From positions 35,263-99,262 of the forward strand of contig JADFZM010000001.1 of NCBI GenBank assembly GCA_015232535.1: a stretch of DNA of 64,000 bases. The letters are read 5' to 3'. Of the stretch, positions 1 to 64,000 are shown in pieces. This DNA is from Candidatus Omnitrophota bacterium. GTDB taxonomy: Bacteria > Omnitrophota > Gorgyraeia > Zapsychrales > Zapsychraceae. Within the stretch, counting starts at the first letter, position 1; the number at the start of each line of letters is the position of its first letter. The translations under genes were made by a program, and so were the position numbers. The notes beneath the pieces were generated by a model, which was given only the letters and a program-made list of their open reading frames with translations, was not told where the DNA came from and ran no database searches.

Positions 1-100
1 CGCAATTCCGGTCTCAAGAAAAGGAAAGCCTCCTCTTCTTCTTCCTTTACTCTCGATTATCGAGCGTGTCGTGTTTAATGCCATAAGAAACTCCTCTCCC

Positions 101-805
101 TCAATAGGTGACTCTGTTATATTCCCGCACGTCTTCGTCGACTTCAGCGTAATGAAACATCTTTTCTTTATATCCAAAAATAAAGGCGTAGAAACAAGCC
201 GGTATTTTCCTAACATAAGCATGGAAATGGCTGGCCGCTTCGTTATAGGCCATGCGCCTTTCCGCTATAAGGTCTTCGGAACGGATAATCCCCTGCATCT
301 GGATTTGAAAGTTTTCGCTTAATTTTAATTGCGGGTAAGCCTCGGCTAATGCTAAAACCTTAGAAATAGCGGTATCGAGGCTTTTTCCTTTTAGTTTCGA
401 GACTTCGGTTAAACCGTTTTTCTGTAAAACGTCCATGATAAGCTCGCTTTTCATCGGATCAGGGCCACCGTCGCGGCTATCGGCCATATATTGGAACATT
501 GCCCTTTCGTGTTGAGCATAGGCAATGATCGTATTAGTCAGGTTGATAAAAATATCTTTTCGCCTTTGCAGTTGGACGTCTATTTGGTGCTGTTCCATCT
601 CGGTAAAACGGGAAAGCGCGATGAATTTATTGTAGTAATAAATGCCCAGAAGGATTAAAGCTGTTGCGCAAACGGTAAGGATAATTCCGGAGGTGGTTTT
701 TAAATTATTAAAATCGATCTTTTGCCACCAATGTTTCTTAACCGGAGATAATTCTTCAAAATCCCGGGGAAACATCTTTTTAATCGTTTCGGACATTCTT
801 ACCAT
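101..805 (-). CDS. LemA family membrane protein (MamQ-like by family)
   Basis: N-terminal TM helix followed by LemA-type core (QLQRRKDIFINLTNTII...AYPQLKLSENFQIQMQGI); 234 aa. Confidence 0.75.
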   Translation of the reverse strand: MVRMSETIKKMFPRDFEELSPVKKHWWQKIDFNNLKTTSGIILTVCATALILLGIYYYNKFIALSRFTEMEQHQIDVQLQRRKDIFINLTNTIIAYAQHERAMFQYMADSRDGGPDPMKSELIMDVLQKNGLTEVSKLKGKSLDTAISKVLALAEAYPQLKLSENFQIQMQGIIRSEDLIAERRMAYNEAASHFHAYVRKIPACFYAFIFGYKEKMFHYAEVDEDVREYNRVTY

Positions 806-843
806 TTTATATGCTCCTTGGCTTTAAATAAGTCATACATTAA

Positions 844-1689
844 TTAACCGTGTTTCTTGCGCTCTAAATCCATCGCTTTTTTAAAGCAAACGATCGCGTC
901 TTTATGGTCCCCGGAATTCTCGTAAACAAAACCGAGGGCGTGGTAATAAACCGGTTCCCGTGGGTCAAGGTCGATAGCTTTTTTGTACATCTTTTTTGCT
1001 TCCTCTATTTGTTCCGATTTCTCGTAACAAGTCCCGAGGTTATAAAAGGTGTCCGCGTCGTCGGGATTGATCTCCGCCGCTTTTTGGAAATAACCTAAAG
1101 CCTCGGTATAATTTTCCAGGTGCAAAAGGCATTTGGCAAATTCGAAAATGATATCCGGATCATTCGGGGTTAATGAATCGGCTTTTTTAAAATAATCGAT
1201 AGCATCCTTGTGCTGGCTTAGGTTGACATGGCACATTGCCGACATATACATGACCTCGGCATCTTTTTCGCCTTCTTCTTCTTCTTCTTCTTCGATGTAA
1301 ATTTCAAAATGCTCGAGGGCGCGGGCGAAATCGTTTTTTTGAAAGAATTTGATCCCCTCTTCTTTTTCGAAACTGCGCTTGATGCCCTCATCATGTTTTA
1401 CAAAAATGTCTTCGTAAACCTGGCTTAATCCCTTGATTATTTTTTCGGTCGTTGAGAGCGTGCGGTAAGCGCCGAGTTTTACGTTCTTTAGGATATCGGC
1501 CTTTGGCTTTTCATATGTTGATTGTTTTGATTTTTTCGTCCTGCGGGCTTTTGAACGGCTTTCAGATGAGCCCTTTGACCCAGTATCATCGGATGAATCA
1601 TCAATATCATTTTCGATATCTGCTTCTTCTATAGGTTCTGTTCTCTTTTTTCTCTTCAATTCTTCCATTTTTCCCTCCATGGTACGCAT
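844..1689 (-). CDS. Tetratricopeptide-repeat protein with acidic/basic low-complexity N-terminus (MamA-like architecture)
   Basis: About five TPR-like helical pairs (AIDYFKKADSLTPNDPD, ALGYFQKAAEINPDDAD, AKKMYKKAIDLDPREP, AIVCFKKAMDL); a poly-Glu run is encoded by the GAA repeat at 1273-1293. Confidence 0.75.
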   Translation of the reverse strand: MRTMEGKMEELKRKKRTEPIEEADIENDIDDSSDDTGSKGSSESRSKARRTKKSKQSTYEKPKADILKNVKLGAYRTLSTTEKIIKGLSQVYEDIFVKHDEGIKRSFEKEEGIKFFQKNDFARALEHFEIYIEEEEEEEGEKDAEVMYMSAMCHVNLSQHKDAIDYFKKADSLTPNDPDIIFEFAKCLLHLENYTEALGYFQKAAEINPDDADTFYNLGTCYEKSEQIEEAKKMYKKAIDLDPREPVYYHALGFVYENSGDHKDAIVCFKKAMDLERKKHG

Positions 1690-1777
1690 GTTCTGTAAAA
1701 AGTTTTTACTTTAAATATCCTTATCTTCTGCCATTACAAAAAGTTCTGTTTCTGTGGTTTGCCTCCACTATTAAGAT

Positions 1778-1862
1778 CCCCCTCCCTCGATGGGAGGGGA
1801 AAGGGGAGGGTGGAAATTAAAATTATCACCCCCACCAAGCCTCCCCCGTCAAGGGGGAAGGA
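1778..1862. other. GC-rich structured element: perfect 8 bp GC hairpin (ccctcc-tcgat-ggaggg type), a G3-A-G4-AAA-G4-A-G3 run, and a second C5/G5 hairpin
   Basis: Read directly from sequence between the CDF gene stop (1931) and the TPR gene start (1689); it stands out in an AT-rich genome. Confidence 0.35.
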
Positions 1863-1930
1863 AATATTTCATATCTCCAATCCTATTTTATAGACAATTT
1901 TCATAAAACTATTGACACTATCGGTACGCA

Positions 1931-2884
1931 TTATTGCATGACCGGATTTAGTTGTTTACGGGTGATTACCTGTTTTGGGCTGCGAATAACCCCTATTTTC
2001 GTTTCCTCCTGATTGTCCCTGCAGGTAAAAGTTAGGGTGACGTCTTTTATCTGAATGAAACGCCTAAGAAGAGCCGCTCTTACCTCGCGGGTAATCGCAT
2101 GGCCCTCTTCCACTGTCCTTTGGGGATCGATAAATATTTCCATATCGACCCAAGCCTGTTGCCCGACCCGCCGAACGTGCATATAATTTATGCCTTTTAC
2201 CTCGCGGTATTGCATGATAACTTTCTCGATCAAGGCTTTCTTATCGGCGGGAAGCGATTCGTCGATAAGGTTTTTGAGAGCGGCAATGCCTAATTTTATG
2301 GCCATACGCCCGATCATGAGCCCGACGAAAAATGCGGCTAATGAGTCGAGAATGGTTATCCCTAAGTTTGCTAAAAATATACCGATAGTGACTCCGATCG
2401 ATGAGATCATATCCGAGCGGTTCTCGTTAGCGTTCGCTATTAAAGCCGGGGAATTCATCTTTTTGCCGGCGCAGAAACCGTAAGAAGATAAAATATAGTT
2501 GGCTAAGATAGCTACTATAGCGCAGAAAACGGCGGCCGGATGCGGCGGATGTATATTCCCGCTGGCGATAGCCAATCCGGCATCCCAGAGAATTACAATC
2601 GCTATATAAAGAAGCAAGGTATAAGCAAATACAGCTCCTAGGAATTCCGATTTGCCGCGGCCCCAGGGGTATTTTTTGTCGCTTTTTTTCTCCGAGAGCC
2701 CGACGGTAATAATTACCATTATTGTGCAAAGAACGTCCGTACCGGAGTGGATACCGTCGGCTATGAGCCCTTTTGATCCGGCCAAAGTACCGACGATTAT
2801 CTGGAATGCGGATAGGGTCGTATTGCCCAGAAGCACCATCCAGGGAACGGTTTTAGCGCATTTTACGCATTTATTTTGAATCAT
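1931..2884 (-). CDS. Cation diffusion facilitator (CDF) family divalent-metal efflux transporter
   Basis: Six TM helices with CDF signature (FQIIVGTLAGSKGLIADGIHSGTDV), His/Asp-rich TM2/TM5 sites and a C-terminal cytoplasmic metallochaperone-like domain; 317 aa. Confidence 0.85.
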   Translation of the reverse strand: MIQNKCVKCAKTVPWMVLLGNTTLSAFQIIVGTLAGSKGLIADGIHSGTDVLCTIMVIITVGLSEKKSDKKYPWGRGKSEFLGAVFAYTLLLYIAIVILWDAGLAIASGNIHPPHPAAVFCAIVAILANYILSSYGFCAGKKMNSPALIANANENRSDMISSIGVTIGIFLANLGITILDSLAAFFVGLMIGRMAIKLGIAALKNLIDESLPADKKALIEKVIMQYREVKGINYMHVRRVGQQAWVDMEIFIDPQRTVEEGHAITREVRAALLRRFIQIKDVTLTFTCRDNQEETKIGVIRSPKQVITRKQLNPVMQ

Positions 2885-2897
2885 ATTTTATAAACCT

Positions 2898-3788
2898 TCA
2901 ATCAGCCGGCAATATTTGAATAGCGATATGGCCGATATATTTGTTTTGATCGCGCAAAAGAGATTTGATCCTTTGATTTATTGTCTTTGCTTCAAGTACT
3001 GTTAATTTAGGGCTTAATTGAAGGACAACGTCCAATATTACATACCTTCCTGTCTGCCTGGCGCGCACGTCCTTAACTTTTTCAACCCCGTTTACTTTCT
3101 TTATAAAATCTTTTATCGGTTCGGTGAAATTATCCGGCATGTTTGTATCCATGACCCCTCTTGTGCCCTCTTTCAAGATCATAAAGCTCCCGTGCAGTAC
3201 ATGCAAACACTCGAAAATAGCTATTGCCGGGTCAACCCAGTGCATGCCTTGTCTGGTAACAAGCACGCCCACCGCGACCAGTAATGAGGAGATAACGTCT
3301 ATCTTATTATGCTCGGCATGGGCTTTTAATACCGGGCTGTTTAGCTCCTTACCTCCGCAATGGGAGAATTTATAGAGGAGCGCGTTCACGATGGCGCTTA
3401 AAATTGCTACAAAAAATACAACCATATGCTGTATGACCAAAATACGCTTTGCGATTACCATAAAAGAACTGAAGATAAGCGCTATAGTACCAAGGATCAT
3501 AAAAAAGCTGATAATAACCTGGGCGATGAATTCAATCTTTCCGTAACCATATGGATAGCGGGAATTAGCAGGCTTTTTTGAATACCTTACCCCTATTATT
3601 ACCGCGACGGAAGATGTTACATCGCTCAAGTTGCATAATCCGCTTCCGAGTAAAGCGCGCGACCTTCCCAAAAATCCGACAAAGATCTTAAATGCCGCCA
3701 GGATAAAATTTGCCAAGAGCCCCCAGGCAATTGTTTTATTGGCGCAGGCTTCGCATTTAGCCGGATTTTTAATTTTTGCGGCGCTCAT
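2898..3788 (-). CDS. Cation diffusion facilitator (CDF) family transporter, second tandem copy
   Basis: CDF TM core (ALLGSGLCNLSDVTSSVAVIIG ... HAEHNKIDVISSL) plus C-terminal domain; 296 aa; 4 nt from the previous CDF gene. Confidence 0.85.
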   Translation of the reverse strand: MSAAKIKNPAKCEACANKTIAWGLLANFILAAFKIFVGFLGRSRALLGSGLCNLSDVTSSVAVIIGVRYSKKPANSRYPYGYGKIEFIAQVIISFFMILGTIALIFSSFMVIAKRILVIQHMVVFFVAILSAIVNALLYKFSHCGGKELNSPVLKAHAEHNKIDVISSLLVAVGVLVTRQGMHWVDPAIAIFECLHVLHGSFMILKEGTRGVMDTNMPDNFTEPIKDFIKKVNGVEKVKDVRARQTGRYVILDVVLQLSPKLTVLEAKTINQRIKSLLRDQNKYIGHIAIQILPAD

Positions 3789-4063
3789 TATTCTTCATCC
3801 TCAAACAGAGGTTTTTCATCTTCCGGTAATTCTTCCAACTTCTTCCTTCTTTTAATTTCTCCCCCGATTATTGTAAAGGTCCAAAGCGTCGAGATAACAC
3901 CCAAAAAGAAAGACGCCAGAATTATGTAAATCAGCCCGATATGCCTGCCCTTGAAAAGGGGGATCCAAATACGGACCGGGTCCACGTTCTCGAATATAAA
4001 GAAAACAAGCAATATTACGAGCAAACTGAAAGAGGTGATTTTAAATACTGTAGCTGCCCTCAT
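3788..4063 (-). CDS. Small membrane protein, LapA/DUF1049-like, with acidic C-terminal tail
   Basis: Two hydrophobic helices then KRRKKLEELPEDEKPLFEDEE; overlaps hemL stop and CDF start by 4 nt and 1 nt (operon-embedded). Confidence 0.45.
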   Translation of the reverse strand: MRAATVFKITSFSLLVILLVFFIFENVDPVRIWIPLFKGRHIGLIYIILASFFLGVISTLWTFTIIGGEIKRRKKLEELPEDEKPLFEDEE

Positions 4064-5361
4064 TTTGATTCCTTTATTTTTAATAAAGCATTCTTTATTG
4101 AATGGGCTGTTTTGCTGATTGTTGAATTATCATGAGCGGATGAAACAAAACAAGCCTCATATGCCGAAGGAGGAAAAAGTATCCCTTCCTTAATTAAGAG
4201 GGAAAACAGCTTTGCGTATTTGTTTTTATCAGCCCTTAAGGCGTCTTTATGGCTCTTAACTTTTCCGGATGTGAAAAATACCGTAAAAATTGAGGCAATC
4301 GAGTTTATCGTTAAATCCATATTCAATTTAGCGGATTCTTCTTGAATAATCGCGGTAATTTGTCCGGTTTTTACCTCCAGAGTTCCGTAAATATTATCAT
4401 TTTTATTTAAAGTTTCAAGTGTTTTAATGCCGGCGGCTGTTGCAACCGGGTTACCGGAAAGCGTTCCGGCTTGATAAACAGGCCCTATGGGTGCCAAAAG
4501 CTCCATTATCTCTTTCTTACCGCCGACCGCGCCTATGGGAAATCCGCCGCCGATAATTTTTCCCAGGCAGGTCAGGTCGGGTTTAATATCATAAAATCCC
4601 TGCGCTCCGCCTAATCCTAGACGGAAGCCGGTGATAACTTCATCAAATATAAGCACTATTTTTTCTTTGAGCGTTATTTCACGTAATTTTTTAAGAAAAT
4701 CTTTTTCGGGTAAAACTACCCCTGTGTTGCACAAAACAGGTTCAACGATCACGCAGGCAATTTCATTCTTGTTCTTTTCGATAGCGGAATTCAGAGTTGC
4801 AATATCGTTAAAAGGAACGGAAATAGTGTCTTTAGTATAAGCCGGCAATATGCCCTCGCCCGAAGGAATCCCTAAGGTTAAATTTCCCGAGCCGCTTTTA
4901 ACCAAAAGGCTGTCGAAGTGGCCGTGATAACTGCCGTCAAACTTGATGATCTTTGTCTTTCCGGAAAATGCCCGGGCGAGGCGGATTGATGTCATGCAGG
5001 CCTCGGTGCCGGAGGTTACTAAACGTAACCTATCGATGCTTTTGATATTTTTCTTAATTAGTTCAGCGAGGCGGACTTCTCTTTCGGTTGCTAATCCGAA
5101 ACTCGAGCCGTTTCTAACCGCCGAAATAGCCGCTTTTACGACCGGCTCATAAGCGTGGCCTAATATCCCGACCCCCCAACTCATAACATAATCGATGTAT
5201 TTATTGCCTTTTGTATCGAATATATAAGGCCCGGTTGCTTTCTCGGCAAAGATTATCGGGGTTTCCATTGCTTTAAAACTCCGCACCGGAGAATTGACCC
5301 CTCCGACCAGAGATTTGATGCTTCTTTCGGAAATAGATTTTGGTTTATCAATTGCCATCAT
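4060..5361 (-). CDS. hemL: Glutamate-1-semialdehyde 2,1-aminomutase
   Basis: Class III aminotransferase fold, 433 aa, SLVGGVNSPVRSF ... YIDYVMSWG motifs typical of HemL. Confidence 0.93.
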   Translation of the reverse strand: MMAIDKPKSISERSIKSLVGGVNSPVRSFKAMETPIIFAEKATGPYIFDTKGNKYIDYVMSWGVGILGHAYEPVVKAAISAVRNGSSFGLATEREVRLAELIKKNIKSIDRLRLVTSGTEACMTSIRLARAFSGKTKIIKFDGSYHGHFDSLLVKSGSGNLTLGIPSGEGILPAYTKDTISVPFNDIATLNSAIEKNKNEIACVIVEPVLCNTGVVLPEKDFLKKLREITLKEKIVLIFDEVITGFRLGLGGAQGFYDIKPDLTCLGKIIGGGFPIGAVGGKKEIMELLAPIGPVYQAGTLSGNPVATAAGIKTLETLNKNDNIYGTLEVKTGQITAIIQEESAKLNMDLTINSIASIFTVFFTSGKVKSHKDALRADKNKYAKLFSLLIKEGILFPPSAYEACFVSSAHDNSTISKTAHSIKNALLKIKESK

Positions 5362-5843
5362 AATAAACTCCCAAGCGAGAGCATTTCTTTCTTAAGTTCT
5401 TTTCGGGTAAAGAGCACTGCCGGCTTGATGCGGAAACCCGCCCCTTTTTCATTGACAAAATTTCTGATCTCTTTTACTGATTTAGCGTGCATCATGGTAA
5501 ATGTATCGTAATTAAATGATTTATGCGGTGTTCTTTTATAACAATGCGAGATGCGGTCATCATCAATAAATGTCTTTTTTATGAACTCATCTTTATTGCC
5601 GCAGGTAAACCCGTCCATATTCCAGGCGATAAGTGCGTTTTTCGCGTAACCGGCCCTTTTGTGGTTAAGGACCCCTCGCAGATTCTTAATTATCTTTTTT
5701 TGAGAAAGTTTGTTCAGGATCGCTATTAGCTCCTCTTCTTGCATAAGCAAAGCCGCCGCGGCCTTTGTGAATGGACGGGGCGAGATCTCAAGCTCATTTT
5801 TAGAGAAATACCCGGCAACTTTCTTTTCTTTATCAGTTAACAT
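5358..5843 (-). CDS. Siroheme decarboxylase subunit (AhbA/AhbB, NirD/L/G/H family, AsnC-type HTH)
   Basis: About 160 aa AsnC-like HTH plus C-terminal domain; sits with a paralogous neighbour between radical SAM heme genes and hemL. Confidence 0.7.
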   Translation of the reverse strand: MLTDKEKKVAGYFSKNELEISPRPFTKAAAALLMQEEELIAILNKLSQKKIIKNLRGVLNHKRAGYAKNALIAWNMDGFTCGNKDEFIKKTFIDDDRISHCYKRTPHKSFNYDTFTMMHAKSVKEIRNFVNEKGAGFRIKPAVLFTRKELKKEMLSLGSLL

Positions 5844-6300
5844 TAAGGTTAAGCCTTAATTTATATAATTTTTCCGTAGGAAGGCTGACTATTTCCTTTG
5901 GTTTTAACTTCTTTTTCAATTCATCGAGATTAAATTTAAGCTCCTGTTTTGAGCGGGCGCTTAATGTGAACCACATGTTTAAGCGGTGTTCCCTTAAGTA
6001 ATTGTGGCTTATATTTTGTCGGTTATTGATTATTTCCCTAGTCGTTTTTATTTTCTCTTCGGGGATTTGACAACCGATCAAAGTGCTGACAAGCCCGAGC
6101 TTCTTCGTGTTAAAACTGAAATTAATCCTTTTAAGCAGTTTTTCCTTCTTAAGCCATTTAAGGCGCGAAATAAGCTCTCTTTCTTCGATCCCGCATGATT
6201 TTGCCAAGCTTTTATAAGGCTCGGCAGAGATCTCCAAGCCCTGCTGGGTTTTTGATAAAATACTTTTCATTAAATCGTCTAAATAATATTTCTTACTCAT
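5833..6300 (-). CDS. Siroheme decarboxylase subunit (AhbA/AhbB family), start moved to internal Met
   Basis: AsnC-type HTH (LAKSCGIEERELISRLKWLKKEKLL). The ATG at 6298-6300 forms an ATGA overlap with the upstream radical SAM stop; the ORF-track N-terminal extension would overlap that gene. Confidence 0.68.
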   Translation of the reverse strand: MSKKYYLDDLMKSILSKTQQGLEISAEPYKSLAKSCGIEERELISRLKWLKKEKLLKRINFSFNTKKLGLVSTLIGCQIPEEKIKTTREIINNRQNISHNYLREHRLNMWFTLSARSKQELKFNLDELKKKLKPKEIVSLPTEKLYKLRLNLNVN

Positions 6301-7316
6301 GAGGCAACCGCCTCTTTTGCTAAAACGCAAGTCCTGTCTTCGGACATAAAATCTCCCGTATCGGCAAAGGCCCTGGCGCGGCAACCGCGGCAAGAAATCT
6401 TATATCCGCAATCTCCGCAGCTTCCTCTGAGGTCATTTTTCCTCAATGCGTTAAACACAATCGATCCTTTCCAGACTTTCCCGATGGAATTCTTCCTTAA
6501 GTTACCGGCGGTAATGGGCAAGTATCCGCAGGGATAAACGTATCCTCTTGAGGAGATGAATAAAACCGATGTTCCCGCCAGGCATCCTCCGGACATTTTG
6601 CCTTCCGAAAACCTTACATATTGCGGGGCGCAAGTCGGGCGTATCTCTAAAGAAGATGACTCCGAGATGTTTTTTATTTCCCTAAGAGCTTCTTCAATAT
6701 CATTTGCCTCTAATCTTGATTTATCATCGATTTCCTTCCCGCAGCCGACCGGAACAAGAACAAAATAATGAACAGCCATGGCTTTTATCGAAAGAGCTAA
6801 ATCGGCGATTGTGCGGATTTCGTTAAGGTTGTTCTTGGTCACGGTAAAGTTGATTTGAAAAGGGATTTGCTCTTTCCTTAATATGTCAGCGGCATTCACG
6901 GTCTGTTTAAAGGCGCCTAAAACTCCCCGGGAAGAATCATGCTTCTTTTCATCGCTTGAATCAAGGCTTAGGCTGACGCGGCGGACACCGTATTTTTTTA
7001 TAAGGCCGGCCTCTTTCTCTTTTAATAGAACACCGTTAGTAGCTAAGGCCAAAGTTAATCCTTTTTGAGCGGCATAAAACATGATTTCAAAGATGTCTTC
7101 TCTTAATAAAGGCTCGCCGCCGCTTAAGACTAGAACGGAAGAGCCGAAGGATGTTTTTATAGAATCGATCAGGCGAAAGGCTTCGGCAGTTGTCAGCTCA
7201 TCGCCCGATTCGCTTTTTGTCATCCGGCAAAAGGCGCACTTAAGGCTGCACTTTTTTGTTGTTTCCCAAAATATCATTCTGGGGATCAGATCCACTTTGT
7301 TGCCTCCTTGGCCCAA
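6297..7316 (-). CDS. Radical SAM/SPASM protein of the NirJ-like AhbC/AhbD type (Fe-coproporphyrin synthase or heme synthase)
   Basis: CxxxCxxC cluster (CSLKCAFC), SGGEPLL glycine-rich SAM motif, C-terminal SPASM Cys cluster (GSCGDCGYKISCRGCRARAF). Confidence 0.75.
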   Translation of the reverse strand: MGQGGNKVDLIPRMIFWETTKKCSLKCAFCRMTKSESGDELTTAEAFRLIDSIKTSFGSSVLVLSGGEPLLREDIFEIMFYAAQKGLTLALATNGVLLKEKEAGLIKKYGVRRVSLSLDSSDEKKHDSSRGVLGAFKQTVNAADILRKEQIPFQINFTVTKNNLNEIRTIADLALSIKAMAVHYFVLVPVGCGKEIDDKSRLEANDIEEALREIKNISESSSLEIRPTCAPQYVRFSEGKMSGGCLAGTSVLFISSRGYVYPCGYLPITAGNLRKNSIGKVWKGSIVFNALRKNDLRGSCGDCGYKISCRGCRARAFADTGDFMSEDRTCVLAKEAVAS

Positions 7317-8275
7317 TAACTGATAATTATGTCCGCGCCGGCGCGTTTAATAGACTGAAGTATTTCAAGCGCAACCGACTTTTCGTCCAGCCACCCTTTT
7401 AAGTGCGCCGCTTTGACCATTGAATATTCTCCGCTGACATTGTATGCGGCTATAGGGATATTCACTTTATCGCGTATGGATTGTATTATATCCAGATAAG
7501 ACAAGGCCGGTTTCACCATGACTATATCCGCGCCTTCCTCGATATCGAGAAATATTTCGCGAATGGCCTCTCTTTTGTTGCCGAAATCCATTTGATACCC
7601 TTTTCTGTCGCTTCCCTTCGGGGTTGAATCGTATATCCCCCGGAACGGGCCGTAAAAATTCGAAGCATATTTTGCGGAATAACTAATAATTGATGTGTCG
7701 GTAAACCCGTTTTTGTCGAGGGTTTCTCTGATTGCTTTCACCTGCCCGTTTGCCATAGCGGACGGCGCAACCATATCCGCTCCCGCTTTAGCGTAAGAAA
7801 CGGCGATTTTGGCTAAAGTTTCCGCGGTTTTTGAGTCATCAATTTGAAGATGAGCCCCGTTTTTGCCGCTTGTTTTCTTAGCTATGCCGCAATGGCCGTG
7901 GTCTGTAAAAGCGCATAAGCATACATCAGCGATAATTATCAAATCGCTCGACTTTTTAATGTTCTTTATAGCCTTATGGAATTGGCTTTCTTCGTTATAA
8001 CTAGATGAGCCGGAGGAGTCTTTTTTAGGCGATGAACCAAAAAGCAAAATGCTTTTTATGCCGGACTTTCCCAAAGCCTCCGCCTCTCTAAGAAGGCATT
8101 CGCTCGAGAATTTATTAATGCCCGGCATCGAAGGCACAGCTTCGGTACCTTTGCCATCTTTGAAAAAGATAGGCATTATTAAATCATCAATATTTAATTC
8201 TGTTTCGCGCACTAAAGAACGTAACAGAGGGTTTTTTCTTAATCTGGTAGTCTTATTTTTGAGCGACAAAGGCAT
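7286..8275 (-). CDS. hemB: Porphobilinogen synthase (delta-aminolevulinate dehydratase)
   Basis: N-terminus MPLSLKNKTTRLRKNPLLRSLVRETELNIDDLIMPIFF aligns with classical HemB start; active-site region DVCLCAFTDHGHCG; the start at 8275 is an internal Met of the ORF-track call. Confidence 0.92.
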   Translation of the reverse strand: MPLSLKNKTTRLRKNPLLRSLVRETELNIDDLIMPIFFKDGKGTEAVPSMPGINKFSSECLLREAEALGKSGIKSILLFGSSPKKDSSGSSSYNEESQFHKAIKNIKKSSDLIIIADVCLCAFTDHGHCGIAKKTSGKNGAHLQIDDSKTAETLAKIAVSYAKAGADMVAPSAMANGQVKAIRETLDKNGFTDTSIISYSAKYASNFYGPFRGIYDSTPKGSDRKGYQMDFGNKREAIREIFLDIEEGADIVMVKPALSYLDIIQSIRDKVNIPIAAYNVSGEYSMVKAAHLKGWLDEKSVALEILQSIKRAGADIIISYWAKEATKWI

Positions 8276-8325
8276 TTTTATTAAATTGTTGAAATCGTTT
8301 ATATTGTTAAGCTGTTTGATCAAGG

Positions 8326-9483
8326 TTAAAGTATTGATTTTGATTCGTTTACTAAAACATCCTCTGTTTTTGTTGAAGTTTGCTCTAAGTAACAAGCCGG
8401 GTCTTCAGCCCAAAGTGAGCCGTAATAAGCCTTTGCCCGGGCCCGGCATCCGCCGCATATTTCTTTATGCCGGCAAGAACCGCAGCGGCCTTCTAAGTGG
8501 TCTTTCTTATTTCTAAATTGTTGAAGCAGTTCATTGTTCCGGTCGTTAAGAATATCAAATAGCGGTTTTTTGCGCACATTGCCTAAGAGCGAATCACGCA
8601 AGAATTGACATGGAAAAACGTCGCCGTTTGAATCAAGATAAACAACCCTATCCCCCGCAGAACAGCCGCGGTGCGCTGTTATGCATGAAACAGCCTCTTT
8701 TTTATCCGCAAGGTTTTCAAGCATAAAAATACCGTCTGCAGGATTATCGGTTGTAAGCACTTCAAATTCAGGGTCTTTAAGTGATATTTCTCGGACCTTA
8801 AGCAAGAATTTCTCCATTAATTTCCTTTTGTCCTCCAGAGGCAGGTCTTGTTCTGACGAAGCCCTTCCGGAATATACCAAATGATAAAGGCAGAAGCGCT
8901 TAGTGCCGCTTTGAACTGTTTTATCAAGCACATAAAATAGGTCATAACTATTTGAAGCGGTTAAAGTAAATCTTACCCCGGTTTTCACTCCGGAATTGTT
9001 TAAGAGCTTTATACCTTCCCAGCTTGCGTTAAATGAGCCGGTAGAGCCGCGGAAAATATCATGCCATTCTTCCCTGCCGTCTATGCTGACTCCTACATAA
9101 TCGACTTTGGCTTCTTTGATCTTCTTGGCCATTTTGGTATTTATCAAGGTGCCGTTAGTTGAAAGCCCGACGCGCAGCCCTTCGTCCTTGCAGGCTTTGA
9201 TAATATCGAAAATATTAGGGCGTAAAAGCGGCTCCCCTCCGCTAAGCAATACAATCGGGGGGTTTAGCTTCTTGATCTCACTTGCCAGGTTTATGCACTC
9301 TGTATCGGTAAAATCAGCTTCTTTTAATTCCGGAGATGATTCGCGATAACAATGAGCGCATTTTAAATTGCATTTGCTTATAATATTCCAGACAAACAAA
9401 GGGCCCATTGCCCTTAAGGTATGTTCGGTCCTCTCGCCTTTATGTATTTTAGTCCATGGGATCATAATGAATTCTCCAGGCAA
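8326..9483 (-). CDS. Radical SAM/SPASM protein of the NirJ-like AhbC/AhbD type
   Basis: CNLKCAHCY cluster, LSGGEPLL motif, C-terminal SPASM cluster (GRCGSCRHKEICGGCRARA). Confidence 0.75.
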   Translation of the reverse strand: MPGEFIMIPWTKIHKGERTEHTLRAMGPLFVWNIISKCNLKCAHCYRESSPELKEADFTDTECINLASEIKKLNPPIVLLSGGEPLLRPNIFDIIKACKDEGLRVGLSTNGTLINTKMAKKIKEAKVDYVGVSIDGREEWHDIFRGSTGSFNASWEGIKLLNNSGVKTGVRFTLTASNSYDLFYVLDKTVQSGTKRFCLYHLVYSGRASSEQDLPLEDKRKLMEKFLLKVREISLKDPEFEVLTTDNPADGIFMLENLADKKEAVSCITAHRGCSAGDRVVYLDSNGDVFPCQFLRDSLLGNVRKKPLFDILNDRNNELLQQFRNKKDHLEGRCGSCRHKEICGGCRARAKAYYGSLWAEDPACYLEQTSTKTEDVLVNESKSIL

Positions 9484-10970
9484 GATTTGATCAATCCGGC
9501 AACCGTATGTTCTTTTGCCGAATGTATCTGCCTTATCCCGATTTTCTTGAGCATCCCGGTTGTGACAGGGCCGATAGAATAAAACGGGGTCTCTTCGGTT
9601 AAGGAGCCGTTTATATTGCTTGGAATATTGGCAAAGAATGTTTTAACTGATTTAGGGCTTAAAAAGAATATTCCGTCGGACTTCTTGGCGAGGGCCTTGG
9701 CTATCCTTGTTTTATCGGGCTGCCCTTCAATGTTATACACTGTGCAATCGGTTAGCTTAGCCCCGGCTCTAATTAAAATTCCTTTTAGATAATCGCGGTC
9801 AAGGCTTGTGCGTAAAAGAGCGATATTTTTATCATTAATACCTTTATTTCTCAGAGCTATGGCTAAATTCCTGGTGGTGAACTTATCCGGCATAAGCGCC
9901 GGGTTTATACCGAATTTTATGAATTCTCCCGCTGTTCCTGACCCGACGCAAGCAATCCTTCCTTTTAGCAGGGTTTTATTTCTGTTTAATGCAAAAAATC
10001 TCTTCAGAAAATAATATACGCCGTGTCGGGAGGTAAAAACAAGCCAGTCAAAGGCCTTAATATCGGCGATTATGTTATCAAGGTATGATGTGTCCTTATT
10101 TGGAACGACTTTTATCATCGGTAGTCGTTCAACCTTAGCGCCTAATGATTCTAACCCGAGGGAAATATCATTGTTTAATGTTTCGCTGGCTGTTGAGATA
10201 AAACTTTTGTTTGAAAGAGGTTTTAAGTTAGGATTCAGGCGGTAAGCAAGCTTAACCGTATCGCCTATAACACAGATAGCCGGAGCTTTTAAATCAGCGG
10301 ATTTATTGGCGATCCGAGCTAAATTAGACATAACAACTTTTTCTTTATCCGTCGTGCCACTTTGAATGACAGCGGACGGAGTTTTAGGGTCTTTACCGAA
10401 GGCGATGAGTTTATCGGTTATTGATTTAAGGTTAGATAATCCCATCATGATTACTAGAGTTCCCGAGAAATTGGCGGCGTGTTTCCAGTTTATGCTTTCT
10501 TTTTCTTTAGACGGGTCTTCGTGGCCGGTTAAAACCATAAAACCGCTTGAAACGCCACGGAAAGTGAGAGGTATCCCGCACACTTCGGGAACAGAATAAA
10601 AAGAGCTTACTCCCGGAATAACTTCGCAATCAATATTGTTTTCTCTTAAAAACAGCATTTCTTCCTGGCCGCGGCCGAAAATAAAAGGATCGCCGCCTTT
10701 AACTCTGGCGACTGTCTTGCCTTTTGAGGCAAAAGATAGGATGGTTTGGTTTATCTTTTCTTGATCTATCGATCGTCCCTTTTCTTTTCCTACAAATTTT
10801 AAGATTGCGGATGGCTTGGCATATTTTAATATGTCTTTGGAAATAAGCCGGTCGAAAAGGATAACGTCTGATTTCTTCAGGCATTCAACGGCTTTGAGGG
10901 TTAAAAGCTTAGGGTCCCCCGGTCCTGAGCCGATCAAATAAACTTTTCCATTTTTTATTTTATTATTCAT
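9462..10970 (-). CDS. cobA: Uroporphyrinogen-III C-methyltransferase fused to uroporphyrinogen-III synthase
   Basis: N-terminal half has the SUMT signature (VYLIGSGPGDPKLLTLKA ... VARVKGGDPFIFGRGQEE); C-terminal half is HemD-like (AFDWLVFTSRHGV). Confidence 0.88.
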   Translation of the reverse strand: MNNKIKNGKVYLIGSGPGDPKLLTLKAVECLKKSDVILFDRLISKDILKYAKPSAILKFVGKEKGRSIDQEKINQTILSFASKGKTVARVKGGDPFIFGRGQEEMLFLRENNIDCEVIPGVSSFYSVPEVCGIPLTFRGVSSGFMVLTGHEDPSKEKESINWKHAANFSGTLVIMMGLSNLKSITDKLIAFGKDPKTPSAVIQSGTTDKEKVVMSNLARIANKSADLKAPAICVIGDTVKLAYRLNPNLKPLSNKSFISTASETLNNDISLGLESLGAKVERLPMIKVVPNKDTSYLDNIIADIKAFDWLVFTSRHGVYYFLKRFFALNRNKTLLKGRIACVGSGTAGEFIKFGINPALMPDKFTTRNLAIALRNKGINDKNIALLRTSLDRDYLKGILIRAGAKLTDCTVYNIEGQPDKTRIAKALAKKSDGIFFLSPKSVKTFFANIPSNINGSLTEETPFYSIGPVTTGMLKKIGIRQIHSAKEHTVAGLIKSCLENSL

Positions 10971-11862
10971 TAATCTTTTTCAACTGTATCTTTAAACTGG
11001 CGATTAAATTGTCTGTAATTCCTGAGGCATTGTCTTTCGCCCCTTTTTCACTTTCCTTTATGAAACATTTTGCTTTTTCGCTGTAATATTTCGCGTTTAT
11101 TGAAAAGTTGCCTTTAATAAATTTGGCATAAACACCGAACGGTGTCCGGCAACCTATTCCTAAAGCTTTCAATACATTTCTCTCTAAAAGAGCGGATTTC
11201 TCCGTTTCAATACAAGAGCTTTTTCTAAGAATACTGTTTAAATCCTTATCGTTATCCCTTGTTTGAGCGCAAATTATGCCTTGCCCGGCCGCAGGGACAA
11301 AGCTTTCGCTGTCGAAATACCGGACGATCAAGTTTTCATATCCTAATCGTTTCAAACCGCAAGCAGCCAATATAAGCCCGTCGTATTTGCCCCCGTTCAT
11401 CTTTCTGATGCGGGTATCGATATTCCCTCTTATGGGCAATACAATCGCTTTGGGCTCGATTTCTTGTATAAAGTACATCCGACGCGGGCTGTCTGTGCCG
11501 AGCTTCAAACCCGCGAGTTGGCCCGATTTTAAACCATCGCGCAGTACCAGGCAATCTCTTCGGTCTTCTCTTTTGGCGAAACAGGACAACTTAGTGCCTT
11601 TTTGAAGTTTCACCGGGACATCTTTTAAACTATGCACGGCGCAATCAATTTCTTTATTTATAAGTGCTCGCTCGATTTCTTTTGTGAAAATGCCTGTTCC
11701 GATAGCCGTAATCTTATTTTTGCGGTCCCGGTCGCCTTGGGTCAGGATAGTTTTTATCCGGTAATCAAGGTTTACATTCTTTCTTTTTAAAAAGGCTATG
11801 AATTCAAAGAGCTGTTTATTCGCTAAAGCGCTTTTCCTTATACCAAAGATTATTCTGCGCAT
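10963..11862 (-). CDS. hemC: Hydroxymethylbilane synthase (porphobilinogen deaminase)
   Basis: KTILTQGDRDRKNKITAIGTGIFTKEIERALINKEIDCAVHSLKDVP motif block. Confidence 0.9.
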   Translation of the reverse strand: MRRIIFGIRKSALANKQLFEFIAFLKRKNVNLDYRIKTILTQGDRDRKNKITAIGTGIFTKEIERALINKEIDCAVHSLKDVPVKLQKGTKLSCFAKREDRRDCLVLRDGLKSGQLAGLKLGTDSPRRMYFIQEIEPKAIVLPIRGNIDTRIRKMNGGKYDGLILAACGLKRLGYENLIVRYFDSESFVPAAGQGIICAQTRDNDKDLNSILRKSSCIETEKSALLERNVLKALGIGCRTPFGVYAKFIKGNFSINAKYYSEKAKCFIKESEKGAKDNASGITDNLIASLKIQLKKINE

Positions 11863-12905
11863 AAAAGTAACGAAGGAAGTACGCCTGTGTTCTTTTTCTG
11901 ATCGAGGTACATTTCCCTTCGGATTATCTCCTCCGCTTTGTTCGCTTCGATCGAGCGGCTATAGAGTGTTCTATCAATTACCGGCGATAAGTCATCGATA
12001 TTGTATAGCTTTACACCGGCAATATTCCTAACCGCTTCCTCAACATTTCGAGGCACGCCAAGATCGACGAAAATAATTCTTTTATGACGGCCGTGCAATA
12101 TCGCGCTCACCATATCTTTGCTGATAATATGAGGAGCGGCAGTGGCGGCGACAACTATATCTGAAAGCGCGATTTCTTTTGCTATCTTTGAGAAATCGGT
12201 AACGCGCACGTTAAGCTTAACTGCGGCGTTTTTGGCTTTTGCTATATCGCGGTTTGTAACAACGATTTCCTTAAGGGGAAGCTCGGATAGTTTCTTTGTT
12301 GTCATAACGCCTATTTTCCCGGCGCCGATTACAAGAATTCTTTTATTCGATAAATCCTGTTCCTTTTTAATAAGGTCGACAACAACTCCGGATATCGAGG
12401 TAACTCCGCGGGATATGCCGGTCAAGCTGCGAACTTTCTTCCCTATGCGCAGGGAATCCTGAATAGTTTTATGCAGTATAGAGCCTATTGCCTTTGATGA
12501 ATCGGCTTTTTCATAGGCCTTTTTGATCTGGCCGAGGATCTGGTTTTCTCCTAAAACCATTGAGTCCAGGCCGCTCGCCACCCGGTTAAGGTGTATGACC
12601 GCCTCTTCGTTGGTTTTATTGTAGAAGTAATGCTCAATATAACTTTGCGGTAATTTATGCGTGCGGCAGATAAAATTTGTCAGCTTAGCGGTAATTTTAG
12701 AAATGCTTTCTCCTACGGCATATATCTCGACCCGGTTACATGTTGAGAGCATCAAAGCCTCTTCTATATCCAAATTGGATGATAGTTCGCGGTAATATTT
12801 ACTCAGCGATTTATCCTCAAAGCTGAATTTTTCGCGTATTTCTAGCGGGGCCTTTTTGTGGTTTGTCCCGATAAGAACAATATTTAAGTTATTGCTGATA
12901 GGCAT
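11850..12905 (-). CDS. hemA: Glutamyl-tRNA reductase
   Basis: LSTCNRVEIY catalytic Cys motif; NADP-binding LVIGAGKIG. Confidence 0.9.
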   Translation of the reverse strand: MPISNNLNIVLIGTNHKKAPLEIREKFSFEDKSLSKYYRELSSNLDIEEALMLSTCNRVEIYAVGESISKITAKLTNFICRTHKLPQSYIEHYFYNKTNEEAVIHLNRVASGLDSMVLGENQILGQIKKAYEKADSSKAIGSILHKTIQDSLRIGKKVRSLTGISRGVTSISGVVVDLIKKEQDLSNKRILVIGAGKIGVMTTKKLSELPLKEIVVTNRDIAKAKNAAVKLNVRVTDFSKIAKEIALSDIVVAATAAPHIISKDMVSAILHGRHKRIIFVDLGVPRNVEEAVRNIAGVKLYNIDDLSPVIDRTLYSRSIEANKAEEIIRREMYLDQKKNTGVLPSLLLCAE

Positions 12906-13677
12906 GATGGCTTACCATAAACAGGCTTACGCCGAAGAAAGTTGTTAACATGGCTAAAAATCCCACAACCGAGATGACCGATAGCCAAAAGTGTTTAAGT
13001 TTAAATGCTTTTTCCAGGATCACAGCCAAAGCGTAAATTATAAGGGTGATTAGCGCCCAGGTCTCTTTTGGGTCCCAGTTCCAATAAGTTCCCCAGGCTG
13101 TATGCGCCCAAATCGAGCCGGTCGCTATGCCGAAGAATAAAAGTATTACTCCGAAAATAATAAGGCCGCTATTCAAAGGCTGAAGGCCTTTTGTGTCTTT
13201 GCCCCTTTTCTCGGCGATTATCGAATAAACGCTTATAGCAAAAGAAATCCCAAAGGCGCTGTAACTTAAAATAATTGCCGGAACGTGTATTCCCAGCCAA
13301 AAACTTTTTAAGAGCGGGTTAAGCGGTTGGATTGTTTTATCCAGCGTTAGGTCGTATATTAAGATAATATCAAACAATAAAAACGCCAATCCCTGTATGA
13401 TCTTCCCGGTATTTTCTTTGATAAAAATGATATAGACAGCGCTTAAAAGCCAGGCGTAAAAATAAGTGATCTCAAAAAGCGAGACCATTGGCAGATGCCC
13501 CTGTTCGCGGTACCTTATAATAAGGTAAAAGAAACCGGCGGTTAAAGCGACTATCAGCCATTGCTTTGAGTAAGTGAAAAAAACGGGCTGCTTTTTGGAA
13601 ACGAAAAGAAGATACAAAACAGTCCCGATCAGATAAAAGAATGCGGATGTATAGAAAAATAATATGTTATATTGCAT
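12889..13677 (-). CDS. CcsA/HemX-family cytochrome c assembly membrane protein
   Basis: Polytopic membrane protein with Trp-rich WWD motif (WAHTAWGTYWNWDPKETWALI) and conserved His residues; it occupies the hemX position of the hem operon. Confidence 0.78.
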   Translation of the reverse strand: MQYNILFFYTSAFFYLIGTVLYLLFVSKKQPVFFTYSKQWLIVALTAGFFYLIIRYREQGHLPMVSLFEITYFYAWLLSAVYIIFIKENTGKIIQGLAFLLFDIILIYDLTLDKTIQPLNPLLKSFWLGIHVPAIILSYSAFGISFAISVYSIIAEKRGKDTKGLQPLNSGLIIFGVILLFFGIATGSIWAHTAWGTYWNWDPKETWALITLIIYALAVILEKAFKLKHFWLSVISVVGFLAMLTTFFGVSLFMVSHHAYQQ

Positions 13678-14122
13678 TAGCTAGTTTATCCCTAATTGCT
13701 TTTGCTTTTGCCGGGCTTTGGCCGTTTGTAGAAATACCTATGGTCAGCCCTTTTCTTTTTAATATTGCCGGCATTATTATTGAGCCCGGCCCGCTTTTAT
13801 CTACTACATTGACTAAGGTATTCGCTTTATTAGCGTCGGATAATACTTTCTTATTGACTTTAGCGTTATCTGTTGCCGCTACTATCAATTTATATTTCTT
13901 TAATGAAATATTCTTAGGATAAAGGGATTTTATGCATTTTATCTTCCCTTTTGACCTTAAACGTTCAATCGGCGCGATTATTTCCGGGCTGATACAGGTA
14001 ATTTTTGCCCCGAAATTTCTGAAGACCGATATTTTCCTATAAGCTACTTTTCCTCCGCCGACGACCAAACAATTTTCGCCTTTTACCTTGAGGCATACCG
14101 GCATATAGCTGCATAATTTCAT
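13667..14122 (-). CDS. Precorrin-2 dehydrogenase / sirohydrochlorin ferrochelatase (SirC/CysG N-domain type)
   Basis: Rossmann GGGKVA motif (CLVVGGGKVAYRKI); about 150 aa; first gene of the heme operon. Confidence 0.78.
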   Translation of the reverse strand: MKLCSYMPVCLKVKGENCLVVGGGKVAYRKISVFRNFGAKITCISPEIIAPIERLRSKGKIKCIKSLYPKNISLKKYKLIVAATDNAKVNKKVLSDANKANTLVNVVDKSGPGSIIMPAILKRKGLTIGISTNGQSPAKAKAIRDKLANAI

Positions 14123-14132
14123 GTCAGTTAAT

Positions 14133-15323
14133 TTACCTCTTTTTTAAAATAATATGACAAACATTACATTTCCCGCGGTATTCATGCGGGGAAACAGCTC
14201 CTTTTAATATAGGAGGAGGATTAGGCAAAATATCTCCCGCATCAGTCGGCAGCTGTCCTCCTGTTTTCATAATAATATGACAGGCGGTACAAGGCTTATT
14301 ACGGCTTCTGTGCGGGCTAAGAGCTCCGGGTGTTATCGGTTGAGCGGCCTCGTTTTGTGAAAACCCTAAACTTCTTTTTGATGAAATAGTATATTCGATG
14401 ATTTGCCCTCTGCGGGAAACTATAACCTTAGCCTTAAACCTGTTTTTTACCATTCTGGTTGCTTCAGTAAAAGCAACTAAATCCGGGGTGGCTATCTTTT
14501 CAATTCCAACAACCATATCTCCGGCCAAAACTCCCGATTCAGCCGCCTCGAGAGATATCTCATCGATCAACAACCCCTTTGTATTCGGCGGGATATTGAA
14601 TTCCGTGGCTAACTCAGGCGTAAGGGGAATAAGCTCCATACCGAGCCAATGCCCTTCGATAAGTTCTTTCGATGCCGCCCCTTGCTCTTTAGGAGTAGGC
14701 AGCTGCAAATTAGGGTCAACCGGAGCCGCATTCATTGTGCCGGCTTCGGCTGTTTCTGCCGGAGAATTATTGGCAAAAGCGATTTGATGAGCCGCAGGAT
14801 CGGCATTGTTTTGCTGTTGGGGTTTAGCTTCTAAGGGTACAGAGTTAGAATCCCCGGGAGCGTTTTTACCCGTAACGCCCATATCAAGGTTAAAAACGCG
14901 CTTGATATTGTCATGAATGCCTAATTTGTTTTCCAGGGTTATATAAAGCGGCTGGCCGTTTCTTAATATATCTAAAAGAGCGCCTTGGTCCAAGCTTGTA
15001 TCTTTCGTAACCTTTAGAAAGTCGGATATTTTCTTTGTTTTCTTATTATTGATCGATTTTATAAGGTCTCCGCTGCGTACACCCGAACTGTAAGCCGGAT
15101 CCTCACACCAATTTACAACAACCCCAGCTTCATCTTTCGGTATATAAAATTCCATGGCATTAGCCGGTGTGATATCGCTTACCGACATTCCGGCCCACTC
15201 TGCCTCACCTGCCCCGATGTGCATCAGCGCCGCGAGAAAAATAAGGCCTATCAAGCAAACGGATAATATAAGGAAGAACCTTTGCTTGTTTTTATGTTTA
15301 TATTCGGCTAAGATGTTAGGCAT
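14133..15323 (-). CDS. Membrane-anchored PDZ-PDZ protein with two C-terminal CxxCH heme motifs of magnetochrome type (MamP / MamE-Cter-like)
   Basis: N-terminal TM, two PDZ-like segments (GVRSGDLIKSI; GVLAGDMVVGIEKI), then SPHRSRNKPCTACHIIM and SPHEYRGKCNVCHIIL. Confidence 0.6.
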   Translation of the reverse strand: MPNILAEYKHKNKQRFFLILSVCLIGLIFLAALMHIGAGEAEWAGMSVSDITPANAMEFYIPKDEAGVVVNWCEDPAYSSGVRSGDLIKSINNKKTKKISDFLKVTKDTSLDQGALLDILRNGQPLYITLENKLGIHDNIKRVFNLDMGVTGKNAPGDSNSVPLEAKPQQQNNADPAAHQIAFANNSPAETAEAGTMNAAPVDPNLQLPTPKEQGAASKELIEGHWLGMELIPLTPELATEFNIPPNTKGLLIDEISLEAAESGVLAGDMVVGIEKIATPDLVAFTEATRMVKNRFKAKVIVSRRGQIIEYTISSKRSLGFSQNEAAQPITPGALSPHRSRNKPCTACHIIMKTGGQLPTDAGDILPNPPPILKGAVSPHEYRGKCNVCHIILKKR

Positions 15324-15335
15324 AATTAATTATTT

Positions 15336-15611
15336 TTAGTCTTTTTTGATGGAGGCTTTTTCTTCTGGTTTTAACTCGATCCGCTCAATTGCCGTATTAC
15401 AATCTTTACAGACCCAAAGTTGTCTTTTAGACCCGGTCATGTATAAGCCCATAATGAGTAAGGGTATCCCCAGAACCGGACCGATGAAAAAAAGCGATGA
15501 AAATACACCGCCAACTATTAATACTCCTCCGAATTTACGGCTGTGGCGCGGCCCGGAATAAGGCTGCATTTCTCCGTTACACAAATTACAAATAAGCGAT
15601 TTATCAGACAT
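15336..15611 (-). CDS. Small membrane protein with split zinc-ribbon (CxxC ... CxxC) flanking a TM hairpin
   Basis: CNLCNGEM at N-terminus, hydrophobic core, CKDCNTAI at C-terminus; 91 aa. Confidence 0.45.
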   Translation of the reverse strand: MSDKSLICNLCNGEMQPYSGPRHSRKFGGVLIVGGVFSSLFFIGPVLGIPLLIMGLYMTGSKRQLWVCKDCNTAIERIELKPEEKASIKKD

Positions 15612-15630
15612 TGATTCCCTTTCTAAGTGG

Positions 15631-15816
15631 CTACTTAATAAGATCGTTAATGGCTTTTTCCTTGCTTTCGTCTATTTCCGTGTCATTTGCGGTATCGCAG
15701 GTGTCTTTTTTATCTTTGGAGCAACAAGATGAATTTGATTTTTTGCATACGCTTGAGGTGATTGCTCCGGCGACTAAACCTAATAAAATAAGGGCTGCGA
15801 ATGATAATGGTTCCAT
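15631..15816 (-). CDS. Small Leu/Gly-rich TM peptide with acidic Cys-rich C-terminal tail (Mms6-like architecture)
   Basis: FAALILLGLVAGAI helix followed by CKKSNSSCCSKDKKDTCDTANDTEIDESKE. Confidence 0.4.
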   Translation of the reverse strand: MEPLSFAALILLGLVAGAITSSVCKKSNSSCCSKDKKDTCDTANDTEIDESKEKAINDLIK

Positions 15817-15878
15817 TTTTCCTCCGTTATTAGTTTGTTTTAAACAATATCAACAATTTTTCAAGAACAAAAAAATTA

Positions 15879-17411
15879 TTATCTGGGTTTCTTACCGATT
15901 CCGACTTTAACCGAGCTTGGTGCTTGCTGTTGCGTTGTATTCCCCATTATCTGATGACAATTTGAGCAGACTCCCCTATATTCGTGCGTCATTGCAGCAT
16001 TAGGCGAAATAGGCGGCGCTGTTACTTGCACTTGTTGAGCTGCCTGAGCTACCGGAGCAAAGCCCTGATTATTGAAGTTTTGCTGGGCATTATATTGATT
16101 CGGGTAATAAGCACCTCCACGGGCCATGATCTGTTTGCAGTTAGGGCAACGGGGAAATTCATTGGCGCCGTTTTGTGAATACATCCTCCAATTGCAATTT
16201 GGACAAAGGAAATAACCGAGCGATTCCTGTCCTTGCCAGAAGTTTGGCTGGTTAACAGTCGGATTCGCTTGCATTTGGTTTTGCATTTGATTCGGCATTT
16301 GATTTGCCGCTAATTCCGGCAATTGCGGCCAACCGTTATTTGCCATATCTTTTGCCATCTGTGATCCGCAATTCGGGCAATTAGGATAACCATTGCCTGT
16401 GTTGGCAGCTTTTAATCTCCAGTTGCAAGAGGGACAAACAAATGGCTGTTCTCCCCACCCAAATGCAACTTGTGTCCCCGGGTTGAGTTTATTCATTGTA
16501 TCAGGATCGGGTAAATTCATCCCTTGTACCATTGCCCCTTGCATCCATCCCTGGCGCGGAAGCGGACAGACCGGACGCATTACATTCATATTCTGCATCC
16601 CCCATCCTGCATTCATCGCATCCGGCATCAATTGTCCGGCGGTAGGATATACTTGCCCGATAGGATTCATATCCTGAATTCCGAACGCTACACCCTGCCC
16701 GGGAATTTGCTGTTGCATTCTCAAGCGGCAATTGGGGCAAATCGGGCATATGTTAGAGTTGTTATTTCCGGCTTGCTGAAACTTACAATTGGGGCAGTAA
16801 AACATACAGCCCCCTCCCTGTCCTTGGCCGGCAAAACCGGCTTGGGCTACGGGCATACTATTCGCTTGCATTTGGCCTGGATTAATGGGTAATGAAGCTT
16901 GGCCGATCCTTGCCTGACGGTAAAGGTTAATTACTTTCTTGGTCGAGCCCGTATACCCGCCGAAAACTCGAATTCCGAATTGCATCAGAATATTATAACT
17001 TTGCGGGTCGATATTTCCGACAATAACCGCTTCCTCTCCTTTTCCCGCCACCAGATAAGCGATTTGCGGGTTAGGAACAGTGCCGTAATAAAGGTTCGGG
17101 ATCGCCTCCTCGAGTTTCTTTGTAAGAGGGTTTATTACTAAGAAGAATTTGGCTTGCTGCAATGAAGGCGCGACATTCGAATTAAAAGTGGAATTATCAG
17201 CGGCAACAACGATTTTTCCGCAAGCCGGATTACCTTGATTTTTAGACTTAATGTCAGGTGAGAATATGGCGTATACGCCAATAAGTAAAACAAGGATAAT
17301 AGAGGCAAAGATAAAATATGTGTTCATATCCATATCCTTTACCCTGGCTTTAAAATCCTCAACGGTTATCGTAGGGATTTTGCTTGTTTTGGCTTTCATA
17401 TTCTTTATCAT
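15879..17411 (-). CDS. Chimeric membrane protein: TM anchor, NifX/NifB-C-like (Nitro_FeMo-Co-type) domain, Gln/Asn/Met-rich region with three CPxC...CPNC knuckle pairs, and a C-terminal magnetochrome-type CxxCH
   Basis: FFLVINPLTKKLEEAIPNLYYG ... AYLVAGKGEEAVIVGNIDPQSYNILMQFGIRVFGG; CPNC/CPSC pairs spaced 11-13 aa; THEYRGVCSNCHQIM near the C-terminus. Confidence 0.6.
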   Translation of the reverse strand: MIKNMKAKTSKIPTITVEDFKARVKDMDMNTYFIFASIILVLLIGVYAIFSPDIKSKNQGNPACGKIVVAADNSTFNSNVAPSLQQAKFFLVINPLTKKLEEAIPNLYYGTVPNPQIAYLVAGKGEEAVIVGNIDPQSYNILMQFGIRVFGGYTGSTKKVINLYRQARIGQASLPINPGQMQANSMPVAQAGFAGQGQGGGCMFYCPNCKFQQAGNNNSNICPICPNCRLRMQQQIPGQGVAFGIQDMNPIGQVYPTAGQLMPDAMNAGWGMQNMNVMRPVCPLPRQGWMQGAMVQGMNLPDPDTMNKLNPGTQVAFGWGEQPFVCPSCNWRLKAANTGNGYPNCPNCGSQMAKDMANNGWPQLPELAANQMPNQMQNQMQANPTVNQPNFWQGQESLGYFLCPNCNWRMYSQNGANEFPRCPNCKQIMARGGAYYPNQYNAQQNFNNQGFAPVAQAAQQVQVTAPPISPNAAMTHEYRGVCSNCHQIMGNTTQQQAPSSVKVGIGKKPR

Positions 17412-17448
17412 GTCCTATCCTTCAGTTAATATTGTTGAATTTGTTTAA

Positions 17449-18036
17449 TCATTTTAACATCGGCGAATAAGGTATAGCCGGACCGAAGACCGGAGAACCG
17501 AGCTGCCAGCTACCTTTATTTGTGCCCATTAAAGGCCCGTATTGATAATCGAAGGGAATTGTTATGAATATCTTCTTCCCATCGCGATATACATCCAGGA
17601 AAATACCTCCGGAGTATTTCACATTATTAGCCAGGTCGGCAAAATCCTGGGCGGATTTTATAGGTTTTTGTCCGATGGAAACTATCACATCCCCTGATTT
17701 AATCCCGTACTTTTGAGCAGGGCCAAGGCCTTCGTCCAGTACAAGCACCCCTTTTATCTTTTTTGGAATTTTGAATTCTTTCCTTAAACTGCGGGAAAGA
17801 TATATCACATTCATACCGATCCAGTTCATACTATCGCCTGGTTCGATCAGAGTATTTTTAACGGCAGTTGTCGGTTCGGTTCGTTCAGGCGCTTCGGGAA
17901 TAATTTCTAAAGATGATAATATCCAGCAGAAGGCTATAATAGAGAAGATAACAATACCGACAAACATTACCGGTTCCTTTTTCGCGAATTCCTTAACCTT
18001 GATTTTAAAATTATTGAATTCTTTATTTTTTTTCAT
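17449..18036 (-). CDS. Membrane-anchored PDZ domain protein
   Basis: N-terminal TM, PDZ core (KGVLVLDEGLGPAQKYGIKSGDVIVSIGQKPIKSAQDFADL). Confidence 0.7.
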   Translation of the reverse strand: MKKNKEFNNFKIKVKEFAKKEPVMFVGIVIFSIIAFCWILSSLEIIPEAPERTEPTTAVKNTLIEPGDSMNWIGMNVIYLSRSLRKEFKIPKKIKGVLVLDEGLGPAQKYGIKSGDVIVSIGQKPIKSAQDFADLANNVKYSGGIFLDVYRDGKKIFITIPFDYQYGPLMGTNKGSWQLGSPVFGPAIPYSPMLK

Positions 18037-18039
18037 AGT

Positions 18040-19467
18040 TTATTGTATTTTTACCAGAATTTCGTCTGTTTTGCCGTTTCTTAATATTCTAACGTTTACC
18101 CCGTCTCCGCTTTTAAAGTGCGCGACTACATTCCTTATATCCTCGGCTGATTTAATTGGTACACCGGCTATAGCGACAACTATATCTCCCCTTTGTATCC
18201 CGGCGAAACTAGCCGGCGATTCGTCCAATACCCTATTTACCAAAACCCCTTTCCACGGAGATATTTTGAATTGCCGCGCGATTATCTCGTTTATAGGCAT
18301 AACTTCTAATCCGAAACGTACCGGAAGCGGCGCTCCGGGCGCGGGATTGGTTGTGGGCAAAGCCGCGGCCAGCATACCTTTTCTATCAACCGGAAGAGGG
18401 AAATTTCTTTTTAAAGCCTTTCCTAAGAAATCTTTGCAATCATTTATCGGAATAGCGAAACCTGTGCCGCTAAAAACACCGGTCGGAGCGTAAATTGCCG
18501 TATTAATGCCGATGACATCTCCGTTTAAGTCAACCAGCGGCCCACCCGATGAGCCGCGATTTATAGGAGCATCGGTTTGGAATAAATTTTGGTAACGGAT
18601 TCCTTCAATCAAGATCGATTTTCTTATCCCGCTAATGATACCGCTGGTGACGGTTTGCTCTATCCCGAAGGGGCTTCCAACGGCAACAACGTAATCGCCT
18701 ATTTGGCTGAAACTGGAATCGCCTAATTTTACCTCGGGGAACGGGCCGTCCGCTCTTAATTTTACGAGCGCTAAATCTAAATTCGGTTCCTCCGCTACGA
18801 TGTCTGCCCTTATATCGCGGGAGGGATTGCCAAAGACCGTAACTATAATATCGGTCGCGTCTTTTGTTACGTGATAATTAGTGAGCACGTAGCCGCGTTC
18901 ATCGATCACAATCCCTGCTCCGACATTTTCGTAACCTTTATTCTCGATGAATTTATCAATGGCACCGTCGAAGGGCGGAACAAATTGCATGTTTTGCGCA
19001 TCGGCAGGTTTCCTTATGTTCGTTCGAACAACCCTGATCGCGTGTATATCGCATACGGAAGGAATTATGGCGTTTACAGCATCTTTTAATGAATTTTGAA
19101 ACTTGCTATCGGTATTCGCGACTAACTGCATACCGCCGTTAGGAGTAGCTTTAGTTATTGCCGCGACTTTATAATTGGAAGACGGATTTTGATTTGGCTG
19201 ATAAGGAACACCTCCGTTAGGAAGAGCTTGGGTTATCGCCTGTGCCTGAGTATAGGCTGCTTGAGTGACCGGGGACGGAAATTGGGGCTCTCCTGCCTTT
19301 GGCATCTTGATTTTTGCCCTGGTATTTACAGTTTCGGTCTCAATTCCCTGGTTTATGTCTTCATGCCGCATTATTACCCAGAAAAGGAGCATAACCCCGA
19401 CTACGGCAAGCGCCGCAATCCAGGGCCCGAGAGGCTTTGTGCAAAATGAATCGTTAGGGTCTTCCAT
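18040..19467 (-). CDS. HtrA/DegP-family trypsin-like serine protease with C-terminal PDZ and N-terminal TM anchor (MamE-like)
   Basis: Intact catalytic triad: LTNYHV (His), DLALVKL (Asp), NRGSSGGPLVD (Ser); PDZ GIQRGDIVVAIAGVPI; no CxxCH in this polypeptide. Confidence 0.85.
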   Translation of the reverse strand: MEDPNDSFCTKPLGPWIAALAVVGVMLLFWVIMRHEDINQGIETETVNTRAKIKMPKAGEPQFPSPVTQAAYTQAQAITQALPNGGVPYQPNQNPSSNYKVAAITKATPNGGMQLVANTDSKFQNSLKDAVNAIIPSVCDIHAIRVVRTNIRKPADAQNMQFVPPFDGAIDKFIENKGYENVGAGIVIDERGYVLTNYHVTKDATDIIVTVFGNPSRDIRADIVAEEPNLDLALVKLRADGPFPEVKLGDSSFSQIGDYVVAVGSPFGIEQTVTSGIISGIRKSILIEGIRYQNLFQTDAPINRGSSGGPLVDLNGDVIGINTAIYAPTGVFSGTGFAIPINDCKDFLGKALKRNFPLPVDRKGMLAAALPTTNPAPGAPLPVRFGLEVMPINEIIARQFKISPWKGVLVNRVLDESPASFAGIQRGDIVVAIAGVPIKSAEDIRNVVAHFKSGDGVNVRILRNGKTDEILVKIQ

Positions 19468-19492
19468 TTTGGTAATGATTATCTCCTAATAA

Positions 19493-19714
19493 TTAAAAAG
19501 TAAACTTTCCTGCTTCAACCGGCATTTCAGCGCCTGGAACCGGATAGGCTATAGGTGTCGCTGATGTATGCGAAGTTGCTCTTTTGTGTTTCCTGCCTTG
19601 GCCGGGATTATTGCGAAATTCATAAAATATCGCGGTTGAAATAATCACGCACACGGTAAAAATTATCAAGAACCCAACCCAAGGGTTTAGGCATTTTTCC
19701 CTGTTGACTATCAT
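19493..19714 (-). CDS. Small single-TM protein with basic His/Arg/Lys tail
   Basis: WVGFLIIFTVCVIISTAIFY helix then GRKHKRATSHTSA; 73 aa. Confidence 0.35.
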   Translation of the reverse strand: MIVNREKCLNPWVGFLIIFTVCVIISTAIFYEFRNNPGQGRKHKRATSHTSATPIAYPVPGAEMPVEAGKFTF

Positions 19715-19729
19715 AGTAATTTCCCCGGA

Positions 19730-19900
19730 TTACTTCTTGTCTTTTAATAATTTTAACCCGGTGTTCAAGGCGATCAGTCCTCCGACCAGAAGGGCTAATG
19801 GTATGAAGCCTCTTAAAAAGTCGCCGAAATTATCCCACCATCCGATGATTCCCATTAATCCGAGTACCGCCGCTATTGCCCCACCGATAACATGTGCCAT
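19730..19900 (-). CDS. Unannotated 56 aa two-helix membrane protein, MamI-like (below the ORF-track cutoff)
   Basis: Translation MAHVIGGAIAAVLGLMGIIGWWDNFGDFLRGFIPLALLVGGLIALNTGLKLLKDKK; strong RBS AAAGGAG 7 nt upstream of the ATG (rev-comp of 19898-19900); stop TAA at 19730-19732. Confidence 0.5.
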   Translation of the reverse strand: MAHVIGGAIAAVLGLMGIIGWWDNFGDFLRGFIPLALLVGGLIALNTGLKLLKDKK

Positions 19901-19956
19901 TTCTACTCCTTTCGTTTAATATCAATGACTTTTGAAAACTTTTAAAATTTTTAAGA

Positions 19957-20265
19957 CTATCCGTTCTTAAAACGGACTCCGAAGCCGCCTCTGGGATTTT
20001 CCCATTTGATCGCGCCATCCGTACATATAACCCGACAACTTCCACATTCTAAACAATTTTCGTAGGCAACTTCTATTGTCCCATGATTCTCTTCGTATGA
20101 TTTGGCCGGGCACACAATAAGGCAAGCTTTGTGCTGGCATTTCTTGCATATTTTCTTATTTATCGTAATATGGCTTATCTTATCCTTTTTGTTTTTTACC
20201 AAAAAAAGCTTATCTTCAATGGATAATTTCTTGTTCTGCTTGTTTTCTTGTTCTAAGGTTTTCAT
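19957..20265 (-). CDS. fixX: FixX-type ferredoxin-like protein
   Basis: C-terminus [32 protein letters not shown] matches the FixX family. The start at MKTLEQ gives an ATGA overlap with the fixC stop; the ORF-track start at 20289 is also possible. Confidence 0.78.
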
Positions 20266-21578
20266 ATTAAATTGCTCCATGCTCCCCACATTTCACGGGC
20301 TAAGCGGGTAAATTTCACGTTTTTCTTTACTTTCCTAAAAATCTCTTTCTTAACGGCGGTCTTAGGCTTCTCAGAAACCCGGAAATAATCGACTAAAATA
20401 TCGTTCATTAAAGTAGGATAATCATTGATCAGCGACTTATTTTTGTGCAGGAATGAGAGGAAGTTCTTGCAGTTCTTAATGTCTTGCAAGACAAAGCTAT
20501 CTTTGAGCTTTTCTTCGTAAAGGGATAAAGTTTGCGAAGAAAAATCGTTTTTACGGCGCGCCTCCATGATAGTATCGGCCGCATATATTCCGGAGGCCAT
20601 CGCTAAGTTTACTCCTTCATGGAAGAAAGATGTGTTGAGTAATCCGGCCGCATCCCCAATTACTAGAAGCCCGTCGCGATAAAGCTTTGGCAAAGAGTCA
20701 AATCCGTCGGAGGGTATCATATGCGCCATGTATTCGACAATTTCAGCGCCTTTCAATAAAGGAGCGATCGAAGGATGGGATTTAAAATCCTCCAAAATAT
20801 CATTGGGGTTTTTTCCGTTTCTGTTTTTTATAAAGTCGCTAAGCGAAAAACCGACTCCCACCGAAAGGCTGTCTTTATTCGTGTAAATAAAACCGTTTCC
20901 TAAAAGGCCTTGAACTGCTTCGCCGAAATATTCAAATGCCGCGCCCTGCCTTCCGGCCAGGCCGAAACGGTCTTCAATAACATTTTGGGGTAGGCGCATA
21001 TTTTCTTTAATCGCGATGGAGCGGCGTTCGGGGTCGATTTTCTTTCGAAGCTTGGCTTTTTCGGTGAGTATAGAATTCGCGCCTTCGGCACAGACAATCA
21101 TATCCGCCAAAAGATTATCTTCATCTCCCGAGCCGCTTGTTATACCGACAATCTTGCCTTTTTCGTAAAGAAAATCACTAACACAATAATCGGTTATGAT
21201 GCTTACTCCGGCCCCTTCGGCTTTTTTGGCCAGCCATCCGTCCATTGTTCCGCGCAAGGTAATAAAGGAGTGATTGTAAGGCTTCTCATTAAAGGCGCTG
21301 GGCATCATGTCAAAGGCTAATTCGCTTTTCCCGGCTAAAATAGAGAATTTTCTTTTTCCCACGAATCTTTCCCATGGGGCTTCATCAAAAAATTCCGGAA
21401 AGATTTTTTCCATGATGCTGGAAAAGAAAATGCCACCGAACATATTTTTAGCTCCGGGGTATTCTCCCCTTTCTATAACTACGACTTCCGCGCCTCTTTT
21501 GGCAAGGGAATAAGCGCAGGTAAGGCCCGCTGGCCCAGCCCCGACAATTATCACCTCAACTTTATCATTTTGGCTCAT
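20262..21578 (-). CDS. fixC: FixC-type FAD-dependent oxidoreductase (ETF-quinone oxidoreductase family)
   Basis: N-terminal FAD fold [32 protein letters not shown]; [28 protein letters not shown] ... VIGDAAG block typical of FixC. Confidence 0.85.
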
Positions 21579-22150
21579 AACAAGAATTTATTTAAAGGTA
21601 CTTTAGCGATCCTGTTTTTTAATGAAGCAAAATATTTCCCCGATATAAACAATCCCTTCTTAAGTTTTCCTCCTAAGTCGGCGCTTTCATCTTTTAGAAT
21701 ATGGCTATCGGTTTTTATAATTGTATCTTGTTTAGCATTTTGTATTTCATGGTATTCTTTTGGAAAGTACACCTTAAGATAACCGCATTTTGGGCAGTCA
21801 ATACCGCACTCTACTTTAAGGCCCGCATACTCTCTTAAGCTCAAGAAACAACGGTTTATCTTTTCTTTATATACAAGGCAATCATTGCAATTGTGCTTAT
21901 TTGATCCAAGGCTCTCCTTTGCTTCCCAGCAAGGTATGATTTTAACCTGCGGCTTGATGTTGTTTTTGATGCGGTTCTTGAAACTTTTTTTACTAAGCAA
22001 AGATACTATGCTTTCTTTAGGGATCCTTTGATGCCCGCCAAGCGTGGAGACGGCTTTAATTTTCCCTTGTTTTATCCAGTGCAGAACGCTAAAGCGGCTG
22101 ACGTGAAGTATTTTAGAGGCCTGAGTGGTAGTAAGATATTCTGGCTGCAT
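21575..22150 (-). CDS. Excisionase/MerR-type HTH DNA-binding protein with Cys-rich C-terminal domain (putative metal/redox-responsive regulator)
   Basis: TTTQASKILHVSRFSVLHWIKQGKIKAVSTLGGHQRIPKESIV HTH; then CNDC ... CGIDCPKCG cysteine pairs; first gene after a 667 bp AT-rich leader. Confidence 0.6.
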   Translation of the reverse strand: MQPEYLTTTQASKILHVSRFSVLHWIKQGKIKAVSTLGGHQRIPKESIVSLLSKKSFKNRIKNNIKPQVKIIPCWEAKESLGSNKHNCNDCLVYKEKINRCFLSLREYAGLKVECGIDCPKCGYLKVYFPKEYHEIQNAKQDTIIKTDSHILKDESADLGGKLKKGLFISGKYFASLKNRIAKVPLNKFLL

Positions 22151-22817
22151 TAAATTTATATATAATTAGTTAAAATTGCGATAAATAAGATGCGTGAATT
22201 ATAACAACCATATAAAAATTTATCAAGAAATATTTTTCTCTTCAAAAACTTTTTAGTTGTTGAAATTGTTGATGTTAAGCGCCTAAAATAGGATTAAAAA
22301 TACGTCGGAGTGATGAAATTTTATCTAATGTTAAGCGGTTTATTCTAATTGTCGCATGTTTTTACGCGTTTCTATAAAAGGTAATATTTAGATATTAAAA
22401 ACCTATTTCTCATTAAAATTAGCTATCCTTATTTGTTCTAATTCGTTTATTCACTTAAATTGAGTAAAATTGAGAAGTTTTTAATTATTTTATTGAAGCA
22501 TAAAACAACTGAATTGGGAATACTGAAAAATTGGCTTTAAATGTAGTGTAACACTGTAGGAAGCGAAACAAAGCATAATATTTTCCTGTAGCAGATAGTT
22601 TGTACATGGTTATTAGATATGATAAGACAATGAGTGTAACTTAATAGAGTCATTCAAATGAAAGTTGGAACATGGCAAGAATATCTAGCTGTTGCTTATT
22701 CAAATGGCAGCGTCATATTAAATAAAGTAGTTTGAATATGTTGGTTTTCCGCATCTCAAGTATAATATAAATTGTTGAAATTGTTTAATCTTTGATATAT
22801 TTGTCGACGGAATTGAA
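22151..22817 (-). promoter_or_regulatory. Long AT-rich intergenic leader/promoter region carrying two copies of the ATTGTTGAAATTGTT-type motif
   Basis: 667 bp without credible ORF; motif copies at 22254-22278 and 22768-22790; TATAAT-like hexamers present. Confidence 0.4.
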
Positions 22818-25800
22818 TTAAGGGCAGTGTTTTCTGATAGAATCCCTGAGTTGCCTTAACTGGATGGGTTTAGCCAAGAGATCATTCATTCCTGAGTCAA
22901 AGCATTTTTGCTCGTCCATTCTTACTATTTCGGCCGTTAAGGCTATTATAGGCAAAGTTTTGTTGATATTATTACGGATAAATATAGTTGCTTCTATGCC
23001 ATCCATCTCCGGCATTTGAATATCCATAAAGCATATATCATAAGTCCCGGTCTTCACCTTTTCCACCGCTTCCCTGCCGTTAGTTGCATAATCCCCAATG
23101 CATTCCAAAGTATCTAGGTATGCCTTCATAAGCTCCTGATTTGTGATACTGTCATCCACAACAAGAACTTTCTTACCGGTGCAGGTTAGTTCATTCGCAA
23201 GATGCCGGGTAATAATTCCTTCATCTGTTCGCTTATCACCTAAAACAGTAGCGATAAGCTTTATTAGTTCATTTTCGATTATTGGTTTCGGCAAATAACC
23301 GTTAAATCCTGAGGATTTCGCGTCTTCGGCAGAGCCGATGCGCAAGTCAGATGTTAAAGCGATTATTTTTAAGCTATTAAATTGACCTAATTTTCTTATT
23401 TGTCTTGCCAGTTCGTAACCGTCATTGTCCGGCATCATAATATCGGTCAAAACCAAATCGATCTTAAATGGTTCATCTTTTATGGCATTGATAAAAGAAA
23501 TAGCATCCTCAACCGATGTTGCTGATTTAACAACTTCAATCCCGGCGTTTTGGCAATAAGTATTTACCAATTCCAGAGATTTTAAGTTATCATCAACAAT
23601 AACGGCTTTTTTCCCTTTAAGTTCTTTTATGCTAAGCGGCAAAATATCGTTATTAAATGATTCATCGGCTTGCTTAAAAGTCAATCTGATAAAGAATTCA
23701 CTGCCTTGTCCCAAGACAGATTCGGCCCAAACAGAGCCTCCCATTATTTTGACAAGCGAGCGCACAATGGCTAAGCCTAAACCGGTCCCTCCGAATTTAC
23801 GGGTGGTTGAAGTATCGGCTTGTTCAAAGGCATCAAATATCGTCTTTGTCTTGTCTTCAGGAATTCCTATCCCTGTATCTTTAACGCTTAATTTTAAAGT
23901 GATTTCGCCATTTTCTGTATTTCGGCTTTCTTCGCGAACGATAATGCCGACACTTCCGGCTTTTGTGAATTTAGCGGCATTAGTAAGAAGGTTTACAAAA
24001 ATCTGGCGTAATCTCGTAGGGTCGCCTTTAAGGAGGCAATTTAATTCTCGGGGAATATCAATATATGAGTCTAACAATTGTTCGCTCATTTTCGGTAATA
24101 TCAGGTGGAAAACATCTTTAATTAAGTAACGCAGGTCAAAATTAATGTTCTCCAGCTTTATCTTTTCCGATTCTATTTTGGAAAAGTTTAATATATCTTC
24201 GATTATGGCCAAAAGAAGTTCTCCTCCCGAGCGTATAGATTGGAGATAATGCCTTTGTTTTTCATCGATTGACGTCCTAGTCAAAAGGTCAGTAAAGCCG
24301 ATTATCGCGTTCATTGGGGTGCGGATTTCATGGCTCATATTTGCCAAGAATTCGGTCTTGGCTTTGGCTAATTTCTCGGACTTTTTGCTCGCCTCTTCAT
24401 ATTTGTCCCGGAGCGTTTCAGCTGTTTCCAGCGATTTCAGAAGATCATCATTTGCTTTCTTTAAAAGATTCTCCGATTTCTTTCTTTCCGATATATCACG
24501 TAAAATACCCACAGCCTGCCATTCCCCTGATAGGAATACCGAAGATAAGGAGAGGTCAACCGGTATTTCAGTGCCGTCTTTTTTAATGGCGGATAACTCA
24601 AGAGTTTTTCCTATGGCGAAACCTTTGCCGGAATTTTGCCATTGGGGAAAGGCCGCTTTATGCGCTTCATGAAATCGGGATGGAGATAATATTTCATGTA
24701 AAGGCTTGCCGATTATCTCATCTGGCTTATAACCTAAGATTTTTTCTCCGGCCGGATTCCAGAAGGAAACCAGGCCTTTATTATCCATCATTATAATCGC
24801 GTCTTGAGCTGAATCGGTTATAGAACGTATCCTCATCGAGCTTTCTTTTAACAGCTCTTCGTCTTTCTTCCTTTGGGTGATATTTTTTGCGATATGCACA
24901 GTCCCAATCACTTCTCCTTTGTCATCGAATATCGGAGAAACGTTTACTTCCAAAAACGCGTTTAATCTAGGTTCGAATATTTCCGAGGTGTTATGTGATT
25001 TATTTTCTAACGTTCTTACGTGCGGGCAAGCTGAATGTGGGTTTTCCAGCCCGTGAACTAAAACGTGGCATTTCTTGCCGATTACTTCTTTTGGCGTAAG
25101 ATTAAAGGCATCGGCATAAGCTTTGTTTACCCGTAGCAATCTGCATTCCTTATCCTGAATCGAAATCATATCCTGAATTGAGTTAAAGGTTTCTTCCCAT
25201 TCCCTGGATATTTTCTTAAGGCTTTTCTCCGCGAGCTGCCGGGAAGCGATTTCGGCATTTAAATTATTAATGGAGGTAACCGAATCTTTGAGGTCATTAG
25301 CCATTTTATTAAAAGCGCGGGATATTTGGCCAATCTCATCATTTGAATCGACTTTTATTTGATTGAAGAGCATTCCTGATGAGATTACCTCAATTCCCCG
25401 TTTTAGCTTTTGAAGTTGATTTGTAATTATTTTCCCCAAGAAAATACCGACGGCTAAAGCGGCAAAAGGTATAACCAAAAGGATCAAAAGTAAAATAAGC
25501 TGTATCTTTCTAAGCGGAGCAAAAGCTTCGCTTGTGTCGATCTCGGCTAAAAGGCACCATTTCATTTGCGTGTTCCACACATGGGTGCCTAAGGTCATGA
25601 CCCCGCGGTAATCTTCAGCAATAATTAGGCCTTCATGTTTATCATGAGAGTTTTTAAAAGTTGTTTCATGATCTTTATCCAAATCGGCCAAACATTGCCT
25701 AAAATTCGCGGTATTGACTTTTTGCTTTAGAAAAGCGCCTTTAATAAACCGCGAATTGCTTATCATGTAACCGTATTTATTTACTAAATAAGTTTCCCCC

Positions 25801-26405
25801 GTCTTGCCAAACCCGTATTCGTTTTTGAGTATGGTGTTAAGATAATCCATTTTGATTTCGGCTATAATAACCCCGAGCAACTCTCCGTCGGTACTATTCT
25901 TGATGGGGGCTGAAATAGCGATCATTGCCTCACGGATTCCCTCATGGGCATAGGGATGCTTTATGAAAGTCCCTTCCCGGGCCGCCAAAAAAGAGGAATC
26001 GGCTGAAATATCTTTGTTTAACATATTTTCGTCGGTTGAAAGGATAATTTTCCCGGTTGTGTCAGAAATATAGTAATCGTTTAAGTTGGTTATGGCATTG
26101 CGGTATTTTAAGAGGTCCTTTTGGGCGGTTATGAACATCTCTTGGCTTGATTGCGGGTCATTTTTGTATTTAAGGAGAAAGCCTTTTAATATTTCGTTTT
26201 CAGCTGACTGTATGACGCTTAAGCGAAGCATATCCAGATAAGATTTTACAGTTTGGTCTTTTGCGGCGACGGTATCTTTGAGGTGCTTTTTTACTTCATC
26301 TTTTAATGATCCTGTTACAATAACACATATGAAGGCAAGGGAGACGGTAGCCAGCACAAAGGCGGTGAAAAAGAAATATAGAGAGATCTTATTGGCTATT
26401 TTCAT
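22818..26405 (-). CDS. Hybrid sensor histidine kinase: periplasmic Cache-like sensor, HAMP, two PAS, HisKA, HATPase and two receiver domains
   Basis: TM-flanked N-terminal sensor; H-box FLANMSHEIRTPMNAI; G-boxes GTGLGLAI; receiver motifs TDIMMPDNDG and MDIQMPEMDG. Confidence 0.9.
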   Translation of the reverse strand: MKIANKISLYFFFTAFVLATVSLAFICVIVTGSLKDEVKKHLKDTVAAKDQTVKSYLDMLRLSVIQSAENEILKGFLLKYKNDPQSSQEMFITAQKDLLKYRNAITNLNDYYISDTTGKIILSTDENMLNKDISADSSFLAAREGTFIKHPYAHEGIREAMIAISAPIKNSTDGELLGVIIAEIKMDYLNTILKNEYGFGKTGETYLVNKYGYMISNSRFIKGAFLKQKVNTANFRQCLADLDKDHETTFKNSHDKHEGLIIAEDYRGVMTLGTHVWNTQMKWCLLAEIDTSEAFAPLRKIQLILLLILLVIPFAALAVGIFLGKIITNQLQKLKRGIEVISSGMLFNQIKVDSNDEIGQISRAFNKMANDLKDSVTSINNLNAEIASRQLAEKSLKKISREWEETFNSIQDMISIQDKECRLLRVNKAYADAFNLTPKEVIGKKCHVLVHGLENPHSACPHVRTLENKSHNTSEIFEPRLNAFLEVNVSPIFDDKGEVIGTVHIAKNITQRKKDEELLKESSMRIRSITDSAQDAIIMMDNKGLVSFWNPAGEKILGYKPDEIIGKPLHEILSPSRFHEAHKAAFPQWQNSGKGFAIGKTLELSAIKKDGTEIPVDLSLSSVFLSGEWQAVGILRDISERKKSENLLKKANDDLLKSLETAETLRDKYEEASKKSEKLAKAKTEFLANMSHEIRTPMNAIIGFTDLLTRTSIDEKQRHYLQSIRSGGELLLAIIEDILNFSKIESEKIKLENINFDLRYLIKDVFHLILPKMSEQLLDSYIDIPRELNCLLKGDPTRLRQIFVNLLTNAAKFTKAGSVGIIVREESRNTENGEITLKLSVKDTGIGIPEDKTKTIFDAFEQADTSTTRKFGGTGLGLAIVRSLVKIMGGSVWAESVLGQGSEFFIRLTFKQADESFNNDILPLSIKELKGKKAVIVDDNLKSLELVNTYCQNAGIEVVKSATSVEDAISFINAIKDEPFKIDLVLTDIMMPDNDGYELARQIRKLGQFNSLKIIALTSDLRIGSAEDAKSSGFNGYLPKPIIENELIKLIATVLGDKRTDEGIITRHLANELTCTGKKVLVVDDSITNQELMKAYLDTLECIGDYATNGREAVEKVKTGTYDICFMDIQMPEMDGIEATIFIRNNINKTLPIIALTAEIVRMDEQKCFDSGMNDLLAKPIQLRQLRDSIRKHCP

Positions 26406-26421
26406 TTTTACTTCTAATGAC

Positions 26422-27423
26422 CTAATTTTTGTAATAAAGAGAACGTAACAAGGAAGTGTTTATTGCCGTATCTGCCTTGGGAATAACGGGTATCCTTACG
26501 TTTTTATGTTTAATATCGCTAATAAAGTTAAATGCTTTTTCCCATTCCTTAAATTCCCGTTCCGAATTTTGATCTTCATAATTTAGCCATCTTAAGCCCA
26601 AAACTTGGGCCTGGTATTCTTCCGGCTTAAGGCCGTAATGCGGGGCGATTATCCGGGACGATTCAGCAGGGTTTTCTCGATAGTACTTTAATGATTTAAA
26701 CCAGCCGCGCATTAGCCTCATTGCAAGCTGAGGATTGTTTTTTATAATCTCGTTTCTAAAGCTTAATACGTCAATGATAACTCCGGGATTGTTTTTTGTG
26801 GTGACCAAAATGCGGCTCCCCTCTCTTTTTAAGCATAGAGAAAGGTTTGGCTCCCAGGTAACAACCGCATCCACTTCTTTTTCGGTAAATAGTTTTACAA
26901 TCTCTTCTGGCGATGTCGGAACACTGCTTATATCGTTTAGAGAAAGGCCATTTTCGTTGAAAACATAGGAAATAAACATCTCTCCAACATCATCCCGTAC
27001 AAGGCCGACTTTCTTACCTTTAAGGTCGAAGATGTTGTTGATGGTTCCATCGACAACGATACCGTCTGCGCCAAACGAATAATCAATTTCAAGCACCATG
27101 GTAATCGGTGTATCATAAGCCAATTTGGATACTAATAGATCTATAGTGCCGGCTTCGGCATCAAGCATCCCCTCTTTAAACGCTTCACGGCGCGCACTAT
27201 CCAGAGGTTCATCAACGATATTCAGGTCAATTCCCTCATCTTTAAAAATACCCAGTTCCTTCCCAAGGAAGAACGGCCCGTACCCGACCCATTTTTGAAA
27301 AGCTAAATTTACCATGTCGAGTTTCTTGGGAGGCGGATTATTATTGCAGCTCAAATTAAGAGACAAGAAAAACAATAAGACAGTTAGTACAATGAGAGGT
27401 TTTGAAAAGATATTTTTTATCAT
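26422..27423 (-). CDS. Periplasmic substrate-binding protein, NMT1/SsuA/TauA-like (ABC-type nitrate/sulfonate/bicarbonate family)
   Basis: Signal peptide then LAFQKWVGYGPFFLGKELGIF fold; 333 aa; immediately downstream of the hybrid kinase. Confidence 0.7.
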   Translation of the reverse strand: MIKNIFSKPLIVLTVLLFFLSLNLSCNNNPPPKKLDMVNLAFQKWVGYGPFFLGKELGIFKDEGIDLNIVDEPLDSARREAFKEGMLDAEAGTIDLLVSKLAYDTPITMVLEIDYSFGADGIVVDGTINNIFDLKGKKVGLVRDDVGEMFISYVFNENGLSLNDISSVPTSPEEIVKLFTEKEVDAVVTWEPNLSLCLKREGSRILVTTKNNPGVIIDVLSFRNEIIKNNPQLAMRLMRGWFKSLKYYRENPAESSRIIAPHYGLKPEEYQAQVLGLRWLNYEDQNSEREFKEWEKAFNFISDIKHKNVRIPVIPKADTAINTSLLRSLYYKN

Positions 27424-27434
27424 AGCTGTCCTGT

Positions 27435-27791
27435 TTATAAAGGTAATTCGGAAAAGTTTTTTGTTAACAAAGAAAAAAGCTCCTTTATTTCTTCAATCTT
27501 TTCTTGTTTTTTTGAAAGTTCATTTATTTGCATTGCCGGTTTGGAAATTGAGTCCAGGATCATATTGGCGAAGCTTCCCTTCATCCGGTGAGAGATAGTC
27601 TGAATTTTGGGGAAATCAACCTTGGCTATCGCTTCTTCTAAAGCCGAAATGTCTTTTTTTCCCTCGACGAGGCACAGCTTGGCTATTTTCAGGTAAGCTT
27701 GCGGAGGTATTTGAAGTTGGTTGCTATTTTTTATTACCAGCTGTTCATAATCATTTTTATTTGTGTAATTATTTTTTGTCTCATCGTTCAT
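27435..27791 (-). CDS. Histidine phosphotransfer (Hpt) domain protein
   Basis: ISHRMKGSFANM phospho-His motif in a 118 aa all-helical protein. Confidence 0.7.
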   Translation of the reverse strand: MNDETKNNYTNKNDYEQLVIKNSNQLQIPPQAYLKIAKLCLVEGKKDISALEEAIAKVDFPKIQTISHRMKGSFANMILDSISKPAMQINELSKKQEKIEEIKELFSLLTKNFSELPL

Positions 27792-27818
27792 CTTGAAATC
27801 CTTGTTAAATAATTAAAA

Positions 27819-28601
27819 TTAGAAAAACCTTAAATATTTTCGGCATAAGCCGGTTATGAAAATAGGAATAAGGAAAATGCCGGTAAACTCCTGAAAAACA
27901 GCCAGGACTTTATTAAAACCTACAGGCAGTATATCGCCGTACCCTATTCTAGTTACCGTGATATAGCTAAAATAAATTGCCTCCATAAAACTTGGTTTTC
28001 GCACTATGTTGGTGAAAACAAGATGGCCTTGATTGTAAAATATTGCTGAAAAAAGGATAAGGAAACCACCGAATATAATAGTCCTTTGCGGCCGCTCTCC
28101 GTGGCCCCAAAGAAGCGAAGAAAAAGTTAAGGATATCCATGTAAAGAACCGCTTAAAAGCGGTTTTGAAATTGGGTCCTTTGGTTTTAGTTCCGAAAGGA
28201 GTATGCCGGACCCAAAATTTAAGGTTAGGAGTGAGGGATTTTCTGTAACATTCCTGGGAGAGGAAAAAACATTCCGAGAAGCCGACATAGCCCAGGTCCC
28301 TTTCGTGGCAGATACCGGCATGTTTGTAAAGCATGCTGGCATATTCGTAATCGCCTGATTTCTCCGCTTCCTGGGCCCCTTTTTCATAATAAGAGGCGGC
28401 ATAATAATATAGGGATTGACGGCCCGCTTTGAATTCACAACAGCTGGCGGCGGAGGTAAAACAAATAGCGGACTGCTTATGTTCGCCCGATTCCTGAAAA
28501 GACCTGGCCGCTTCAGAAAATAATTTTGCCGCATCGTCAAATTTTTGCTCATCAAGAAGCTTTTGAGCTTCTTTTTCTATTGCTTTAATGTCGCTGATCA
28601 T
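27819..28601 (-). CDS. Two-TM potassium channel with N-terminal cytoplasmic helical (TPR-like) domain
   Basis: Pore helix plus selectivity filter TVTRIGYGD; two flanking TM helices. Confidence 0.75.
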   Translation of the reverse strand: MISDIKAIEKEAQKLLDEQKFDDAAKLFSEAARSFQESGEHKQSAICFTSAASCCEFKAGRQSLYYYAASYYEKGAQEAEKSGDYEYASMLYKHAGICHERDLGYVGFSECFFLSQECYRKSLTPNLKFWVRHTPFGTKTKGPNFKTAFKRFFTWISLTFSSLLWGHGERPQRTIIFGGFLILFSAIFYNQGHLVFTNIVRKPSFMEAIYFSYITVTRIGYGDILPVGFNKVLAVFQEFTGIFLIPIFITGLCRKYLRFF

Positions 28602-28627
28602 CGTGATATAAGCCTGTTCTATTTATG

Positions 28628-28912
28628 CTATTTCTTTTTTATCGTTTTTGAAGCGAACCCGAATGATTTTCCAAGGGAGAACATGATTTGGTCAAGGTAA
28701 TTCTGACTATTAGAGGGCTTAGGGGTGCTTCTTGTTAATTGTTTCGTTTTCTTTATTATTATCGGAGTTGCCTTAGAAGCCTGTTTGCGTATTTTCTTTA
28801 AACGCCGCATTACCGCATTAATTTTCCTGGCCTTAGTGCTTTTTGAAGATGAGGCGGATACATTAACAGCTTTGATCTTGCCAAGCTTCTTTTTTCTTTT
28901 TTTTGCTGTCAT
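28628..28912 (-). CDS. Lys/Arg-rich small protein with conserved C-terminal motif ILGKSFGFxS; paralog of 31188-31457
   Basis: Ends FSLGKSFGFASKTIKKK; the paralog ends YILGKSFGFVSGSLKIKQK. Confidence 0.5.
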   Translation of the reverse strand: MTAKKRKKKLGKIKAVNVSASSSKSTKARKINAVMRRLKKIRKQASKATPIIIKKTKQLTRSTPKPSNSQNYLDQIMFSLGKSFGFASKTIKKK

Positions 28913-28958
28913 TATCTCTCTCCTTTTATCTCTTGCTTTATTATGCTCTGTTCCAATA

Positions 28959-28989
28959 AAATTGTTTAAATTGTTTAAATTGTTTAAAC
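28959..28989. repeat. Tandem 10 bp repeat (ATTGTTTAAA x3) in the intergenic region between the actin-like gene and the small basic gene
   Basis: aattgtttaaattgtttaaattgtttaaaca read directly; 10 bp period equals one helical turn. Confidence 0.8.
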
Positions 28990-28990
28990 A

Positions 28991-30196
28991 TTATTTAGCT
29001 TTGGAACGGCTTAATAGCTGAGAGTTTATCAGGCAACCTTTTGAAACGCAATTAAAAGGGTCTTTGGCTTGTCTAATTTCGTTTATGGGAACCACCATAT
29101 CGATGTTCTTAATTTCCTGTTTTACAACATCTAGGAATCCTCCGACCATTGATGTGCCACCGGCGAAAACAATGTCTATCGGCTCATCGAACTGAGGCGC
29201 TTTATCCGGGCGACGGAAAACTTGAGAAATTTGCCCTAGGAAATAACGGATGTAGTTTTTGTAAAACAGGGCTATTGCTTCTTGCTCCCTTGTTTCCGGT
29301 TTTAAAATGCTCATCCCCTTTTCCTTAACCAAGCCGGCTTTGTTCGGAGATATGCTTAGCACATTCGAAGACTGGAGGTCTATCATATCGCCTCCTTGCG
29401 CTATCGAAAATTCCATTACGACAACCGATTTATAAGCGACGCATATATTTGTCATGCCGCCGCCGCAAGATACCCCAATACCGGTGAACTTCTTCTCCGC
29501 AAGTTCGGATAGTATTACCGCAAAGCCTTCGTTTATCGGACATACTTTGTAGCCGAAACAGGAAAGCATCGTTTCGATAACATTCCGGTGATAATTAACG
29601 TCCATCATGCTGTCCACCGGTTGCGCCGGAACGCAGAAACAGCATATCTCGTTAGGGACTCTCGGTTCCCACAATAAACCCTTCACTATCATATTCATTA
29701 TAGGTATTGCTTCGCGTTCCAACGGATTAATAACTCCCACGTTCATCGGCCTTTGGGTGTTGCGGTCAAAATAATTCGAGAAATCGAAAGCGTCTTTGCC
29801 TAGGATGCAAGGCCTTTCTTTTATCCTTTGCTCGGATATGTTCATTTTCTGCAAAAGTTCTTTGGTTGAGTCATCATCGCGGACAAAAAGAAACGCGTTA
29901 CGGCTATATTTTACCTCTACACCCTTTGCTGTTTCGCGGGAAGAAACGATGTTGGCGGTTCCCATATCAAGGCCGACGCCTAATAAATTAATGTCAGTAT
30001 CAACATCCCCGCTTTGGGAAGGTATTTGAGCAACATCATTTTGGGAGGGGATTTGCGCTTTCTCAACGATAGTCCGGGGTTTTGAAGGCTGGCGGCGGTC
30101 TACAGCATGAATCGCTTTTTTAATTGGTTTTTTATTCTTAAGTTTCTTATTGATCGTTTTTTTTGGCATTGGTCTTTTTCTTTCTTCTAAAGGCAT
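28991..30196 (-). CDS. Actin-like ATPase (MamK/MreB/ParM superfamily)
   Basis: Phosphate-1 loop LGVGLDMGTANIV, GIGVSCGGGMTNI, adenosine motif DIVFAGGTSMVGGF; basic low-complexity N-terminal extension. Confidence 0.75.
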   Translation of the reverse strand: MPLEERKRPMPKKTINKKLKNKKPIKKAIHAVDRRQPSKPRTIVEKAQIPSQNDVAQIPSQSGDVDTDINLLGVGLDMGTANIVSSRETAKGVEVKYSRNAFLFVRDDDSTKELLQKMNISEQRIKERPCILGKDAFDFSNYFDRNTQRPMNVGVINPLEREAIPIMNMIVKGLLWEPRVPNEICCFCVPAQPVDSMMDVNYHRNVIETMLSCFGYKVCPINEGFAVILSELAEKKFTGIGVSCGGGMTNICVAYKSVVVMEFSIAQGGDMIDLQSSNVLSISPNKAGLVKEKGMSILKPETREQEAIALFYKNYIRYFLGQISQVFRRPDKAPQFDEPIDIVFAGGTSMVGGFLDVVKQEIKNIDMVVPINEIRQAKDPFNCVSKGCLINSQLLSRSKAK

Positions 30197-31181
30197 TTTC
30201 AGCGATCGCGCCTATAAGGCAACCGCGGGCAATTGCGTACAAAGGGTCATCGGCCAGAAAGACATTATTGATTTGAACGGGGAATTTTGTTTTCTCGATC
30301 TCACTTTTCAATATTTGGGTAAATCCTGTCGGAAGGGCTGTCCCTCCGGCGCATACGATCTCAATGGGCTTTTTAAAAACCGATCCCATAGATTTTTCTT
30401 CCAGCCTGGCGCGCAGGCATTGTACGGCATAACGAATAAGCTCTTTGTAATATATCGTTATTGCTTTCTGGGTTCTGTCTTGAGGGTTTTTAAGGTTTAT
30501 CCCTTTTTCTTTAACAGAATTGACTTGGCCCTGGCGTATGGCAAGGGCTTTGGCGGCATTTTCGTCTATCCAGTCTCCGGCACGGTTAATGGAAAAACTA
30601 TCGAGTGAATTAGCCCTATCGCTTACGCAAAAATTAAGCATTCCACAGCCGCAGGAAATCCCTATACCGGTAAAGCCGAATTCGGCCAAACTGCTATATA
30701 CGACAGCCATCCCTTCATTAACCGACTTAGCCTTGTAACCTAAAGACTCAATGATCTCCTCTAAAATACCCGTGTGATAGACGACGCGGAATTCATTTAT
30801 AAAAGCTTCGGCCGGAATAGAGTAATAACAAATAGAATTGTTCTCGGAAGCTTTGCCTAAAAGGGCGGTTACGAGTATTTTAAGAATAATCTCGGCTTTT
30901 TCTTCTTTTGGATTAAGGACTCCGTCCTGCATCGGACGGCTTAGGGCAGAACCCATCGTATTAGCCATTTTGTAAGCAGATTCCGCTAAGATGTATAACT
31001 CTTCTCCGATTTCGGCGTATTGCATCCCTTCTTCTTTCAAGAACGAGGTCATTGATTGCTCGATCTTTACTTTTAGAAAGGCATGGCGCAGTTTCTTTAA
31101 AACAATTTTTTCATCTTGAGAAAGGGAAGCGCTGATAAGGTTCATTGTCCCTATATCAATGCTTTTTATTTCTTTTATCAT
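30147..31181 (-). CDS. Actin-like ATPase (MamK-like), second tandem paralog
   Basis: IKSIDIGTMNLIS, GIGISCGCGMLNF, IEIVCAGGTALPTGF motifs. Confidence 0.75.
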   Translation of the reverse strand: MIKEIKSIDIGTMNLISASLSQDEKIVLKKLRHAFLKVKIEQSMTSFLKEEGMQYAEIGEELYILAESAYKMANTMGSALSRPMQDGVLNPKEEKAEIILKILVTALLGKASENNSICYYSIPAEAFINEFRVVYHTGILEEIIESLGYKAKSVNEGMAVVYSSLAEFGFTGIGISCGCGMLNFCVSDRANSLDSFSINRAGDWIDENAAKALAIRQGQVNSVKEKGINLKNPQDRTQKAITIYYKELIRYAVQCLRARLEEKSMGSVFKKPIEIVCAGGTALPTGFTQILKSEIEKTKFPVQINNVFLADDPLYAIARGCLIGAIAENAFRRKKKTNAKKNDQ

Positions 31182-31187
31182 AAATGG

Positions 31188-31457
31188 TTACTTTTGTTTT
31201 ATTTTTAACGAGCCGGATACAAAGCCGAATGATTTTCCCAGAATGTAAAAAAATCTGCTTAAAATGCCCTTTTGGCCTCTTGTTTCAGATTCTATTTCGA
31301 TTTCATCATTTATTTTTTGGGCAACAGGCGTTTTAACTTTTTTTAGTTTATGCGAGCTAGCCTCTACCTCGAAGGATTTTATCGTCTTAGTCGGAATATC
31401 CTCCAGATGCACGATTGGGGGGTTATCTTGCTTTGGGGAATTATTAGTTTCAGACAT
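31188..31457 (-). CDS. Small protein paralogous to 28628-28912 (shared C-terminal ILGKSFGF motif), acidic N-terminal half
   Basis: C-terminus GILSRFFYILGKSFGFVSGSLKIKQK; 7 nt upstream of the actin-like gene. Confidence 0.5.
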   Translation of the reverse strand: MSETNNSPKQDNPPIVHLEDIPTKTIKSFEVEASSHKLKKVKTPVAQKINDEIEIESETRGQKGILSRFFYILGKSFGFVSGSLKIKQK

Positions 31458-31488
31458 GCATTTAGCCTTTTTATGGATTAGAGTATTA

Positions 31489-31908
31489 TTATTTAAACTT
31501 TTCCGATACTTTTTTCAGTAATTTATCGTTTTCGAATGGCTTAAGGATGTAATCATCGCAACCGGAGTCAAAAGCATCCAGCCAGGGCTCTTTTGATGCG
31601 GTAAGCATAATTATGGGTATCGAACTGCCATAACCGTACTTTATCCCTCGCGACTCTTCTTCTTTTCTGATATTCTTTAAGACTTCCAAGCCGTTTATCC
31701 CGGGCATATTGATATCCAGGATTATCAGCTGAAAATGATTATCTTTTATTGATTTAAGGTAGGTTGAAATCCCTTCTTCTCCGTCGGATACGCCGGTTAT
31801 TTCATAGCCTTCTTTTTCAAGAGTTTTCTGGACAAGAGTCCTTGTCCCCCGATCATCTTCAATGACTAGAATTCTTTTAGGCATTTTACACCCTCTCTTT
31901 TGAGCCAT
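31489..31908 (-). CDS. Stand-alone response regulator receiver (CheY-like)
   Basis: KRILVIEDD ... LIILDINMPGINGLEVLKNIRK ... KP motifs. Confidence 0.85.
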   Translation of the reverse strand: MAQKRGCKMPKRILVIEDDRGTRTLVQKTLEKEGYEITGVSDGEEGISTYLKSIKDNHFQLIILDINMPGINGLEVLKNIRKEEESRGIKYGYGSSIPIIMLTASKEPWLDAFDSGCDDYILKPFENDKLLKKVSEKFK

Positions 31909-32000
31909 TAGCTAATAATACATAATAATTATACTGATTATATTATGAAATACGCTGGGTGTAGAGGATTTTTTAAAGAAATTAAGAAACAGCTTATTAT

Positions 32001-32336
32001 TCAGCTTAGTTCTTTTAATGCGGTTTCACGATTATCATGGATTGAGATCATCTTATGCATTTTTGTTATTTCAAAAATGCCGCGGATTTCTTTGTTTACG
32101 TTGCAGATGTTGAATTTACCGTTAGCTTTTTTTAGCATTTGCGTCATTTCGATTAATGTTGCCAAGCCGGAACTGCCGACAAAGCCGACTTTCTCAAAAT
32201 CAACAATCACTTTGCTGGCACCGGCTTTAAGCAATTTAATAAACGAATCCCTTAGCTTTATGGAATCTTCAACGTTGAGCTCTCCGTCAAGCGCTACAAC
32301 ATTGATCCCGTTAATCAAATCAACTTTAATTTTCAC
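32001..32336 (-). CDS. STAS-domain anti-sigma-factor antagonist (RsbV/SpoIIAA-like)
   Basis: LDGELNVEDS ... VDFEKVGFVGSSGLATLIEM with phosphorylatable Ser. Confidence 0.85.
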   Translation of the reverse strand: MKIKVDLINGINVVALDGELNVEDSIKLRDSFIKLLKAGASKVIVDFEKVGFVGSSGLATLIEMTQMLKKANGKFNICNVNKEIRGIFEITKMHKMISIHDNRETALKELS

Positions 32337-32749
32337 TTCTCCTCCTTTTTCTTGTTGAGGAATTTAACCATTTTAATGGTTCGCCCCTCATTCATGAACT
32401 CAAATTTATCCATGATTTTCTCTATCAGGAATATCCCCCGTCCGCTTAGCCTCTCTAAGTTCTTTGAGGTTAGAGGGTTAGGTATATTCTTATAGTCGAA
32501 ACCTGTTCCCTCATCAGACACCTGCATGATCAAATTTCCGTTTTGAATATTTATTTCCAATTTTACTTTAAGGTCGGGATTAAGCTTATTGCCGTGCTTG
32601 ACCGCATTGACCATCGCCTCATAAAGGGCCAGTTTGATATTAAAAATAGCTCCCGGGTCCAGGCCGATGTCAGAAAGCTTAGCCAGCACCGAAGAAAGCA
32701 ATTCGTTTATCAATTCAGTTTTCGAGGGTATGGTTTTTGATATATTCAT
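32333..32749 (-). CDS. Anti-sigma regulatory factor / serine kinase (RsbW/SpoIIAB-like, HATPase_c)
   Basis: EAMVNAVKHGN ... SDEGTGFD ... GRGIFLI motifs; 4 nt overlap with the STAS gene. Confidence 0.8.
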   Translation of the reverse strand: MNISKTIPSKTELINELLSSVLAKLSDIGLDPGAIFNIKLALYEAMVNAVKHGNKLNPDLKVKLEINIQNGNLIMQVSDEGTGFDYKNIPNPLTSKNLERLSGRGIFLIEKIMDKFEFMNEGRTIKMVKFLNKKKEEK

Positions 32750-32828
32750 GTCGAATCTCTTAATTTAAAATAATTTTATACATATTACCAAATTAACCCA
32801 AATATGTAAAAGGATAAGTTGGCGAATT

Positions 32829-34763
32829 TCAGGATATTTTAATTACAATGTATGTTATGTCATCCGATTGCTTATGCTGCGGCTCGAATTTGCGTATGTC
32901 TTTTTCTATAGCCAGCGATATTTCCTGGGCTGTTTTGTTCCTGTTTTTATCGATAACCGAGAAAAGGCGTTCTTTACCGTATAATTTCGAGCGTGAATCC
33001 CTGGCTTCGGTAATGCCGTCAGTATAGAAAATAAATATGTCTCCTTTGGAAAATTTTACGCTGTTTCCGGAATACGCGCTTTCCGTCATGCCCAAAGGAT
33101 AGCCGTCTTCAACATCAAGGAGTTGCCCCTGGGCGCTTCGGGAAAGATGCAGTACGGGAAGATGCCCTCCGTTGGCGTAATTCATGATTTTCTTTTCTGT
33201 GTCAAAAATCGCGTAAAAGATCGTGACGAATAAATTGCTGGAAGATTCTTTTCTTAGTTTTTCGTTTAAGCTGTAAAGGACTTGCTGAGGAGGGGCATCG
33301 GGTAAAGCAAAGAATTTAAACGATCCGGAAACTGTTGTCATAAATAAGCTGGCCGGTATGCCTTTACCCGAAACATCACCGATCATGACCCCTAATGTCG
33401 TCGGGGTGAACTCGTAAAAGTCGTATAAATCCCCGCCCACTTGCCGGGCGGTGAGAATCTTGGCGGCTATATCCATATTATTAGTTCGGGGAAGTATTTT
33501 AGGAAGGAAGCTTTCCTGGATTTTTTTAGCGATCAAAAGCTCATTCTCGAAAAGTATTTTCTTCCTCCATTCGATTACCGATATCATAAGCGCACCGATT
33601 AAGTAAAGAAAAGGCAAGGCAATTAAGGGATAAAACATATCTATCCATACACCGAATAATATAAAAAGCAGAAATGCCGTGAAAAAATAAAGCGTAACGG
33701 TTAAGATGAGAATACCGAAAGCCTTGTTTGGTTTTCCGGCAAATATTCCCCAGGAAATAAAAGAAGCAAAAACAATTAAAAGAAACAAGTTAAATTCTTT
33801 CGGAGCGCGCGTTATAAATCGCCTGTTGATAATAGAATTGATAAGATCAGCGTGAATGGCCAAAGCCGGATACAGCGAGGAAAACGGCGTGGGATGTAGA
33901 TCGGTTGTACCCGTCGCTGTCAACCCTATGATGCATATTTTGTCTTTAAAAAAATTTGGGTCCAAAAATGGTTTTTCCCCTGATCGAATTGAGGCATATG
34001 AGCGCAGGATATCGACAAAGGAATAGTGCTTATAGAATTTCCCCCATTCACCGGCATAATTAACAATGGAGTTTGATTCTTTATCCAAAGGGATTTTAAC
34101 ATATCGGCCCAGGCGAATATATTTGCCGGGTCTATAAATAATATCCTTTTGATCGATTCCAAGATAATCTGAAACTAAGCGCAGGGATACATACGGAACG
34201 ATTTCTTCATTATATTTGATCAAAAGCGGCACTTTGCGGTATTTTCCGTCCGGGTCAGGGATGATATTTATGGGCCCGGCCCCTTTGGAAACTGTATTAA
34301 AAAAAGCCAGGTTTTGCGCGTTAAAACCCTTGGCAATTAAGATATTTTGTCCTTTACTCGAGTCAAGGTCAAAAACGTAGGGTAAATACACATTTCCAGC
34401 CTCTTTTATCGCTTTCTCCATTTCAGCGTCGTTTTGGTCACTTTCCGAGAAGAAAATATCAAATAAAACCGCTTTTGCACCGTATTCTGATAGAACTTTA
34501 ATGAGTAGCGAATGATAACGGCGGTCAAAGGGGAAACGGCCAAGCTTTTTTATCGAGTCATCGGCTATTTCAACAATTACAACTTTTTCGGTGGTTTTTA
34601 TCGGCGGGCGCAGGCGAAACCGCAGATCGAGCATGTTCAGTTCATTTACTTCAAAAACCCTAAGATAAGATCCGTATACTACAATGACAGCCGCAAAAGA
34701 GAAAATAATAACAAGCAGGAAGTTTTGAATGGATATCCAGGAAAAGTTTAACAGTTTTTTCAT
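32829..34763 (-). CDS. CHASE2 sensor fused to PP2C/SpoIIE-type serine phosphatase (RsbU-like)
   Basis: N-terminal TM, extracytoplasmic CHASE2, three TM helices, C-terminal PP2C block (GGDLYDF ... GDVSGKGIPASLFM ... YTDGITEA). Confidence 0.8.
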   Translation of the reverse strand: MKKLLNFSWISIQNFLLVIIFSFAAVIVVYGSYLRVFEVNELNMLDLRFRLRPPIKTTEKVVIVEIADDSIKKLGRFPFDRRYHSLLIKVLSEYGAKAVLFDIFFSESDQNDAEMEKAIKEAGNVYLPYVFDLDSSKGQNILIAKGFNAQNLAFFNTVSKGAGPINIIPDPDGKYRKVPLLIKYNEEIVPYVSLRLVSDYLGIDQKDIIYRPGKYIRLGRYVKIPLDKESNSIVNYAGEWGKFYKHYSFVDILRSYASIRSGEKPFLDPNFFKDKICIIGLTATGTTDLHPTPFSSLYPALAIHADLINSIINRRFITRAPKEFNLFLLIVFASFISWGIFAGKPNKAFGILILTVTLYFFTAFLLFILFGVWIDMFYPLIALPFLYLIGALMISVIEWRKKILFENELLIAKKIQESFLPKILPRTNNMDIAAKILTARQVGGDLYDFYEFTPTTLGVMIGDVSGKGIPASLFMTTVSGSFKFFALPDAPPQQVLYSLNEKLRKESSSNLFVTIFYAIFDTEKKIMNYANGGHLPVLHLSRSAQGQLLDVEDGYPLGMTESAYSGNSVKFSKGDIFIFYTDGITEARDSRSKLYGKERLFSVIDKNRNKTAQEISLAIEKDIRKFEPQHKQSDDITYIVIKIS

Positions 34764-34935
34764 TTATTTTGGTTAAATAATTGCAAAATATGAAAGAAAT
34801 TGATTTTATTTCGCAATTATATCACTTTAACCGCAAAATAAAAGAATATCTTTGAGCAGGATATATTTATAGTTTAATAAGCGATAAGTTTCCATATATC
34901 TTTTATTGAGATCTATTCTCTTCCTTTCTGCTTGC

Positions 34936-36183
34936 TTAAAAGCTCACATTAAGCCGTAGAACCGCCACTTGAGTGTTCTTTATCGACGGATCAACGCTTG
35001 GATTATAGATTACTTGATAATCCGGCTGCAGAGAGATATTTTCATGCAGATGGATAAGGTATGTTGCTTCAATTATGTCTTCTTCTTTATCAAAATCACC
35101 CGTTAGTCGATAGCTGTTTCCGCTTGATGCTCGCCCAAAAGCTAGCCCGAAGACATCCTCATTTCTGTTTGGAAATAGGCCGGTATAATTTATGCCTAAT
35201 CCGATATAGCTATCGATCGTATTTCGGTCTTCAGGGGATTGCCCATATTGAAAAAATATCCCTAAGCCTTCATTTTCATTTTCATTTTCTTTGAATAACA
35301 TTTGGTCAATTATTGCATATATTCCCCGGTTCCCATTATGTTTTATCGGATCTCCGTTTCCATCAGTATCTGTCAGGTCATCTGTATTTTTACTATTATA
35401 CCAGCCACCGATTTTAATCGTTCCCGGTAAATCGCCATAGAGAAGCGGAGTATTTCCTTTAATCTGAATTTCGTATATCGCAAATGTCCCTCTTTCATTA
35501 TTCCAAACAGGGTTTAAACCATGGGGGTTATTGTTCTCATCGCCGGGATCGCCGCTCAGAATAGCACTTAAGAGAGAAAGATGCTCGTTCGGATCAAGCT
35601 TTAAGCGCAGGCCGGGCGCGGCCAAAGGGTATGTTGAGGCTGTTGTATTAAGCGATACGGCAGGGTTAAGGCCAAAAGAGCTGTTAATAAAAAGCGAACC
35701 GTAATCGGTAACATTGAATTCGGAGTTGATATCGTACAAGCCTCCTCTAGCGGATAATTTATCGTTTATAAAACGCTGCTCGTACCACACCTCAAACAAC
35801 CTAAACAGGCGGGGTGCCTCAATATTGTCTAATCCTTGCATATCTCCGGTAAAATCAGCTGATGGAAACCCATTGCCGAAAGTATATATTGTGTTGATGA
35901 AAAACGTGCCTCCTTCCCATAAGGATGCCTTTGAAGTATCTATCTCAAGAGAGCTATCCAATAGTCCTAAATAAGAATCGCCTCTTTTTGTGCCGCCGGT
36001 TTTATTAAACGTTATATCACCGGTATAATCTAATCCGAATGAATATCCTTTTTCTTCTAATTTAGAACGGCATTCTTTAAGAGTTAACTTCTCCCAAAGC
36101 GGTATTTCCGACGCCTCGGCATACATGGCAAATGAAACCAGTAAAGAGTTTAAGATTAATAAGAGTCTTCTTAACTTTTTCAC
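34936..36183 (-). CDS. Outer-membrane beta-barrel porin, carbohydrate-selective (OprB-like) type
   Basis: Signal peptide, alternating beta pattern, terminal aromatic residue (LRLNVSF). Confidence 0.5.
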   Translation of the reverse strand: MKKLRRLLLILNSLLVSFAMYAEASEIPLWEKLTLKECRSKLEEKGYSFGLDYTGDITFNKTGGTKRGDSYLGLLDSSLEIDTSKASLWEGGTFFINTIYTFGNGFPSADFTGDMQGLDNIEAPRLFRLFEVWYEQRFINDKLSARGGLYDINSEFNVTDYGSLFINSSFGLNPAVSLNTTASTYPLAAPGLRLKLDPNEHLSLLSAILSGDPGDENNNPHGLNPVWNNERGTFAIYEIQIKGNTPLLYGDLPGTIKIGGWYNSKNTDDLTDTDGNGDPIKHNGNRGIYAIIDQMLFKENENENEGLGIFFQYGQSPEDRNTIDSYIGLGINYTGLFPNRNEDVFGLAFGRASSGNSYRLTGDFDKEEDIIEATYLIHLHENISLQPDYQVIYNPSVDPSIKNTQVAVLRLNVSF

Positions 36184-36305
36184 AGCTAGATCCTTTCTTT
36201 TGTTAAGACAATTGTTAATTTTAAATTGATTTTACTAATCCGAACTCAGGGCTGGATTCGAATTCAAACTGTAAGATAATATAAAGTTAATCTTTAAAGA
36301 GCATA

Positions 36306-36425
36306 CTAATAATGTTTCGTTCTGAATGCGGCAAATTTTCGTAGCCGATGTGCTTTATGTCTAAATTGCTCGCTGTAAAAGAATCCGGCGAACATAGCTG
36401 TCCCTAGGATTATTTCAATAATCAT
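36306..36425 (-). CDS. Unannotated 39 aa hydrophobic peptide directly behind a Fur box and GGAGG RBS
   Basis: MIIEIILGTAMFAGFFYSEQFRHKAHRLRKFAAFRTKHY; RBS GAGAAGGAGG immediately upstream; Fur box at 36441-36470. Confidence 0.3.
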   Translation of the reverse strand: MIIEIILGTAMFAGFFYSEQFRHKAHRLRKFAAFRTKHY

Positions 36426-36440
36426 GCCTGCCTCCTTCTC

Positions 36441-36470
36441 GTGAATTTGATAATCATTATCATGGTGATG
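36441..36470. promoter_or_regulatory. Fur box (gtgaatttGATAATCATTATCatggtga)
   Basis: Near-perfect match to the GATAATGATAATCATTATC Fur consensus; shares its 23 nt core with the box at 39273-39295. Confidence 0.55.
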
Positions 36471-36478
36471 GCAAAAAA

Positions 36479-36631
36479 TTAACAATGTTTATCTTTTGGG
36501 TTCTCAGCGCAATTAAGGTTTTTCGACCCGCATTTGTGGCAGGCCTCATTTTCTTTGAATGAATTCCTCAAATAAAGTGCCATGCCCAATAACGATATTG
36601 AAAGTATAAAAATCAATGATAATGTTTCCAT
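36479..36631 (-). CDS. FeoB-associated Cys-rich small membrane protein
   Basis: METLSLIFILSISLLGMALYL TM then CHKCGSKNLNC ... HC; 18 nt downstream of feoB. The longer ORF-track call (to 36742) would overlap feoB. Confidence 0.55.
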   Translation of the reverse strand: METLSLIFILSISLLGMALYLRNSFKENEACHKCGSKNLNCAENPKDKHC

Positions 36632-36648
36632 ATTCCACCGCCTTTCGA

Positions 36649-38760
36649 TCAAACAAAGCCCAGTATCAATCCTCCCTGGTATGCGATGAACGAAACTAAC
36701 CAGGCCAAAATCAAACTGTAACCCACACCGAATAGGGTCCATTTTAACGAACCAAGTTCGCGGTACATGACGCCAAGAGTACCGACGCAGGGAATATAAA
36801 TGAGCGTAAAAAGCATGAAAGATAATGCGGCCATTGGCGTCATATCTTTCTTTAGCGCGTTTCGAAGAGTATCATTTTCTTCATTAACATTTTCTCCCGC
36901 TTGATATAAAACCCCGAAGGTCGATACAACTATTTCTTTTGCGGCGATGCCGGTTAAAAGAGCGATCCCTCCCTTCCATCCGAACCCTAATGGCTCAAGA
37001 ACCGGTTCAATAAATTTTCCGGCCCGTCCGGCATAGCTGTTTAAGATATGCTCGTCATGGCTTAACGCTATCTGGGAATCTGACTTTGGTTTTGGGAAAG
37101 CGGTCATAAACCAAATAAGGATTGAGGCAATAAGTATTATACCGCCGACTTTTCTTAAGAAGATTGAAGCTTTTTCCCACATATGAATGAGAATGCTTTG
37201 CACGCGCGGAATGCGGTAGGGTGGAAGTTCCATAACAAAGGGGGCTGCCTCTCCCTTAAATATAGTTTTGCGGAAGAGCTGGCCGACTAATATCGCTAAA
37301 ATTATACCGGTTATATAAATTGAAAAAATAACTGTCCCCGCGTTTCTACCGAAGAAAGTTCCGGCAAGAAGCACATAAACCGGCAATCGCGCGCTGCAGC
37401 TGACCAAAGGATTTATCAGGATAGTCAAGATCCGGTCAGTCTTATTTTCTAAGGTCCTTGCCCCCATAATAGCTGATGTATTGCAGCCAAATCCCATTAT
37501 CATCGGGATAAAGCTCTTGCCGTGTAGCCCTAATGTATGCATCACCCTGTCCATTATGAACGCGGCCCGGGCCATATAGCCTGTATCTTCAAACAAAGAT
37601 ATGAAGAAAAATAATATAAGAATATTCGGCAGGAATACGACAACGCCCCCTATACCTGAAATTATGCCGTTTACTACCAAGTCGTTTAACATCCCATCCG
37701 GAATTGCCGATGAGGCAAAATTGCTAACATGCCCGACAAGGGATTCGATCCAATCCGTAGGATAACCGCCCAATTTAAAAGTTGTTTGGAACATGACCCA
37801 GAGTAGGCCGATAAGGATCGGTATCCCAAGAAGACGGTTGGTTAAAACCTTATCGATTTTATCCGAAAATGTGATACGGTCGAAGGAGCGGTGGCTATAG
37901 GCTTCCTGCAACAGCCCTTTGATAAATCCGTAACGTGCATCGGCTAAAATTATTTCCGATTCGTCATCGAGTATTTTCTCGATATGAGCATGGCTTGAAG
38001 CGACTTGTTTTTCGATATCATCTTTTGCTTGAGCCCGGCCGTATATTTCTTCCGCAACGTTTTTATCATGTTCTAACAACTTTACGGCCAGCCACCTTGT
38101 ATAAAACATTTTCGGTATTACCGGGTCTTTTTTAAGTTCGGCCTGAATTTTCTTTATCTCTTCTTCTACTTCCGCGCCGTAGTTAATGTGGATGTGACGA
38201 GATAACGGCTCTTTTACTTCTTTAATGGCGACCGCTTCTTTAAGCAGGTCTTGAATCCCTTTTCCTATAGTCCCGATTGTGTTCACTACCGGCATACCTA
38301 AAAGTTCCGCCAGCTTCTTCTTATCAATATGAATACCTTTATGCTCGGCTTCGTCAGTCATATTAAGCGCGACAACCGCTTTACAGCCGAGTTCGATAAG
38401 CTGGGTAGTCAAATACAAGTTTCTTTCCAGATTCGTCGAATCGATCACATTTATTATCACATCCGGGCGTTCTTTTATAATGAAATCACGGGCAACCAGC
38501 TCTTCCATAGAGAAAGCGGTCAAGCTGTATGTCCCGGGCAAATCAACAACTTCGATAGTATAGCCTCCGTAATGAGCGTAGCCTTCTTTCTTCTCAACGG
38601 TGACTCCGGCCCAGTTACCTACATGTTGGCGCATTCCGGTAAGAGCGTTAAAAATAGATGTCTTTCCGGAATTAGGATTACCGGCAAGCGCAACTTTTAT
38701 TCTCTTTTGTACCAATTCCACATTAGAGGCTGTTTCATCAATTTCTTTCGTTAACATCAT
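36649..38760 (-). CDS. feoB: Ferrous iron transport protein B
   Basis: G-domain GNPNSGKTSIFNALTG, DLPGTYSL, NMTD; C-terminal polytopic gate domains; 703 aa. Confidence 0.95.
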   Translation of the reverse strand: MMLTKEIDETASNVELVQKRIKVALAGNPNSGKTSIFNALTGMRQHVGNWAGVTVEKKEGYAHYGGYTIEVVDLPGTYSLTAFSMEELVARDFIIKERPDVIINVIDSTNLERNLYLTTQLIELGCKAVVALNMTDEAEHKGIHIDKKKLAELLGMPVVNTIGTIGKGIQDLLKEAVAIKEVKEPLSRHIHINYGAEVEEEIKKIQAELKKDPVIPKMFYTRWLAVKLLEHDKNVAEEIYGRAQAKDDIEKQVASSHAHIEKILDDESEIILADARYGFIKGLLQEAYSHRSFDRITFSDKIDKVLTNRLLGIPILIGLLWVMFQTTFKLGGYPTDWIESLVGHVSNFASSAIPDGMLNDLVVNGIISGIGGVVVFLPNILILFFFISLFEDTGYMARAAFIMDRVMHTLGLHGKSFIPMIMGFGCNTSAIMGARTLENKTDRILTILINPLVSCSARLPVYVLLAGTFFGRNAGTVIFSIYITGIILAILVGQLFRKTIFKGEAAPFVMELPPYRIPRVQSILIHMWEKASIFLRKVGGIILIASILIWFMTAFPKPKSDSQIALSHDEHILNSYAGRAGKFIEPVLEPLGFGWKGGIALLTGIAAKEIVVSTFGVLYQAGENVNEENDTLRNALKKDMTPMAALSFMLFTLIYIPCVGTLGVMYRELGSLKWTLFGVGYSLILAWLVSFIAYQGGLILGFV

Positions 38761-38987
38761 AACTCCTTTTGAGGTATAATTTCGATAAGGTGGGCTAAAC
38801 TTCTATCTAGTGCCAAGCGGCATCCTCCTAAACCGACAATTAGGTTATTCCCTGAAGTGTATTGCATTATCTCTACTTCTTTGCCTGAAACAAAACCTAA
38901 TTCAGCTAAAAATATTTTTAAATCAAACTTACCGCGTAACCCGACTACAACTCCCTTGTTTCTAAGCCCTAACATTGAAAGAGGCAT
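38757..38987 (-). CDS. feoA: FeoA family protein
   Basis: SH3-like FeoA fold, LAELGFVSGKEVEI; 4 nt overlap with feoB. Confidence 0.85.
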   Translation of the reverse strand: MPLSMLGLRNKGVVVGLRGKFDLKIFLAELGFVSGKEVEIMQYTSGNNLIVGLGGCRLALDRSLAHLIEIIPQKEL

Positions 38988-39019
38988 ATTGATTCTCCTT
39001 TAAAACAGAATGGTTAAGA

Positions 39020-39247
39020 TTAAGCTTTAGCCACATAAACATCGTTTGCCTCTTCTCTTCTTAAAGAAACATGATAACCCTTTAAAACAAGCTCCATAGG
39101 ATCCCCTAGTGGAGCTAATTTCTCTACATAAATATCTGTTCCCCGGACAAATCCCATTTCAAGAAGTCGTTTTTTAATACTTTTACTTCCAACCACTTTG
39201 ACAACCTTGCATTTCTCCTTTACTCCGATTTCGCTTAATTTAACCAT
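39020..39247 (-). CDS. feoA: FeoA family protein (second copy)
   Basis: LLEMGFVRGTDIYVEKLAPLGDPMEL. Confidence 0.85.
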   Translation of the reverse strand: MVKLSEIGVKEKCKVVKVVGSKSIKKRLLEMGFVRGTDIYVEKLAPLGDPMELVLKGYHVSLRREEANDVYVAKA

Positions 39248-39272
39248 TCTTGCTCCCTTCCATTATATTAGT

Positions 39273-39295
39273 CGTGAATTTGATAATCATTATCA
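39273..39295. promoter_or_regulatory. Fur box (gtgaatttGATAATCATTATCag) in the feoA-feoA-feoB promoter
   Basis: 19 bp palindromic Fur consensus match 25 nt upstream of the feoA start. Confidence 0.6.
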
Positions 39296-39314
39296 GTAAA
39301 TTCTCAAAAAAATA

Positions 39315-39749
39315 TTACTTATTGCAAGATTTGCAAATGCCGTACAGATCAAGGCGATGCCTTTGCGGCAGAAATCCGTAAGCATCAAAAAGCTTGTCTT
39401 GAAGCCTCTCGATCTCGGGATCAAGCACTTCGACAAATTTGCCGCATTTTGTACAGATAAGATGGTCGTGATGCTGGGTCTCATCCTGATATTCATAGCG
39501 CGTTGTTCCGTCATCAAGCTTAAGTTCCCGGCAAAGGCCGCATTCGCATAAGAGTTTTAGCGTCCGGTAAATAGTGGCAAAGCCTACCGAAGGGGTTTTC
39601 TTTTGCACTAAAACAAAAAGCTCGTGAGCGGTCAGATGTTTACCTGAATCTAAAAAGTCCTGCAGAATGCTCATCCTCTGCTCGCTGTGCTTTAGGTTTT
39701 TAGTAGCCAGGTAATTATGGAATATTTCAATAGCGTCTCTATTAGTCAT
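39315..39749 (-). CDS. fur: Ferric uptake regulator
   Basis: Winged-helix N-terminus; metal sites HHDHLICTKCGKFVEV and C-terminal CxxC. Confidence 0.9.
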   Translation of the reverse strand: MTNRDAIEIFHNYLATKNLKHSEQRMSILQDFLDSGKHLTAHELFVLVQKKTPSVGFATIYRTLKLLCECGLCRELKLDDGTTRYEYQDETQHHDHLICTKCGKFVEVLDPEIERLQDKLFDAYGFLPQRHRLDLYGICKSCNK

Positions 39750-39765
39750 TTTGTCGCTTTATGAA

Positions 39766-39787
39766 GTTGATATTCATTATCATGATG
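39766..39787. promoter_or_regulatory. Fur box-like operator (gtTGATATTCATTATCAtgatg) upstream of fur (autoregulation)
   Basis: Degenerate copy of the same core 17 nt upstream of the fur ATG. Confidence 0.5.
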
Positions 39788-39847
39788 AAGAATAACATTT
39801 AATGCTTCTTTTGTCAAAGGATTTTAATTTAATTTATCAGATTCAAT

Positions 39848-40231
39848 TTATATGTTTGATCCGACTAGAGGTAATTCCTTAGTGATCGAAAATGTTACTA
39901 GAAATCTTACTTTACCTTCGTCATCATCATTTTTGCAGCGATGGGCTCTTCTTAAGCGATCGACTTCTTCTTTGTTTTGGGTTTCGCTTATTTTTAGGAG
40001 GTACAGCCTTTTGCCTTTGTATCCCGGGCCGTCTTCTTTAAATAAAAAACAAGCTTTTGGGTTTTTCTGAAGGTTGCTATGGCTTAGTTTATCGGCCATG
40101 ATAAATGCGATATTCCCGTTATCCAAAACATGCGGCCGCGAATAAATCGCCGAATCAACCTCTCCTTTATTGTCCGATGTCGATAAGACGCTTATACCTT
40201 TTGTTCCCTCAAAATAATCTTTAAGTTTCAT
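39848..40231 (-). CDS. Pyridoxamine 5-prime-phosphate oxidase-like FMN-binding split-barrel protein
   Basis: 127 aa, SAIYSRPHVL ... ACFLF pattern of the PNPOx-like family. Confidence 0.55.
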   Translation of the reverse strand: MKLKDYFEGTKGISVLSTSDNKGEVDSAIYSRPHVLDNGNIAFIMADKLSHSNLQKNPKACFLFKEDGPGYKGKRLYLLKISETQNKEEVDRLRRAHRCKNDDDEGKVRFLVTFSITKELPLVGSNI

Positions 40232-40258
40232 TATAACTCCTGTTTTTTATTTGTTGGT

Positions 40259-40960
40259 TTATGATTTCTCGCAATAGAATGCGCATACTGTTCCGCCAAG
40301 CATTTTATCTGTTGATACAATTTTTAACTTTGACAAGGCTATGTATTTTACAATATCTTCGGGTTTAACAAAAGATTTTATTGAAGATGAAAGATATGAA
40401 TACGCCTTATATGATCCGCCGAATATATTAGCGATAATAGGAATTAAATTCATTAAATAATAGTGAAATATTCTTCCGAAGAATGAATTTGTCGGCGGAA
40501 AGAACTCTAAGATCGCAAGATTCCCCCCTTCCTTAAGCGAGAATGATATATCTTGCAAGGCCGTTAAAGGGTCGGGTAAGTTTCTTAGGCCAAAGGCTAT
40601 TGAAGCAATATCAAAAGTACCCTCCCGAAAAGGCAAATTATAAATATCGGCTTCTACCGGGATAATGCATTCTTCCTTCTTCGATCGGATTATTTTAGAT
40701 TGAGCTTTTATCAGCATTTCATGGGAGAAATCAACGGAGTAAATTTTAGAGTGCTTAAGTATTTTTGCGAGCTCTAAGGATATGTCGCAAGTCCCGCAGC
40801 ATAAGTCCAGGACTTGCTTATTTCTTAGCGCGGAAAAACTCTTAACCAACTTTTTCCTCCACCTCCTATCAAGGTTAAAGCTAAGTACACGGTTCAGGAG
40901 GTCATAGCGCGCAGCTATAGCAGAAAATAGTTTTGATAAATTGCGTTTATTAGTGTCCAC
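40259..40960 (-). CDS. Class I SAM-dependent methyltransferase, UbiE/MenG family
   Basis: LSKLFSAIAARYDLLNRVLSF N-terminal signature, VLDLCCGTCD motif I. Confidence 0.75.
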   Translation of the reverse strand: MDTNKRNLSKLFSAIAARYDLLNRVLSFNLDRRWRKKLVKSFSALRNKQVLDLCCGTCDISLELAKILKHSKIYSVDFSHEMLIKAQSKIIRSKKEECIIPVEADIYNLPFREGTFDIASIAFGLRNLPDPLTALQDISFSLKEGGNLAILEFFPPTNSFFGRIFHYYLMNLIPIIANIFGGSYKAYSYLSSSIKSFVKPEDIVKYIALSKLKIVSTDKMLGGTVCAFYCEKS

Positions 40961-40980
40961 TTTGGAATATAGTATCGTAT

Positions 40981-41742
40981 TTAGCTGATGATGCCTCGTA
41001 TGTACTCTTTAGTTATTTCTTCCTGCGGGTCTTCAAAGATATCGTCGGCCGGGCCATGCTCAATAAGTCGGCCCATGTAAAGGAAAAGCACATAATCCGC
41101 GAGCCGTTTCGCTTGGCGTAAAATATGGGTTACGATGATGATTGTATATTGCTGTTTAAGCTCTAAAAAACGTTTCTCTATATGCTGGCTAGATTTGGGG
41201 TCAAGCGCCGATGTCGGTTCATCGCCGAGAATTATTTCCGGGCCGACGGCAAGGCCGCGGGCTAAACACAACCTTTGCTGCTGCCCCACCGAGAGATGCG
41301 ATGCCGGAGAATGAAGCTTAGCTTTAACTTCTTCCCAAAGGCTGGCTGTTTTAAGGAAATGTTCGACTATCCTATCTAATTTGTGTTTATTCCTCTCTCC
41401 GTGCAGGCGAGGCCCGTAAGCGATATTATCATAGATGGACATCGGAAGCGGATACGGTTTTTGGGAAAGCAGGCCCATTTTCTTCCGTATGCGGGTTACT
41501 TCCACGTTCGGGCCGTAAATATCTTCCCCGTCGACAAGGACTTGGCCGGTTACTTTGATATTATCGCTTGGGTCTAAAAGGCGGTTGAATGATTTTAAAA
41601 GCGTTGTTTTCCCGCAACCGGACGGGCCGATGATTACCGTTATTTTCTTGTTTGGTATCTTAACGCTTATATCTTTTAATGCCTGGTCTTTGCCGTAAAA
41701 GACGCTTAAGTTTTCAACTTTTATATGGCCTTTTGATTCCAT
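40981..41742 (-). CDS. pstB: Phosphate ABC transporter ATP-binding protein
   Basis: Walker A GPSGCGKTT, signature LSVGQQQRL, Walker B IILGDEPTSALD; PstB-type N-terminus. Confidence 0.9.
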   Translation of the reverse strand: MESKGHIKVENLSVFYGKDQALKDISVKIPNKKITVIIGPSGCGKTTLLKSFNRLLDPSDNIKVTGQVLVDGEDIYGPNVEVTRIRKKMGLLSQKPYPLPMSIYDNIAYGPRLHGERNKHKLDRIVEHFLKTASLWEEVKAKLHSPASHLSVGQQQRLCLARGLAVGPEIILGDEPTSALDPKSSQHIEKRFLELKQQYTIIIVTHILRQAKRLADYVLFLYMGRLIEHGPADDIFEDPQEEITKEYIRGIIS

Positions 41743-41752
41743 TTTTGCCCTC

Positions 41753-42604
41753 TTATCTCACAATATGCCGGGTGAATTTCTTTGTCATTAACCGGGAGAT
41801 TATGCTTATGCTAAGAATTATTATTGTCAAAATCAAAGCCGCCGCGTAAGCTCTTCCCTGCACGGCGGGGATAGGTGAAGAAAATTGAAAGAAAATAGTC
41901 AGCGGCAAAGTAGCGACCGGGCTAAATAGCGATGTCGGAAGCGAATCGGTAAACCCGGCTGTAAAAATCAATGAAGCGGCGTCGCCTATGCCCCGGCCGA
42001 AAGCGATAAGAACTGCCGTGGATATTCCAGGAAGAGATTGCCTAACAACAACCTTAAAGGCTGTTTCAAATCGAGTTGCGCCGAGCGCGTATGAAGCATC
42101 CATTAGCGGTTGCGGTACCATTCTTATTACTTCATCCATAGAGCGGGTCATTATCGGCAAAATAAGAAAAGCAACTGTTAGCATACCTGCAAGCAACGAA
42201 CATTTAAGGCCTAAAACCAGCATCAGAGTAAAGCCGAAAGCTCCATAAACAATCGAAGGTATTCCCCATAAGACATCAAATGTAAAACGGGTAAAGTAAG
42301 CTAATTTTGATCCTTTTTTGGCATAAACATTAAGGTAAAGAGTAATCGGCAGGCTTAACAAAAATGCCAAAATGGTAGCGCCTCCAGTTAAGTATAAAGA
42401 TCCCAATATGGAATTTAAGATACCCCCTTCTTTCCCTAAATAATAACAAGTTTTGGGGGTTTGGGTAAACATTGCCCAGCTTAAATGAGGCAATCCCTTG
42501 ATTATAATCGTCAGTAAAATCATAGATAATACCGCTACAATTAAGGCCGTAGAGGCGATCATTAGAAATTTGAAGAAATTCTCTTCTAAGGAACGTTTAT
42601 CCAT
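41753..42604 (-). CDS. pstA: Phosphate ABC transporter permease PstA
   Basis: Six TM helices; EAA-like loop YALGATRFETAFKVVV. Confidence 0.85.
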   Translation of the reverse strand: MDKRSLEENFFKFLMIASTALIVAVLSMILLTIIIKGLPHLSWAMFTQTPKTCYYLGKEGGILNSILGSLYLTGGATILAFLLSLPITLYLNVYAKKGSKLAYFTRFTFDVLWGIPSIVYGAFGFTLMLVLGLKCSLLAGMLTVAFLILPIMTRSMDEVIRMVPQPLMDASYALGATRFETAFKVVVRQSLPGISTAVLIAFGRGIGDAASLIFTAGFTDSLPTSLFSPVATLPLTIFFQFSSPIPAVQGRAYAAALILTIIILSISIISRLMTKKFTRHIVR

Positions 42605-43529
42605 AATAATAACTGCTCCATTTTGAGCCGCTTAAAATCATTCTCGAAATAATATTGAAATAAAGGACAACCAGCAAAAGAAGCAAAGCCGCAAAAAGCA
42701 GGGCCGAGTCATACATAGGAATAGAAAGCATTTCTCCGTAATTGTTAGCAATAAGCGCCGGCAGCGGATAGGCCGGGTCAAATAGCGATTTGGGGATCCG
42801 GGCAACATTGCCGACTACCATAAGGACCGCGATCGTTTCTCCGAAAGCCCGCGACAAAGCCAAAACAATCGCCGCGACTATTCCCGGCATAGCACGCTTC
42901 ATAACGACATGCTTGATTGTCTGCCATTTTGTCGCCCCTAAGGCTAATGATGCATCTTTCATGTCCTTGGGCACCGCTTTTAAAATTTCAACAGAGATGT
43001 GGATAATTACCGGGAAAACCATAATTGCCAAGACTATTCCTCCGGCAGCTATGCTGTATCCTGTGGAAGAAATTCCGAATAACGGAGCAAGATAATTCTT
43101 GATAAAAGGCACGATCGCCAAAACTCCCCAAATACCGTATACTACAGACGGGATCCCGGCCAGGATATCGATCAAAGGGCTTATCAATTCACGCAATTTG
43201 GCCGGGGCATACTCGACCAAGTAAAGAGAAGTAAGCAGGCAAATCGGAATCGCAATCGCCATGGCAACCCCTGTCACCCATAAACTCCCGGCGATAAAAG
43301 GCAGGAACCCAAATAAGCCCTTGGAAGGCTTCCAAACGGTCGAGAACAAAAGGTTAGGCAAAGTCATCATTGTATGTATCGGATGGGTGCGCAAAAAAAG
43401 AACAAGTATTATTAAAAATAAAGCGAGCCCAAAGATGAGCATAAAAACAAAAAGCGACTTCTCAGCGAATCGATCTTTAAGGATTCTTATTTTCTCAAAA
43501 TTTAAAAATTGTTGAAAGAATCTAGTCAT
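42597..43529 (-). CDS. pstC: Phosphate ABC transporter permease PstC
   Basis: Polytopic permease; LALGATKWQTIKHVVM EAA loop. Confidence 0.85.
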   Translation of the reverse strand: MTRFFQQFLNFEKIRILKDRFAEKSLFVFMLIFGLALFLIILVLFLRTHPIHTMMTLPNLLFSTVWKPSKGLFGFLPFIAGSLWVTGVAMAIAIPICLLTSLYLVEYAPAKLRELISPLIDILAGIPSVVYGIWGVLAIVPFIKNYLAPLFGISSTGYSIAAGGIVLAIMVFPVIIHISVEILKAVPKDMKDASLALGATKWQTIKHVVMKRAMPGIVAAIVLALSRAFGETIAVLMVVGNVARIPKSLFDPAYPLPALIANNYGEMLSIPMYDSALLFAALLLLLVVLYFNIISRMILSGSKWSSYYYG

Positions 43530-44481
43530 TGCCTATTTTATCGAGGTCTTCATAAACAGTTTGATCGGAAACTTTCATGTAACCGTTCTCAGCCACAAAC
43601 TTCTGCCCGTCGGTTATAGCCCATCGCAAAAAGAGCCGGACTAAATTGTTCTCCGGGCGGCCGTTCGATACAAAATAAAGCTCTCTTGCCGGCGGTGACG
43701 GGTATTTGCCATCGGCGATTGCGGAGGTGATTGTTCTGACATTATCATAGAAGTTTTCATCTTTGTCTATTTTCCCGTTTGAGTTAATGTCAATTGGTAA
43801 GACGGCTATGCCGTCAATTTGTTTTTGCGAATTCAAGTCGTAAGCAAAATTAATATTGTTATAGCCAATCCCTAAGAGGTCTTTTTTAACCGCCTCCGCG
43901 ACCCCTGGGTCGCCGTAAACACCTATGCCTATCAAGTCTTCCTGTTTCCCACCTAAGTATTTTGCCCATGTTTCCGCTGCCCCGCATGAATCAGAACGGG
44001 TATAAACATTTAAGGTGCTCTTATCTTCTTTATTGATTAACTCACCCCATGTATTGATCGTTCCGCTCATAAATATATCGGAGAAACTTTTTTTGGTAAT
44101 GCCTGTGGAAAGTAAAGAAGCTAATCGCGGGTTATTCGAGTTTGCCGTGGCTACAACTGCGTCAATAACGACAGCTACGGCCCAGGCCCCTTTCTTTATT
44201 TCCTCGGGATTTATTTCGCGGGAAACCATCCCCAAATCCACTACTTTGGCCAAGCAATCAGCCATGCCCTTTCCCGCCCCTCCGGCTGAAACATCGATTT
44301 TAATGCCGGGATAAACCTTCTGAAATTCCTCCGCCCATTTTACAGCCATCGGATAAAGCGCCCAGGCGCCGGAAATCGTAATACGCCCCTTTAGGCCAGA
44401 GTTACTTTCTTGGCAAAGGGCTTTATCTAAGGGGTGAACCATCGCAAGAATCAATAATAAAATAACGTAATATTTCTTCAT
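43522..44481 (-). CDS. pstS: Phosphate ABC transporter substrate-binding protein PstS
   Basis: Signal peptide; ITISGAWALYP ... SAGGAGKG phosphate-binding fold. Confidence 0.85.
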   Translation of the reverse strand: MKKYYVILLLILAMVHPLDKALCQESNSGLKGRITISGAWALYPMAVKWAEEFQKVYPGIKIDVSAGGAGKGMADCLAKVVDLGMVSREINPEEIKKGAWAVAVVIDAVVATANSNNPRLASLLSTGITKKSFSDIFMSGTINTWGELINKEDKSTLNVYTRSDSCGAAETWAKYLGGKQEDLIGIGVYGDPGVAEAVKKDLLGIGYNNINFAYDLNSQKQIDGIAVLPIDINSNGKIDKDENFYDNVRTITSAIADGKYPSPPARELYFVSNGRPENNLVRLFLRWAITDGQKFVAENGYMKVSDQTVYEDLDKIGND

Positions 44482-44993
44482 ATAGACCTCCCTAATGGTA
44501 AATATATATTTTTACGCCCTATATTATCCGCTAAGACGGAATAATTTCAAGTCTTTTTTATTTTCATCGTCGGATAGCCCGCATAAATTGTTTAAATTGT
44601 TGCAATAAATTTATAAACTTTTTTAACTTTGGGATTATATTATCTAAAATTCGGCAGCTGAAAAACCGATATTTTTTGGCCCTATATGAACTCAGTTTAC
44701 ACCCCACTTGAAATAATATTCATCAACTAATTTGATGCTTTAAAAATATCTAAAAATATCTTTATAAGAGGAATTGATCCGGAGGTAACAGATAGACGAA
44801 ATAAGCCTTAAAATCTTAATTGTTATTCTTTTTGCCTTATTTTCCATAAAATATAGATTATCGAAGGAAACTCAGCACAAGTCTTATTTCTTGTTATGGA
44901 CAAGGCTCAAAGCATACAAAAGTTTATCGATGCCACACAAAAATGCCCTGCGAAAACTCTCAATATAAGGCTTCCTATGCCTGATTACTTGTA

Positions 44994-47666
44994 CTAAACT
45001 GCTGAACCCAATAATCCCTTCCTTATCATCCACTTAACAATTTCCAATACAGGGATAACGGTAATCGAGACTGCCACAACAATCACCCAGTCCAACAAAG
45101 GAAGGCTGAATGTTCCGAAAGGCTTATGCAAAAAGGGAAGATAAACGATCAGTATTAACAGGATCAGCTCCCAAAGAACCGACATGTTAAGCCATTTATT
45201 GGCAAATGGCCGGCGCATTATGGATTGCCGGTCTGAACGGTAGTTGTAAGCCTTAAAAAATTGAATCAGGACCAAAGAAACAAATGTCATAGTCATTGCT
45301 TCTTTTAATGACATCCCTGATTTCAGAGCCCAGGCAAATATCCCTATGTTGACTAGCGTTGACCAAATCCCACCGACGATCATCAAGATAACCACAGGCC
45401 GCGTGAATATGCCTGAGCTTTGATGGCGCGGCTTGCGGCGCATCAAATCCGCCTCCGGCGGATCGACGGCGAGTGCCAAAGCGGGAAGGCCGTCTGTTGC
45501 CAAGTTAACGTATAAAATCTGCACCGCGGTTAAAGGAATAGGCATTCCCAATAAAGTTGCCCCGGCCATTAAACCAATCTCACCGATATTCGAAGAAATA
45601 AGATACATCAGATATTTCTTAATATTCCCAAAAATGTGCCGGCCCTCTTCTACCGCGGCCACAATAGAAGCGAAATTATCATCCGTAAGGGTCATGGCCG
45701 CGACTTCTTTGGTGACATCAGTGCCAGTGATGCCCATGGCGATCCCGACATCAGCCTTTTTTAAAGCAGGAGCGTCATTTACCCCGTCTCCCGTCATCGC
45801 AACAACATGGCCGCGTTTCTGAAACGCCGCGACCACGCGTAATTTATGCGCGGGCGAAACACGGGCATAGACATCAATCCCTTCTATATCGCGCTCTAAA
45901 TCCGCGTCCGAGATACGATCCAACTCAATACCCGTAACTACTCGGCCTTTCTGTAAAATACCCAATTCACGGGCAATGGCCTGAGCGGTTAATGGATGAT
46001 CCCCGGTTATCATAACCGGCTTAATACCGGAATCCCGGCAGTTCTGTACGGCAACCTTGGCCTCGGGCCTGGGAGGATCTATCATTCCGACAAAACCAAG
46101 AAAAATCATATTTTTTTCTGCGTCCTCAATTTTGGTATTCGGCTTGTATGCTACAGCCAAGACGCGCAGGGCTTGTTTAGCCATTTCCGCGGAGGCATTT
46201 AAAAACTCACTTTTCAAGCGCGCATCCAAAAGTTCAGCCTTACCCTCCCTTAGATAAAGGCCGCAATTGTTAAGTATAACTTCATCTGCCCCTTTTGAAT
46301 AAGCCACCTGCGCTCCTTTTTCCTCGCACAAGGTAGTCATTCTCTTACTTTCAGAGCTAAAAGGGATTTCATTTATCCGTGGATTATCTTTTTCCAAAGA
46401 TGTCTTATCTAGTCCGGCCTTTGCCGCGGCAACAATTAGCGCCCCTTCGGTAGGATCCCCTTTAATGTCCCAACGGCCTTCTTCTTTAATTAAGCGAGCA
46501 TCGGATGCAAGCGTTGCAGCTCGCAATAAAGCGGCTAAGTCCTCAGTGGGTTTAACGGGAGCTCCTTTTATCGAAAAACCGCCGGCCGGGTCATAACCTG
46601 CACCATCAACATCGTAAAATTGCCCCGAAACAAATATCTTGCGTATGGTCATCTCATCTTTTGTCAAAGTTCCGGTTTTATCTGAACAAATAACAGAAGT
46701 ACATCCGAGCGTTTCCACTATCGGCAAACGGCGGATAAGGGCGTTTCGCTTAACCATCCTTTGAACACCGATTGCCAATGAAATAGTGACAACGGCCGGT
46801 AAGGCTTCCGGGACAACAGCAACCGCAAGAGCGATTCCAAAAATTACCATTTCTAGAAAAGGCTGCCCGCGGAAAACACCCAAGGCGACAATGATCACGA
46901 CAATAACTCCGGCGGCCTTGGCAAGATTCTTTCCAACATGGTCAAGATTTATTTGAAGAGGTGTTTTGGCTGTTTTAACTTCCTGAAGCATTCCGGTTAT
47001 CTTGCCGAATTCCGTATTCATACCGGTAGCAGTTACCATGGCCCGGCCTCGGCCGTAACTTACAATTGTTCCGGAATAAACCATATTATTACGGTCGCCC
47101 AAGCCCAAGTCCCCGGAGGTAAGGGCGTCTATTTTTTTCTCAACCGCAACAGATTCTCCGGTTAGAGCCGCCTCTTCAACCTGAAGATTAAAAGACTGAG
47201 CCACCCTAGAGTCGGCAGGAATTTTGTCTCCCGCTTTTATTAATATAATGTCTCCGGGAACAAGTTCTCTGGCTGGGATCTTTTCCTCCTCTTTGCCTCG
47301 AATAACGTTTGCTGTCGGGGCGGCCATTCTTTTTAAAGCTTCAATGGCACGCTCGGCGCGATACTCTTGAACAAAACTAAGAATGACCGCAAACAATACA
47401 ATAACCGCAATAGCGATAGATTCCACCGCATGCCCCAAGAACGCGGAAAGCAGTGTCGCCGATAATAGAATCTGTATCAAAATATTCTTAAACTGAGAAA
47501 AGAATAATACCCAGGGAGAAACACGCGCGGAGGCAGTCAATTCATTAGGCCCGTACAGGGCGAATCTATTCTGGGCTTCCGGCTTATCGATGCCGGTGTA
47601 AAGATCCGTCTTTAGCTCTATCGCAGCTTCTTGAAAAGATAATTGATAAAACTCTTTTTTTTCCAT
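44994..47666 (-). CDS. P2-type cation-transporting ATPase (Ca2+/Mg2+ or Na+/K+ like)
   Basis: ICSDKTGTLT phosphorylation site, TGES actuator motif, MITGDHPLTA, GDGVNDAPALKKADVGIAMG; 10 TM; 890 aa. Confidence 0.9.
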   Translation of the reverse strand: MEKKEFYQLSFQEAAIELKTDLYTGIDKPEAQNRFALYGPNELTASARVSPWVLFFSQFKNILIQILLSATLLSAFLGHAVESIAIAVIVLFAVILSFVQEYRAERAIEALKRMAAPTANVIRGKEEEKIPARELVPGDIILIKAGDKIPADSRVAQSFNLQVEEAALTGESVAVEKKIDALTSGDLGLGDRNNMVYSGTIVSYGRGRAMVTATGMNTEFGKITGMLQEVKTAKTPLQINLDHVGKNLAKAAGVIVVIIVALGVFRGQPFLEMVIFGIALAVAVVPEALPAVVTISLAIGVQRMVKRNALIRRLPIVETLGCTSVICSDKTGTLTKDEMTIRKIFVSGQFYDVDGAGYDPAGGFSIKGAPVKPTEDLAALLRAATLASDARLIKEEGRWDIKGDPTEGALIVAAAKAGLDKTSLEKDNPRINEIPFSSESKRMTTLCEEKGAQVAYSKGADEVILNNCGLYLREGKAELLDARLKSEFLNASAEMAKQALRVLAVAYKPNTKIEDAEKNMIFLGFVGMIDPPRPEAKVAVQNCRDSGIKPVMITGDHPLTAQAIARELGILQKGRVVTGIELDRISDADLERDIEGIDVYARVSPAHKLRVVAAFQKRGHVVAMTGDGVNDAPALKKADVGIAMGITGTDVTKEVAAMTLTDDNFASIVAAVEEGRHIFGNIKKYLMYLISSNIGEIGLMAGATLLGMPIPLTAVQILYVNLATDGLPALALAVDPPEADLMRRKPRHQSSGIFTRPVVILMIVGGIWSTLVNIGIFAWALKSGMSLKEAMTMTFVSLVLIQFFKAYNYRSDRQSIMRRPFANKWLNMSVLWELILLILIVYLPFLHKPFGTFSLPLLDWVIVVAVSITVIPVLEIVKWMIRKGLLGSAV

Positions 47667-47946
47667 TGGTTAACTCCTTGACCTGCCCGATTAATTGTGC
47701 CCCAAAACTTGTTAGCATTTAAGGTTATTCAGCCCAACTTAATTTAAACGTACCCTGAGCCGGGATCCTGTATCGAAGATAATTTTACGGCTTGATTTTT
47801 TCTCTTCTTTCCTCAAGCTTTCGACCAATAATTACGACTTTTATAATGTATCAAAAATTTTCCATTAAAGCAAATCATCTTAACCATAATTGAAGCCAAA
47901 ATATAGGTAAGAAAGTTTATTCCTATTCCAGGGGAAAATGGTGATA

Positions 47947-49808
47947 TCATTTATTAACAATCAAAATTATCGGCATATCAAAGGGGTTGTGGATTAAATC
48001 AACTATTTTTGATTCTAGCTTTGAAACATCCATGATCTGGTCCGCGAGATTATATAGGGTTTTACTGTTCACATCAATTATGTCCAGCAAAGATTTTTGA
48101 CGATCAGTAATATCCTCCTCTTGCAGAATGGAGCTAAAACCTTGAATGACATGCACCAGGGTCCTAAGATCAGGAGCAATGCTATTTAAAAAGTCGGATT
48201 TTGATTTGTTAGCTAATTCGGCAGAATCCTTGGCCTTCTCGAGAAGCTCCTCCACCGTTCTTCTTTCAGTTGCGTCTCGGAAAATACCGACAGCGCATTC
48301 CACTCCTTTCACTGTCATATTTGTGGATGACACATCAGCATAGAATTGAGTGCGGTCCTTGCGCAACATAGGGATATTTAAAACAACCTTCCCGGGAGCT
48401 TTGACACAATTCTCGAAATGAAGCTTTACTAGAGGCAGGTCGGCCGAAGGATGTATGTCTTTAAAAGAAAGGCTCGCGAGTTCTTATTCGGAATAACCCA
48501 GCATCTTCTGAGCTCGAGGGTTTGATAACACAATGCGCTTTGTCTTTATACATGTCCCAATGATGCCATCCATGATAGTATTAAATAAACTGCGGAACTT
48601 TTCTTCGCTTTCCATCAGTGCGTCCTCTGCCTTCTTGCGCTCGGTGATATCCCGGGAAATACCAAGAATCCCGAATATTTTTTTGTTTTGATCATAAGAG
48701 GTATCTTGAAAGTGTCAAAAATTAGCGCTCCCTTTCGGCTATTAGCCGGATCGTAAGTATTATGAACAACCTTTCCGCTTAAAGCTTCTTTGTCATCATT
48801 TTCAAACCCGCGGATTCCTTTTTGGGGATTTCCTCTTACTAGCTCAGGATCCCATCCGTTTTCAATATCCGTATGCCCGATCATTTCCTCCGGCTTCTTG
48901 CCTACAGCGGCGGCATAAGATATATTGCAAATTAAGGTGCGCAAAGAGGTGTCTTTAACAAAAATAAAATCGGGCGAAGAATTTATAATATTTCCCAGTA
49001 ATTCCTTTTGACGCTTTAATTCTTCTTCTATTTTTTTACAATCGGATATTTCTTGGCATAATTTTTCGTTGTCTCTAGACAAAGTTTTGGTTCTTTCCAT
49101 CACAAGGGCATCGAGAGCCTCTTTGAATGTCACTCCCAATTCAGCTTTCTTCCTCCAAAAACTTAAAACGCCTATTAGTAGAAAGGCCCCGCCGACATAT
49201 TGAGAAGCCCTGCCTGCCCATCCTATAGGAGTGCCTACGGCCTTCTGCAGAAACACGCCGGATAATCCTATTGCAAAAAGCGCCAGCCCGGTTGAGTAAA
49301 GCCTAATGACAAGAGTTCCTTTATCGGTAAAATACCTTATGTTAAAAAATGAACACACTTCAATCAATATTATTGCCATACCCAATACCGCTCGCCCTAT
49401 AGGTGTAGGCCCTATACCTTGGATTATAAACGGAGGCGTAATCCCTGCACATGCGGCGTAAATAATAAGCGCGGCAAATGCGGCAACAGCCAGATAGGCG
49501 GTCATCAATAATGGAAGGCGTTTCTTGACCGCTGTCGCTTCGTAAGAGATAAAATATTTTGAAAAACCTGTAATGTGAAAAATGGCGTTAAGCAGTATCC
49601 CGCTATTATATATCGTTATCACTTTGTTCGGCCCATTTGGCATTTCAATGAACCTTCCGTTAAGCGTTGCTCCGAGCCCGAGGGCTTCCATGCCGCAGCC
49701 AAACAGAAGAAAATACAATTTCCCGGTCGAAAGAAAATTCCGTGAAAGAGTATAAGCGGCTAATAGCGGGATTAAACCGAGAAAAACGGTATTACAAAAT
49801 TGGAGCAA
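47947..49808 (-). pseudogene. Decayed sensor histidine kinase (membrane sensor, PAS, degenerate H-box; no ATPase domain; at least one frameshift)
   Basis: 48615-49808 encodes TM sensor plus PAS; the PAS end ISRDITERKKAEDALMESEE reads in another frame near 48601-48660; 47947-48369 has a HisKA-like helix with the phospho-His replaced (FLNSIAPDLRT); no HATPase follows. Confidence 0.5.
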
Positions 49809-50091
49809 ATGCGGAGATTAATAAACAGTGCGGATATCAACAAAAAAAAAGGGTTCCTATGAGAGTTATGAAGAACGAAATTATTATTGACGATAAATGG
49901 CTATGGCTTATTTTCAATTAAAAGTTCCTTTAGTAGGCTCGCCGGCCTGAGCATTATCCAAGGGCTCGCGTTCGGGACAATAACAAATATTTATTGCGTA
50001 CTATTCTAATCTGGCATAACAGCAATTATTCCATTATTTTCATAAAATAAATTATCCTGGCAAGAAAATAACAAAGATCATTTGCTTCGAG

Positions 50092-50424
50092 CTAGCGATT
50101 TATGCGCGAGGCGTATGTAAAAGGTAAGAAGTATTTCCGCCAAGAACTTTCGGATGATAAAAATTCGTTTTCGCCGTAGAAATAATCGACTAGCGCTTCT
50201 CTTAAACGGGCGATTTCCCTGAGGCGAGAATATCTTTTTTCATTCTCCAGAGTGAGATCAATTAATTCAAGTGAACGTTCAAATGCCATCATGGAATATT
50301 CCTTGTTCTTTTTTGACTGCCAATTAAGGGCCCGCTCCACCTCGCCTCCTATATTTGCCATTTGCTCGACGAAAGACAACTTGCTCCATCGGCCCTCGGC
50401 AAGCCCTTTATGCTGATAGCTCAT
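50092..50424 (-). CDS. Hypothetical protein (helical, about 110 aa)
   Basis: Clean ORF; start overlaps the upstream gene stop by 4 nt. Confidence 0.4.
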   Translation of the reverse strand: MSYQHKGLAEGRWSKLSFVEQMANIGGEVERALNWQSKKNKEYSMMAFERSLELIDLTLENEKRYSRLREIARLREALVDYFYGENEFLSSESSWRKYFLPFTYASRINR

Positions 50425-50762
50425 CGCGTAATCCTTTTTGCGACTATTGCGGCAACTTTCTTTCGGATCCCTTCGCTTTCAATCCCTCGGGTTCTATTCC
50501 CCTGGGACGGCCGCATATTAATCATGGAGTCAAATTCGATAAAATCCTTATCCTGCATTTCCGGGTAAAGGTTAATACCCCAGAGGCTATTCTGTTTAGA
50601 GCCTTTATCCAGAAGTAAAGACTCTAAATCGGAGTGAAGTTCGGCATCAATTGCTAGAACCTCTTCATCGATATCGACAACCGCCTTAACTAAATTGCCG
50701 AAGGTGGCTGTTGCTATTGTTTTGATTTCCTCAAGCTTTACATTATCTGTTATTAATTTCAT
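50421..50762 (-). CDS. Hypothetical protein (about 113 aa)
   Basis: Clean ORF translationally coupled to 50092-50424. Confidence 0.4.
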   Translation of the reverse strand: MKLITDNVKLEEIKTIATATFGNLVKAVVDIDEEVLAIDAELHSDLESLLLDKGSKQNSLWGINLYPEMQDKDFIEFDSMINMRPSQGNRTRGIESEGIRKKVAAIVAKRITR

Positions 50763-50848
50763 GACCGGGGCCCACTCCTAATGATCTTTCAATTATAATA
50801 GACAATGACAGATTTCCCAATAATAATTTTGCAATGTGATAATTTTTA

Positions 50849-51233
50849 TTAATCTATAACAAACCATAAAGTTAAAAAATAAAAAATTGTCGCGAGAAAA
50901 ACAGCTAAGATAATACTTCCGACAAACAAGGAGTAATAAAAATTGAGCATATTTTTAAATGTAATCCCCTTTAAAGCAGATACGCTAAAAGGCGGATATT
51001 GCTCTCCTAAAATCAGCCTCCCTAAACTATACCCCGCCCAGGTAATAAACGGGAGTTGTCGGCAGAGAAACATTAGTTCCGGTCAAAATAGCAGTCTTGT
51101 TGGCGCGTGGAATTAATGAAGCAGAAATCACACAAAGAAGTGTATGCAATCCATATAATGGCATAACGGCAATAATCACGCCGATAGAAATCCCAAAAGC
51201 TGTTTCTTGCGGTGTATTATTAAGTTTCAACAA
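50849..51233 (-). pseudogene. DUF2062-family membrane protein split by a frameshift
   Basis: Two overlapping ORFs in different frames (51027-51233 N-terminal part; 50849-51073 C-terminal part) that together resemble one about 150 aa protein. Confidence 0.4.
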
Positions 51234-51299
51234 ACTACTTAATAACTCCTTTTTTTTGCTTTAGAAATCAATTGCTTCTCCCGCCAACAGGTCAAGTTG

Positions 51300-51968
51300 T
51301 TACCTATTCACCCCTACACTATTGTTCCAAACTTGGCACCCACGACTGCTGTCAACCCCATAGCAAACGCACCCGAAAAAAGTAACACGAATAGCTGCTC
51401 TCATCATAGGCGCTCCTCCGGCGAATGCTCCCAATGCGCCCAACCCCGCGAGAAAGAAAAGCGCGGTTCCAAAAATAATTGTGGTCAATCTCGTTTCCGT
51501 GGATACTAGCACAATGAGAAGAGGCATAGCTGCTCCGACAGTAAAAGTTGCTGCCGATGCCAACGCGGCTTGTACCGGGCGAGTACTGGAATGAGAATAA
51601 ATGCCGAGTTCATCACGAGCGTGCGCCGTCAACGCGTCATGGGCCATCAATTGCTCGGCGATCTGTTTAGCGAGTAGCGGGTCAAGGCGCCTGCCCACGT
51701 AGATTGACGACAGCTCCTGATGTTCGCTCTCATCGTATCCATCAAGTTCCTTACGCTCGCGCGCTAGATCTGCTCACTCAGTATCGAATTGTGAACTCAC
51801 CGATACGTACTCACCGGCCGCCATGGACATCGCCCCTGCGACCAAACCGGCGACGCCAGCAACTAATACCGAGCCTCGAGACGCATTAGCCGCAGCAACT
51901 CCAACAACAAGGCTTACTGTCGAAAATCCCGTCGTTAGCACCCAAAACTGTGGCACGTAGCCAACCAA
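51300..51968 (-). pseudogene. VIT1/CCC1-family iron/manganese transporter disrupted by frameshifts, within a GC-rich islet
   Basis: N-terminal fragment ...[30 protein letters not shown] and C-terminal fragment ...GAAMPLLIVLV... lie in different frames; the ANDGI block reads in a third frame; local GC is clearly above that of the flanks. Confidence 0.5.
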
Positions 51969-52041
51969 TTCGATTCGTACGATGATGTTCTCTCTGACGA
52001 CTTGTGGCCAAGCCCATTATTTCTCCCTAGAGAGGATTAAA

Positions 52042-52281
52042 TTATTGAACGGCACGCCTTACAGAATCCGCTACATCACGACCGGCATCTCTAATATCAT
52101 CTCCTACTGTCCTCCTAAAGAGCGGCCGTTGTCCGGCGATAGCCCAAATAAGGAAAGCCACCAGCAAAACTGTCAAAATACCCGTAGGCGCATACCCCCA
52201 CGACTTGCTGTACGGCCAGGAAGGCAAGGCCACAACTACCAAACCAATTATTATAAATAGTAATAAGGTTTCAGTAGACAT
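52042..52281 (-). CDS. DUF3309-family small membrane protein
   Basis: LLLFIIIGLVVVALPSWPYSKSWGYAPTG signature; GC-rich codon usage unlike the neighbours. Confidence 0.5.
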   Translation of the reverse strand: MSTETLLLFIIIGLVVVALPSWPYSKSWGYAPTGILTVLLVAFLIWAIAGQRPLFRRTVGDDIRDAGRDVADSVRRAVQ

Positions 52282-52418
52282 TTAGTTCCTCCTTTTTAAA
52301 AATGTTGGTTATTCTTTGGCAGACTACCCTTTCCAACGATAAATTTGATAAGCCAGAAGCGTAATAAAACAATCTTCCCTCGACAGCATCATTATCTTCA
52401 TTCCCCGTCGTGCCCTTG

Positions 52419-52886
52419 CTACTTTTTCTCTTCTGGCACTCCGGCTGGCGTGGTATTCTGCGAAGTATTATTTCCGATCATGCCAGCCCCCATCATTCCG
52501 CCTTTCATCATGGGACAATTTTTCATCATTTCTGCCATATCCTTCTTCATCGCTTCCATATCGACCTTGATCTCCACTTCCTTCACCGGATTAAGATCTT
52601 TATCGTATTTGATAACTTTATTGCCAGCTAAAACAATCACTCCGCCATCTGCGGTGGCGATTATTGATTTTTCCATCATTCCCTTCATCATCATGCCATG
52701 CATGGGGCACTTCTCAATCATTTCTCCCTTAGCCATCATATCGCTTTTCATCATGTGTTTTCTCATCGTGTGATCATTGCCCATCATTCCAGGCCTTCCT
52801 TGTGCGAAAGATATGGAACTTAACCCTGCCACAAACAAAACTACTGCGATTAAAGTTACTAACCTTTTTCTCATGTCTTCCCCCAT
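52419..52886 (-). CDS. Secreted Met-rich protein (candidate Cu(I)/Ag(I)-binding periplasmic protein)
   Basis: Signal peptide then many MxxM / MMxxM motifs (HMMKSDMMAKGEM, CPMHGMMMKGMM, MKKDMAEMMKNCPMMKGGMMGAGM). Confidence 0.5.
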   Translation of the reverse strand: MGEDMRKRLVTLIAVVLFVAGLSSISFAQGRPGMMGNDHTMRKHMMKSDMMAKGEMIEKCPMHGMMMKGMMEKSIIATADGGVIVLAGNKVIKYDKDLNPVKEVEIKVDMEAMKKDMAEMMKNCPMMKGGMMGAGMIGNNTSQNTTPAGVPEEKK

Positions 52887-53102
52887 TTTTAAAACTCGTT
52901 ATTATTTAAGCGCGATACTACTCTTAAAGCAAAAACCTTCAATACGAAAGTATTTTGAGCAGAAAAAGTTGGGTAGTTTATTGTCTTGCCCGGGACAATA
53001 GACAACAGCCTTCTTTGCAATGGGCTGCGGGCCTAATCATCCGGCAAATATCGTTCCTTGCCATTTTGATCCTCCTTTTTTATTCACTAGAATTTAAAAT
53101 AA

Positions 53103-53288
53103 TTACTCGACAGTAATCGCTCCTGCCGGGCAGGCGTCTGACGCGGTTTTACATTTATCTTCTAAGTCTTTTGGAATTTCTGTAACATGAACCGCCGCTT
53201 TGTCGCCCTCCATTTTAAAAACTTCAGGACAAGCATTCACACAATCTTGACTGCCCACACAAGCATCTTGATTAACTTTGGCTTTCAT
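53103..53288 (-). CDS. Small 4Fe-4S ferredoxin
   Basis: CVGSQDCVNACP ... CPAGAI cluster ligands; 61 aa. Confidence 0.75.
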   Translation of the reverse strand: MKAKVNQDACVGSQDCVNACPEVFKMEGDKAAVHVTEIPKDLEDKCKTASDACPAGAITVE

Positions 53289-53468
53289 CTTTATCTCCTC
53301 TCTTATTAAATCTTTGAACTATGTCATCGGCCGAGATTATCGGCCGCAAAGTTCCAATTGATCAGTTTATCTAGCGCAGCATTAATGTAATCTGCCCGGC
53401 GGTTCTGATTGAATACGACTATTGCGATCATTACGTTTATTAAAGAAATCATTTTAATCATCTTTGAT

Positions 53469-53678
53469 TTATTTCTGGTGTCGGGGGTTGTTATTCTTAA
53501 TCGGGGCATTGACTGTCTTTTCGGCCATCAGCCAATAATCCTGATCGCGACCCGGCTTGCAACCGTCATGTTTCCATAATTCATAAGCTTTTTTTTGAAT
53601 ACACTCCTGGACATCTCCCCTGTAACAATTATGTTCACCCATTATATTCCCCTCCTTTATTAGTTTTCCCATCGTCAC
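53469..53678 (-). CDS. DUF2934-family small protein
   Basis: [26 protein letters not shown] signature. Confidence 0.5.
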
Positions 53679-54073
53679 TTGCCGAGCAATACAGATAACT
53701 CCGCTATATGCTGTTGCTCTTCAATGATGATATGGCGAATCTCATGCTCCAGAGTTTCGTAGACATACGGCAGTTTCTCTTTATTCTCAATGACCATCTT
53801 GTAAATGGTTTTATAAAAATCGACCGCTTCTTTCTCTCCGGTCAAATTGACCGTTAGGATTTCCGTCGTTTTCTTGGCTCTATGCGTTTTAGCGATCCCC
53901 ATCGACGGCTCTCCATCGAGATAATTGCCGATCAGGTCCCTAAATTTATCTTCGTGCTTCGCTTCATCTGACGCGATTTCTTTCACGCGCGCAATGATTG
54001 GTTCAGCATCGATTCCTTTGATCAGTTCCGCATGAGCAAGGTATTGGATCCTCGCCGCATGCTCCAACTCCAA
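53675..54073 (-). CDS. Ferritin-like four-helix-bundle protein
   Basis: E/H-rich helix pairs (EHAARIQYLAHAE; EAKHEDKFRDL; EHEIRHIIIEEQQHIAEL) consistent with a di-iron site. Confidence 0.45.
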   Translation of the reverse strand: MELEHAARIQYLAHAELIKGIDAEPIIARVKEIASDEAKHEDKFRDLIGNYLDGEPSMGIAKTHRAKKTTEILTVNLTGEKEAVDFYKTIYKMVIENKEKLPYVYETLEHEIRHIIIEEQQHIAELSVLLGK

Positions 54074-54214
54074 AGCCTGATTCAGCAGGACGATTAATTC
54101 ATTTCTGATCTTTGGTATTGTGTTCTCCTTGTTGATATTTGGTTATTTTTCTTCACCGCTTCTTAAATTACGTTTAATGGGATTAACTTGAATTACAAAA
54201 CCTGCCGCCTTGTT

Positions 54215-56152
54215 TTATTTCTTCGTAACATCCTCTGCTGTAAATTCAGCGTCAATGATGTCGTCTTTATTATCTTGCCTATTTTCCTGTTTCTCAAAAT
54301 GATCCGGTCTGTGCGGTTCGGCTCTAGGACCAGCACCGGTCGGATTCGCACCAGGAGCTCCTTGCTGTTGCCCAGATGTTGCCTTATAAACTTCTTCGGC
54401 CAATTGATGTGCTGTTTTTTGTAAAGATTCCATGCCGCGCTTTATTTTATCCGCATCTTTATTTTTGATGGCGTCTTTGAGGCTATTCAATTCTTGCTCA
54501 ATGTTCCCCCGGTCAGCACTGGATACTTTATCCCCATACTCCATTAGCGCTTTTTCCGTTGAGTACACAAGGACATTCGCATGATTACCGAGTTCAACTT
54601 CTTCTTTCTTCTTTCGATCGGCGTCTGCGTATTTTTCCGCTTCTCTGACCATCTTTTCGATCTCATCTTTCGACAACTTTGTCGGAGCCGTGATCTTGAT
54701 CGACTGTTCCTTGCCTGTTCCCCTATCCTGAGCTGTGACATGCACGATACCGTTGGTGTCGATATCAAAAGTAACCTCGATCTGCGGAACACCCCGTGGT
54801 GCCGGTGGAATTCCGATTAAATCAAATCGTCCTAATTCGGTATTATCATTGGCCATCTGGCGTTCGCCTTGCAAAACCCGAATCGTAACTGCCGGCTGAT
54901 TATCATCGGCGGTGGAATAAATTTGGCTTTTTTTGGTTGGGATGGTCGTGTTTCGGTCGATCAATTTGGTAAAAACTCCGCCTAAAGTCTCAATACCTAA
55001 AGACAATGGCGTCACGTCTAATAACAGAACTTCTTTGGCCTCCCCGCGAATGATCCCGGCCTGAATAGCGGCACCCAACGCCACGCATTCCATGGGATCA
55101 ATACCACGCTCGATTTTTTGGCCAACCTCTTTTTCTAAAAACTGTTGAGTGATGGGCATGCGGGTGGGACCACCAACGAGAATGACGCGATCAATCTTAA
55201 CGGCCGCACCTAATTTATCGCTTGCGTCCTTGATGGCTTGACGCACCGGGGCGCGGCAACGGTCAATAATAGGACCGACCAAACTTTCCAATTTCGCACG
55301 GTCAATGGTCAAGGTCAAATGCTTGGGTCCGCTCGCATCTGCGGTAATGAACGGCAGGTTAATATCGGTCGAAAGAGTGCTCGAAAGCTCAACTTTGGCT
55401 TTTTCCGCAGCTTCGCGTAAACGCTGAAAGGCCATTTTGTCATTCTTAAGATCAATCCCGCTTTCTTTCTTGAATTCATTAGTAATATAGTCGATGAGAA
55501 CATTGTCCATATCGGTACCGCCAAGCTGGTTATCGCCGCTCGTGGCTAAGACTTCGAACGTACCTGCCTTATGCTCTATGTCCCATCCCATTTCAAGAAT
55601 AGTGACGTCCAGTGTGCCTCCGCCAAAATCAAAAACCATTATTTTTTGTTCCTTACCTGCTTTATCCATTCCGTAAGCCAAACAAGCTGCAGTCGGTTCA
55701 TTGATGATGCGTAAAACTTTTAACCCCGCAATCTCACCGGCGTCTTTGGTCGCCTGGCGCTGGTTGTCGTTAAAATACGCCGGCACCGTGATCACTGCTT
55801 CGTCAATCGGCTCACCGAGATATTTTTCAGCGTCAGTTTTAATTTTTTGCAGAATAAATGAACTGATCTGTTGCGGTGTGAATTCCTTACCCATAGCCTT
55901 GAACTTAAAATCCGTTCCCATTTTTCGTTTGGCAGCATAAATCGTGCCTTCGGAGTTTATCGGCGCTTGACGGCGGGCCGGCTCCCCGACTAAACGTTGT
56001 CCATCTTTAGTGAATGCCACAAATGACGGGAATGCTTTGCCCGAAGCAACCCCCGCACCTTCAGCAGACGGGATGATGACCGGTCGGCCGCCTTCCATAA
56101 CCGCAGCCGCGGAGTTGGAAGTTCCTAAATCAATTCCAATTGTTCTAGCCAT
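54215..56152 (-). CDS. dnaK: Hsp70 family molecular chaperone (DnaK-like)
   Basis: [19 protein letters not shown] and IDANGI-type blocks; substrate-binding domain plus helical lid; 645 aa. Confidence 0.88.
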
Positions 56153-56313
56153 ATGTATATCCTTTTGTTTTACAAATACTATTTATTTAATAAAACGATA
56201 CGAGCATCTTGTATCCCTGGTAAAACCTGTGCAAAGTGCGCCAGCATGTCATCCGAAGATTTCAATTTAGAAACCGTCATGTTGCCCTGGTATAATTTCG
56301 CATCATATCCGGT

Positions 56314-56613
56314 TTACTTTTTAACAATTTGTTCTATGCTTGCCATGCTGCTATTCTTGGGATCAAATTTGACCTCTCGAATATTTTTCTTAATATCCAA
56401 AGAGCTCCGTGATGTCCCAGGGAGATAAATCGTTCCGTTATTGAAATCAACAGCATAGGCAATGATGCCAGCGATAAGGAAGAATAATAATCCGATCCCA
56501 TCCAGCACAGCAACTCCGGCATCAATTTTACCGCTTTTTTGCCATTTCCGTTCAGGGTACATAATGGTCCCACAACCCGCTAATTGAAAAACTAAAACAG
56601 CACAGACGAGCAC
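56314..56613 (-). CDS. Hypothetical lipoprotein
   Basis: Lipobox LAGCG after a hydrophobic leader. Confidence 0.35.
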   Translation of the reverse strand: MLVCAVLVFQLAGCGTIMYPERKWQKSGKIDAGVAVLDGIGLLFFLIAGIIAYAVDFNNGTIYLPGTSRSSLDIKKNIREVKFDPKNSSMASIEQIVKK

Positions 56614-56663
56614 ATAAAATGTCTTACCTGTTTTTTAGCATACTCCATCCTCCTTTTGTTTGT

Positions 56664-56942
56664 TCATTTCAGGCCTTGCGGCCCATATCTATATAGCGTA
56701 CAAACACAATCTATATAGCCACACCGGTTACAAGGACGCTCTTCGCCTTCATTCTCTATCTTTTGAAATGAATCGATATGGCTCTTTTCATTACTGAGAA
56801 TTAACTCAAGGAACTCCGCTATTTCTCCTCCCTCATATCTTTCGGAAATTTTCATACTCTCCGCTCCTTTTTTAATTTGGCAATAGCGTCTTCTCGCTAT
56901 GTCATAATATCTACGCCAGTTAAACGCCTTTCCCTGTCCCAT
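56664..56942 (-). CDS. Hypothetical small Cys-rich protein
   Basis: CNRCGYIDCVC cluster; overlaps the REC gene start region. Confidence 0.3.
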   Translation of the reverse strand: MGQGKAFNWRRYYDIARRRYCQIKKGAESMKISERYEGGEIAEFLELILSNEKSHIDSFQKIENEGEERPCNRCGYIDCVCTLYRYGPQGLK

Positions 56943-57325
56943 TGATTACCTTCCCTTATTTCATTCTCAATGGCCCAAAACATGTCCAGCGGGTAGAATG
57001 GTTTTTTTAGCCACCTTTTTATGCCGCAGAAATCCAATAATGATCGGAATTCATCCCTGAAAAATGCTGACATCGCGATGATCGGCATTCTTTTCGTTTC
57101 AAAGACCCGATTGATTGTTTCGGTAATTTCAAATCCATTTTTTCGGGGCATTCTTAATTCAAGCAAGATAATATCCGGCTTACTCTCGACTACGGTATCC
57201 ATAAATAAAAGCGGATCATGAACCGCGACCGGGACATAACCACCCATAGTCAAAATATTTTCAATCTCACCAAGAAATTTTTTATCATCATCGATTACAG
57301 CTACTTTTCTATTTTTCATTTTCAT
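56897..57325 (-). CDS. Stand-alone response regulator receiver domain protein
   Basis: KVAVIDDD ... IILLELRMPRKNGFE ... KP motifs. Confidence 0.8.
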   Translation of the reverse strand: MKMKNRKVAVIDDDKKFLGEIENILTMGGYVPVAVHDPLLFMDTVVESKPDIILLELRMPRKNGFEITETINRVFETKRMPIIAMSAFFRDEFRSLLDFCGIKRWLKKPFYPLDMFWAIENEIREGNQWDRERRLTGVDIMT

Positions 57326-57439
57326 GCCCCACTTTAATTGAACGTTTTATATCTTTTAGTATCCCTGATTTTGAATAACGCGTTTCATCATACGATAAAA
57401 CACCTGATACTTTATTGATGAATATGCCTCCATCTCCCG

Positions 57440-59014
57440 TTAATGTATGTGCCCAACCTGCCCTCTGGCTGACTGCAATTTTTCGAAGAACCTGTCTTTC
57501 TTGAAATTCATGTTCCATTCCTTCATGATAATCCATCCCATAAAACGAACTAAATCGTTGCGCCATGGGCGGTACCACTTCCGCCATCCCAACTTAATGT
57601 TAGTCAGAAAAAAGATCAGCCCGGGAAACAACAATATATTTAACCCAATCTTGAAGAAATATTGGAACTGATAAAACGAAGCCATAATTTTCCTGGCTGA
57701 AAGCTGCATCTCTTCTGCGCTTAAAGGGGCATCGGGTTCGAAAATCGGAAAATTGCCGTCATAATATTCCCAGCCCACTTCTTGAAGAGCATAAACCCTT
57801 TTTTGACGTTTTAATCTTTCCCTCAATTGTGTCCCCGGCAATGGGATCGGGTTTAATATTTGGATTGTATCCAGCCGTGCCCTTCTAATAAATTGCCGAT
57901 AGCGCTTAACCCTCTCTTGGGCTGTCATTTTAAAGGAGACACCTTCCGGCATGGGATACCCGAAAATAAACATCCCATGCACTAAAAATCCATATTTGTG
58001 AAATATTTTTGTAAAAGACAACATGTCTTCAGGTTTTATAAGCTTATTCATCGCTTTCAATTCTTCGGCAATCGGAGATTCAAATCCAATTGCTACCGTA
58101 TTAATTCCTGCTTGGCGCATGCTTAAAAGGAGTTCGCTGTCTTTAGCCTTATCCAACCTTATCTGCGCCGTAAAATCCAGCCGCAGACGGATTTGTCTTT
58201 GGTAATCTCTAAGTTTATAACAAAATTGGATTGTATCATCCCTATGTTGCCCAAAAAGGTCATCAACGATAAAAAAGTGCCGGGCATCCCGTGTTTCGAC
58301 CAAAAGCCTGATTTGTTCCAAGAAGCGCTCAGGACATGCTGCCCGCGGTTTGCCCTTAACGGTGCAGAACTCACAATCCATGCCGCATCCCCGGATACGC
58401 TCGACAGGATAAATCTTTATCTTGGCATACCGAACCAACGAAAAATTCGGCATAGGCAGTTTGTCAAAATCGCTCAAGGGTACTCTGGGATGTGTGGTAA
58501 TCATTTCTCTATTTCTTAAAAACGCAATGCCCCTGACCTGAGCAATATCCCGTCTGCCTTCGATCCCTTCTAAAAGCTCTTTAACCGTTTCTTCACCCTC
58601 ACCGATAACAACGTAATCAATGCCGTGTGTCAGAGCTTCAATGATATTTTCACCCACAAAATGCTGCCCTCCGGCAATCGTGACTGCCCCTTTGCTTTTG
58701 TAAAAAAGTGCGATCTCGTAAAGCCGCGGAATTGTGCTGGTTAAACCGCCATAAAATCCAACGACATCCGCAGGCCTTTGTTGTTGTAAAAACTCGTGGT
58801 CGGCTCCGCCCTGTTTTCTTTTTGGCCCATATCTGCGGAGATTATTTTCATCAATCATTTCAGCATCCCAATTATTCATTTTATTAACGGCTGTCGCTAC
58901 ATACACAGGGCCTAACGCAGTCGTCTTGGATGCAATATTGGAATAGATATTAAATGCCGGATAGGCCGGCGCGATAACTCGAAACCTGTATCTTTTTTTT
59001 GCTCTGTCCAGCAT
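57440..59014 (-). CDS. B12-binding domain radical SAM protein (class B)
   Basis: N-terminal cobalamin-binding Rossmann region then CxxxCxxC (CGMDCEFC); hydrophobic C-terminal tail. A second frame (57309-57587) overlaps the 3-prime end, so a frameshift is possible. Confidence 0.75.
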   Translation of the reverse strand: MLDRAKKRYRFRVIAPAYPAFNIYSNIASKTTALGPVYVATAVNKMNNWDAEMIDENNLRRYGPKRKQGGADHEFLQQQRPADVVGFYGGLTSTIPRLYEIALFYKSKGAVTIAGGQHFVGENIIEALTHGIDYVVIGEGEETVKELLEGIEGRRDIAQVRGIAFLRNREMITTHPRVPLSDFDKLPMPNFSLVRYAKIKIYPVERIRGCGMDCEFCTVKGKPRAACPERFLEQIRLLVETRDARHFFIVDDLFGQHRDDTIQFCYKLRDYQRQIRLRLDFTAQIRLDKAKDSELLLSMRQAGINTVAIGFESPIAEELKAMNKLIKPEDMLSFTKIFHKYGFLVHGMFIFGYPMPEGVSFKMTAQERVKRYRQFIRRARLDTIQILNPIPLPGTQLRERLKRQKRVYALQEVGWEYYDGNFPIFEPDAPLSAEEMQLSARKIMASFYQFQYFFKIGLNILLFPGLIFFLTNIKLGWRKWYRPWRNDLVRFMGWIIMKEWNMNFKKDRFFEKLQSARGQVGHIH

Positions 59015-59037
59015 AATTAACCTCCTTATTATGGTGC

Positions 59038-59289
59038 TTATTCAAAAACAAAAACAACTTTCATTGCAGGCGCAATCATACAAATTCCGTCATTAAACAG
59101 ATCTTTTGCTCCACCTACCACCGCGGCGCCTTTTTTGATATCAAAGATGTTTGGTGCCATTTTTTTGCAGAAAACAATGCAATGATTAGGTTCTTTCTGA
59201 GCGTTTTCAATTTCTTCAAAAGATTTGGCGGGAATAATCCTTCGGTAAAAAGCTTCTGCTTTGTAATCTACCATGATTTTCCTTTCCAT
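59038..59289 (-). CDS. Hypothetical protein
   Basis: ORF only; 83 aa. Confidence 0.3.
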   Translation of the reverse strand: MERKIMVDYKAEAFYRRIIPAKSFEEIENAQKEPNHCIVFCKKMAPNIFDIKKGAAVVGGAKDLFNDGICMIAPAMKVVFVFE

Positions 59290-59607
59290 GGATTAGGTTC
59301 TCCTTATTTAAGATACTGTTTAAACAGCATCCTGCGAATACATGACAGTGATGCCTTGTGAAAGAGCCGATGCAGCTACATAAATCGCCCCATTCCCTTT
59401 GGGGCAAACTCCAAGCATATCATCAAGAAAATATTATTTCTGTTTTCAAACTGATGCCTGCATTCTGAACATTGAATTGTGTAATTTGAACATTGCAAAT
59501 GACAACCGCATATGTGCATATCTATTCCCCTCCGTCGTTTAAACAAAAAAGATTCTCTTTTTATCCCTAAGAAAGTTGCTTTTCAATATAAAGGCTTAAT
59601 TAACCTC

Positions 59608-59751
59608 TTACTTTGTCGCAGCTTTATTTGATCCTCTCGTAATCCAATGTCCAACGGTGGCGATATCATCACCAATACCTCTTAAGGTGCCACAACCAAC
59701 AACCGTCGTAAGCAATAATCCAACCAGAACAAACAAGGTTATTCTTTTCAT
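59608..59751 (-). CDS. Unannotated entericidin-like small lipoprotein (47 aa)
   Basis: MKRITLFVLVGLLLTTVVGCGTLRGIGDDIATVGHWITRGSNKAATK; lipobox VVGC plus the GxGxDI entericidin core; RBS AGGAGAA upstream. Confidence 0.5.
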   Translation of the reverse strand: MKRITLFVLVGLLLTTVVGCGTLRGIGDDIATVGHWITRGSNKAATK

Positions 59752-60010
59752 CGTGTTCTCCTGTCTTGCAACCTGAGTTTGTAAAATTTAAGACTCCCTC
59801 ATCTAATAGTTATATCGCCAACGTTGCCCACAACACCAAGTGGCGGCAATAATAATCATAACAACATTCAGAACCGACTTGATTTTGCCGTCCATGGGTA
59901 TCTACGTATTAACCGCCCATAGAAGCACCCCAGCAGTAATTAAAGCAATAACATTGGAGATTAAGGACATTTGCCTACCCTCTTTTGGCTTAGCCAGCTT
60001 TGAGTGTTAA

Positions 60011-60244
60011 TTATTTCAACAGTGAACCCCTCTGAATCTGGTCTTTACGGATGTTGTATTCTTGCTGATTAATCTTTCCATTTTTCAATTCTTCATCAAG
60101 TAATTTCATTTGCCGCTCGGCCTGAATTTCATATCCAGCTCCTGCGCCTAAAGCTCCGGCACCAGCACCACCCCAAAATTGTCCGCTACAGCCCAGGAGA
60201 GTTATTCCCAAAAGCAATACCAGTAAACCTTGAGCTTTTCTCAT
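60011..60244 (-). CDS. Small lipoprotein with glycine-zipper segment
   Basis: Lipobox LLGCS, GGAGAGALGAGAG zipper, then a coiled basic tail. Confidence 0.5.
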   Translation of the reverse strand: MRKAQGLLVLLLGITLLGCSGQFWGGAGAGALGAGAGYEIQAERQMKLLDEELKNGKINQQEYNIRKDQIQRGSLLK

Positions 60245-60280
60245 TGATATCCTCCTTAATTTTGTTTTGTTGATATCCCC

Positions 60281-60421
60281 TTAATCATTATGATCCACGG
60301 TCCTTTGAATGCTTCCTCCCGCATTCTCTACATCTTTTCCCACGCCTCGTAGCATGTTACAGCCCAAAACTGCGGTTATTAAAACTAGAACCGTTATGAA
60401 TAACATAAAATTAATTTTCAT
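60281..60421 (-). CDS. Unannotated entericidin-like small lipoprotein (46 aa)
   Basis: MKINFMLFITVLVLITAVLGCNMLRGVGKDVENAGGSIQRTVDHND; GGAGGG RBS upstream. Confidence 0.5.
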   Translation of the reverse strand: MKINFMLFITVLVLITAVLGCNMLRGVGKDVENAGGSIQRTVDHND

Positions 60422-60949
60422 TCCCTTGCCCTCCTGTACGCCTTATTAACAAAACAAACCAATTCATGGTCATTAAAGGGCTTTGAGTGCATAACACACT
60501 AACTCATTATCATCCACAATATAAATTAGTTTCTTGCCTGTGGATATTTCGCTAGACTTCGCAATCTGTAATTCATCTAATTGCATAATTGTATTTTAGG
60601 GGAGGGCGAAACTAAATCAATTATACCGAGGTATAACCCATAATTTCGATATCTCGGCTGATAAAAAGATGTAACTTTTGGATCGCGAGAGAGGTTATTA
60701 CTTTAGTAAGAGATTTCGAGGATGCTCAGTTGGGATAAAATTTTACGTTAATAGTGCTAAAATTAAATAAGAACGTCTGCCAAAATTATTGCGGGGAAAA
60801 CAACATGAACCCTACAGGGATGCCACAAATTTGGCAACAGGCTTTCGTCCAGCTAAACATAGGGTTGGGTTATATGGATAGTTCCGCATTGGGTCGAGGT
60901 TGATCTTGCTTGGCATAATCGTCTGCGCCTTGATTCTCGCAATTTTGAA

Positions 60950-61250
60950 ATCCTAAAAACAATCCTGAAAGAGCCAGGCCTGCTATTCGCAGCTAACCAT
61001 TATGATGAAACTGACCACGAAATCTGCATTGAGCTTTCCCCGCCGTTCACATCGTCAATTCGCCTACATGATGAATCCTGAAGCTTTCGAGGAATGGCAT
61101 GGGTTAGCCGGGTGGGGGATGCAACGTTTGGGATGTTTTTCCGTAGAAAGAGGCGGCAGTGGCCAAGCTGCAAAGCCTCATGCGATGGACGTTGTCAAAA
61201 AGGGGATGCCCTGATCATGTTTCCGGAAGTAGAAATCTCTATTTAAATGA
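60950..61250 (+). pseudogene. Remnant of a PlsC-family (lysophospholipid) acyltransferase, multiply frameshifted
   Basis: LLFAANHYDETDHE (HxxxxD motif) in one frame, GCFSVERGG ... VVKKGMP in a second, LIMFPE (FPEG-like) in a third; only plus-strand feature; GC above local average. Confidence 0.35.
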
Positions 61251-61355
61251 CCCCTCCGAGGCGCTAAAACACAAGAAATAATTAAAATATAATAGATACT
61301 AAAGTCTGTTGCTGTGACAAAAGCACCTGCAATTAAAAATCGGATTATTTGTTTT

Positions 61356-62789
61356 TTAGTCTTCGTAGTACAGTTTTCCTGACCGGATGATTCCTTCGAG
61401 TTCTCTTGCCGATCCCCGAACCGTTCGTTCCTGCGTTAAATAATTCACCTCTATTAATCCAAAACGCGGGACAAATCCTTCAGCCCATTCATAATTATCC
61501 AACAACGACCAGTAGAGATAACCGATCACGGGAACCCCCTCTTCTTTCGCCTGTGCAACCGCTTTAAGATGTTCGACGATAAAACTTACTCTCTCGGCAT
61601 CATCGTTTGTAGCAATGCCATTTTCTGAAATCAAAAGAGGCAGTTTATACCTCGAGAAATCCTTAAGAAACGTATACAACCCTTTCGGATAAATATCCCA
61701 CGAAAGAAAATTGTCTTTGCCCGTATGCCGATCGTGCGCTACTGTCGCCGTGCAGGCCTGGCCCAAAATTCCCGGGAATCCAAATCCATTATGGAGGACA
61801 AAATCTCGCGTATAATAATTTAGGCCAATGAAATCTAGAGTTTTTGCTTTGGACAAGTGGATATTGAAAAGTCCGATGCAATAGGCTTTTCCCCGGATCA
61901 AAGCTTGGACAAATAAATGATTAAACATCCAATGCCGAAAACGCGCCGCAATCCGATCCCTTAAAGAAGTATCTGAACAAGCCCTAAATATGAGCACACT
62001 CTGAGCAATCCCTACTTTGGATTCCTTCCAACCTTTTCGAGTATAAGTTTCTTTGATCTTTTCATACGCTAGAACATGGCCGCGGAGTAAATTTTCAAAT
62101 ACTTTAATAGCTTCTTTGGGTGACTTCACCCCGGGTGGCCATTCGCCAACCATATAACCTTTATACGTATAAACGACGGGTTCATTTAAGGTCATCCAAT
62201 AATGAACATCACCGCCTAAAGCTTCGGTCACTTTCTGGGTGTATCGGGCGAATAGTTCTGGCGTTTTCTGTGAAGACCACCCACCCTGGCGCTCCAACCA
62301 TAAAGGAAGCGTAAAATGATTCAACGTTACAATTGGCTCTATGCCTTTTGATCTAAGCGAGGCAATAACCTGCCCGTAATGACTAAGAGCTACATTGTCC
62401 CATTGACCTTCCTGAGGCTCAATGCGGCTCCACTCAATGGAGAAACGGTGTGCGGTATGACCTAAAGTTTGGGCAAGCTTAAAATCCTCCTCAAAACGAT
62501 TCCAATGATCACAAGCCTGGCCCGAACGCGCTTGAGGGATACGGGTTTGTTCCCACTCCCACCAATCATTATTGGTATTGTTTCCTTCGACCTGGTGCGA
62601 GGAAGTGGCGGCACCCCATAAGAAGTCTTTGGGAAAGGTAAATTCGTGCGGTCTCTTTTCTGTTATCGTTTTATGAGTATTCGCACAACCCACTCCCATA
62701 GAAATAAAAATAAATAACGCGAGGCATGTATGGACAATCCTTAGTTTTCTTATAATATTCGATATCTGCCACATATTTTGTGCTGTCAT
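61356..62789 (-). CDS. Glycoside hydrolase family 1 beta-glucosidase, secreted/lipoprotein form
   Basis: Acid/base TLNEP and nucleophile ISENG motifs; N-terminal signal with Cys (GVGCANTHK). Confidence 0.85.
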   Translation of the reverse strand: MTAQNMWQISNIIRKLRIVHTCLALFIFISMGVGCANTHKTITEKRPHEFTFPKDFLWGAATSSHQVEGNNTNNDWWEWEQTRIPQARSGQACDHWNRFEEDFKLAQTLGHTAHRFSIEWSRIEPQEGQWDNVALSHYGQVIASLRSKGIEPIVTLNHFTLPLWLERQGGWSSQKTPELFARYTQKVTEALGGDVHYWMTLNEPVVYTYKGYMVGEWPPGVKSPKEAIKVFENLLRGHVLAYEKIKETYTRKGWKESKVGIAQSVLIFRACSDTSLRDRIAARFRHWMFNHLFVQALIRGKAYCIGLFNIHLSKAKTLDFIGLNYYTRDFVLHNGFGFPGILGQACTATVAHDRHTGKDNFLSWDIYPKGLYTFLKDFSRYKLPLLISENGIATNDDAERVSFIVEHLKAVAQAKEEGVPVIGYLYWSLLDNYEWAEGFVPRFGLIEVNYLTQERTVRGSARELEGIIRSGKLYYED

Positions 62790-63020
62790 CCACTATTGTC
62801 TTCCTCTACAGCCGCCTATGTTGTTTGCTAATTACGAAATAGCACTACATGCGGACTAAGTGGCTGTGATCTTTCGTGCGGCCATACGATTCCTGTCTCT
62901 TATATGCCCACCGAGTGCTTTTCCGGCCTGACGTTGTAGTGACGGCCTTTTGTTTTCCTTGTGATTTTTCTTTCTCATTTTGCTCACTTGATTTGCAGCA
63001 ACTATCGTTTTTCATTCTTT

Positions 63021-63680
63021 TTATTGTCGGGTAGTGGTTGTGGTTGTCGTTGTAGTTGTACTCGTAACGGCTGGTGAGTACAGCGTAATATAACGTGCTT
63101 GTTTCTTCCCTATCTTTTCCACGAATTCAACCTTTACGACATCGCCGGGTTTTAGCAGTAATTCTACCGGCTGCTTGCTTGGGCTGTGCATAACAACTAT
63201 GGTTTTGGGGTCAAAAACAAAATCGGACGGCATATTTATTTCATCTTGGCCAATCCTTACTCTTTCTTCAACGACAAACGTTCCCGCTGCGATGTCTAGA
63301 GCCTTAATCTCGCCAAAGGCTTGCTGGAACTCAGACGCCGGGATGGGCTCAACGATGATCTTCGGGACAATTCTATCCTCTTGGCCAATGACTTCTTCGA
63401 TGGTGATAATCTGGCCTGCCCGTAAGTCCGTGACGTTCAAGAACTTTTCATCCATAGGGTCAGTGACCCACGTTTCATTCTGATTAATTCGATACGCTGA
63501 TGTTTTCGTGCCTTTCGGTGTTTCTTTATTGAGCTCTAACCTGCCCAGCTGAATATCGACCCATCCAATTTCACCTGATACGCGGCGCACATTCTCTGCC
63601 TGAGCAGAGCCTACCGAAATGCCAGTGAATAAAGTCGCGGCAGTAACCGCGAAAAATACTTTTAAATAATTTACATTCAT
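63021..63680 (-). CDS. Secreted hypothetical protein with C-terminal poly-Thr tail
   Basis: Signal peptide (FTGISVGSAQA), ends TSTTTTTTTTTTRQ encoded by an ACN repeat at about 63030-63070. Confidence 0.5.
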   Translation of the reverse strand: MNVNYLKVFFAVTAATLFTGISVGSAQAENVRRVSGEIGWVDIQLGRLELNKETPKGTKTSAYRINQNETWVTDPMDEKFLNVTDLRAGQIITIEEVIGQEDRIVPKIIVEPIPASEFQQAFGEIKALDIAAGTFVVEERVRIGQDEINMPSDFVFDPKTIVVMHSPSKQPVELLLKPGDVVKVEFVEKIGKKQARYITLYSPAVTSTTTTTTTTTTRQ

Positions 63681-64000
63681 GGAACACCTTCCTTTCCCTT
63701 GTTTTGGTTAGCTGTGACACATCCATCTTGAAAAGAATGGCCTGTCTCTTTTTTGAACTTCTCATTGACCCGACTTTCTCATTTGTCTCGCATCCCCTCC
63801 TTTTTCTTTTTTGTTTTCTCTGCTTCTTTTTCGGCTCGTTTTTTAGCTTTGATATTTTTATTAGCTTTATTGTTGTATACTTCCCCGCTGCGTTTAAATT
63901 TTGCATTTTCGTTAGCATGCTCATACGCCGATACATTGGGATTATGTCTCTTTTTGTTTTGGGCTTTTTTTAATTTCTTTTTTGCTTTCGCTTCCTTTTT

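Follow-up and report, generated by a model that had tools for sequence, protein, structure and literature searches.

How the Fe(II)/Fe(III) ratio is set during crystal growth in magnetotactic bacteria is a long-standing question. Work so far has dealt with the lumenal magnetochrome cytochromes and, in Magnetospirillum, with respiratory enzymes outside the magnetosome gene cluster (MGC). The magnetochrome proteins MamP, MamE, MamT and MamX, and Mad9 of Desulfobacterota and Nitrospirota, are redox proteins encoded by the cluster and already proposed to adjust the valence of iron. Mad9 has been described as an Fe-S protein of the ferredoxin type that may act in redox reactions (PMC9840458). In EtfABCX/FixABCX, the membrane-associated, electron-bifurcating NADH:(ferredoxin + menaquinone) oxidoreductase known from T. 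maritima (7KOE) and from the Fix systems of diazotrophs, electrons pass from the electron-transfer flavoprotein (ETF) through the EtfX clusters and the FAD of EtfC to menaquinone (PMC10734219). The mitochondrial and bacterial ETF-QO (2GMH) belongs to the same superfamily and works by the same logic: ETF hands over electrons, and these reach quinone by way of a single Fe-S domain and FAD.

The locus described here lies in a window of 64 kb, taken from a source contig of 112,777 bp. All features of the window given below with coordinates are on the minus strand. The gene fixC (20262-21578) encodes a FixC/EtfC-type FAD-dependent (quinone) oxidoreductase of 438 aa, assigned by NCBIfam FixC and 7KOE_C. 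It is followed by fixX (19957-20265) for a FixX/EtfX-type ferredoxin-like subunit, assigned by 7KOE_D. As listed, the fixX ORF spans 19957-20289 (110 aa, GTG start). Translation almost certainly begins instead at the ATG in position 20265, giving a 102-aa product identical to NCBI protein MBF0384295.1. This ATG overlaps the fixC stop codon (ATGA), and a second ATGA overlap joins the fixC start to the stop of the preceding gene, which encodes a 191-aa HTH_17 (excisionase/MerR-like) DNA-binding protein (21575-22150; Pfam HTH_17, E 3e-10) and is the first of the trio. A candidate sigma-70-like promoter, TTGATA-17-TATAAT with a TG extension (22198-22226), is situated 48 nt upstream of the regulator ATG within a 667-bp AT-rich intergenic region. 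It is a consensus match only, agreeing at 11 of 12 positions, the best match in the 10 kb scanned. A sequence-only reading of this DNA had pointed to a co-directional, ATGA-linked fixC-fixX pair between a regulator and MamI and protease genes, and the pair proved to be real and intact.

Downstream of fixX, after a gap of 56 nt, follows mamI (19730-19900; NCBIfam MamI, E 3e-13), the first canonical magnetosome gene after the pair, preceded by an AGGAG ribosome-binding site. Next are genes for a small membrane protein of 73 aa (19493-19714), which has no family match in Pfam or NCBIfam, a MamE-like trypsin/PDZ protease (18040-19467; Pfam Trypsin_2 and PDZ; NCBIfam MamE 250 bits, below cut-off) and a PDZ-domain protein (17449-18036; Pfam PDZ_2). 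Two magnetochrome genes are found further downstream. One encodes a membrane protein that combines a NifX-like domain with a magnetochrome (c-type haem) domain at its C-terminus (15879-17411; Pfam MCR E 2.6e-9, Nitro_FeMo-Co E 5e-5), the other a MamP-like PDZ protein with two magnetochrome domains (14133-15323; Pfam MCR twice and PDZ; NCBIfam MamP 210 bits, cut-off 300). Haem-biosynthesis genes are carried inside the same magnetosome cluster. Rfam and tRNA scans gave no non-coding features in the 64-kb window.

FixC matched the NCBIfam FixC models with E 1e-98. The scores of 330.7 bits for NF007542 (cut-off 610) and 327.6 bits for NF007450 (cut-off 466) lie below the cut-offs of models trained on enterobacterial (E. 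coli) FixC/YgcN, to which the window protein is related as a member of a distant subfamily. The closest solved structure is T. maritima EtfC (7KOE_C, E 5.8e-88, residues 7-419). The FAD-binding Rossmann motif GxGxxG is present (residues 13-18), within VGAGPAG at about residues 11-18, and the C-terminal domain PF26311 (ETF-QO_FixC_C) is annotated in the identical protein P0001 and its homologues. ETF-QO 2GMH was matched with E 1e-28, together with a weak ETFQO_UQ-bd match; ETF-QO consists of one polypeptide and has a single [4Fe-4S] cluster, whereas the Fe-S part in the window is a separate two-cluster protein. In ETF-linked FixC, 77 columns reach a conservation of 90% or more; the window protein retains 95.5% of them, and relaxed constraint in the ETF-less protein was rejected on this basis.

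FixX matched NCBIfam FixX with E 9e-14 (NF011993 51.5 bits, below the cut-off of 166) and, as its closest solved structure, 7KOE_D with E 4.5e-21. No magnetosome-named NCBIfam model was among the best 25 of its 43 matches. With 102 aa (about 90-100 aa is typical) and two four-cysteine motifs, encoded directly after fixC, it has the features of the subunit. All eight cysteines for two [4Fe-4S] clusters are present; FixX can be aligned to T. maritima EtfX over the motifs Cx2Cx4Cx3CP and Cx2Cx2Cx3C, which are conserved across every MGC homologue. The pair shares with EtfABCX/FixABCX full-length C and X homologues, the FAD motif, the eight cluster cysteines and adjacent genes in the order C then X. 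It differs in that etfA and etfB are missing from the window and a gene for a DNA-binding protein is joined to the unit, in its place in a magnetosome operon instead of a nitrogen-fixation or catabolic context, in its separate clade and in its sub-cut-off NCBIfam scores. FixC also differs from the magnetochromes, which are lumenal c-type haem proteins and not flavoproteins.

The HTH_17-FixC-FixX trio occurs at the same position in six other Omnitrophota MGCs, i.e. in 7/7 including the window. In these six MAGs (loci L009-L014; FixC identity to the window 64-79%) the gene order is identical, HTH17-FixC-FixX-MamI-small-MamE-PDZ-NifX/MCR-MamP-like, and phmmer matched the small membrane protein at the same place. 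Phylogenetic analysis, for which the sequence-only reading had called, was carried out by neighbour-joining (432 columns, 200 bootstraps, support by split-based counting), with non-MGC relatives sampled from 80 loci picked by two peptide patterns. All MGC-linked FixC formed one clade of 24 of the 84 loci in 200/200 replicates (100%), and no non-MGC locus of this tree fell inside. The Omnitrophota subclade was supported at 99.5% and a Planctomycetota-type subclade at 100%. The 24 loci come from Omnitrophota, Planctomycetota and MAGs binned as Anaerolineales or Aegiribacteria. When metagenome clusters were added, the clade had 127 tips, again with no non-MGC locus inside. By this sequence comparison, the FixC/FixX pair belongs to a branch of the family seen, among the loci sampled, solely in magnetosome gene clusters. 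A conserved MGC position in several lineages, combined with separation from non-MGC homologues, marks the pair as a magnetosome cluster component, a firmer link to the neighbouring genes than had been read from the window.

The same reading had noted that the 64 kb hold no ETF genes, and none was detected in the window. Searches with EtfA and EtfB by tblastn gave a best E of only 0.16, and Pfam scans, which covered most ORFs of 100 aa or more and almost every non-overlapping one on the minus strand, gave no match to PF01012 or PF00766. No standard fixABCX unit can lie just beyond the window, because directly upstream of fixCX come the gene for the HTH regulator and one for a hybrid histidine kinase. 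Likewise, no etfA or etfB was located within 10 kb of FixCX in any of the seven Omnitrophota clusters.

The four-gene unit with etfA/etfB (fixB/fixA) is found instead in the sister subclade, where etfB-etfA lie directly upstream of fixCX in 13/17 MGC loci, including MAGs published as magnetotactic Planctomycetes. The gene order there is EtfB-EtfA-(HTH17-)FixC-FixX-Zn-peptidase-MamE-CDF-rhodanese-MamI-MamA-MamQ. These Planctomycetota-type EtfBA-(HTH17)-FixCX modules (loci L017-L029 and L069, including the MAGs of magnetotactic bacteria MAG_11118_pl_115 and MAG_18080_pl_157) resemble the window in a sister FixC of about 50% identity, the same HTH_17 regulator with the same seven cysteines, an eight-cysteine FixX and a position at the MGC head. 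Unlike the window, they have their own EtfB of the bifurcating type and an EtfA that carries a 2x[4Fe-4S] domain at its N-terminus, and are followed by Zn-peptidase and rhodanese genes; the window has neither of the latter, and carries haem-biosynthesis genes instead. The sister-cluster Etf proteins scored 291-435 bits against the bifurcating ETFs 6FAH, 7QH2, 7KOE and 4KPU, versus 134-187 bits against non-bifurcating ones. Four basal Planctomycetota-type loci also have no adjacent ETF, two of them with little upstream sequence.

The presence of etfBA in 13 of 17 sister loci indicates that the module was probably ancestrally ETF-fed. Together with its absence from the Omnitrophota clusters, it shows the complete EtfAB-FixCX in some MGCs and only the FixCX half in the Omnitrophota lineage. 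Judged from these gene arrangements, the ancestral cluster-borne unit was most likely the complete EtfAB-FixCX complex. Parsimony, and parsimony only, favours loss of etfBA over gain, with Omnitrophota keeping just the half that leads from FixX to FixC to quinone. An MGC-type EtfA relocated within Omnitrophota was sought with a Planctomycetota-type query: at least 120 homologues were listed, down to 61% identity, and no Omnitrophica was among the few that were named. The independence from ETF implied by the earlier reading is unsupported as it was stated. In the Omnitrophota organism the electron donor may be an ETF encoded elsewhere, or a ferredoxin.

As our best explanation, held as a whole with moderate confidence, fixC and fixX would encode an intact FAD quinone reductase and its two-cluster [4Fe-4S] partner, stand with the regulator gene at the head of the main magnetosome operon, as its first three genes (regulator-fixC-fixX-mamI-mamE-...-mamP-like), and serve as a magnetosome-dedicated quinone-reducing module. 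FixCX would lie at the cytoplasmic side of either the magnetosome membrane or the cell membrane, take electrons from the cytoplasmic donor and reduce the membrane quinone pool. This pool would in turn poise the lumenal magnetochrome cytochromes (MamP-like, MamE-like and NifX-MCR), which would control the proportion of Fe(II) to Fe(III) as the crystal grows. The NifX-like/magnetochrome membrane protein is a candidate for the downstream electron partner in the lumen. A gene for a UbiE/MenG quinone C-methyltransferase in the window (40259-40960; TIGR01934 204.5 bits, cut-off 158; Pfam Ubie_methyltran) points to the organism's own synthesis of an isoprenoid quinone, which FixC would be expected to use as substrate. 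Among Omnitrophota, quinone biosynthesis has a patchy occurrence (PMC10066038). In the window, no gene was recognised for a quinol-oxidising link to the magnetochromes. FixCX is a strong candidate for feeding electrons into magnetic-mineral formation, and its association with the cluster makes it reasonable to infer, as the sequence-only reading had proposed, that the pair may act directly on the Fe(II)/Fe(III) balance.

The regulator gives a weak match to the MamR model (21 bits, cut-off 100). Its C-terminal region contains seven invariant cysteines (C74, C88, C91, C101, C115, C119 and C122), which are conserved in both MGC types. This region and the translational coupling of the regulator to fixC would suit a reverse or sensory use of the pair, in which FixCX equilibrates with the quinone pool and electrons leave through the exposed FixX clusters, either to a cytoplasmic acceptor such as Fe(III) chelates or to the Cys-rich domain. 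With the latter as acceptor, the trio would sense the redox state and switch magnetosome gene expression accordingly, and would not be an electron supply. The step from quinol to Fe-S clusters is, however, uphill and thermodynamically unfavourable. Moreover, five of the seven Omnitrophota clusters keep FixCX despite short regulators without the Cys-rich region, and the AlphaFold2 model of the regulator (9-sequence alignment, mean pLDDT 53) falls below pLDDT 50 at residues 57-121 and 143-191 and yields no usable structure of the Cys-rich region. EtfX contacts the ETF flavin in 7KOE (PMC10734219), and the proximal FixX cluster would lose its usual partner along with EtfAB, in keeping with an outward flow. 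On balance we regard this use as unlikely.

Slightly less probable still is that FixCX is a housekeeping neighbour, which serves ordinary energy metabolism with etfAB elsewhere (fatty-acid or NADH oxidation to quinone) and has no role in the organelle. The ETF search covered the 64-kb window alone, and etfAB may lie elsewhere in the genome; the NCBI annotation of both genes is generic only. Furthermore, a FixCX without adjacent ETF is in itself no rarity, being found in 18/60 non-MGC loci. Such ETF-less pairs outside MGCs stand in housekeeping contexts, for example GrpE-DnaJ-FixCX-PanK. Against a housekeeping role, the position at the operon head is kept across seven Omnitrophota species and also, in other phyla, in an MGC type of different organisation, and the pair is translationally coupled to the regulator and closely spaced to mamI. 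An exclusive MGC clade with 100% support would not be expected if a housekeeping gene had merely happened to lie there.

Geranylgeranyl reductase, with its ferredoxin, and MenJ saturate isoprenoid chains. FixC is homologous to geranylgeranyl reductases (TIGR02032 E 3e-33; PDB 3OZ2 E 8e-14) and has no ETF in the window, but an ETF-independent prenyl reductase tailoring magnetosome-membrane quinones or lipids is the least probable of the alternatives, given the FixC-model score of 330 bits against 115.7 bits for TIGR02032 (itself below its cut-off of 158.8), the C-terminal PF26311 domain, and the etfBA genes beside the same genes in sister MGCs, which argue for genuine ETF-coupled chemistry. An orphan FixCX in Dehalococcoidales adjoins a UbiA prenyltransferase, a neighbourhood that would fit prenyl reduction.

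The magnetosome-dedicated quinone-reducing module can be extended, tentatively, to one joint reading of both subclades. EtfAB-FixCX would be an ancestral cluster-encoded magnetosome tool in a lineage of Omnitrophota and Planctomycetota-type (putatively greigite-related) MGCs. It would couple NADH oxidation to quinol formation, in its complete version also to low-potential ferredoxin, as a cytoplasmic electron source for redox control of the iron mineral; in Omnitrophota it would have been rewired into a FixCX without ETF that draws on another donor. If true, this would be a natural example of a FixCX module operating without its ETF, and a natural case for asking what feeds it.

In the literature searched, mad-gene nomenclature aside, no association of FixC/FixX with magnetosomes was described, and the supplements of two MAG papers were also negative; FixC/FixX in magnetosome clusters is apparently undescribed. 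Nor did that literature describe a cluster-encoded cytoplasmic electron source in uncultured deep-branching lineages. The MGC clade of FixC/FixX and the sister EtfAB-FixCX units offer a concrete, testable candidate for such a source. We know of no cultured organism that carries a FixCX magnetosome module. The two proteins, with FAD and two [4Fe-4S] clusters as predicted cofactors, are soluble or peripheral and heterologously expressible, and the module is suited to addition or omission in MGC transplantation. The Cys21/Cys163 signature provides a sequence marker for finding such MGCs in metagenomes. Cys21 is present in 125/127 tips inside the MGC clade and in 1/76 outside.

The fixC-fixX pair proposed in the sequence-only reading is real and consists of two minus-strand genes encoding proteins of 438 aa (FixC, 20262-21578) and 102 aa (FixX, 19957-20265), coupled by an ATGA overlap. 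ORF calling gave a FixX of 110 aa starting from GTG (19957-20289). Reading the DNA directly, however, we found that the FixC stop (ATA TGA) includes an ATG at 20265, and for this reason FixX most likely starts there. The 102-aa protein is exactly the NCBI product, and the window proteins are identical to NCBI MBF0384294-297 (locus tags HQL27_), where the FixC and FixX genes carry a generic annotation. Upstream of FixC lies an HTH_17 regulator gene (21575-22150, minus strand, 191 aa), whose end also forms an ATGA overlap with the FixC start. The gap between FixX and mamI is 56 nt and contains AGGAG. In the 667-bp AT-rich spacer ahead of the regulator, a candidate sigma-70-like promoter, recognized by consensus match only (TTGATA-17-TATAAT with a TG extension), is located 48 nt before the regulator ATG; it is the top match of this type in the surrounding 10 kb. 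In the window, which belongs to a 112,777-bp contig of a Candidatus Omnitrophota MAG, nearly all genes lie on the minus strand.

FixC matched the NCBIfam FixC models with an E-value of 1e-98 and 330 bits, which falls under both model cut-offs (610 and 466), these being enterobacterial. The top solved relative was EtfC of the Thermotoga maritima EtfABCX structure (7KOE_C, E 5.8e-88, residues 7-419), while matches to ETF-QO (E 1e-28) and geranylgeranyl reductase (E 8e-14) were far weaker. FixX matched EtfX of the same structure (7KOE_D, E 4.5e-21) and contains both four-cysteine motifs. In EtfABCX, the membrane-associated subunit is EtfC, and the high-potential electron travels from the ETF flavin through the two [4Fe-4S] clusters of EtfX to the EtfC FAD, with subsequent reduction of menaquinone (PMC10734219). 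FixCX/EtfCX is a known enzyme family and not a new kind of system. Decay of the ETF-less Omnitrophota FixC was ruled out: of the 77 columns with a conservation of 90% or more in ETF-linked FixC, these proteins retain 95.5%, and the enzyme is therefore not decaying. All FixX of magnetosome gene clusters (MGCs) keep the eight cysteines; the first motif is gone in some non-MGC FixX.

The closest database homologues of the window FixC are Omnitrophota proteins, and in every Omnitrophota context examined (FixC identity 79%, 73% and 64%) the gene order was the same as in the window. Homologues with 54% and 51% identity lead an MGC of a different layout, in which FixC-FixX-Zn-peptidase is followed by a trypsin-like protease, CDF, rhodanese, MamI, MamQ (LemA) and more CDF. 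At the 54% locus, HTH17 precedes this series, and a separate PDZ protein and a TPR MamA are also present. No ETF was found within 8 kb at these two loci. A homologue with 50% identity belongs to a textbook etfB-etfA-fixC-fixX operon. A scan with the FixC alignment, covering one genome per species, returned 80 loci, and the set numbered 84 after duplicate removal. The loci were sorted with phmmer, using window proteins and reference proteins, into 7 Omnitrophota MGCs (window counted), 17 Planctomycetota-type MGCs, two of them from published magnetotactic Planctomycetes MAGs (MAG_11118_pl_115 and MAG_18080_pl_157), and 60 non-MGC loci. ETF genes were adjacent in 42 of the non-MGC loci and in 13 of the Planctomycetota-type MGCs, where EtfB-EtfA lie just upstream of FixC, in most cases with an intervening HTH17. 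None of the Omnitrophota MGCs has ETF genes within 10 kb.

FixC relationships were examined in a neighbour-joining tree built from 432 columns with Kimura distances (200 bootstrap replicates). All 24 MGC-linked FixC formed a single clade (200/200 bootstrap splits) with an Omnitrophota (99.5%) and a Planctomycetota-type (100%) subclade. Adding 119 metagenome protein clusters enlarged the MGC clade to 127 tips, again with no non-MGC locus inside. A cysteine at FixC position 21 is a signature of the clade, present in 125 of 127 members and in 1 of 76 proteins outside.

The absence of ETF genes from the 64 kb, also part of the sequence-only reading, was borne out. tblastn of the window with EtfA and EtfB probes from a canonical etfBA-fixCX locus gave no ETF match (best E 0.16), and a Pfam scan of most window ORFs with 100 aa or more, among them nearly all non-overlapping minus-strand ORFs, detected no ETF domain. 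The EtfA of Planctomycetota-type MGCs has an N-terminal two-cluster ferredoxin domain. Its score was 435 bits with CarE (6FAH) and 291-315 bits with the other bifurcating ETFs, compared to 134-187 bits with full-length non-bifurcating ETFs. EtfB behaved likewise (212-227 versus 72-98 bits). By similarity, this ETF is of the electron-bifurcating kind. A homologue search with this EtfA gave no Omnitrophota-named protein among the best 120 matches, a weak indication against simple relocation of the cluster-type ETF to another site in Omnitrophota.

These data support FixC/FixX as a dedicated component of one MGC family, with a bifurcating-type EtfAB-FixCX complex as the complete form and a version reduced to FixCX in Omnitrophota. 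Most economically, the retained half would keep its known chemistry, electrons passing from a donor via the FixX clusters and the FixC FAD to the membrane quinone. The reduced quinone pool could then serve as a reservoir poising the lumenal magnetochromes. MamP has a reported midpoint potential near that of menaquinone, and such a coupling would therefore be thermodynamically sensible. FixCX might instead run in reverse or act as a sensor together with the regulator. The regulator's HTH_17 fold was predicted confidently (pLDDT 79-90) and is followed by seven invariant cysteines (residues 74-122: C74, C88, C91, C101, C115, C119 and C122), which may form a metal- or Fe-S-binding sensor domain. 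The Cys-rich region has no Pfam match, and its AlphaFold prediction was unusable. It is common to Planctomycetota-type clusters and one Omnitrophota genome, but missing in five shorter Omnitrophota regulators, and this frequent loss argues against reverse or sensory operation. A role as prenyl reductase is disfavoured by the family scores and by the ETF present in sister clusters. That FixCX is a housekeeping neighbour is made less likely by the exclusivity of the clade and by the conserved position in the operon.

As far as determined, three features are apparently new: the exclusive MGC clade of FixC, its conserved place at the operon head, and complete EtfAB-FixCX units within Planctomycetota-type MGCs. 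In the open literature we found no magnetosome link to FixC, electron transfer flavoprotein or flavoprotein, although earlier naming among mad genes is possible; these FixCX genes go unmentioned in both MAG papers and in the supplements to them.

Several further observations were made around these loci. Planctomycetota-type MGCs (L017-L029, L069; e.g. L025:7289-12335) begin with EtfB, ferredoxin-domain EtfA, HTH17, FixC, FixX and a Zn_peptidase_2 protein. Between a CDF transporter gene and MamI lies a rhodanese gene, which hints at sulfur handling and fits the greigite affinity proposed for these clusters (PMC7449369). An ApbE flavin-transferase gene is found directly upstream of the regulator-FixC-FixX trio in five of seven Omnitrophota MGCs (L009:8385-9404; equivalents in L010-L013); the window has Hpt, an NMT1-type binding protein and a hybrid histidine kinase in its place. 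Non-magnetotactic lineages also contain FixCX pairs without adjacent ETF in fixed contexts of their own (L036:4200-8340, L038:8176-12363, L043:7706-12672), namely GrpE-DnaJ-FixC-FixX-pantothenate kinase in Spirochaetia and relatives and molybdopterin oxidoreductase-FixCX-UbiA prenyltransferase in Dehalococcoidales.

Along the direction of transcription, the window has an iron-handling group upstream of the MGC (36649-54073, minus strand; ferritin-like, VIT1, P-type cation ATPase, ABC transporter, UbiE/MenG methyltransferase, Fur and FeoB). A partner-switching set follows (CHASE2-SpoIIE phosphatase and HATPase_c_2 anti-sigma-type kinase), which adjoins the actin-like genes and also lies beside the MGC in two related loci (L001, L002). 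Two tandem actin-like genes of the Volactin family (28991-31181 and 32333-34763, minus strand), probably of MamK/Mad28 type, an ion-channel gene, Hpt and the hybrid histidine kinase then lead to the trio. Downstream of it are MamI, a small membrane protein, MamE-like, a PDZ protein, a NifX-magnetochrome protein, two small proteins and MamP-like. Between the MamP-like gene and two CDF transporter genes, followed by MamA and MamQ, the MGC contains a haem block (4060-14122, minus strand; SirC-like, CcsB-like, HemA, HemC, CobA/HemD, AhbC (NirJ1)-like, HemB, AhbD-like, AhbA, AhbB and HemL). This near-complete siroheme-dependent (Ahb) pathway appears to be a haem source dedicated to the magnetochromes. 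In the Omnitrophota MGCs L001 and L002 the first genes of such a block, a SirC-like NAD_binding_7 gene and HemA, likewise follow the MamP-like gene, in L001 also CcsB-like, HemC and CobA/HemD. Finally, three short ORFs (46-77 aa; 59608-60421, minus strand) with lipoprotein-type signal peptides (cysteine after a hydrophobic stretch) sit in a 2.3-kb stretch without a longer ORF and resemble, by eye, entericidin-like small lipoproteins.

What the first reader, a model, noticed from the sequence alone, without database searches (positions are those of the whole stretch)
28628..31457. Two tandem MamK-like actin genes, each adjacent to a paralogous small basic protein sharing a C-terminal ILGKSFGF motif
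The gene order is small protein A, actin A, actin B, small protein B. Both actins have complete phosphate-1/2 and adenosine motifs; actin B has a long basic N-terminal extension. The two small proteins differ in their low-complexity N-halves (acidic versus Lys-rich) but end in nearly identical LGKSFGF(A/V)S..K(K/I)K tails. That suggests a shared interaction surface, for example filament docking analogous to MamJ/MamY. The perfect 10 bp tandem repeat lies in the intergenic gap of this module, and a REC-only protein lies just upstream.
Basis: partly seen in the sequence, partly recalled or inferred. Interest (0 to 1): 0.65.

Follow-up and report, generated by a model that had tools for sequence, protein, structure and literature searches.

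The report
Response-regulator-linked volactin-type actin pair operon
A magnetotactic Omnitrophota bacterium carries, beside its magnetosome genes, a conserved operon that encodes a signal-receiver protein, two divergent actin-like proteins of the archaeal "volactin" family (not MamK) and small tail-motif proteins, which looks like a new, regulated bacterial cytoskeletal module.

Summary
The genes are real, all on the minus strand: REC (31489-31908), small A (31188-31457), actin A (30147-31181), actin B (28991-30196), a 78-nt gap holding a 9-bp x3.3 repeat (not 10 bp), and small B (28628-28912).

Both actins are full-length members of Pfam Volactin (PF25216; 248 and 240 bits, cut-off 35). They are 31-33% identical to haloarchaeal homologues. 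They fail the MamK model (24 and 18 bits, cut-off 400).

The order REC-small A-actin A-actin B recurs in at least six other Omnitrophota genomes or contigs; four come from magnetotactic-bacteria studies and GWA2_45_18 has a reported magnetosome cluster. Small A has orthologues in all of them, with three conserved blocks ending in an amphipathic small-xxx-small helix. Small B is a full-length paralogue found only here.

The pair probably arose by duplicating an older short+long volactin-like pair. In these genomes that older pair sits in a conserved FeoAB-HEAT-ParA cluster with related tail-motif proteins.

The window holds mam genes; the nearest ends 9 kb from small B.

My inference: a phospho-regulated two-actin filament system with membrane or cargo adaptors, possibly acting on magnetosome or cell organisation.

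Not tested or not shown: the relation to Mad28 (no reference sequence was reachable) and adaptor docking (one fused-chain fold gave no confident interface).

The parts
31489..31908 (-). Single-domain response regulator (CheY-like REC), first gene of the operon.
   Evidence: Pfam Response_reg E 2e-25. Orthologues at 54-72% identity lie directly upstream of the small A gene in L001/L092, L003, L004, L009 and L011. A promoter-like site sits at 31965->31937, matching 10 of 12 positions.
31188..31457 (-). Small A: an 89-aa protein with a conserved N-terminal K.VHL..IPTK block, a short A+AL+RL helix, a variable linker and a C-terminal amphipathic small-xxx-small helix (GILSRFFYILGKSFGFVSGSL).
   Evidence: Orthologues occupy the same position in L001, L003, L004, L009, L011 and, partially, L007. 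No Pfam or NCBIfam hit. The tail has muH 0.46, H 0.79 and net charge +3. AF2 predicts the tail as a helix, at low confidence.
30147..31181 (-). Actin A: the short (344 aa) Volactin-family actin-fold ATPase.
   Evidence: PF25216 E 1.8e-73, covering model positions 3-321 of 321. The AF2 model has pLDDT 90 and an actin fold. It is 31-33% identical to haloarchaeal homologues. Orthologues are 52-66% identical.
28991..30196 (-). Actin B: the long Volactin-family actin, with a Lys-rich N-terminal extension. The ORF is 401 aa; the NCBI start at 30169 gives 392 aa. It overlaps the 3' end of actin A by 23-50 nt.
   Evidence: PF25216 E 6e-71. The actin domain starts at residue 70. Orthologues are 55-73% identical and always follow actin A.
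28959..28988 (.). Perfect 9-bp tandem repeat, TTTAAACAA x3.3 on the minus strand, in the 78-nt gap between actin B and small B. It overlaps a promoter-like site (28968->28940).
   Evidence: The 9-mer is not clustered anywhere else in the window. No other module has a small B gene, so none has this gap.
28628..28912 (-). Small B: a 94-aa, very basic (pI 12) full-length paralogue of small A, specific to this lineage.
   Evidence: It scores 105 bits against an HMM of the small-protein family, though it was one of the sequences the HMM was built from. It aligns in all three blocks. AAGGAG lies 8 nt upstream of the ATG. No counterpart follows actin B in L001, L003, L004, L007, L009, L011 or L093.
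32001..34763 (-). Upstream partner-switching genes: CHASE2-PP2C phosphatase (32829-34763), RsbW-like kinase (32333-32749) and STAS protein (32001-32336).
   Evidence: Pfam hits. In L011 a CHASE2-PP2C gene (50% identity) lies immediately upstream of REC, and an RsbW-like gene (42%) immediately downstream of actin B.
22818..28601 (-). Downstream neighbours: TPR/K+-channel fusion (27819-28601), Hpt (27435-27791), NMT1-type binding protein (26422-27423) and a dCache-HAMP-PAS hybrid histidine kinase with two REC domains (22818-26405). These could supply a phosphorelay to REC.
   Evidence: Pfam hits. The same NMT1 + dCache kinase pair lies near the second-type actin pair in L006. That these genes belong to the module is an inference.

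Best explanation
Shown:
- The locus is an operon, REC - small A - actin A - actin B (- small B).
- It encodes two divergent actin-fold ATPases of the Volactin family (Pfam PF25216), the family named after Haloferax volcanii volactin. They are not MamK.
- The four-gene order is conserved in a narrow group of Omnitrophota. Most of these genomes come from magnetotactic-bacteria studies.
- Small A is a conserved protein with an N-terminal peptide block and a C-terminal amphipathic, Gly/Ser-zipper helix. Small B is a duplicate found only here.

Inferred:
1. The short and the long actin work together, either as a co-polymer or as a filament plus a modulator. They are always adjacent, often with overlapping reading frames, and both keep the nucleotide-binding residues.
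2. The CheY-like REC protein couples assembly or anchoring to phosphorylation. The signal would come from the flanking Hpt/hybrid-kinase genes and the CHASE2-PP2C/RsbW/STAS genes.
3. The small proteins are adaptors. Their cationic amphipathic tail would bind a membrane (cytoplasmic or magnetosome) or a groove on a partner, and the N-terminal block would bind the other side.
4. The cellular task is positioning or organising magnetosome chains or cell architecture in these bacteria. The module is probably an extra, diverged copy of an older volactin-like pair that these genomes carry in a FeoAB-HEAT-ParA cluster.
For: Family:
- PF25216 scores 248 and 240 bits against a cut-off of 35, over the full model length.
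- tblastn gives 31-33% identity over 94% of the protein to haloarchaeal genes, E about 1e-56.
- The shared FTG(I/L)G(I/V)S.G.GM.N.C motif is seen in all 119 family sequences examined, including two haloarchaeal homologues. The published HVO_2015 motif starts with the same FTG-LGV but keeps the Asp.

Fold:
- AF2 pLDDT 90; Foldseek matches MreB and MamK.

Operon:
- Gaps of 31 and 6 nt, then an overlap, with no terminator-like site on the coding strand.

Conservation:
- REC-small-A-B is found in L001/L002/L092, L003=L008, L004=L010, L009 and L011. L007 starts inside the small gene.
- REC is as conserved as the actins, at 54-72% identity.

Signalling link:
- CHASE2-PP2C and RsbW-like genes flank the module both here and in L011.
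- A REC-domain protein follows actin B in L003, L004 and L009, with CheX after it in L004.

Small proteins:
- Three conserved blocks.
- The tail has muH 0.43-0.53, H 0.45-0.79 and charge +2/+3, comparable with the FtsA and MinD membrane-targeting helices computed alongside.
- The tail is predicted helical.
- The same tail motif occurs in two or three small proteins per second-type cluster and in no Planctomycetota locus.

Link to magnetotaxis:
- The window carries MamQ/A/B/M/P/E-like genes and magnetochrome domains.
- The closest homologues come from MAGs of magnetotactic-bacteria surveys, and from GWA2_45_18, which is reported to carry a magnetosome gene cluster.
- Among GTDB species representatives, the 80 best loci included only 21 from Omnitrophota, in 18 genomes. 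Thirteen of those genomes come from those surveys.

Origin:
- Actin B is sister to the long type of the second pair. Actin A is closest (44% identity) to the short type.
Against: - No experiment exists for any bacterial member of the family.
- None of the orthologous modules in other genomes has a mam gene within 10 kb. The proximity seen here (9 kb to the MamE-like gene) may be incidental. The association with magnetotactic MAGs may reflect shared ancestry rather than function.
- The fused actin A-small A fold gave no confident interface; small A stayed at pLDDT 33-50.
- The phosphate-2 Asp is replaced by Ser. The effect on ATP hydrolysis is unknown.
- In the NJ tree actin A sits on a long basal branch rather than with the short type, so the 'duplicated pair' history is not secure.
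- Co-polymerisation, control by REC and membrane binding are all inferences from gene order and sequence properties.
Confidence: 0.5

Rival explanations
1. A general cytoskeletal system for cell shape, polarity or division, as volactin is for shape in Haloferax. It would have no specific role in magnetosome organisation, and its place next to mam genes in this genome would be coincidental.
For: - Volactin acts in the rod-to-disk shape transition (PMC10869688).
- Related single or paired genes are widespread in Planctomycetota MAGs.
- Orthologous modules elsewhere lie next to housekeeping genes (pyruvate dehydrogenase, LptFG, FtsJ), not mam genes.
Against: - Within Omnitrophota the family appears only in a small set of genomes, dominated by MAGs from magnetotactic-bacteria surveys.
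- The second pair sits with FeoB, FeoA/DtxR and HEAT-repeat proteins. In D. magneticus RS-1 the HEAT-repeat protein Mad23 works in magnetosome chain organisation (PMC12748827).
- Here the module lies between mam genes and feoB/fur.
Confidence: 0.3
2. A ParMRC/AlfAB-like DNA segregation cassette. The actins would push DNA apart. The small basic proteins would be ParR-like adaptors that bind the 9-bp repeats (the centromere) with their N-termini and the filament with their C-terminal helix.
For: - The parts resemble such a cassette: actin genes plus small proteins of about 90 aa with a conserved C-terminal helix.
- Small B has pI 12, and actin B has a Lys-rich tail.
- A perfect repeat array lies just upstream of small B.
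- Salactin, another haloarchaeal actin, aids DNA partitioning (PMC10869688).
Against: - No plasmid context. The contig carries chromosomal and magnetosome genes.
- No bacterial plasmid among 72,556 records encodes a relative.
- The array holds only three 9-mers and occurs once.
- The repeat and small B are absent from all other modules.
- Neither small protein shows a DNA-binding domain hit.
- The conserved partner is a response regulator.
Confidence: 0.08
3. One reading: two MamK paralogues, each with its own MamJ/MamY-like docking protein, forming part of the magnetosome chain machinery.
For: - MamK is the closest solved structure by sequence profile (5ljw, E 2e-9, 40 bits). It is among the best fold matches (TM 0.68-0.71).
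- Magnetosome genes lie in the window.
Against: - The MamK family model scores 24 and 18 bits against a cut-off of 400.
- Identity to MamK is 18%.
- Pfam assigns both proteins to Volactin.
- A MamK accession from an Omnitrophota MAG ('Calbin1') appears in the sequence table of PMC10653835, so these organisms appear to have a separate MamK.
- Small B is not conserved.
- No confident docking was predicted.
Confidence: 0.05

Closest known systems
Volactin (VolA, HVO_2015) of Haloferax volcanii, Pfam PF25216
   Same: - Same Pfam family at full length, far above the cut-off.
- 31-33% identity to haloarchaeal homologues.
- Shared FTG-(I/L)G phosphate-2 context and GGT adenosine motif.
- In Haloferax a receiver-only response regulator (HVO_2012) and a small zinc-finger protein (HVO_2014) are neighbours of volA by locus tag.
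   Different: - Bacterial rather than archaeal.
- Always a short+long gene pair in Omnitrophota.
- Tightly linked to REC and a tail-motif protein.
- Lys-rich tails.
- Ser instead of the Asp that the paper's motif table shows for HVO_2015 in phosphate 2.
- Function untested.
MamK (magnetosome actin; PDB 5ljw, 5ljv, 5jyg)
   Same: - Actin fold.
- Best PDB sequence-profile hit and a top fold match.
- Encoded in a magnetotactic bacterium.
   Different: - About 18% identity.
- Fails the NCBIfam MamK model by a wide margin.
- Different phosphate-2 motif.
- Different gene context.
Mad28 (second actin-like protein of deep-branching magnetotactic bacteria)
   Same: - An actin-like protein other than MamK, reported for magnetotactic Desulfobacterota, Nitrospirota and Omnitrophota and often encoded away from the core cluster (PMC10653835, PMC12713370, PMC9840458).
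- The second-type pair sits with HEAT-repeat proteins, and in RS-1 the HEAT-repeat protein Mad23 belongs to the same chain-organisation network as Mad28.
   Different: - No Mad28 sequence could be obtained, so homology is untested.
- Mad28 is described as keeping only three of five ATP-binding motifs. These proteins keep phosphate 1, connect 1 and adenosine, plus most of phosphate 2.
- No REC or tail-motif partner is described for Mad28 in the passages read.
ParMRC / AlfAB actin-based plasmid segregation
   Same: Actin-like ATPase plus a small adaptor protein with a C-terminal helix, and short direct repeats nearby.
   Different: - Chromosomal.
- No relative on bacterial plasmids.
- No DNA-binding domain detected.
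- The repeats are minimal and not conserved.
- Two actins and a response regulator.
C-terminal amphipathic membrane-targeting helices of FtsA and MinD
   Same: The small-protein tail has a similar hydrophobic moment and positive charge and is predicted helical.
   Different: - The helix sits on a separate small protein, not on the filament-forming protein.
- It carries a conserved aromatic-xx-G-xxx-(G/S) pattern, which also fits helix-helix packing.
- Membrane binding is untested.

Membership tests
Volactin family (Pfam PF25216) | Full-length match to the family HMM above the curated cut-off. | tested here: met
   Actin A scores 248.3 bits (protein 6-325, model 3-321 of 321). Actin B scores 240 bits (74-390). 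The cut-off is 35.
Volactin family (Pfam PF25216) | Direct sequence similarity to haloarchaeal members. | tested here: met
   tblastn gives 31-33% identity over 93-94% of actin A, E 2e-57 to 3e-56, to Haloarcula, Halogeometricum and Natrinema genes. HVO_2015 itself was not available. Its published motifs were compared by eye.
Volactin family (Pfam PF25216) | Dynamic filament formation in vivo. | not testable with these tools
   Shown only for Haloferax volactin (PMC10869688).
MamK | Match to the NCBIfam MamK subfamily model NF040964 above its cut-off. | tested here: not met
   24.3 bits (actin A) and 18.3 bits (actin B) against a cut-off of 400.
MamK | Canonical phosphate-2 motif (D-x-G-x-G-T-T-D). 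| tested here: not met
   MamK IVDIGAGTTDIC aligns to GISCGxGMxNxC. Asp is replaced by Ser, and TD by xN.
Mad28 | Sequence homology to Mad28 of D. magneticus RS-1, D. magnetovallimortis BW-1 or Ca. Magnetobacterium. | not testable with these tools
   No Mad28 sequence is held in any reachable source. The paper supplements hold only images and accession numbers. The AFDB library was unavailable.
Mad28 | Encoded in or near the magnetosome gene cluster of a deep-branching magnetotactic bacterium. | tested here: inconclusive
   Here small B starts 9 kb from the end of the MamE-like gene. The orthologous modules elsewhere have no mam gene within 10 kb.
ParM/AlfA plasmid segregation systems | Encoded on plasmids or phages, with close relatives there. 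| tested here: not met
   Only five haloarchaeal megaplasmid records among 72,556 plasmids match, plus two jumbo-phage records.
ParM/AlfA plasmid segregation systems | Centromere made of multiple iterons next to the genes, and a DNA-binding adaptor. | tested here: not met
   There is a single array of 3.3 x 9 bp, not conserved and not repeated elsewhere. Neither small protein has a DNA-binding domain hit. DNA binding itself was not tested.
MreB | Match to MreB family models above their cut-offs. | tested here: not met
   - Pfam MreB_Mbl: 18.2 bits for actin A. Actin B scores 28.3 bits, nominally just above the cut-off of 27, but only as a partial match (model positions 59-182 of 327).
- NCBIfam MreB models: at most 25.7 bits against cut-offs of 293 and 366.

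The most novel reading that the evidence does not exclude
Magnetotactic Omnitrophota use volactin-type actins, not only MamK, as a phospho-switchable two-subunit filament system. Dedicated tail-anchored adaptors (the small A/B family) would tie these filaments to magnetosome or cell membranes. On this reading, the REC - small protein - volactin gene logic is ancient and shared with haloarchaea (HVO_2012/2014/2015). The 'Mad28'-type actins of deep-branching magnetotactic bacteria would then be bacterial volactins, linking an archaeal shape cytoskeleton to bacterial organelle positioning.
Probability: 0.2. Interest if true: 0.75.

Novelty: new variant of a known kind. Interest (0 to 1): 0.55.

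Why it matters
Volactin has been studied only in one archaeon, and its partners and regulators are unknown. This locus gives a bacterial branch of the family a fixed gene context: a response regulator, a conserved small adaptor-like protein and an obligate short+long actin pair. That context yields direct, testable candidates for how such filaments are controlled and anchored.

It also adds up to four actin-like genes, beyond MamK, to the inventory of magnetotactic Omnitrophota. Chain organisation in these uncultured bacteria is not understood. If the link to Mad28 holds, one family would connect archaeal cell-shape control and bacterial organelle positioning.

If the module proves to be a general cytoskeleton, it is still the first described operon logic for bacterial volactin homologues in the literature I could search.

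Tried and rejected
- Exact look-up of the window's own proteins (actin A, and P0136 from the same contig) found no record, so the contig left of the window could not be read.
- Getting a Mad28 reference sequence failed. The supplements of PMC10653835 and PMC12713370 hold only images, identity tables and primers for a synthetic gene. Cluster look-ups of ten distant homologues returned no informative names.
- Foldseek against AFDB50 was not available on the machine.
- Co-folding was blocked or uninformative.
  - An unpaired alignment on a triple fusion was unusable, because MAFFT stacked all homologues on the actin B half.
  - The one accepted run (actin A + small A, with no alignment for the small part) gave no confident interface.
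- The first metagenome scan, with exact actin B peptides, found nothing. The second, with an alignment, found only three orthologous contigs.
- Pfam and NCBIfam found nothing for either small protein.
- A 5.8-billion-protein search with the small-protein alignment returned only 19 hits, all unnamed Omnitrophota proteins.
- I rejected the repeat as a centromere or regulatory array of note.
- I rejected actin B's marginal, partial MreB_Mbl hit as a family assignment.
- A literature search for UBA10174, to learn whether non-survey MAGs are magnetotactic, found nothing.


Full report
WHAT IS IN THE SEQUENCE. All genes of the finding lie on the minus strand.
- REC: 31908-31489.
- Small A: 31457-31188, 89 aa.
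- Actin A: 31181-30147, 344 aa.
- Actin B: 30196-28991, a 401-aa ORF. The NCBI record starts it at Met-10, giving 392 aa.
- A 78-nt gap.
- Small B: 28912-28628, 94 aa.

The spacing fits one transcript: 31 nt, then 6 nt, then a 23-50 nt overlap. No terminator-like site lies on the coding strand. A promoter-like site lies upstream of REC, and a weaker one lies inside the gap before small B. The repeat in that gap is TTTAAACAA x3.3. Its period is 9 bp, not 10, and the 9-mer is not clustered anywhere else in the window.

FAMILY OF THE ACTINS.
- Both proteins match Pfam Volactin (PF25216) over the whole model: E 1.8e-73 and 6e-71, 248 and 240 bits, cut-off 35.
- The NCBIfam MamK model gives 24 and 18 bits against a cut-off of 400. 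MreB models score about as poorly.
- tblastn against 72,556 plasmids finds only five haloarchaeal megaplasmid records, at 31-33% identity over 94% of the protein, E about 1e-56. No bacterial plasmid matches.
- Two jumbo-phage records also carry homologues.
- An AF2 model of actin A (pLDDT 90) is a regular actin fold. Its best solved matches are MreB/Mbl, MamK (TM 0.68-0.71, 18% identity) and BeeR.
- MamK is the best PDB hit to the family profile, but only at 40 bits.
- The MamK alignment and a 119-sequence family alignment show which catalytic residues are kept. Phosphate-1 D-x-G-T, the connect-1 Glu (E156) and the adenosine GG remain. The phosphate-2 Asp is Ser in every member examined (FTGIGISCGxGM.N.C).
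- The published motif table for Haloferax volactin shows the same FTG-LGV context but with Asp.
- So "MamK-like" is true of the fold only. The family is Volactin.

SOURCE AND CONTEXT.
- The exact proteins are HQL27_00380, HQL27_00375 and HQL27_00385 of a 'Candidatus Omnitrophica bacterium' MAG, on a 112.8-kb contig.
- The window carries a magnetosome gene cluster:
  - MamQ (101-805), MamA (844-1689) and two CDF transporters (1931-3788);
  - a MamP-like protein (14133-15323) and a second magnetochrome protein (15879-17411);
  - a PDZ protein and a MamE-like protease (17449-19467).
- A haem-biosynthesis block splits this cluster.
- FeoB and Fur lie at 36.6-39.7 kb.
- The operon therefore sits between mam genes and iron genes. 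Its last gene, small B, begins 9 kb from the end of the MamE-like gene.

CONSERVATION OF THE MODULE.
- The order REC - small protein - short actin - long actin recurs in these places:
  - GWA2_45_18-type contigs (L001/L002/L092);
  - Cal1bin1 (L003=L008);
  - nHGRbin18 (L004=L010);
  - ELA581 (L009);
  - nXXbin4 (L011);
  - nCal2bin1 (L007), truncated at the contig start. It holds three tandem actins.
- Cal1bin1 and the n-prefixed MAGs come from surveys of magnetotactic bacteria. GWA2_45_18 is reported to hold a nearly complete magnetosome cluster (PMC5955933, PMC7602337).
- Identities to the window are 54-72% for REC, 52-62% for actin A and 55-73% for actin B.
- None of these loci has a mam gene within 10 kb.
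- A JGI metagenome scan found only three orthologous contigs, so the module is rare.
- In L011 a CHASE2-PP2C gene precedes REC and an RsbW-like gene follows actin B. The window has CHASE2-PP2C, RsbW-like and STAS genes just upstream of REC.
- In L003, L004 and L009 a 259-aa REC-domain protein follows actin B, with CheX after it in L004.

THE SMALL PROTEINS.
- Small A orthologues share three blocks:
  - an N-terminal K.VHL..IPTK block;
  - a short A+AL+RL helix;
  - after a variable linker, a C-terminal [KR]G(F/I)L...(F/Y)..G+..(G/S)..... tail.
- Small B aligns in all three blocks, so it is a full-length paralogue. At the DNA level the two 3' ends share 45 nt at 71% identity.
- No other module has a small B. 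It is a recent, lineage-specific duplicate, and with it the repeat-bearing gap.
- The tail is strongly hydrophobic and amphipathic, with net charge +2/+3 (muH 0.43-0.53, H 0.45-0.79). This is the range I computed for the FtsA and MinD membrane-targeting helices. It also carries a small-xxx-small pattern.
- A fused actin A-small A AF2 run predicted the tail as a helix. It left the whole small protein at pLDDT 33-50, so it gave no support for docking on actin A. The run had no alignment for the small part and is weak evidence either way.
- A search of 5.8 billion proteins with the family alignment returned 19 unnamed Omnitrophota proteins with no Pfam domain.

A SECOND, OLDER PAIR.
- The same genomes (nHGRbin18, Cal1bin1, ELA581, and HQL27 via HQL27_00055) and a dozen further Omnitrophota MAGs carry another short (~330 aa) + long (460-540 aa) Volactin pair. 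Its members are 43-45% identical to actin A and 43-51% to actin B.
- The two clusters read in full (L087, L088) share this order: FeoB - FecR - FeoA/DtxR - HEAT - x - HEAT - small - x - HEAT - x - small - ParA/MipZ - x - short actin - long actin - x - x - sensor kinase. L005 is a looser variant.
- The small proteins in that cluster carry the same tail motif. The motif is absent from all Planctomycetota loci.
- In a neighbour-joining tree, actin B orthologues are sister to the long type. Actin A orthologues form a long branch near the base, although by identity they are closest to the short type.
- The simplest reading is that the whole pair was duplicated and then diverged quickly. I hold that as likely, not shown.
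- Planctomycetota MAGs carry single or paired relatives at about 40% identity.

HOW IT MOST LIKELY WORKS (inference).
- The strict adjacency and frequent overlap of a short and a long paralogue, both with intact nucleotide-binding residues, suggest they act together.
- The response regulator is as conserved as the actins and always comes first. Variable signalling genes surround the module (partner-switching proteins, Hpt and hybrid kinase, a REC-domain protein and CheX). This points to control of assembly or anchoring by phosphorylation.
- The small proteins look like adaptors with two binding ends. A cationic amphipathic tail fits membrane binding, and a helix-packing role is equally possible.
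- Three observations suggest a role in magnetosome or cell organisation. None of them is proof:
  - the restriction to genomes that are mostly from magnetotactic-bacteria surveys;
  - the iron and HEAT-repeat context of the sister pair;
  - the position inside this genome's magnetosome region.

RIVALS.
- A general shape or polarity cytoskeleton fits the Haloferax precedent and the housekeeping neighbours in other genomes. I give it 0.3.
- A ParMRC-like segregation cassette fits only superficially. I give it 0.08.
- Membership of MamK is contradicted by the family model.
- Whether these proteins are what the literature calls Mad28 in Omnitrophota could not be tested, because no Mad28 sequence was reachable.

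VERDICT.
- The family label is wrong: Volactin, not MamK.
- The one-adaptor-per-actin idea is not conserved.
- The conserved unit is a REC-adaptor-actin-actin operon. That operon has not been described in the literature I could search; of the 14 listed volactin papers, none has a title or abstract start about bacterial volactin homologues.
- It is a new variant of a known kind, of moderate interest.

Noticed in passing
window 101-19467: The core magnetosome gene cluster (MamQ, MamA, two CDF MamB/M, a MamP-like protein, a 510-aa magnetochrome protein with a Nitro_FeMo-Co domain, a PDZ protein, MamE-like) is interrupted by a block of haem genes. The block holds NirDL-like AhbA/B, two radical-SAM/SPASM enzymes, HemB, a HemL-like aminotransferase, a sirohaem synthase fragment and a cytochrome c assembly protein. 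Haem supply for magnetochromes may be built into the island.
   Followed up: partly
window 27819-28601 (minus strand): A 260-aa protein fuses a TPR-like N-terminal half to a two-helix K+ channel pore (Ion_trans_2, TRIGYGD filter). It starts 26 nt downstream of small B. No counterpart lies next to the other modules.
   Followed up: partly
L091 4986-6005 (LR756511.1, a 595-kb uncultured phage); also LR745208.1: Two jumbo-phage records each encode a single Volactin-family homologue, 34-36% identical to actin A over 92-93% of its length. These may be phage-borne cytoskeletal genes of this family.
   Followed up: no
window 30147-30196: The 3' end of actin A and the 5' end of actin B overlap by 23-50 nt, and both reading frames encode Lys-rich tails. 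In Cal1bin1, nHGRbin18 and ELA581, actin A carries a long Arg/Lys/Pro-rich C-terminal tail as well.
   Followed up: partly
Haloferax volcanii HVO_2012-HVO_2015 (supplement of PMC10869688): By locus tag, volactin (HVO_2015) neighbours a receiver-only response regulator (HVO_2012), CetZ5 (HVO_2013) and a small zinc-finger protein (HVO_2014). Some small tail-motif proteins in the Omnitrophota second-type clusters also have Cys-rich N-termini. This may be shared gene logic across domains.
   Followed up: no
L087 192-18461 and L088 169-18113: In the two clusters read in full, a conserved cluster of about 20 genes (FeoB, FecR, FeoA/DtxR, three HEAT-repeat proteins, two tail-motif small proteins, ParA/MipZ, short and long volactin-like actins, two unknowns) recurs in the same order. 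It is probably the chain-organisation part of the Omnitrophota magnetosome island. The window's contig has a member of it (HQL27_00055) outside the window.
   Followed up: partly
L094 69-960: Upstream of an actin B orthologue on a metagenome contig lie two ORFs: a 76-aa ORF with two copies of the tail motif, and a 208-aa protein with an HTH-like N-terminus that ends in the tail motif. The tail seems to be a portable module.
   Followed up: no
L007 229-3333: nCal2bin1 has three tandem volactin-like genes (A, B and a second B-type copy, 50% identical to actin B). Duplication in this module appears to be ongoing.
   Followed up: no
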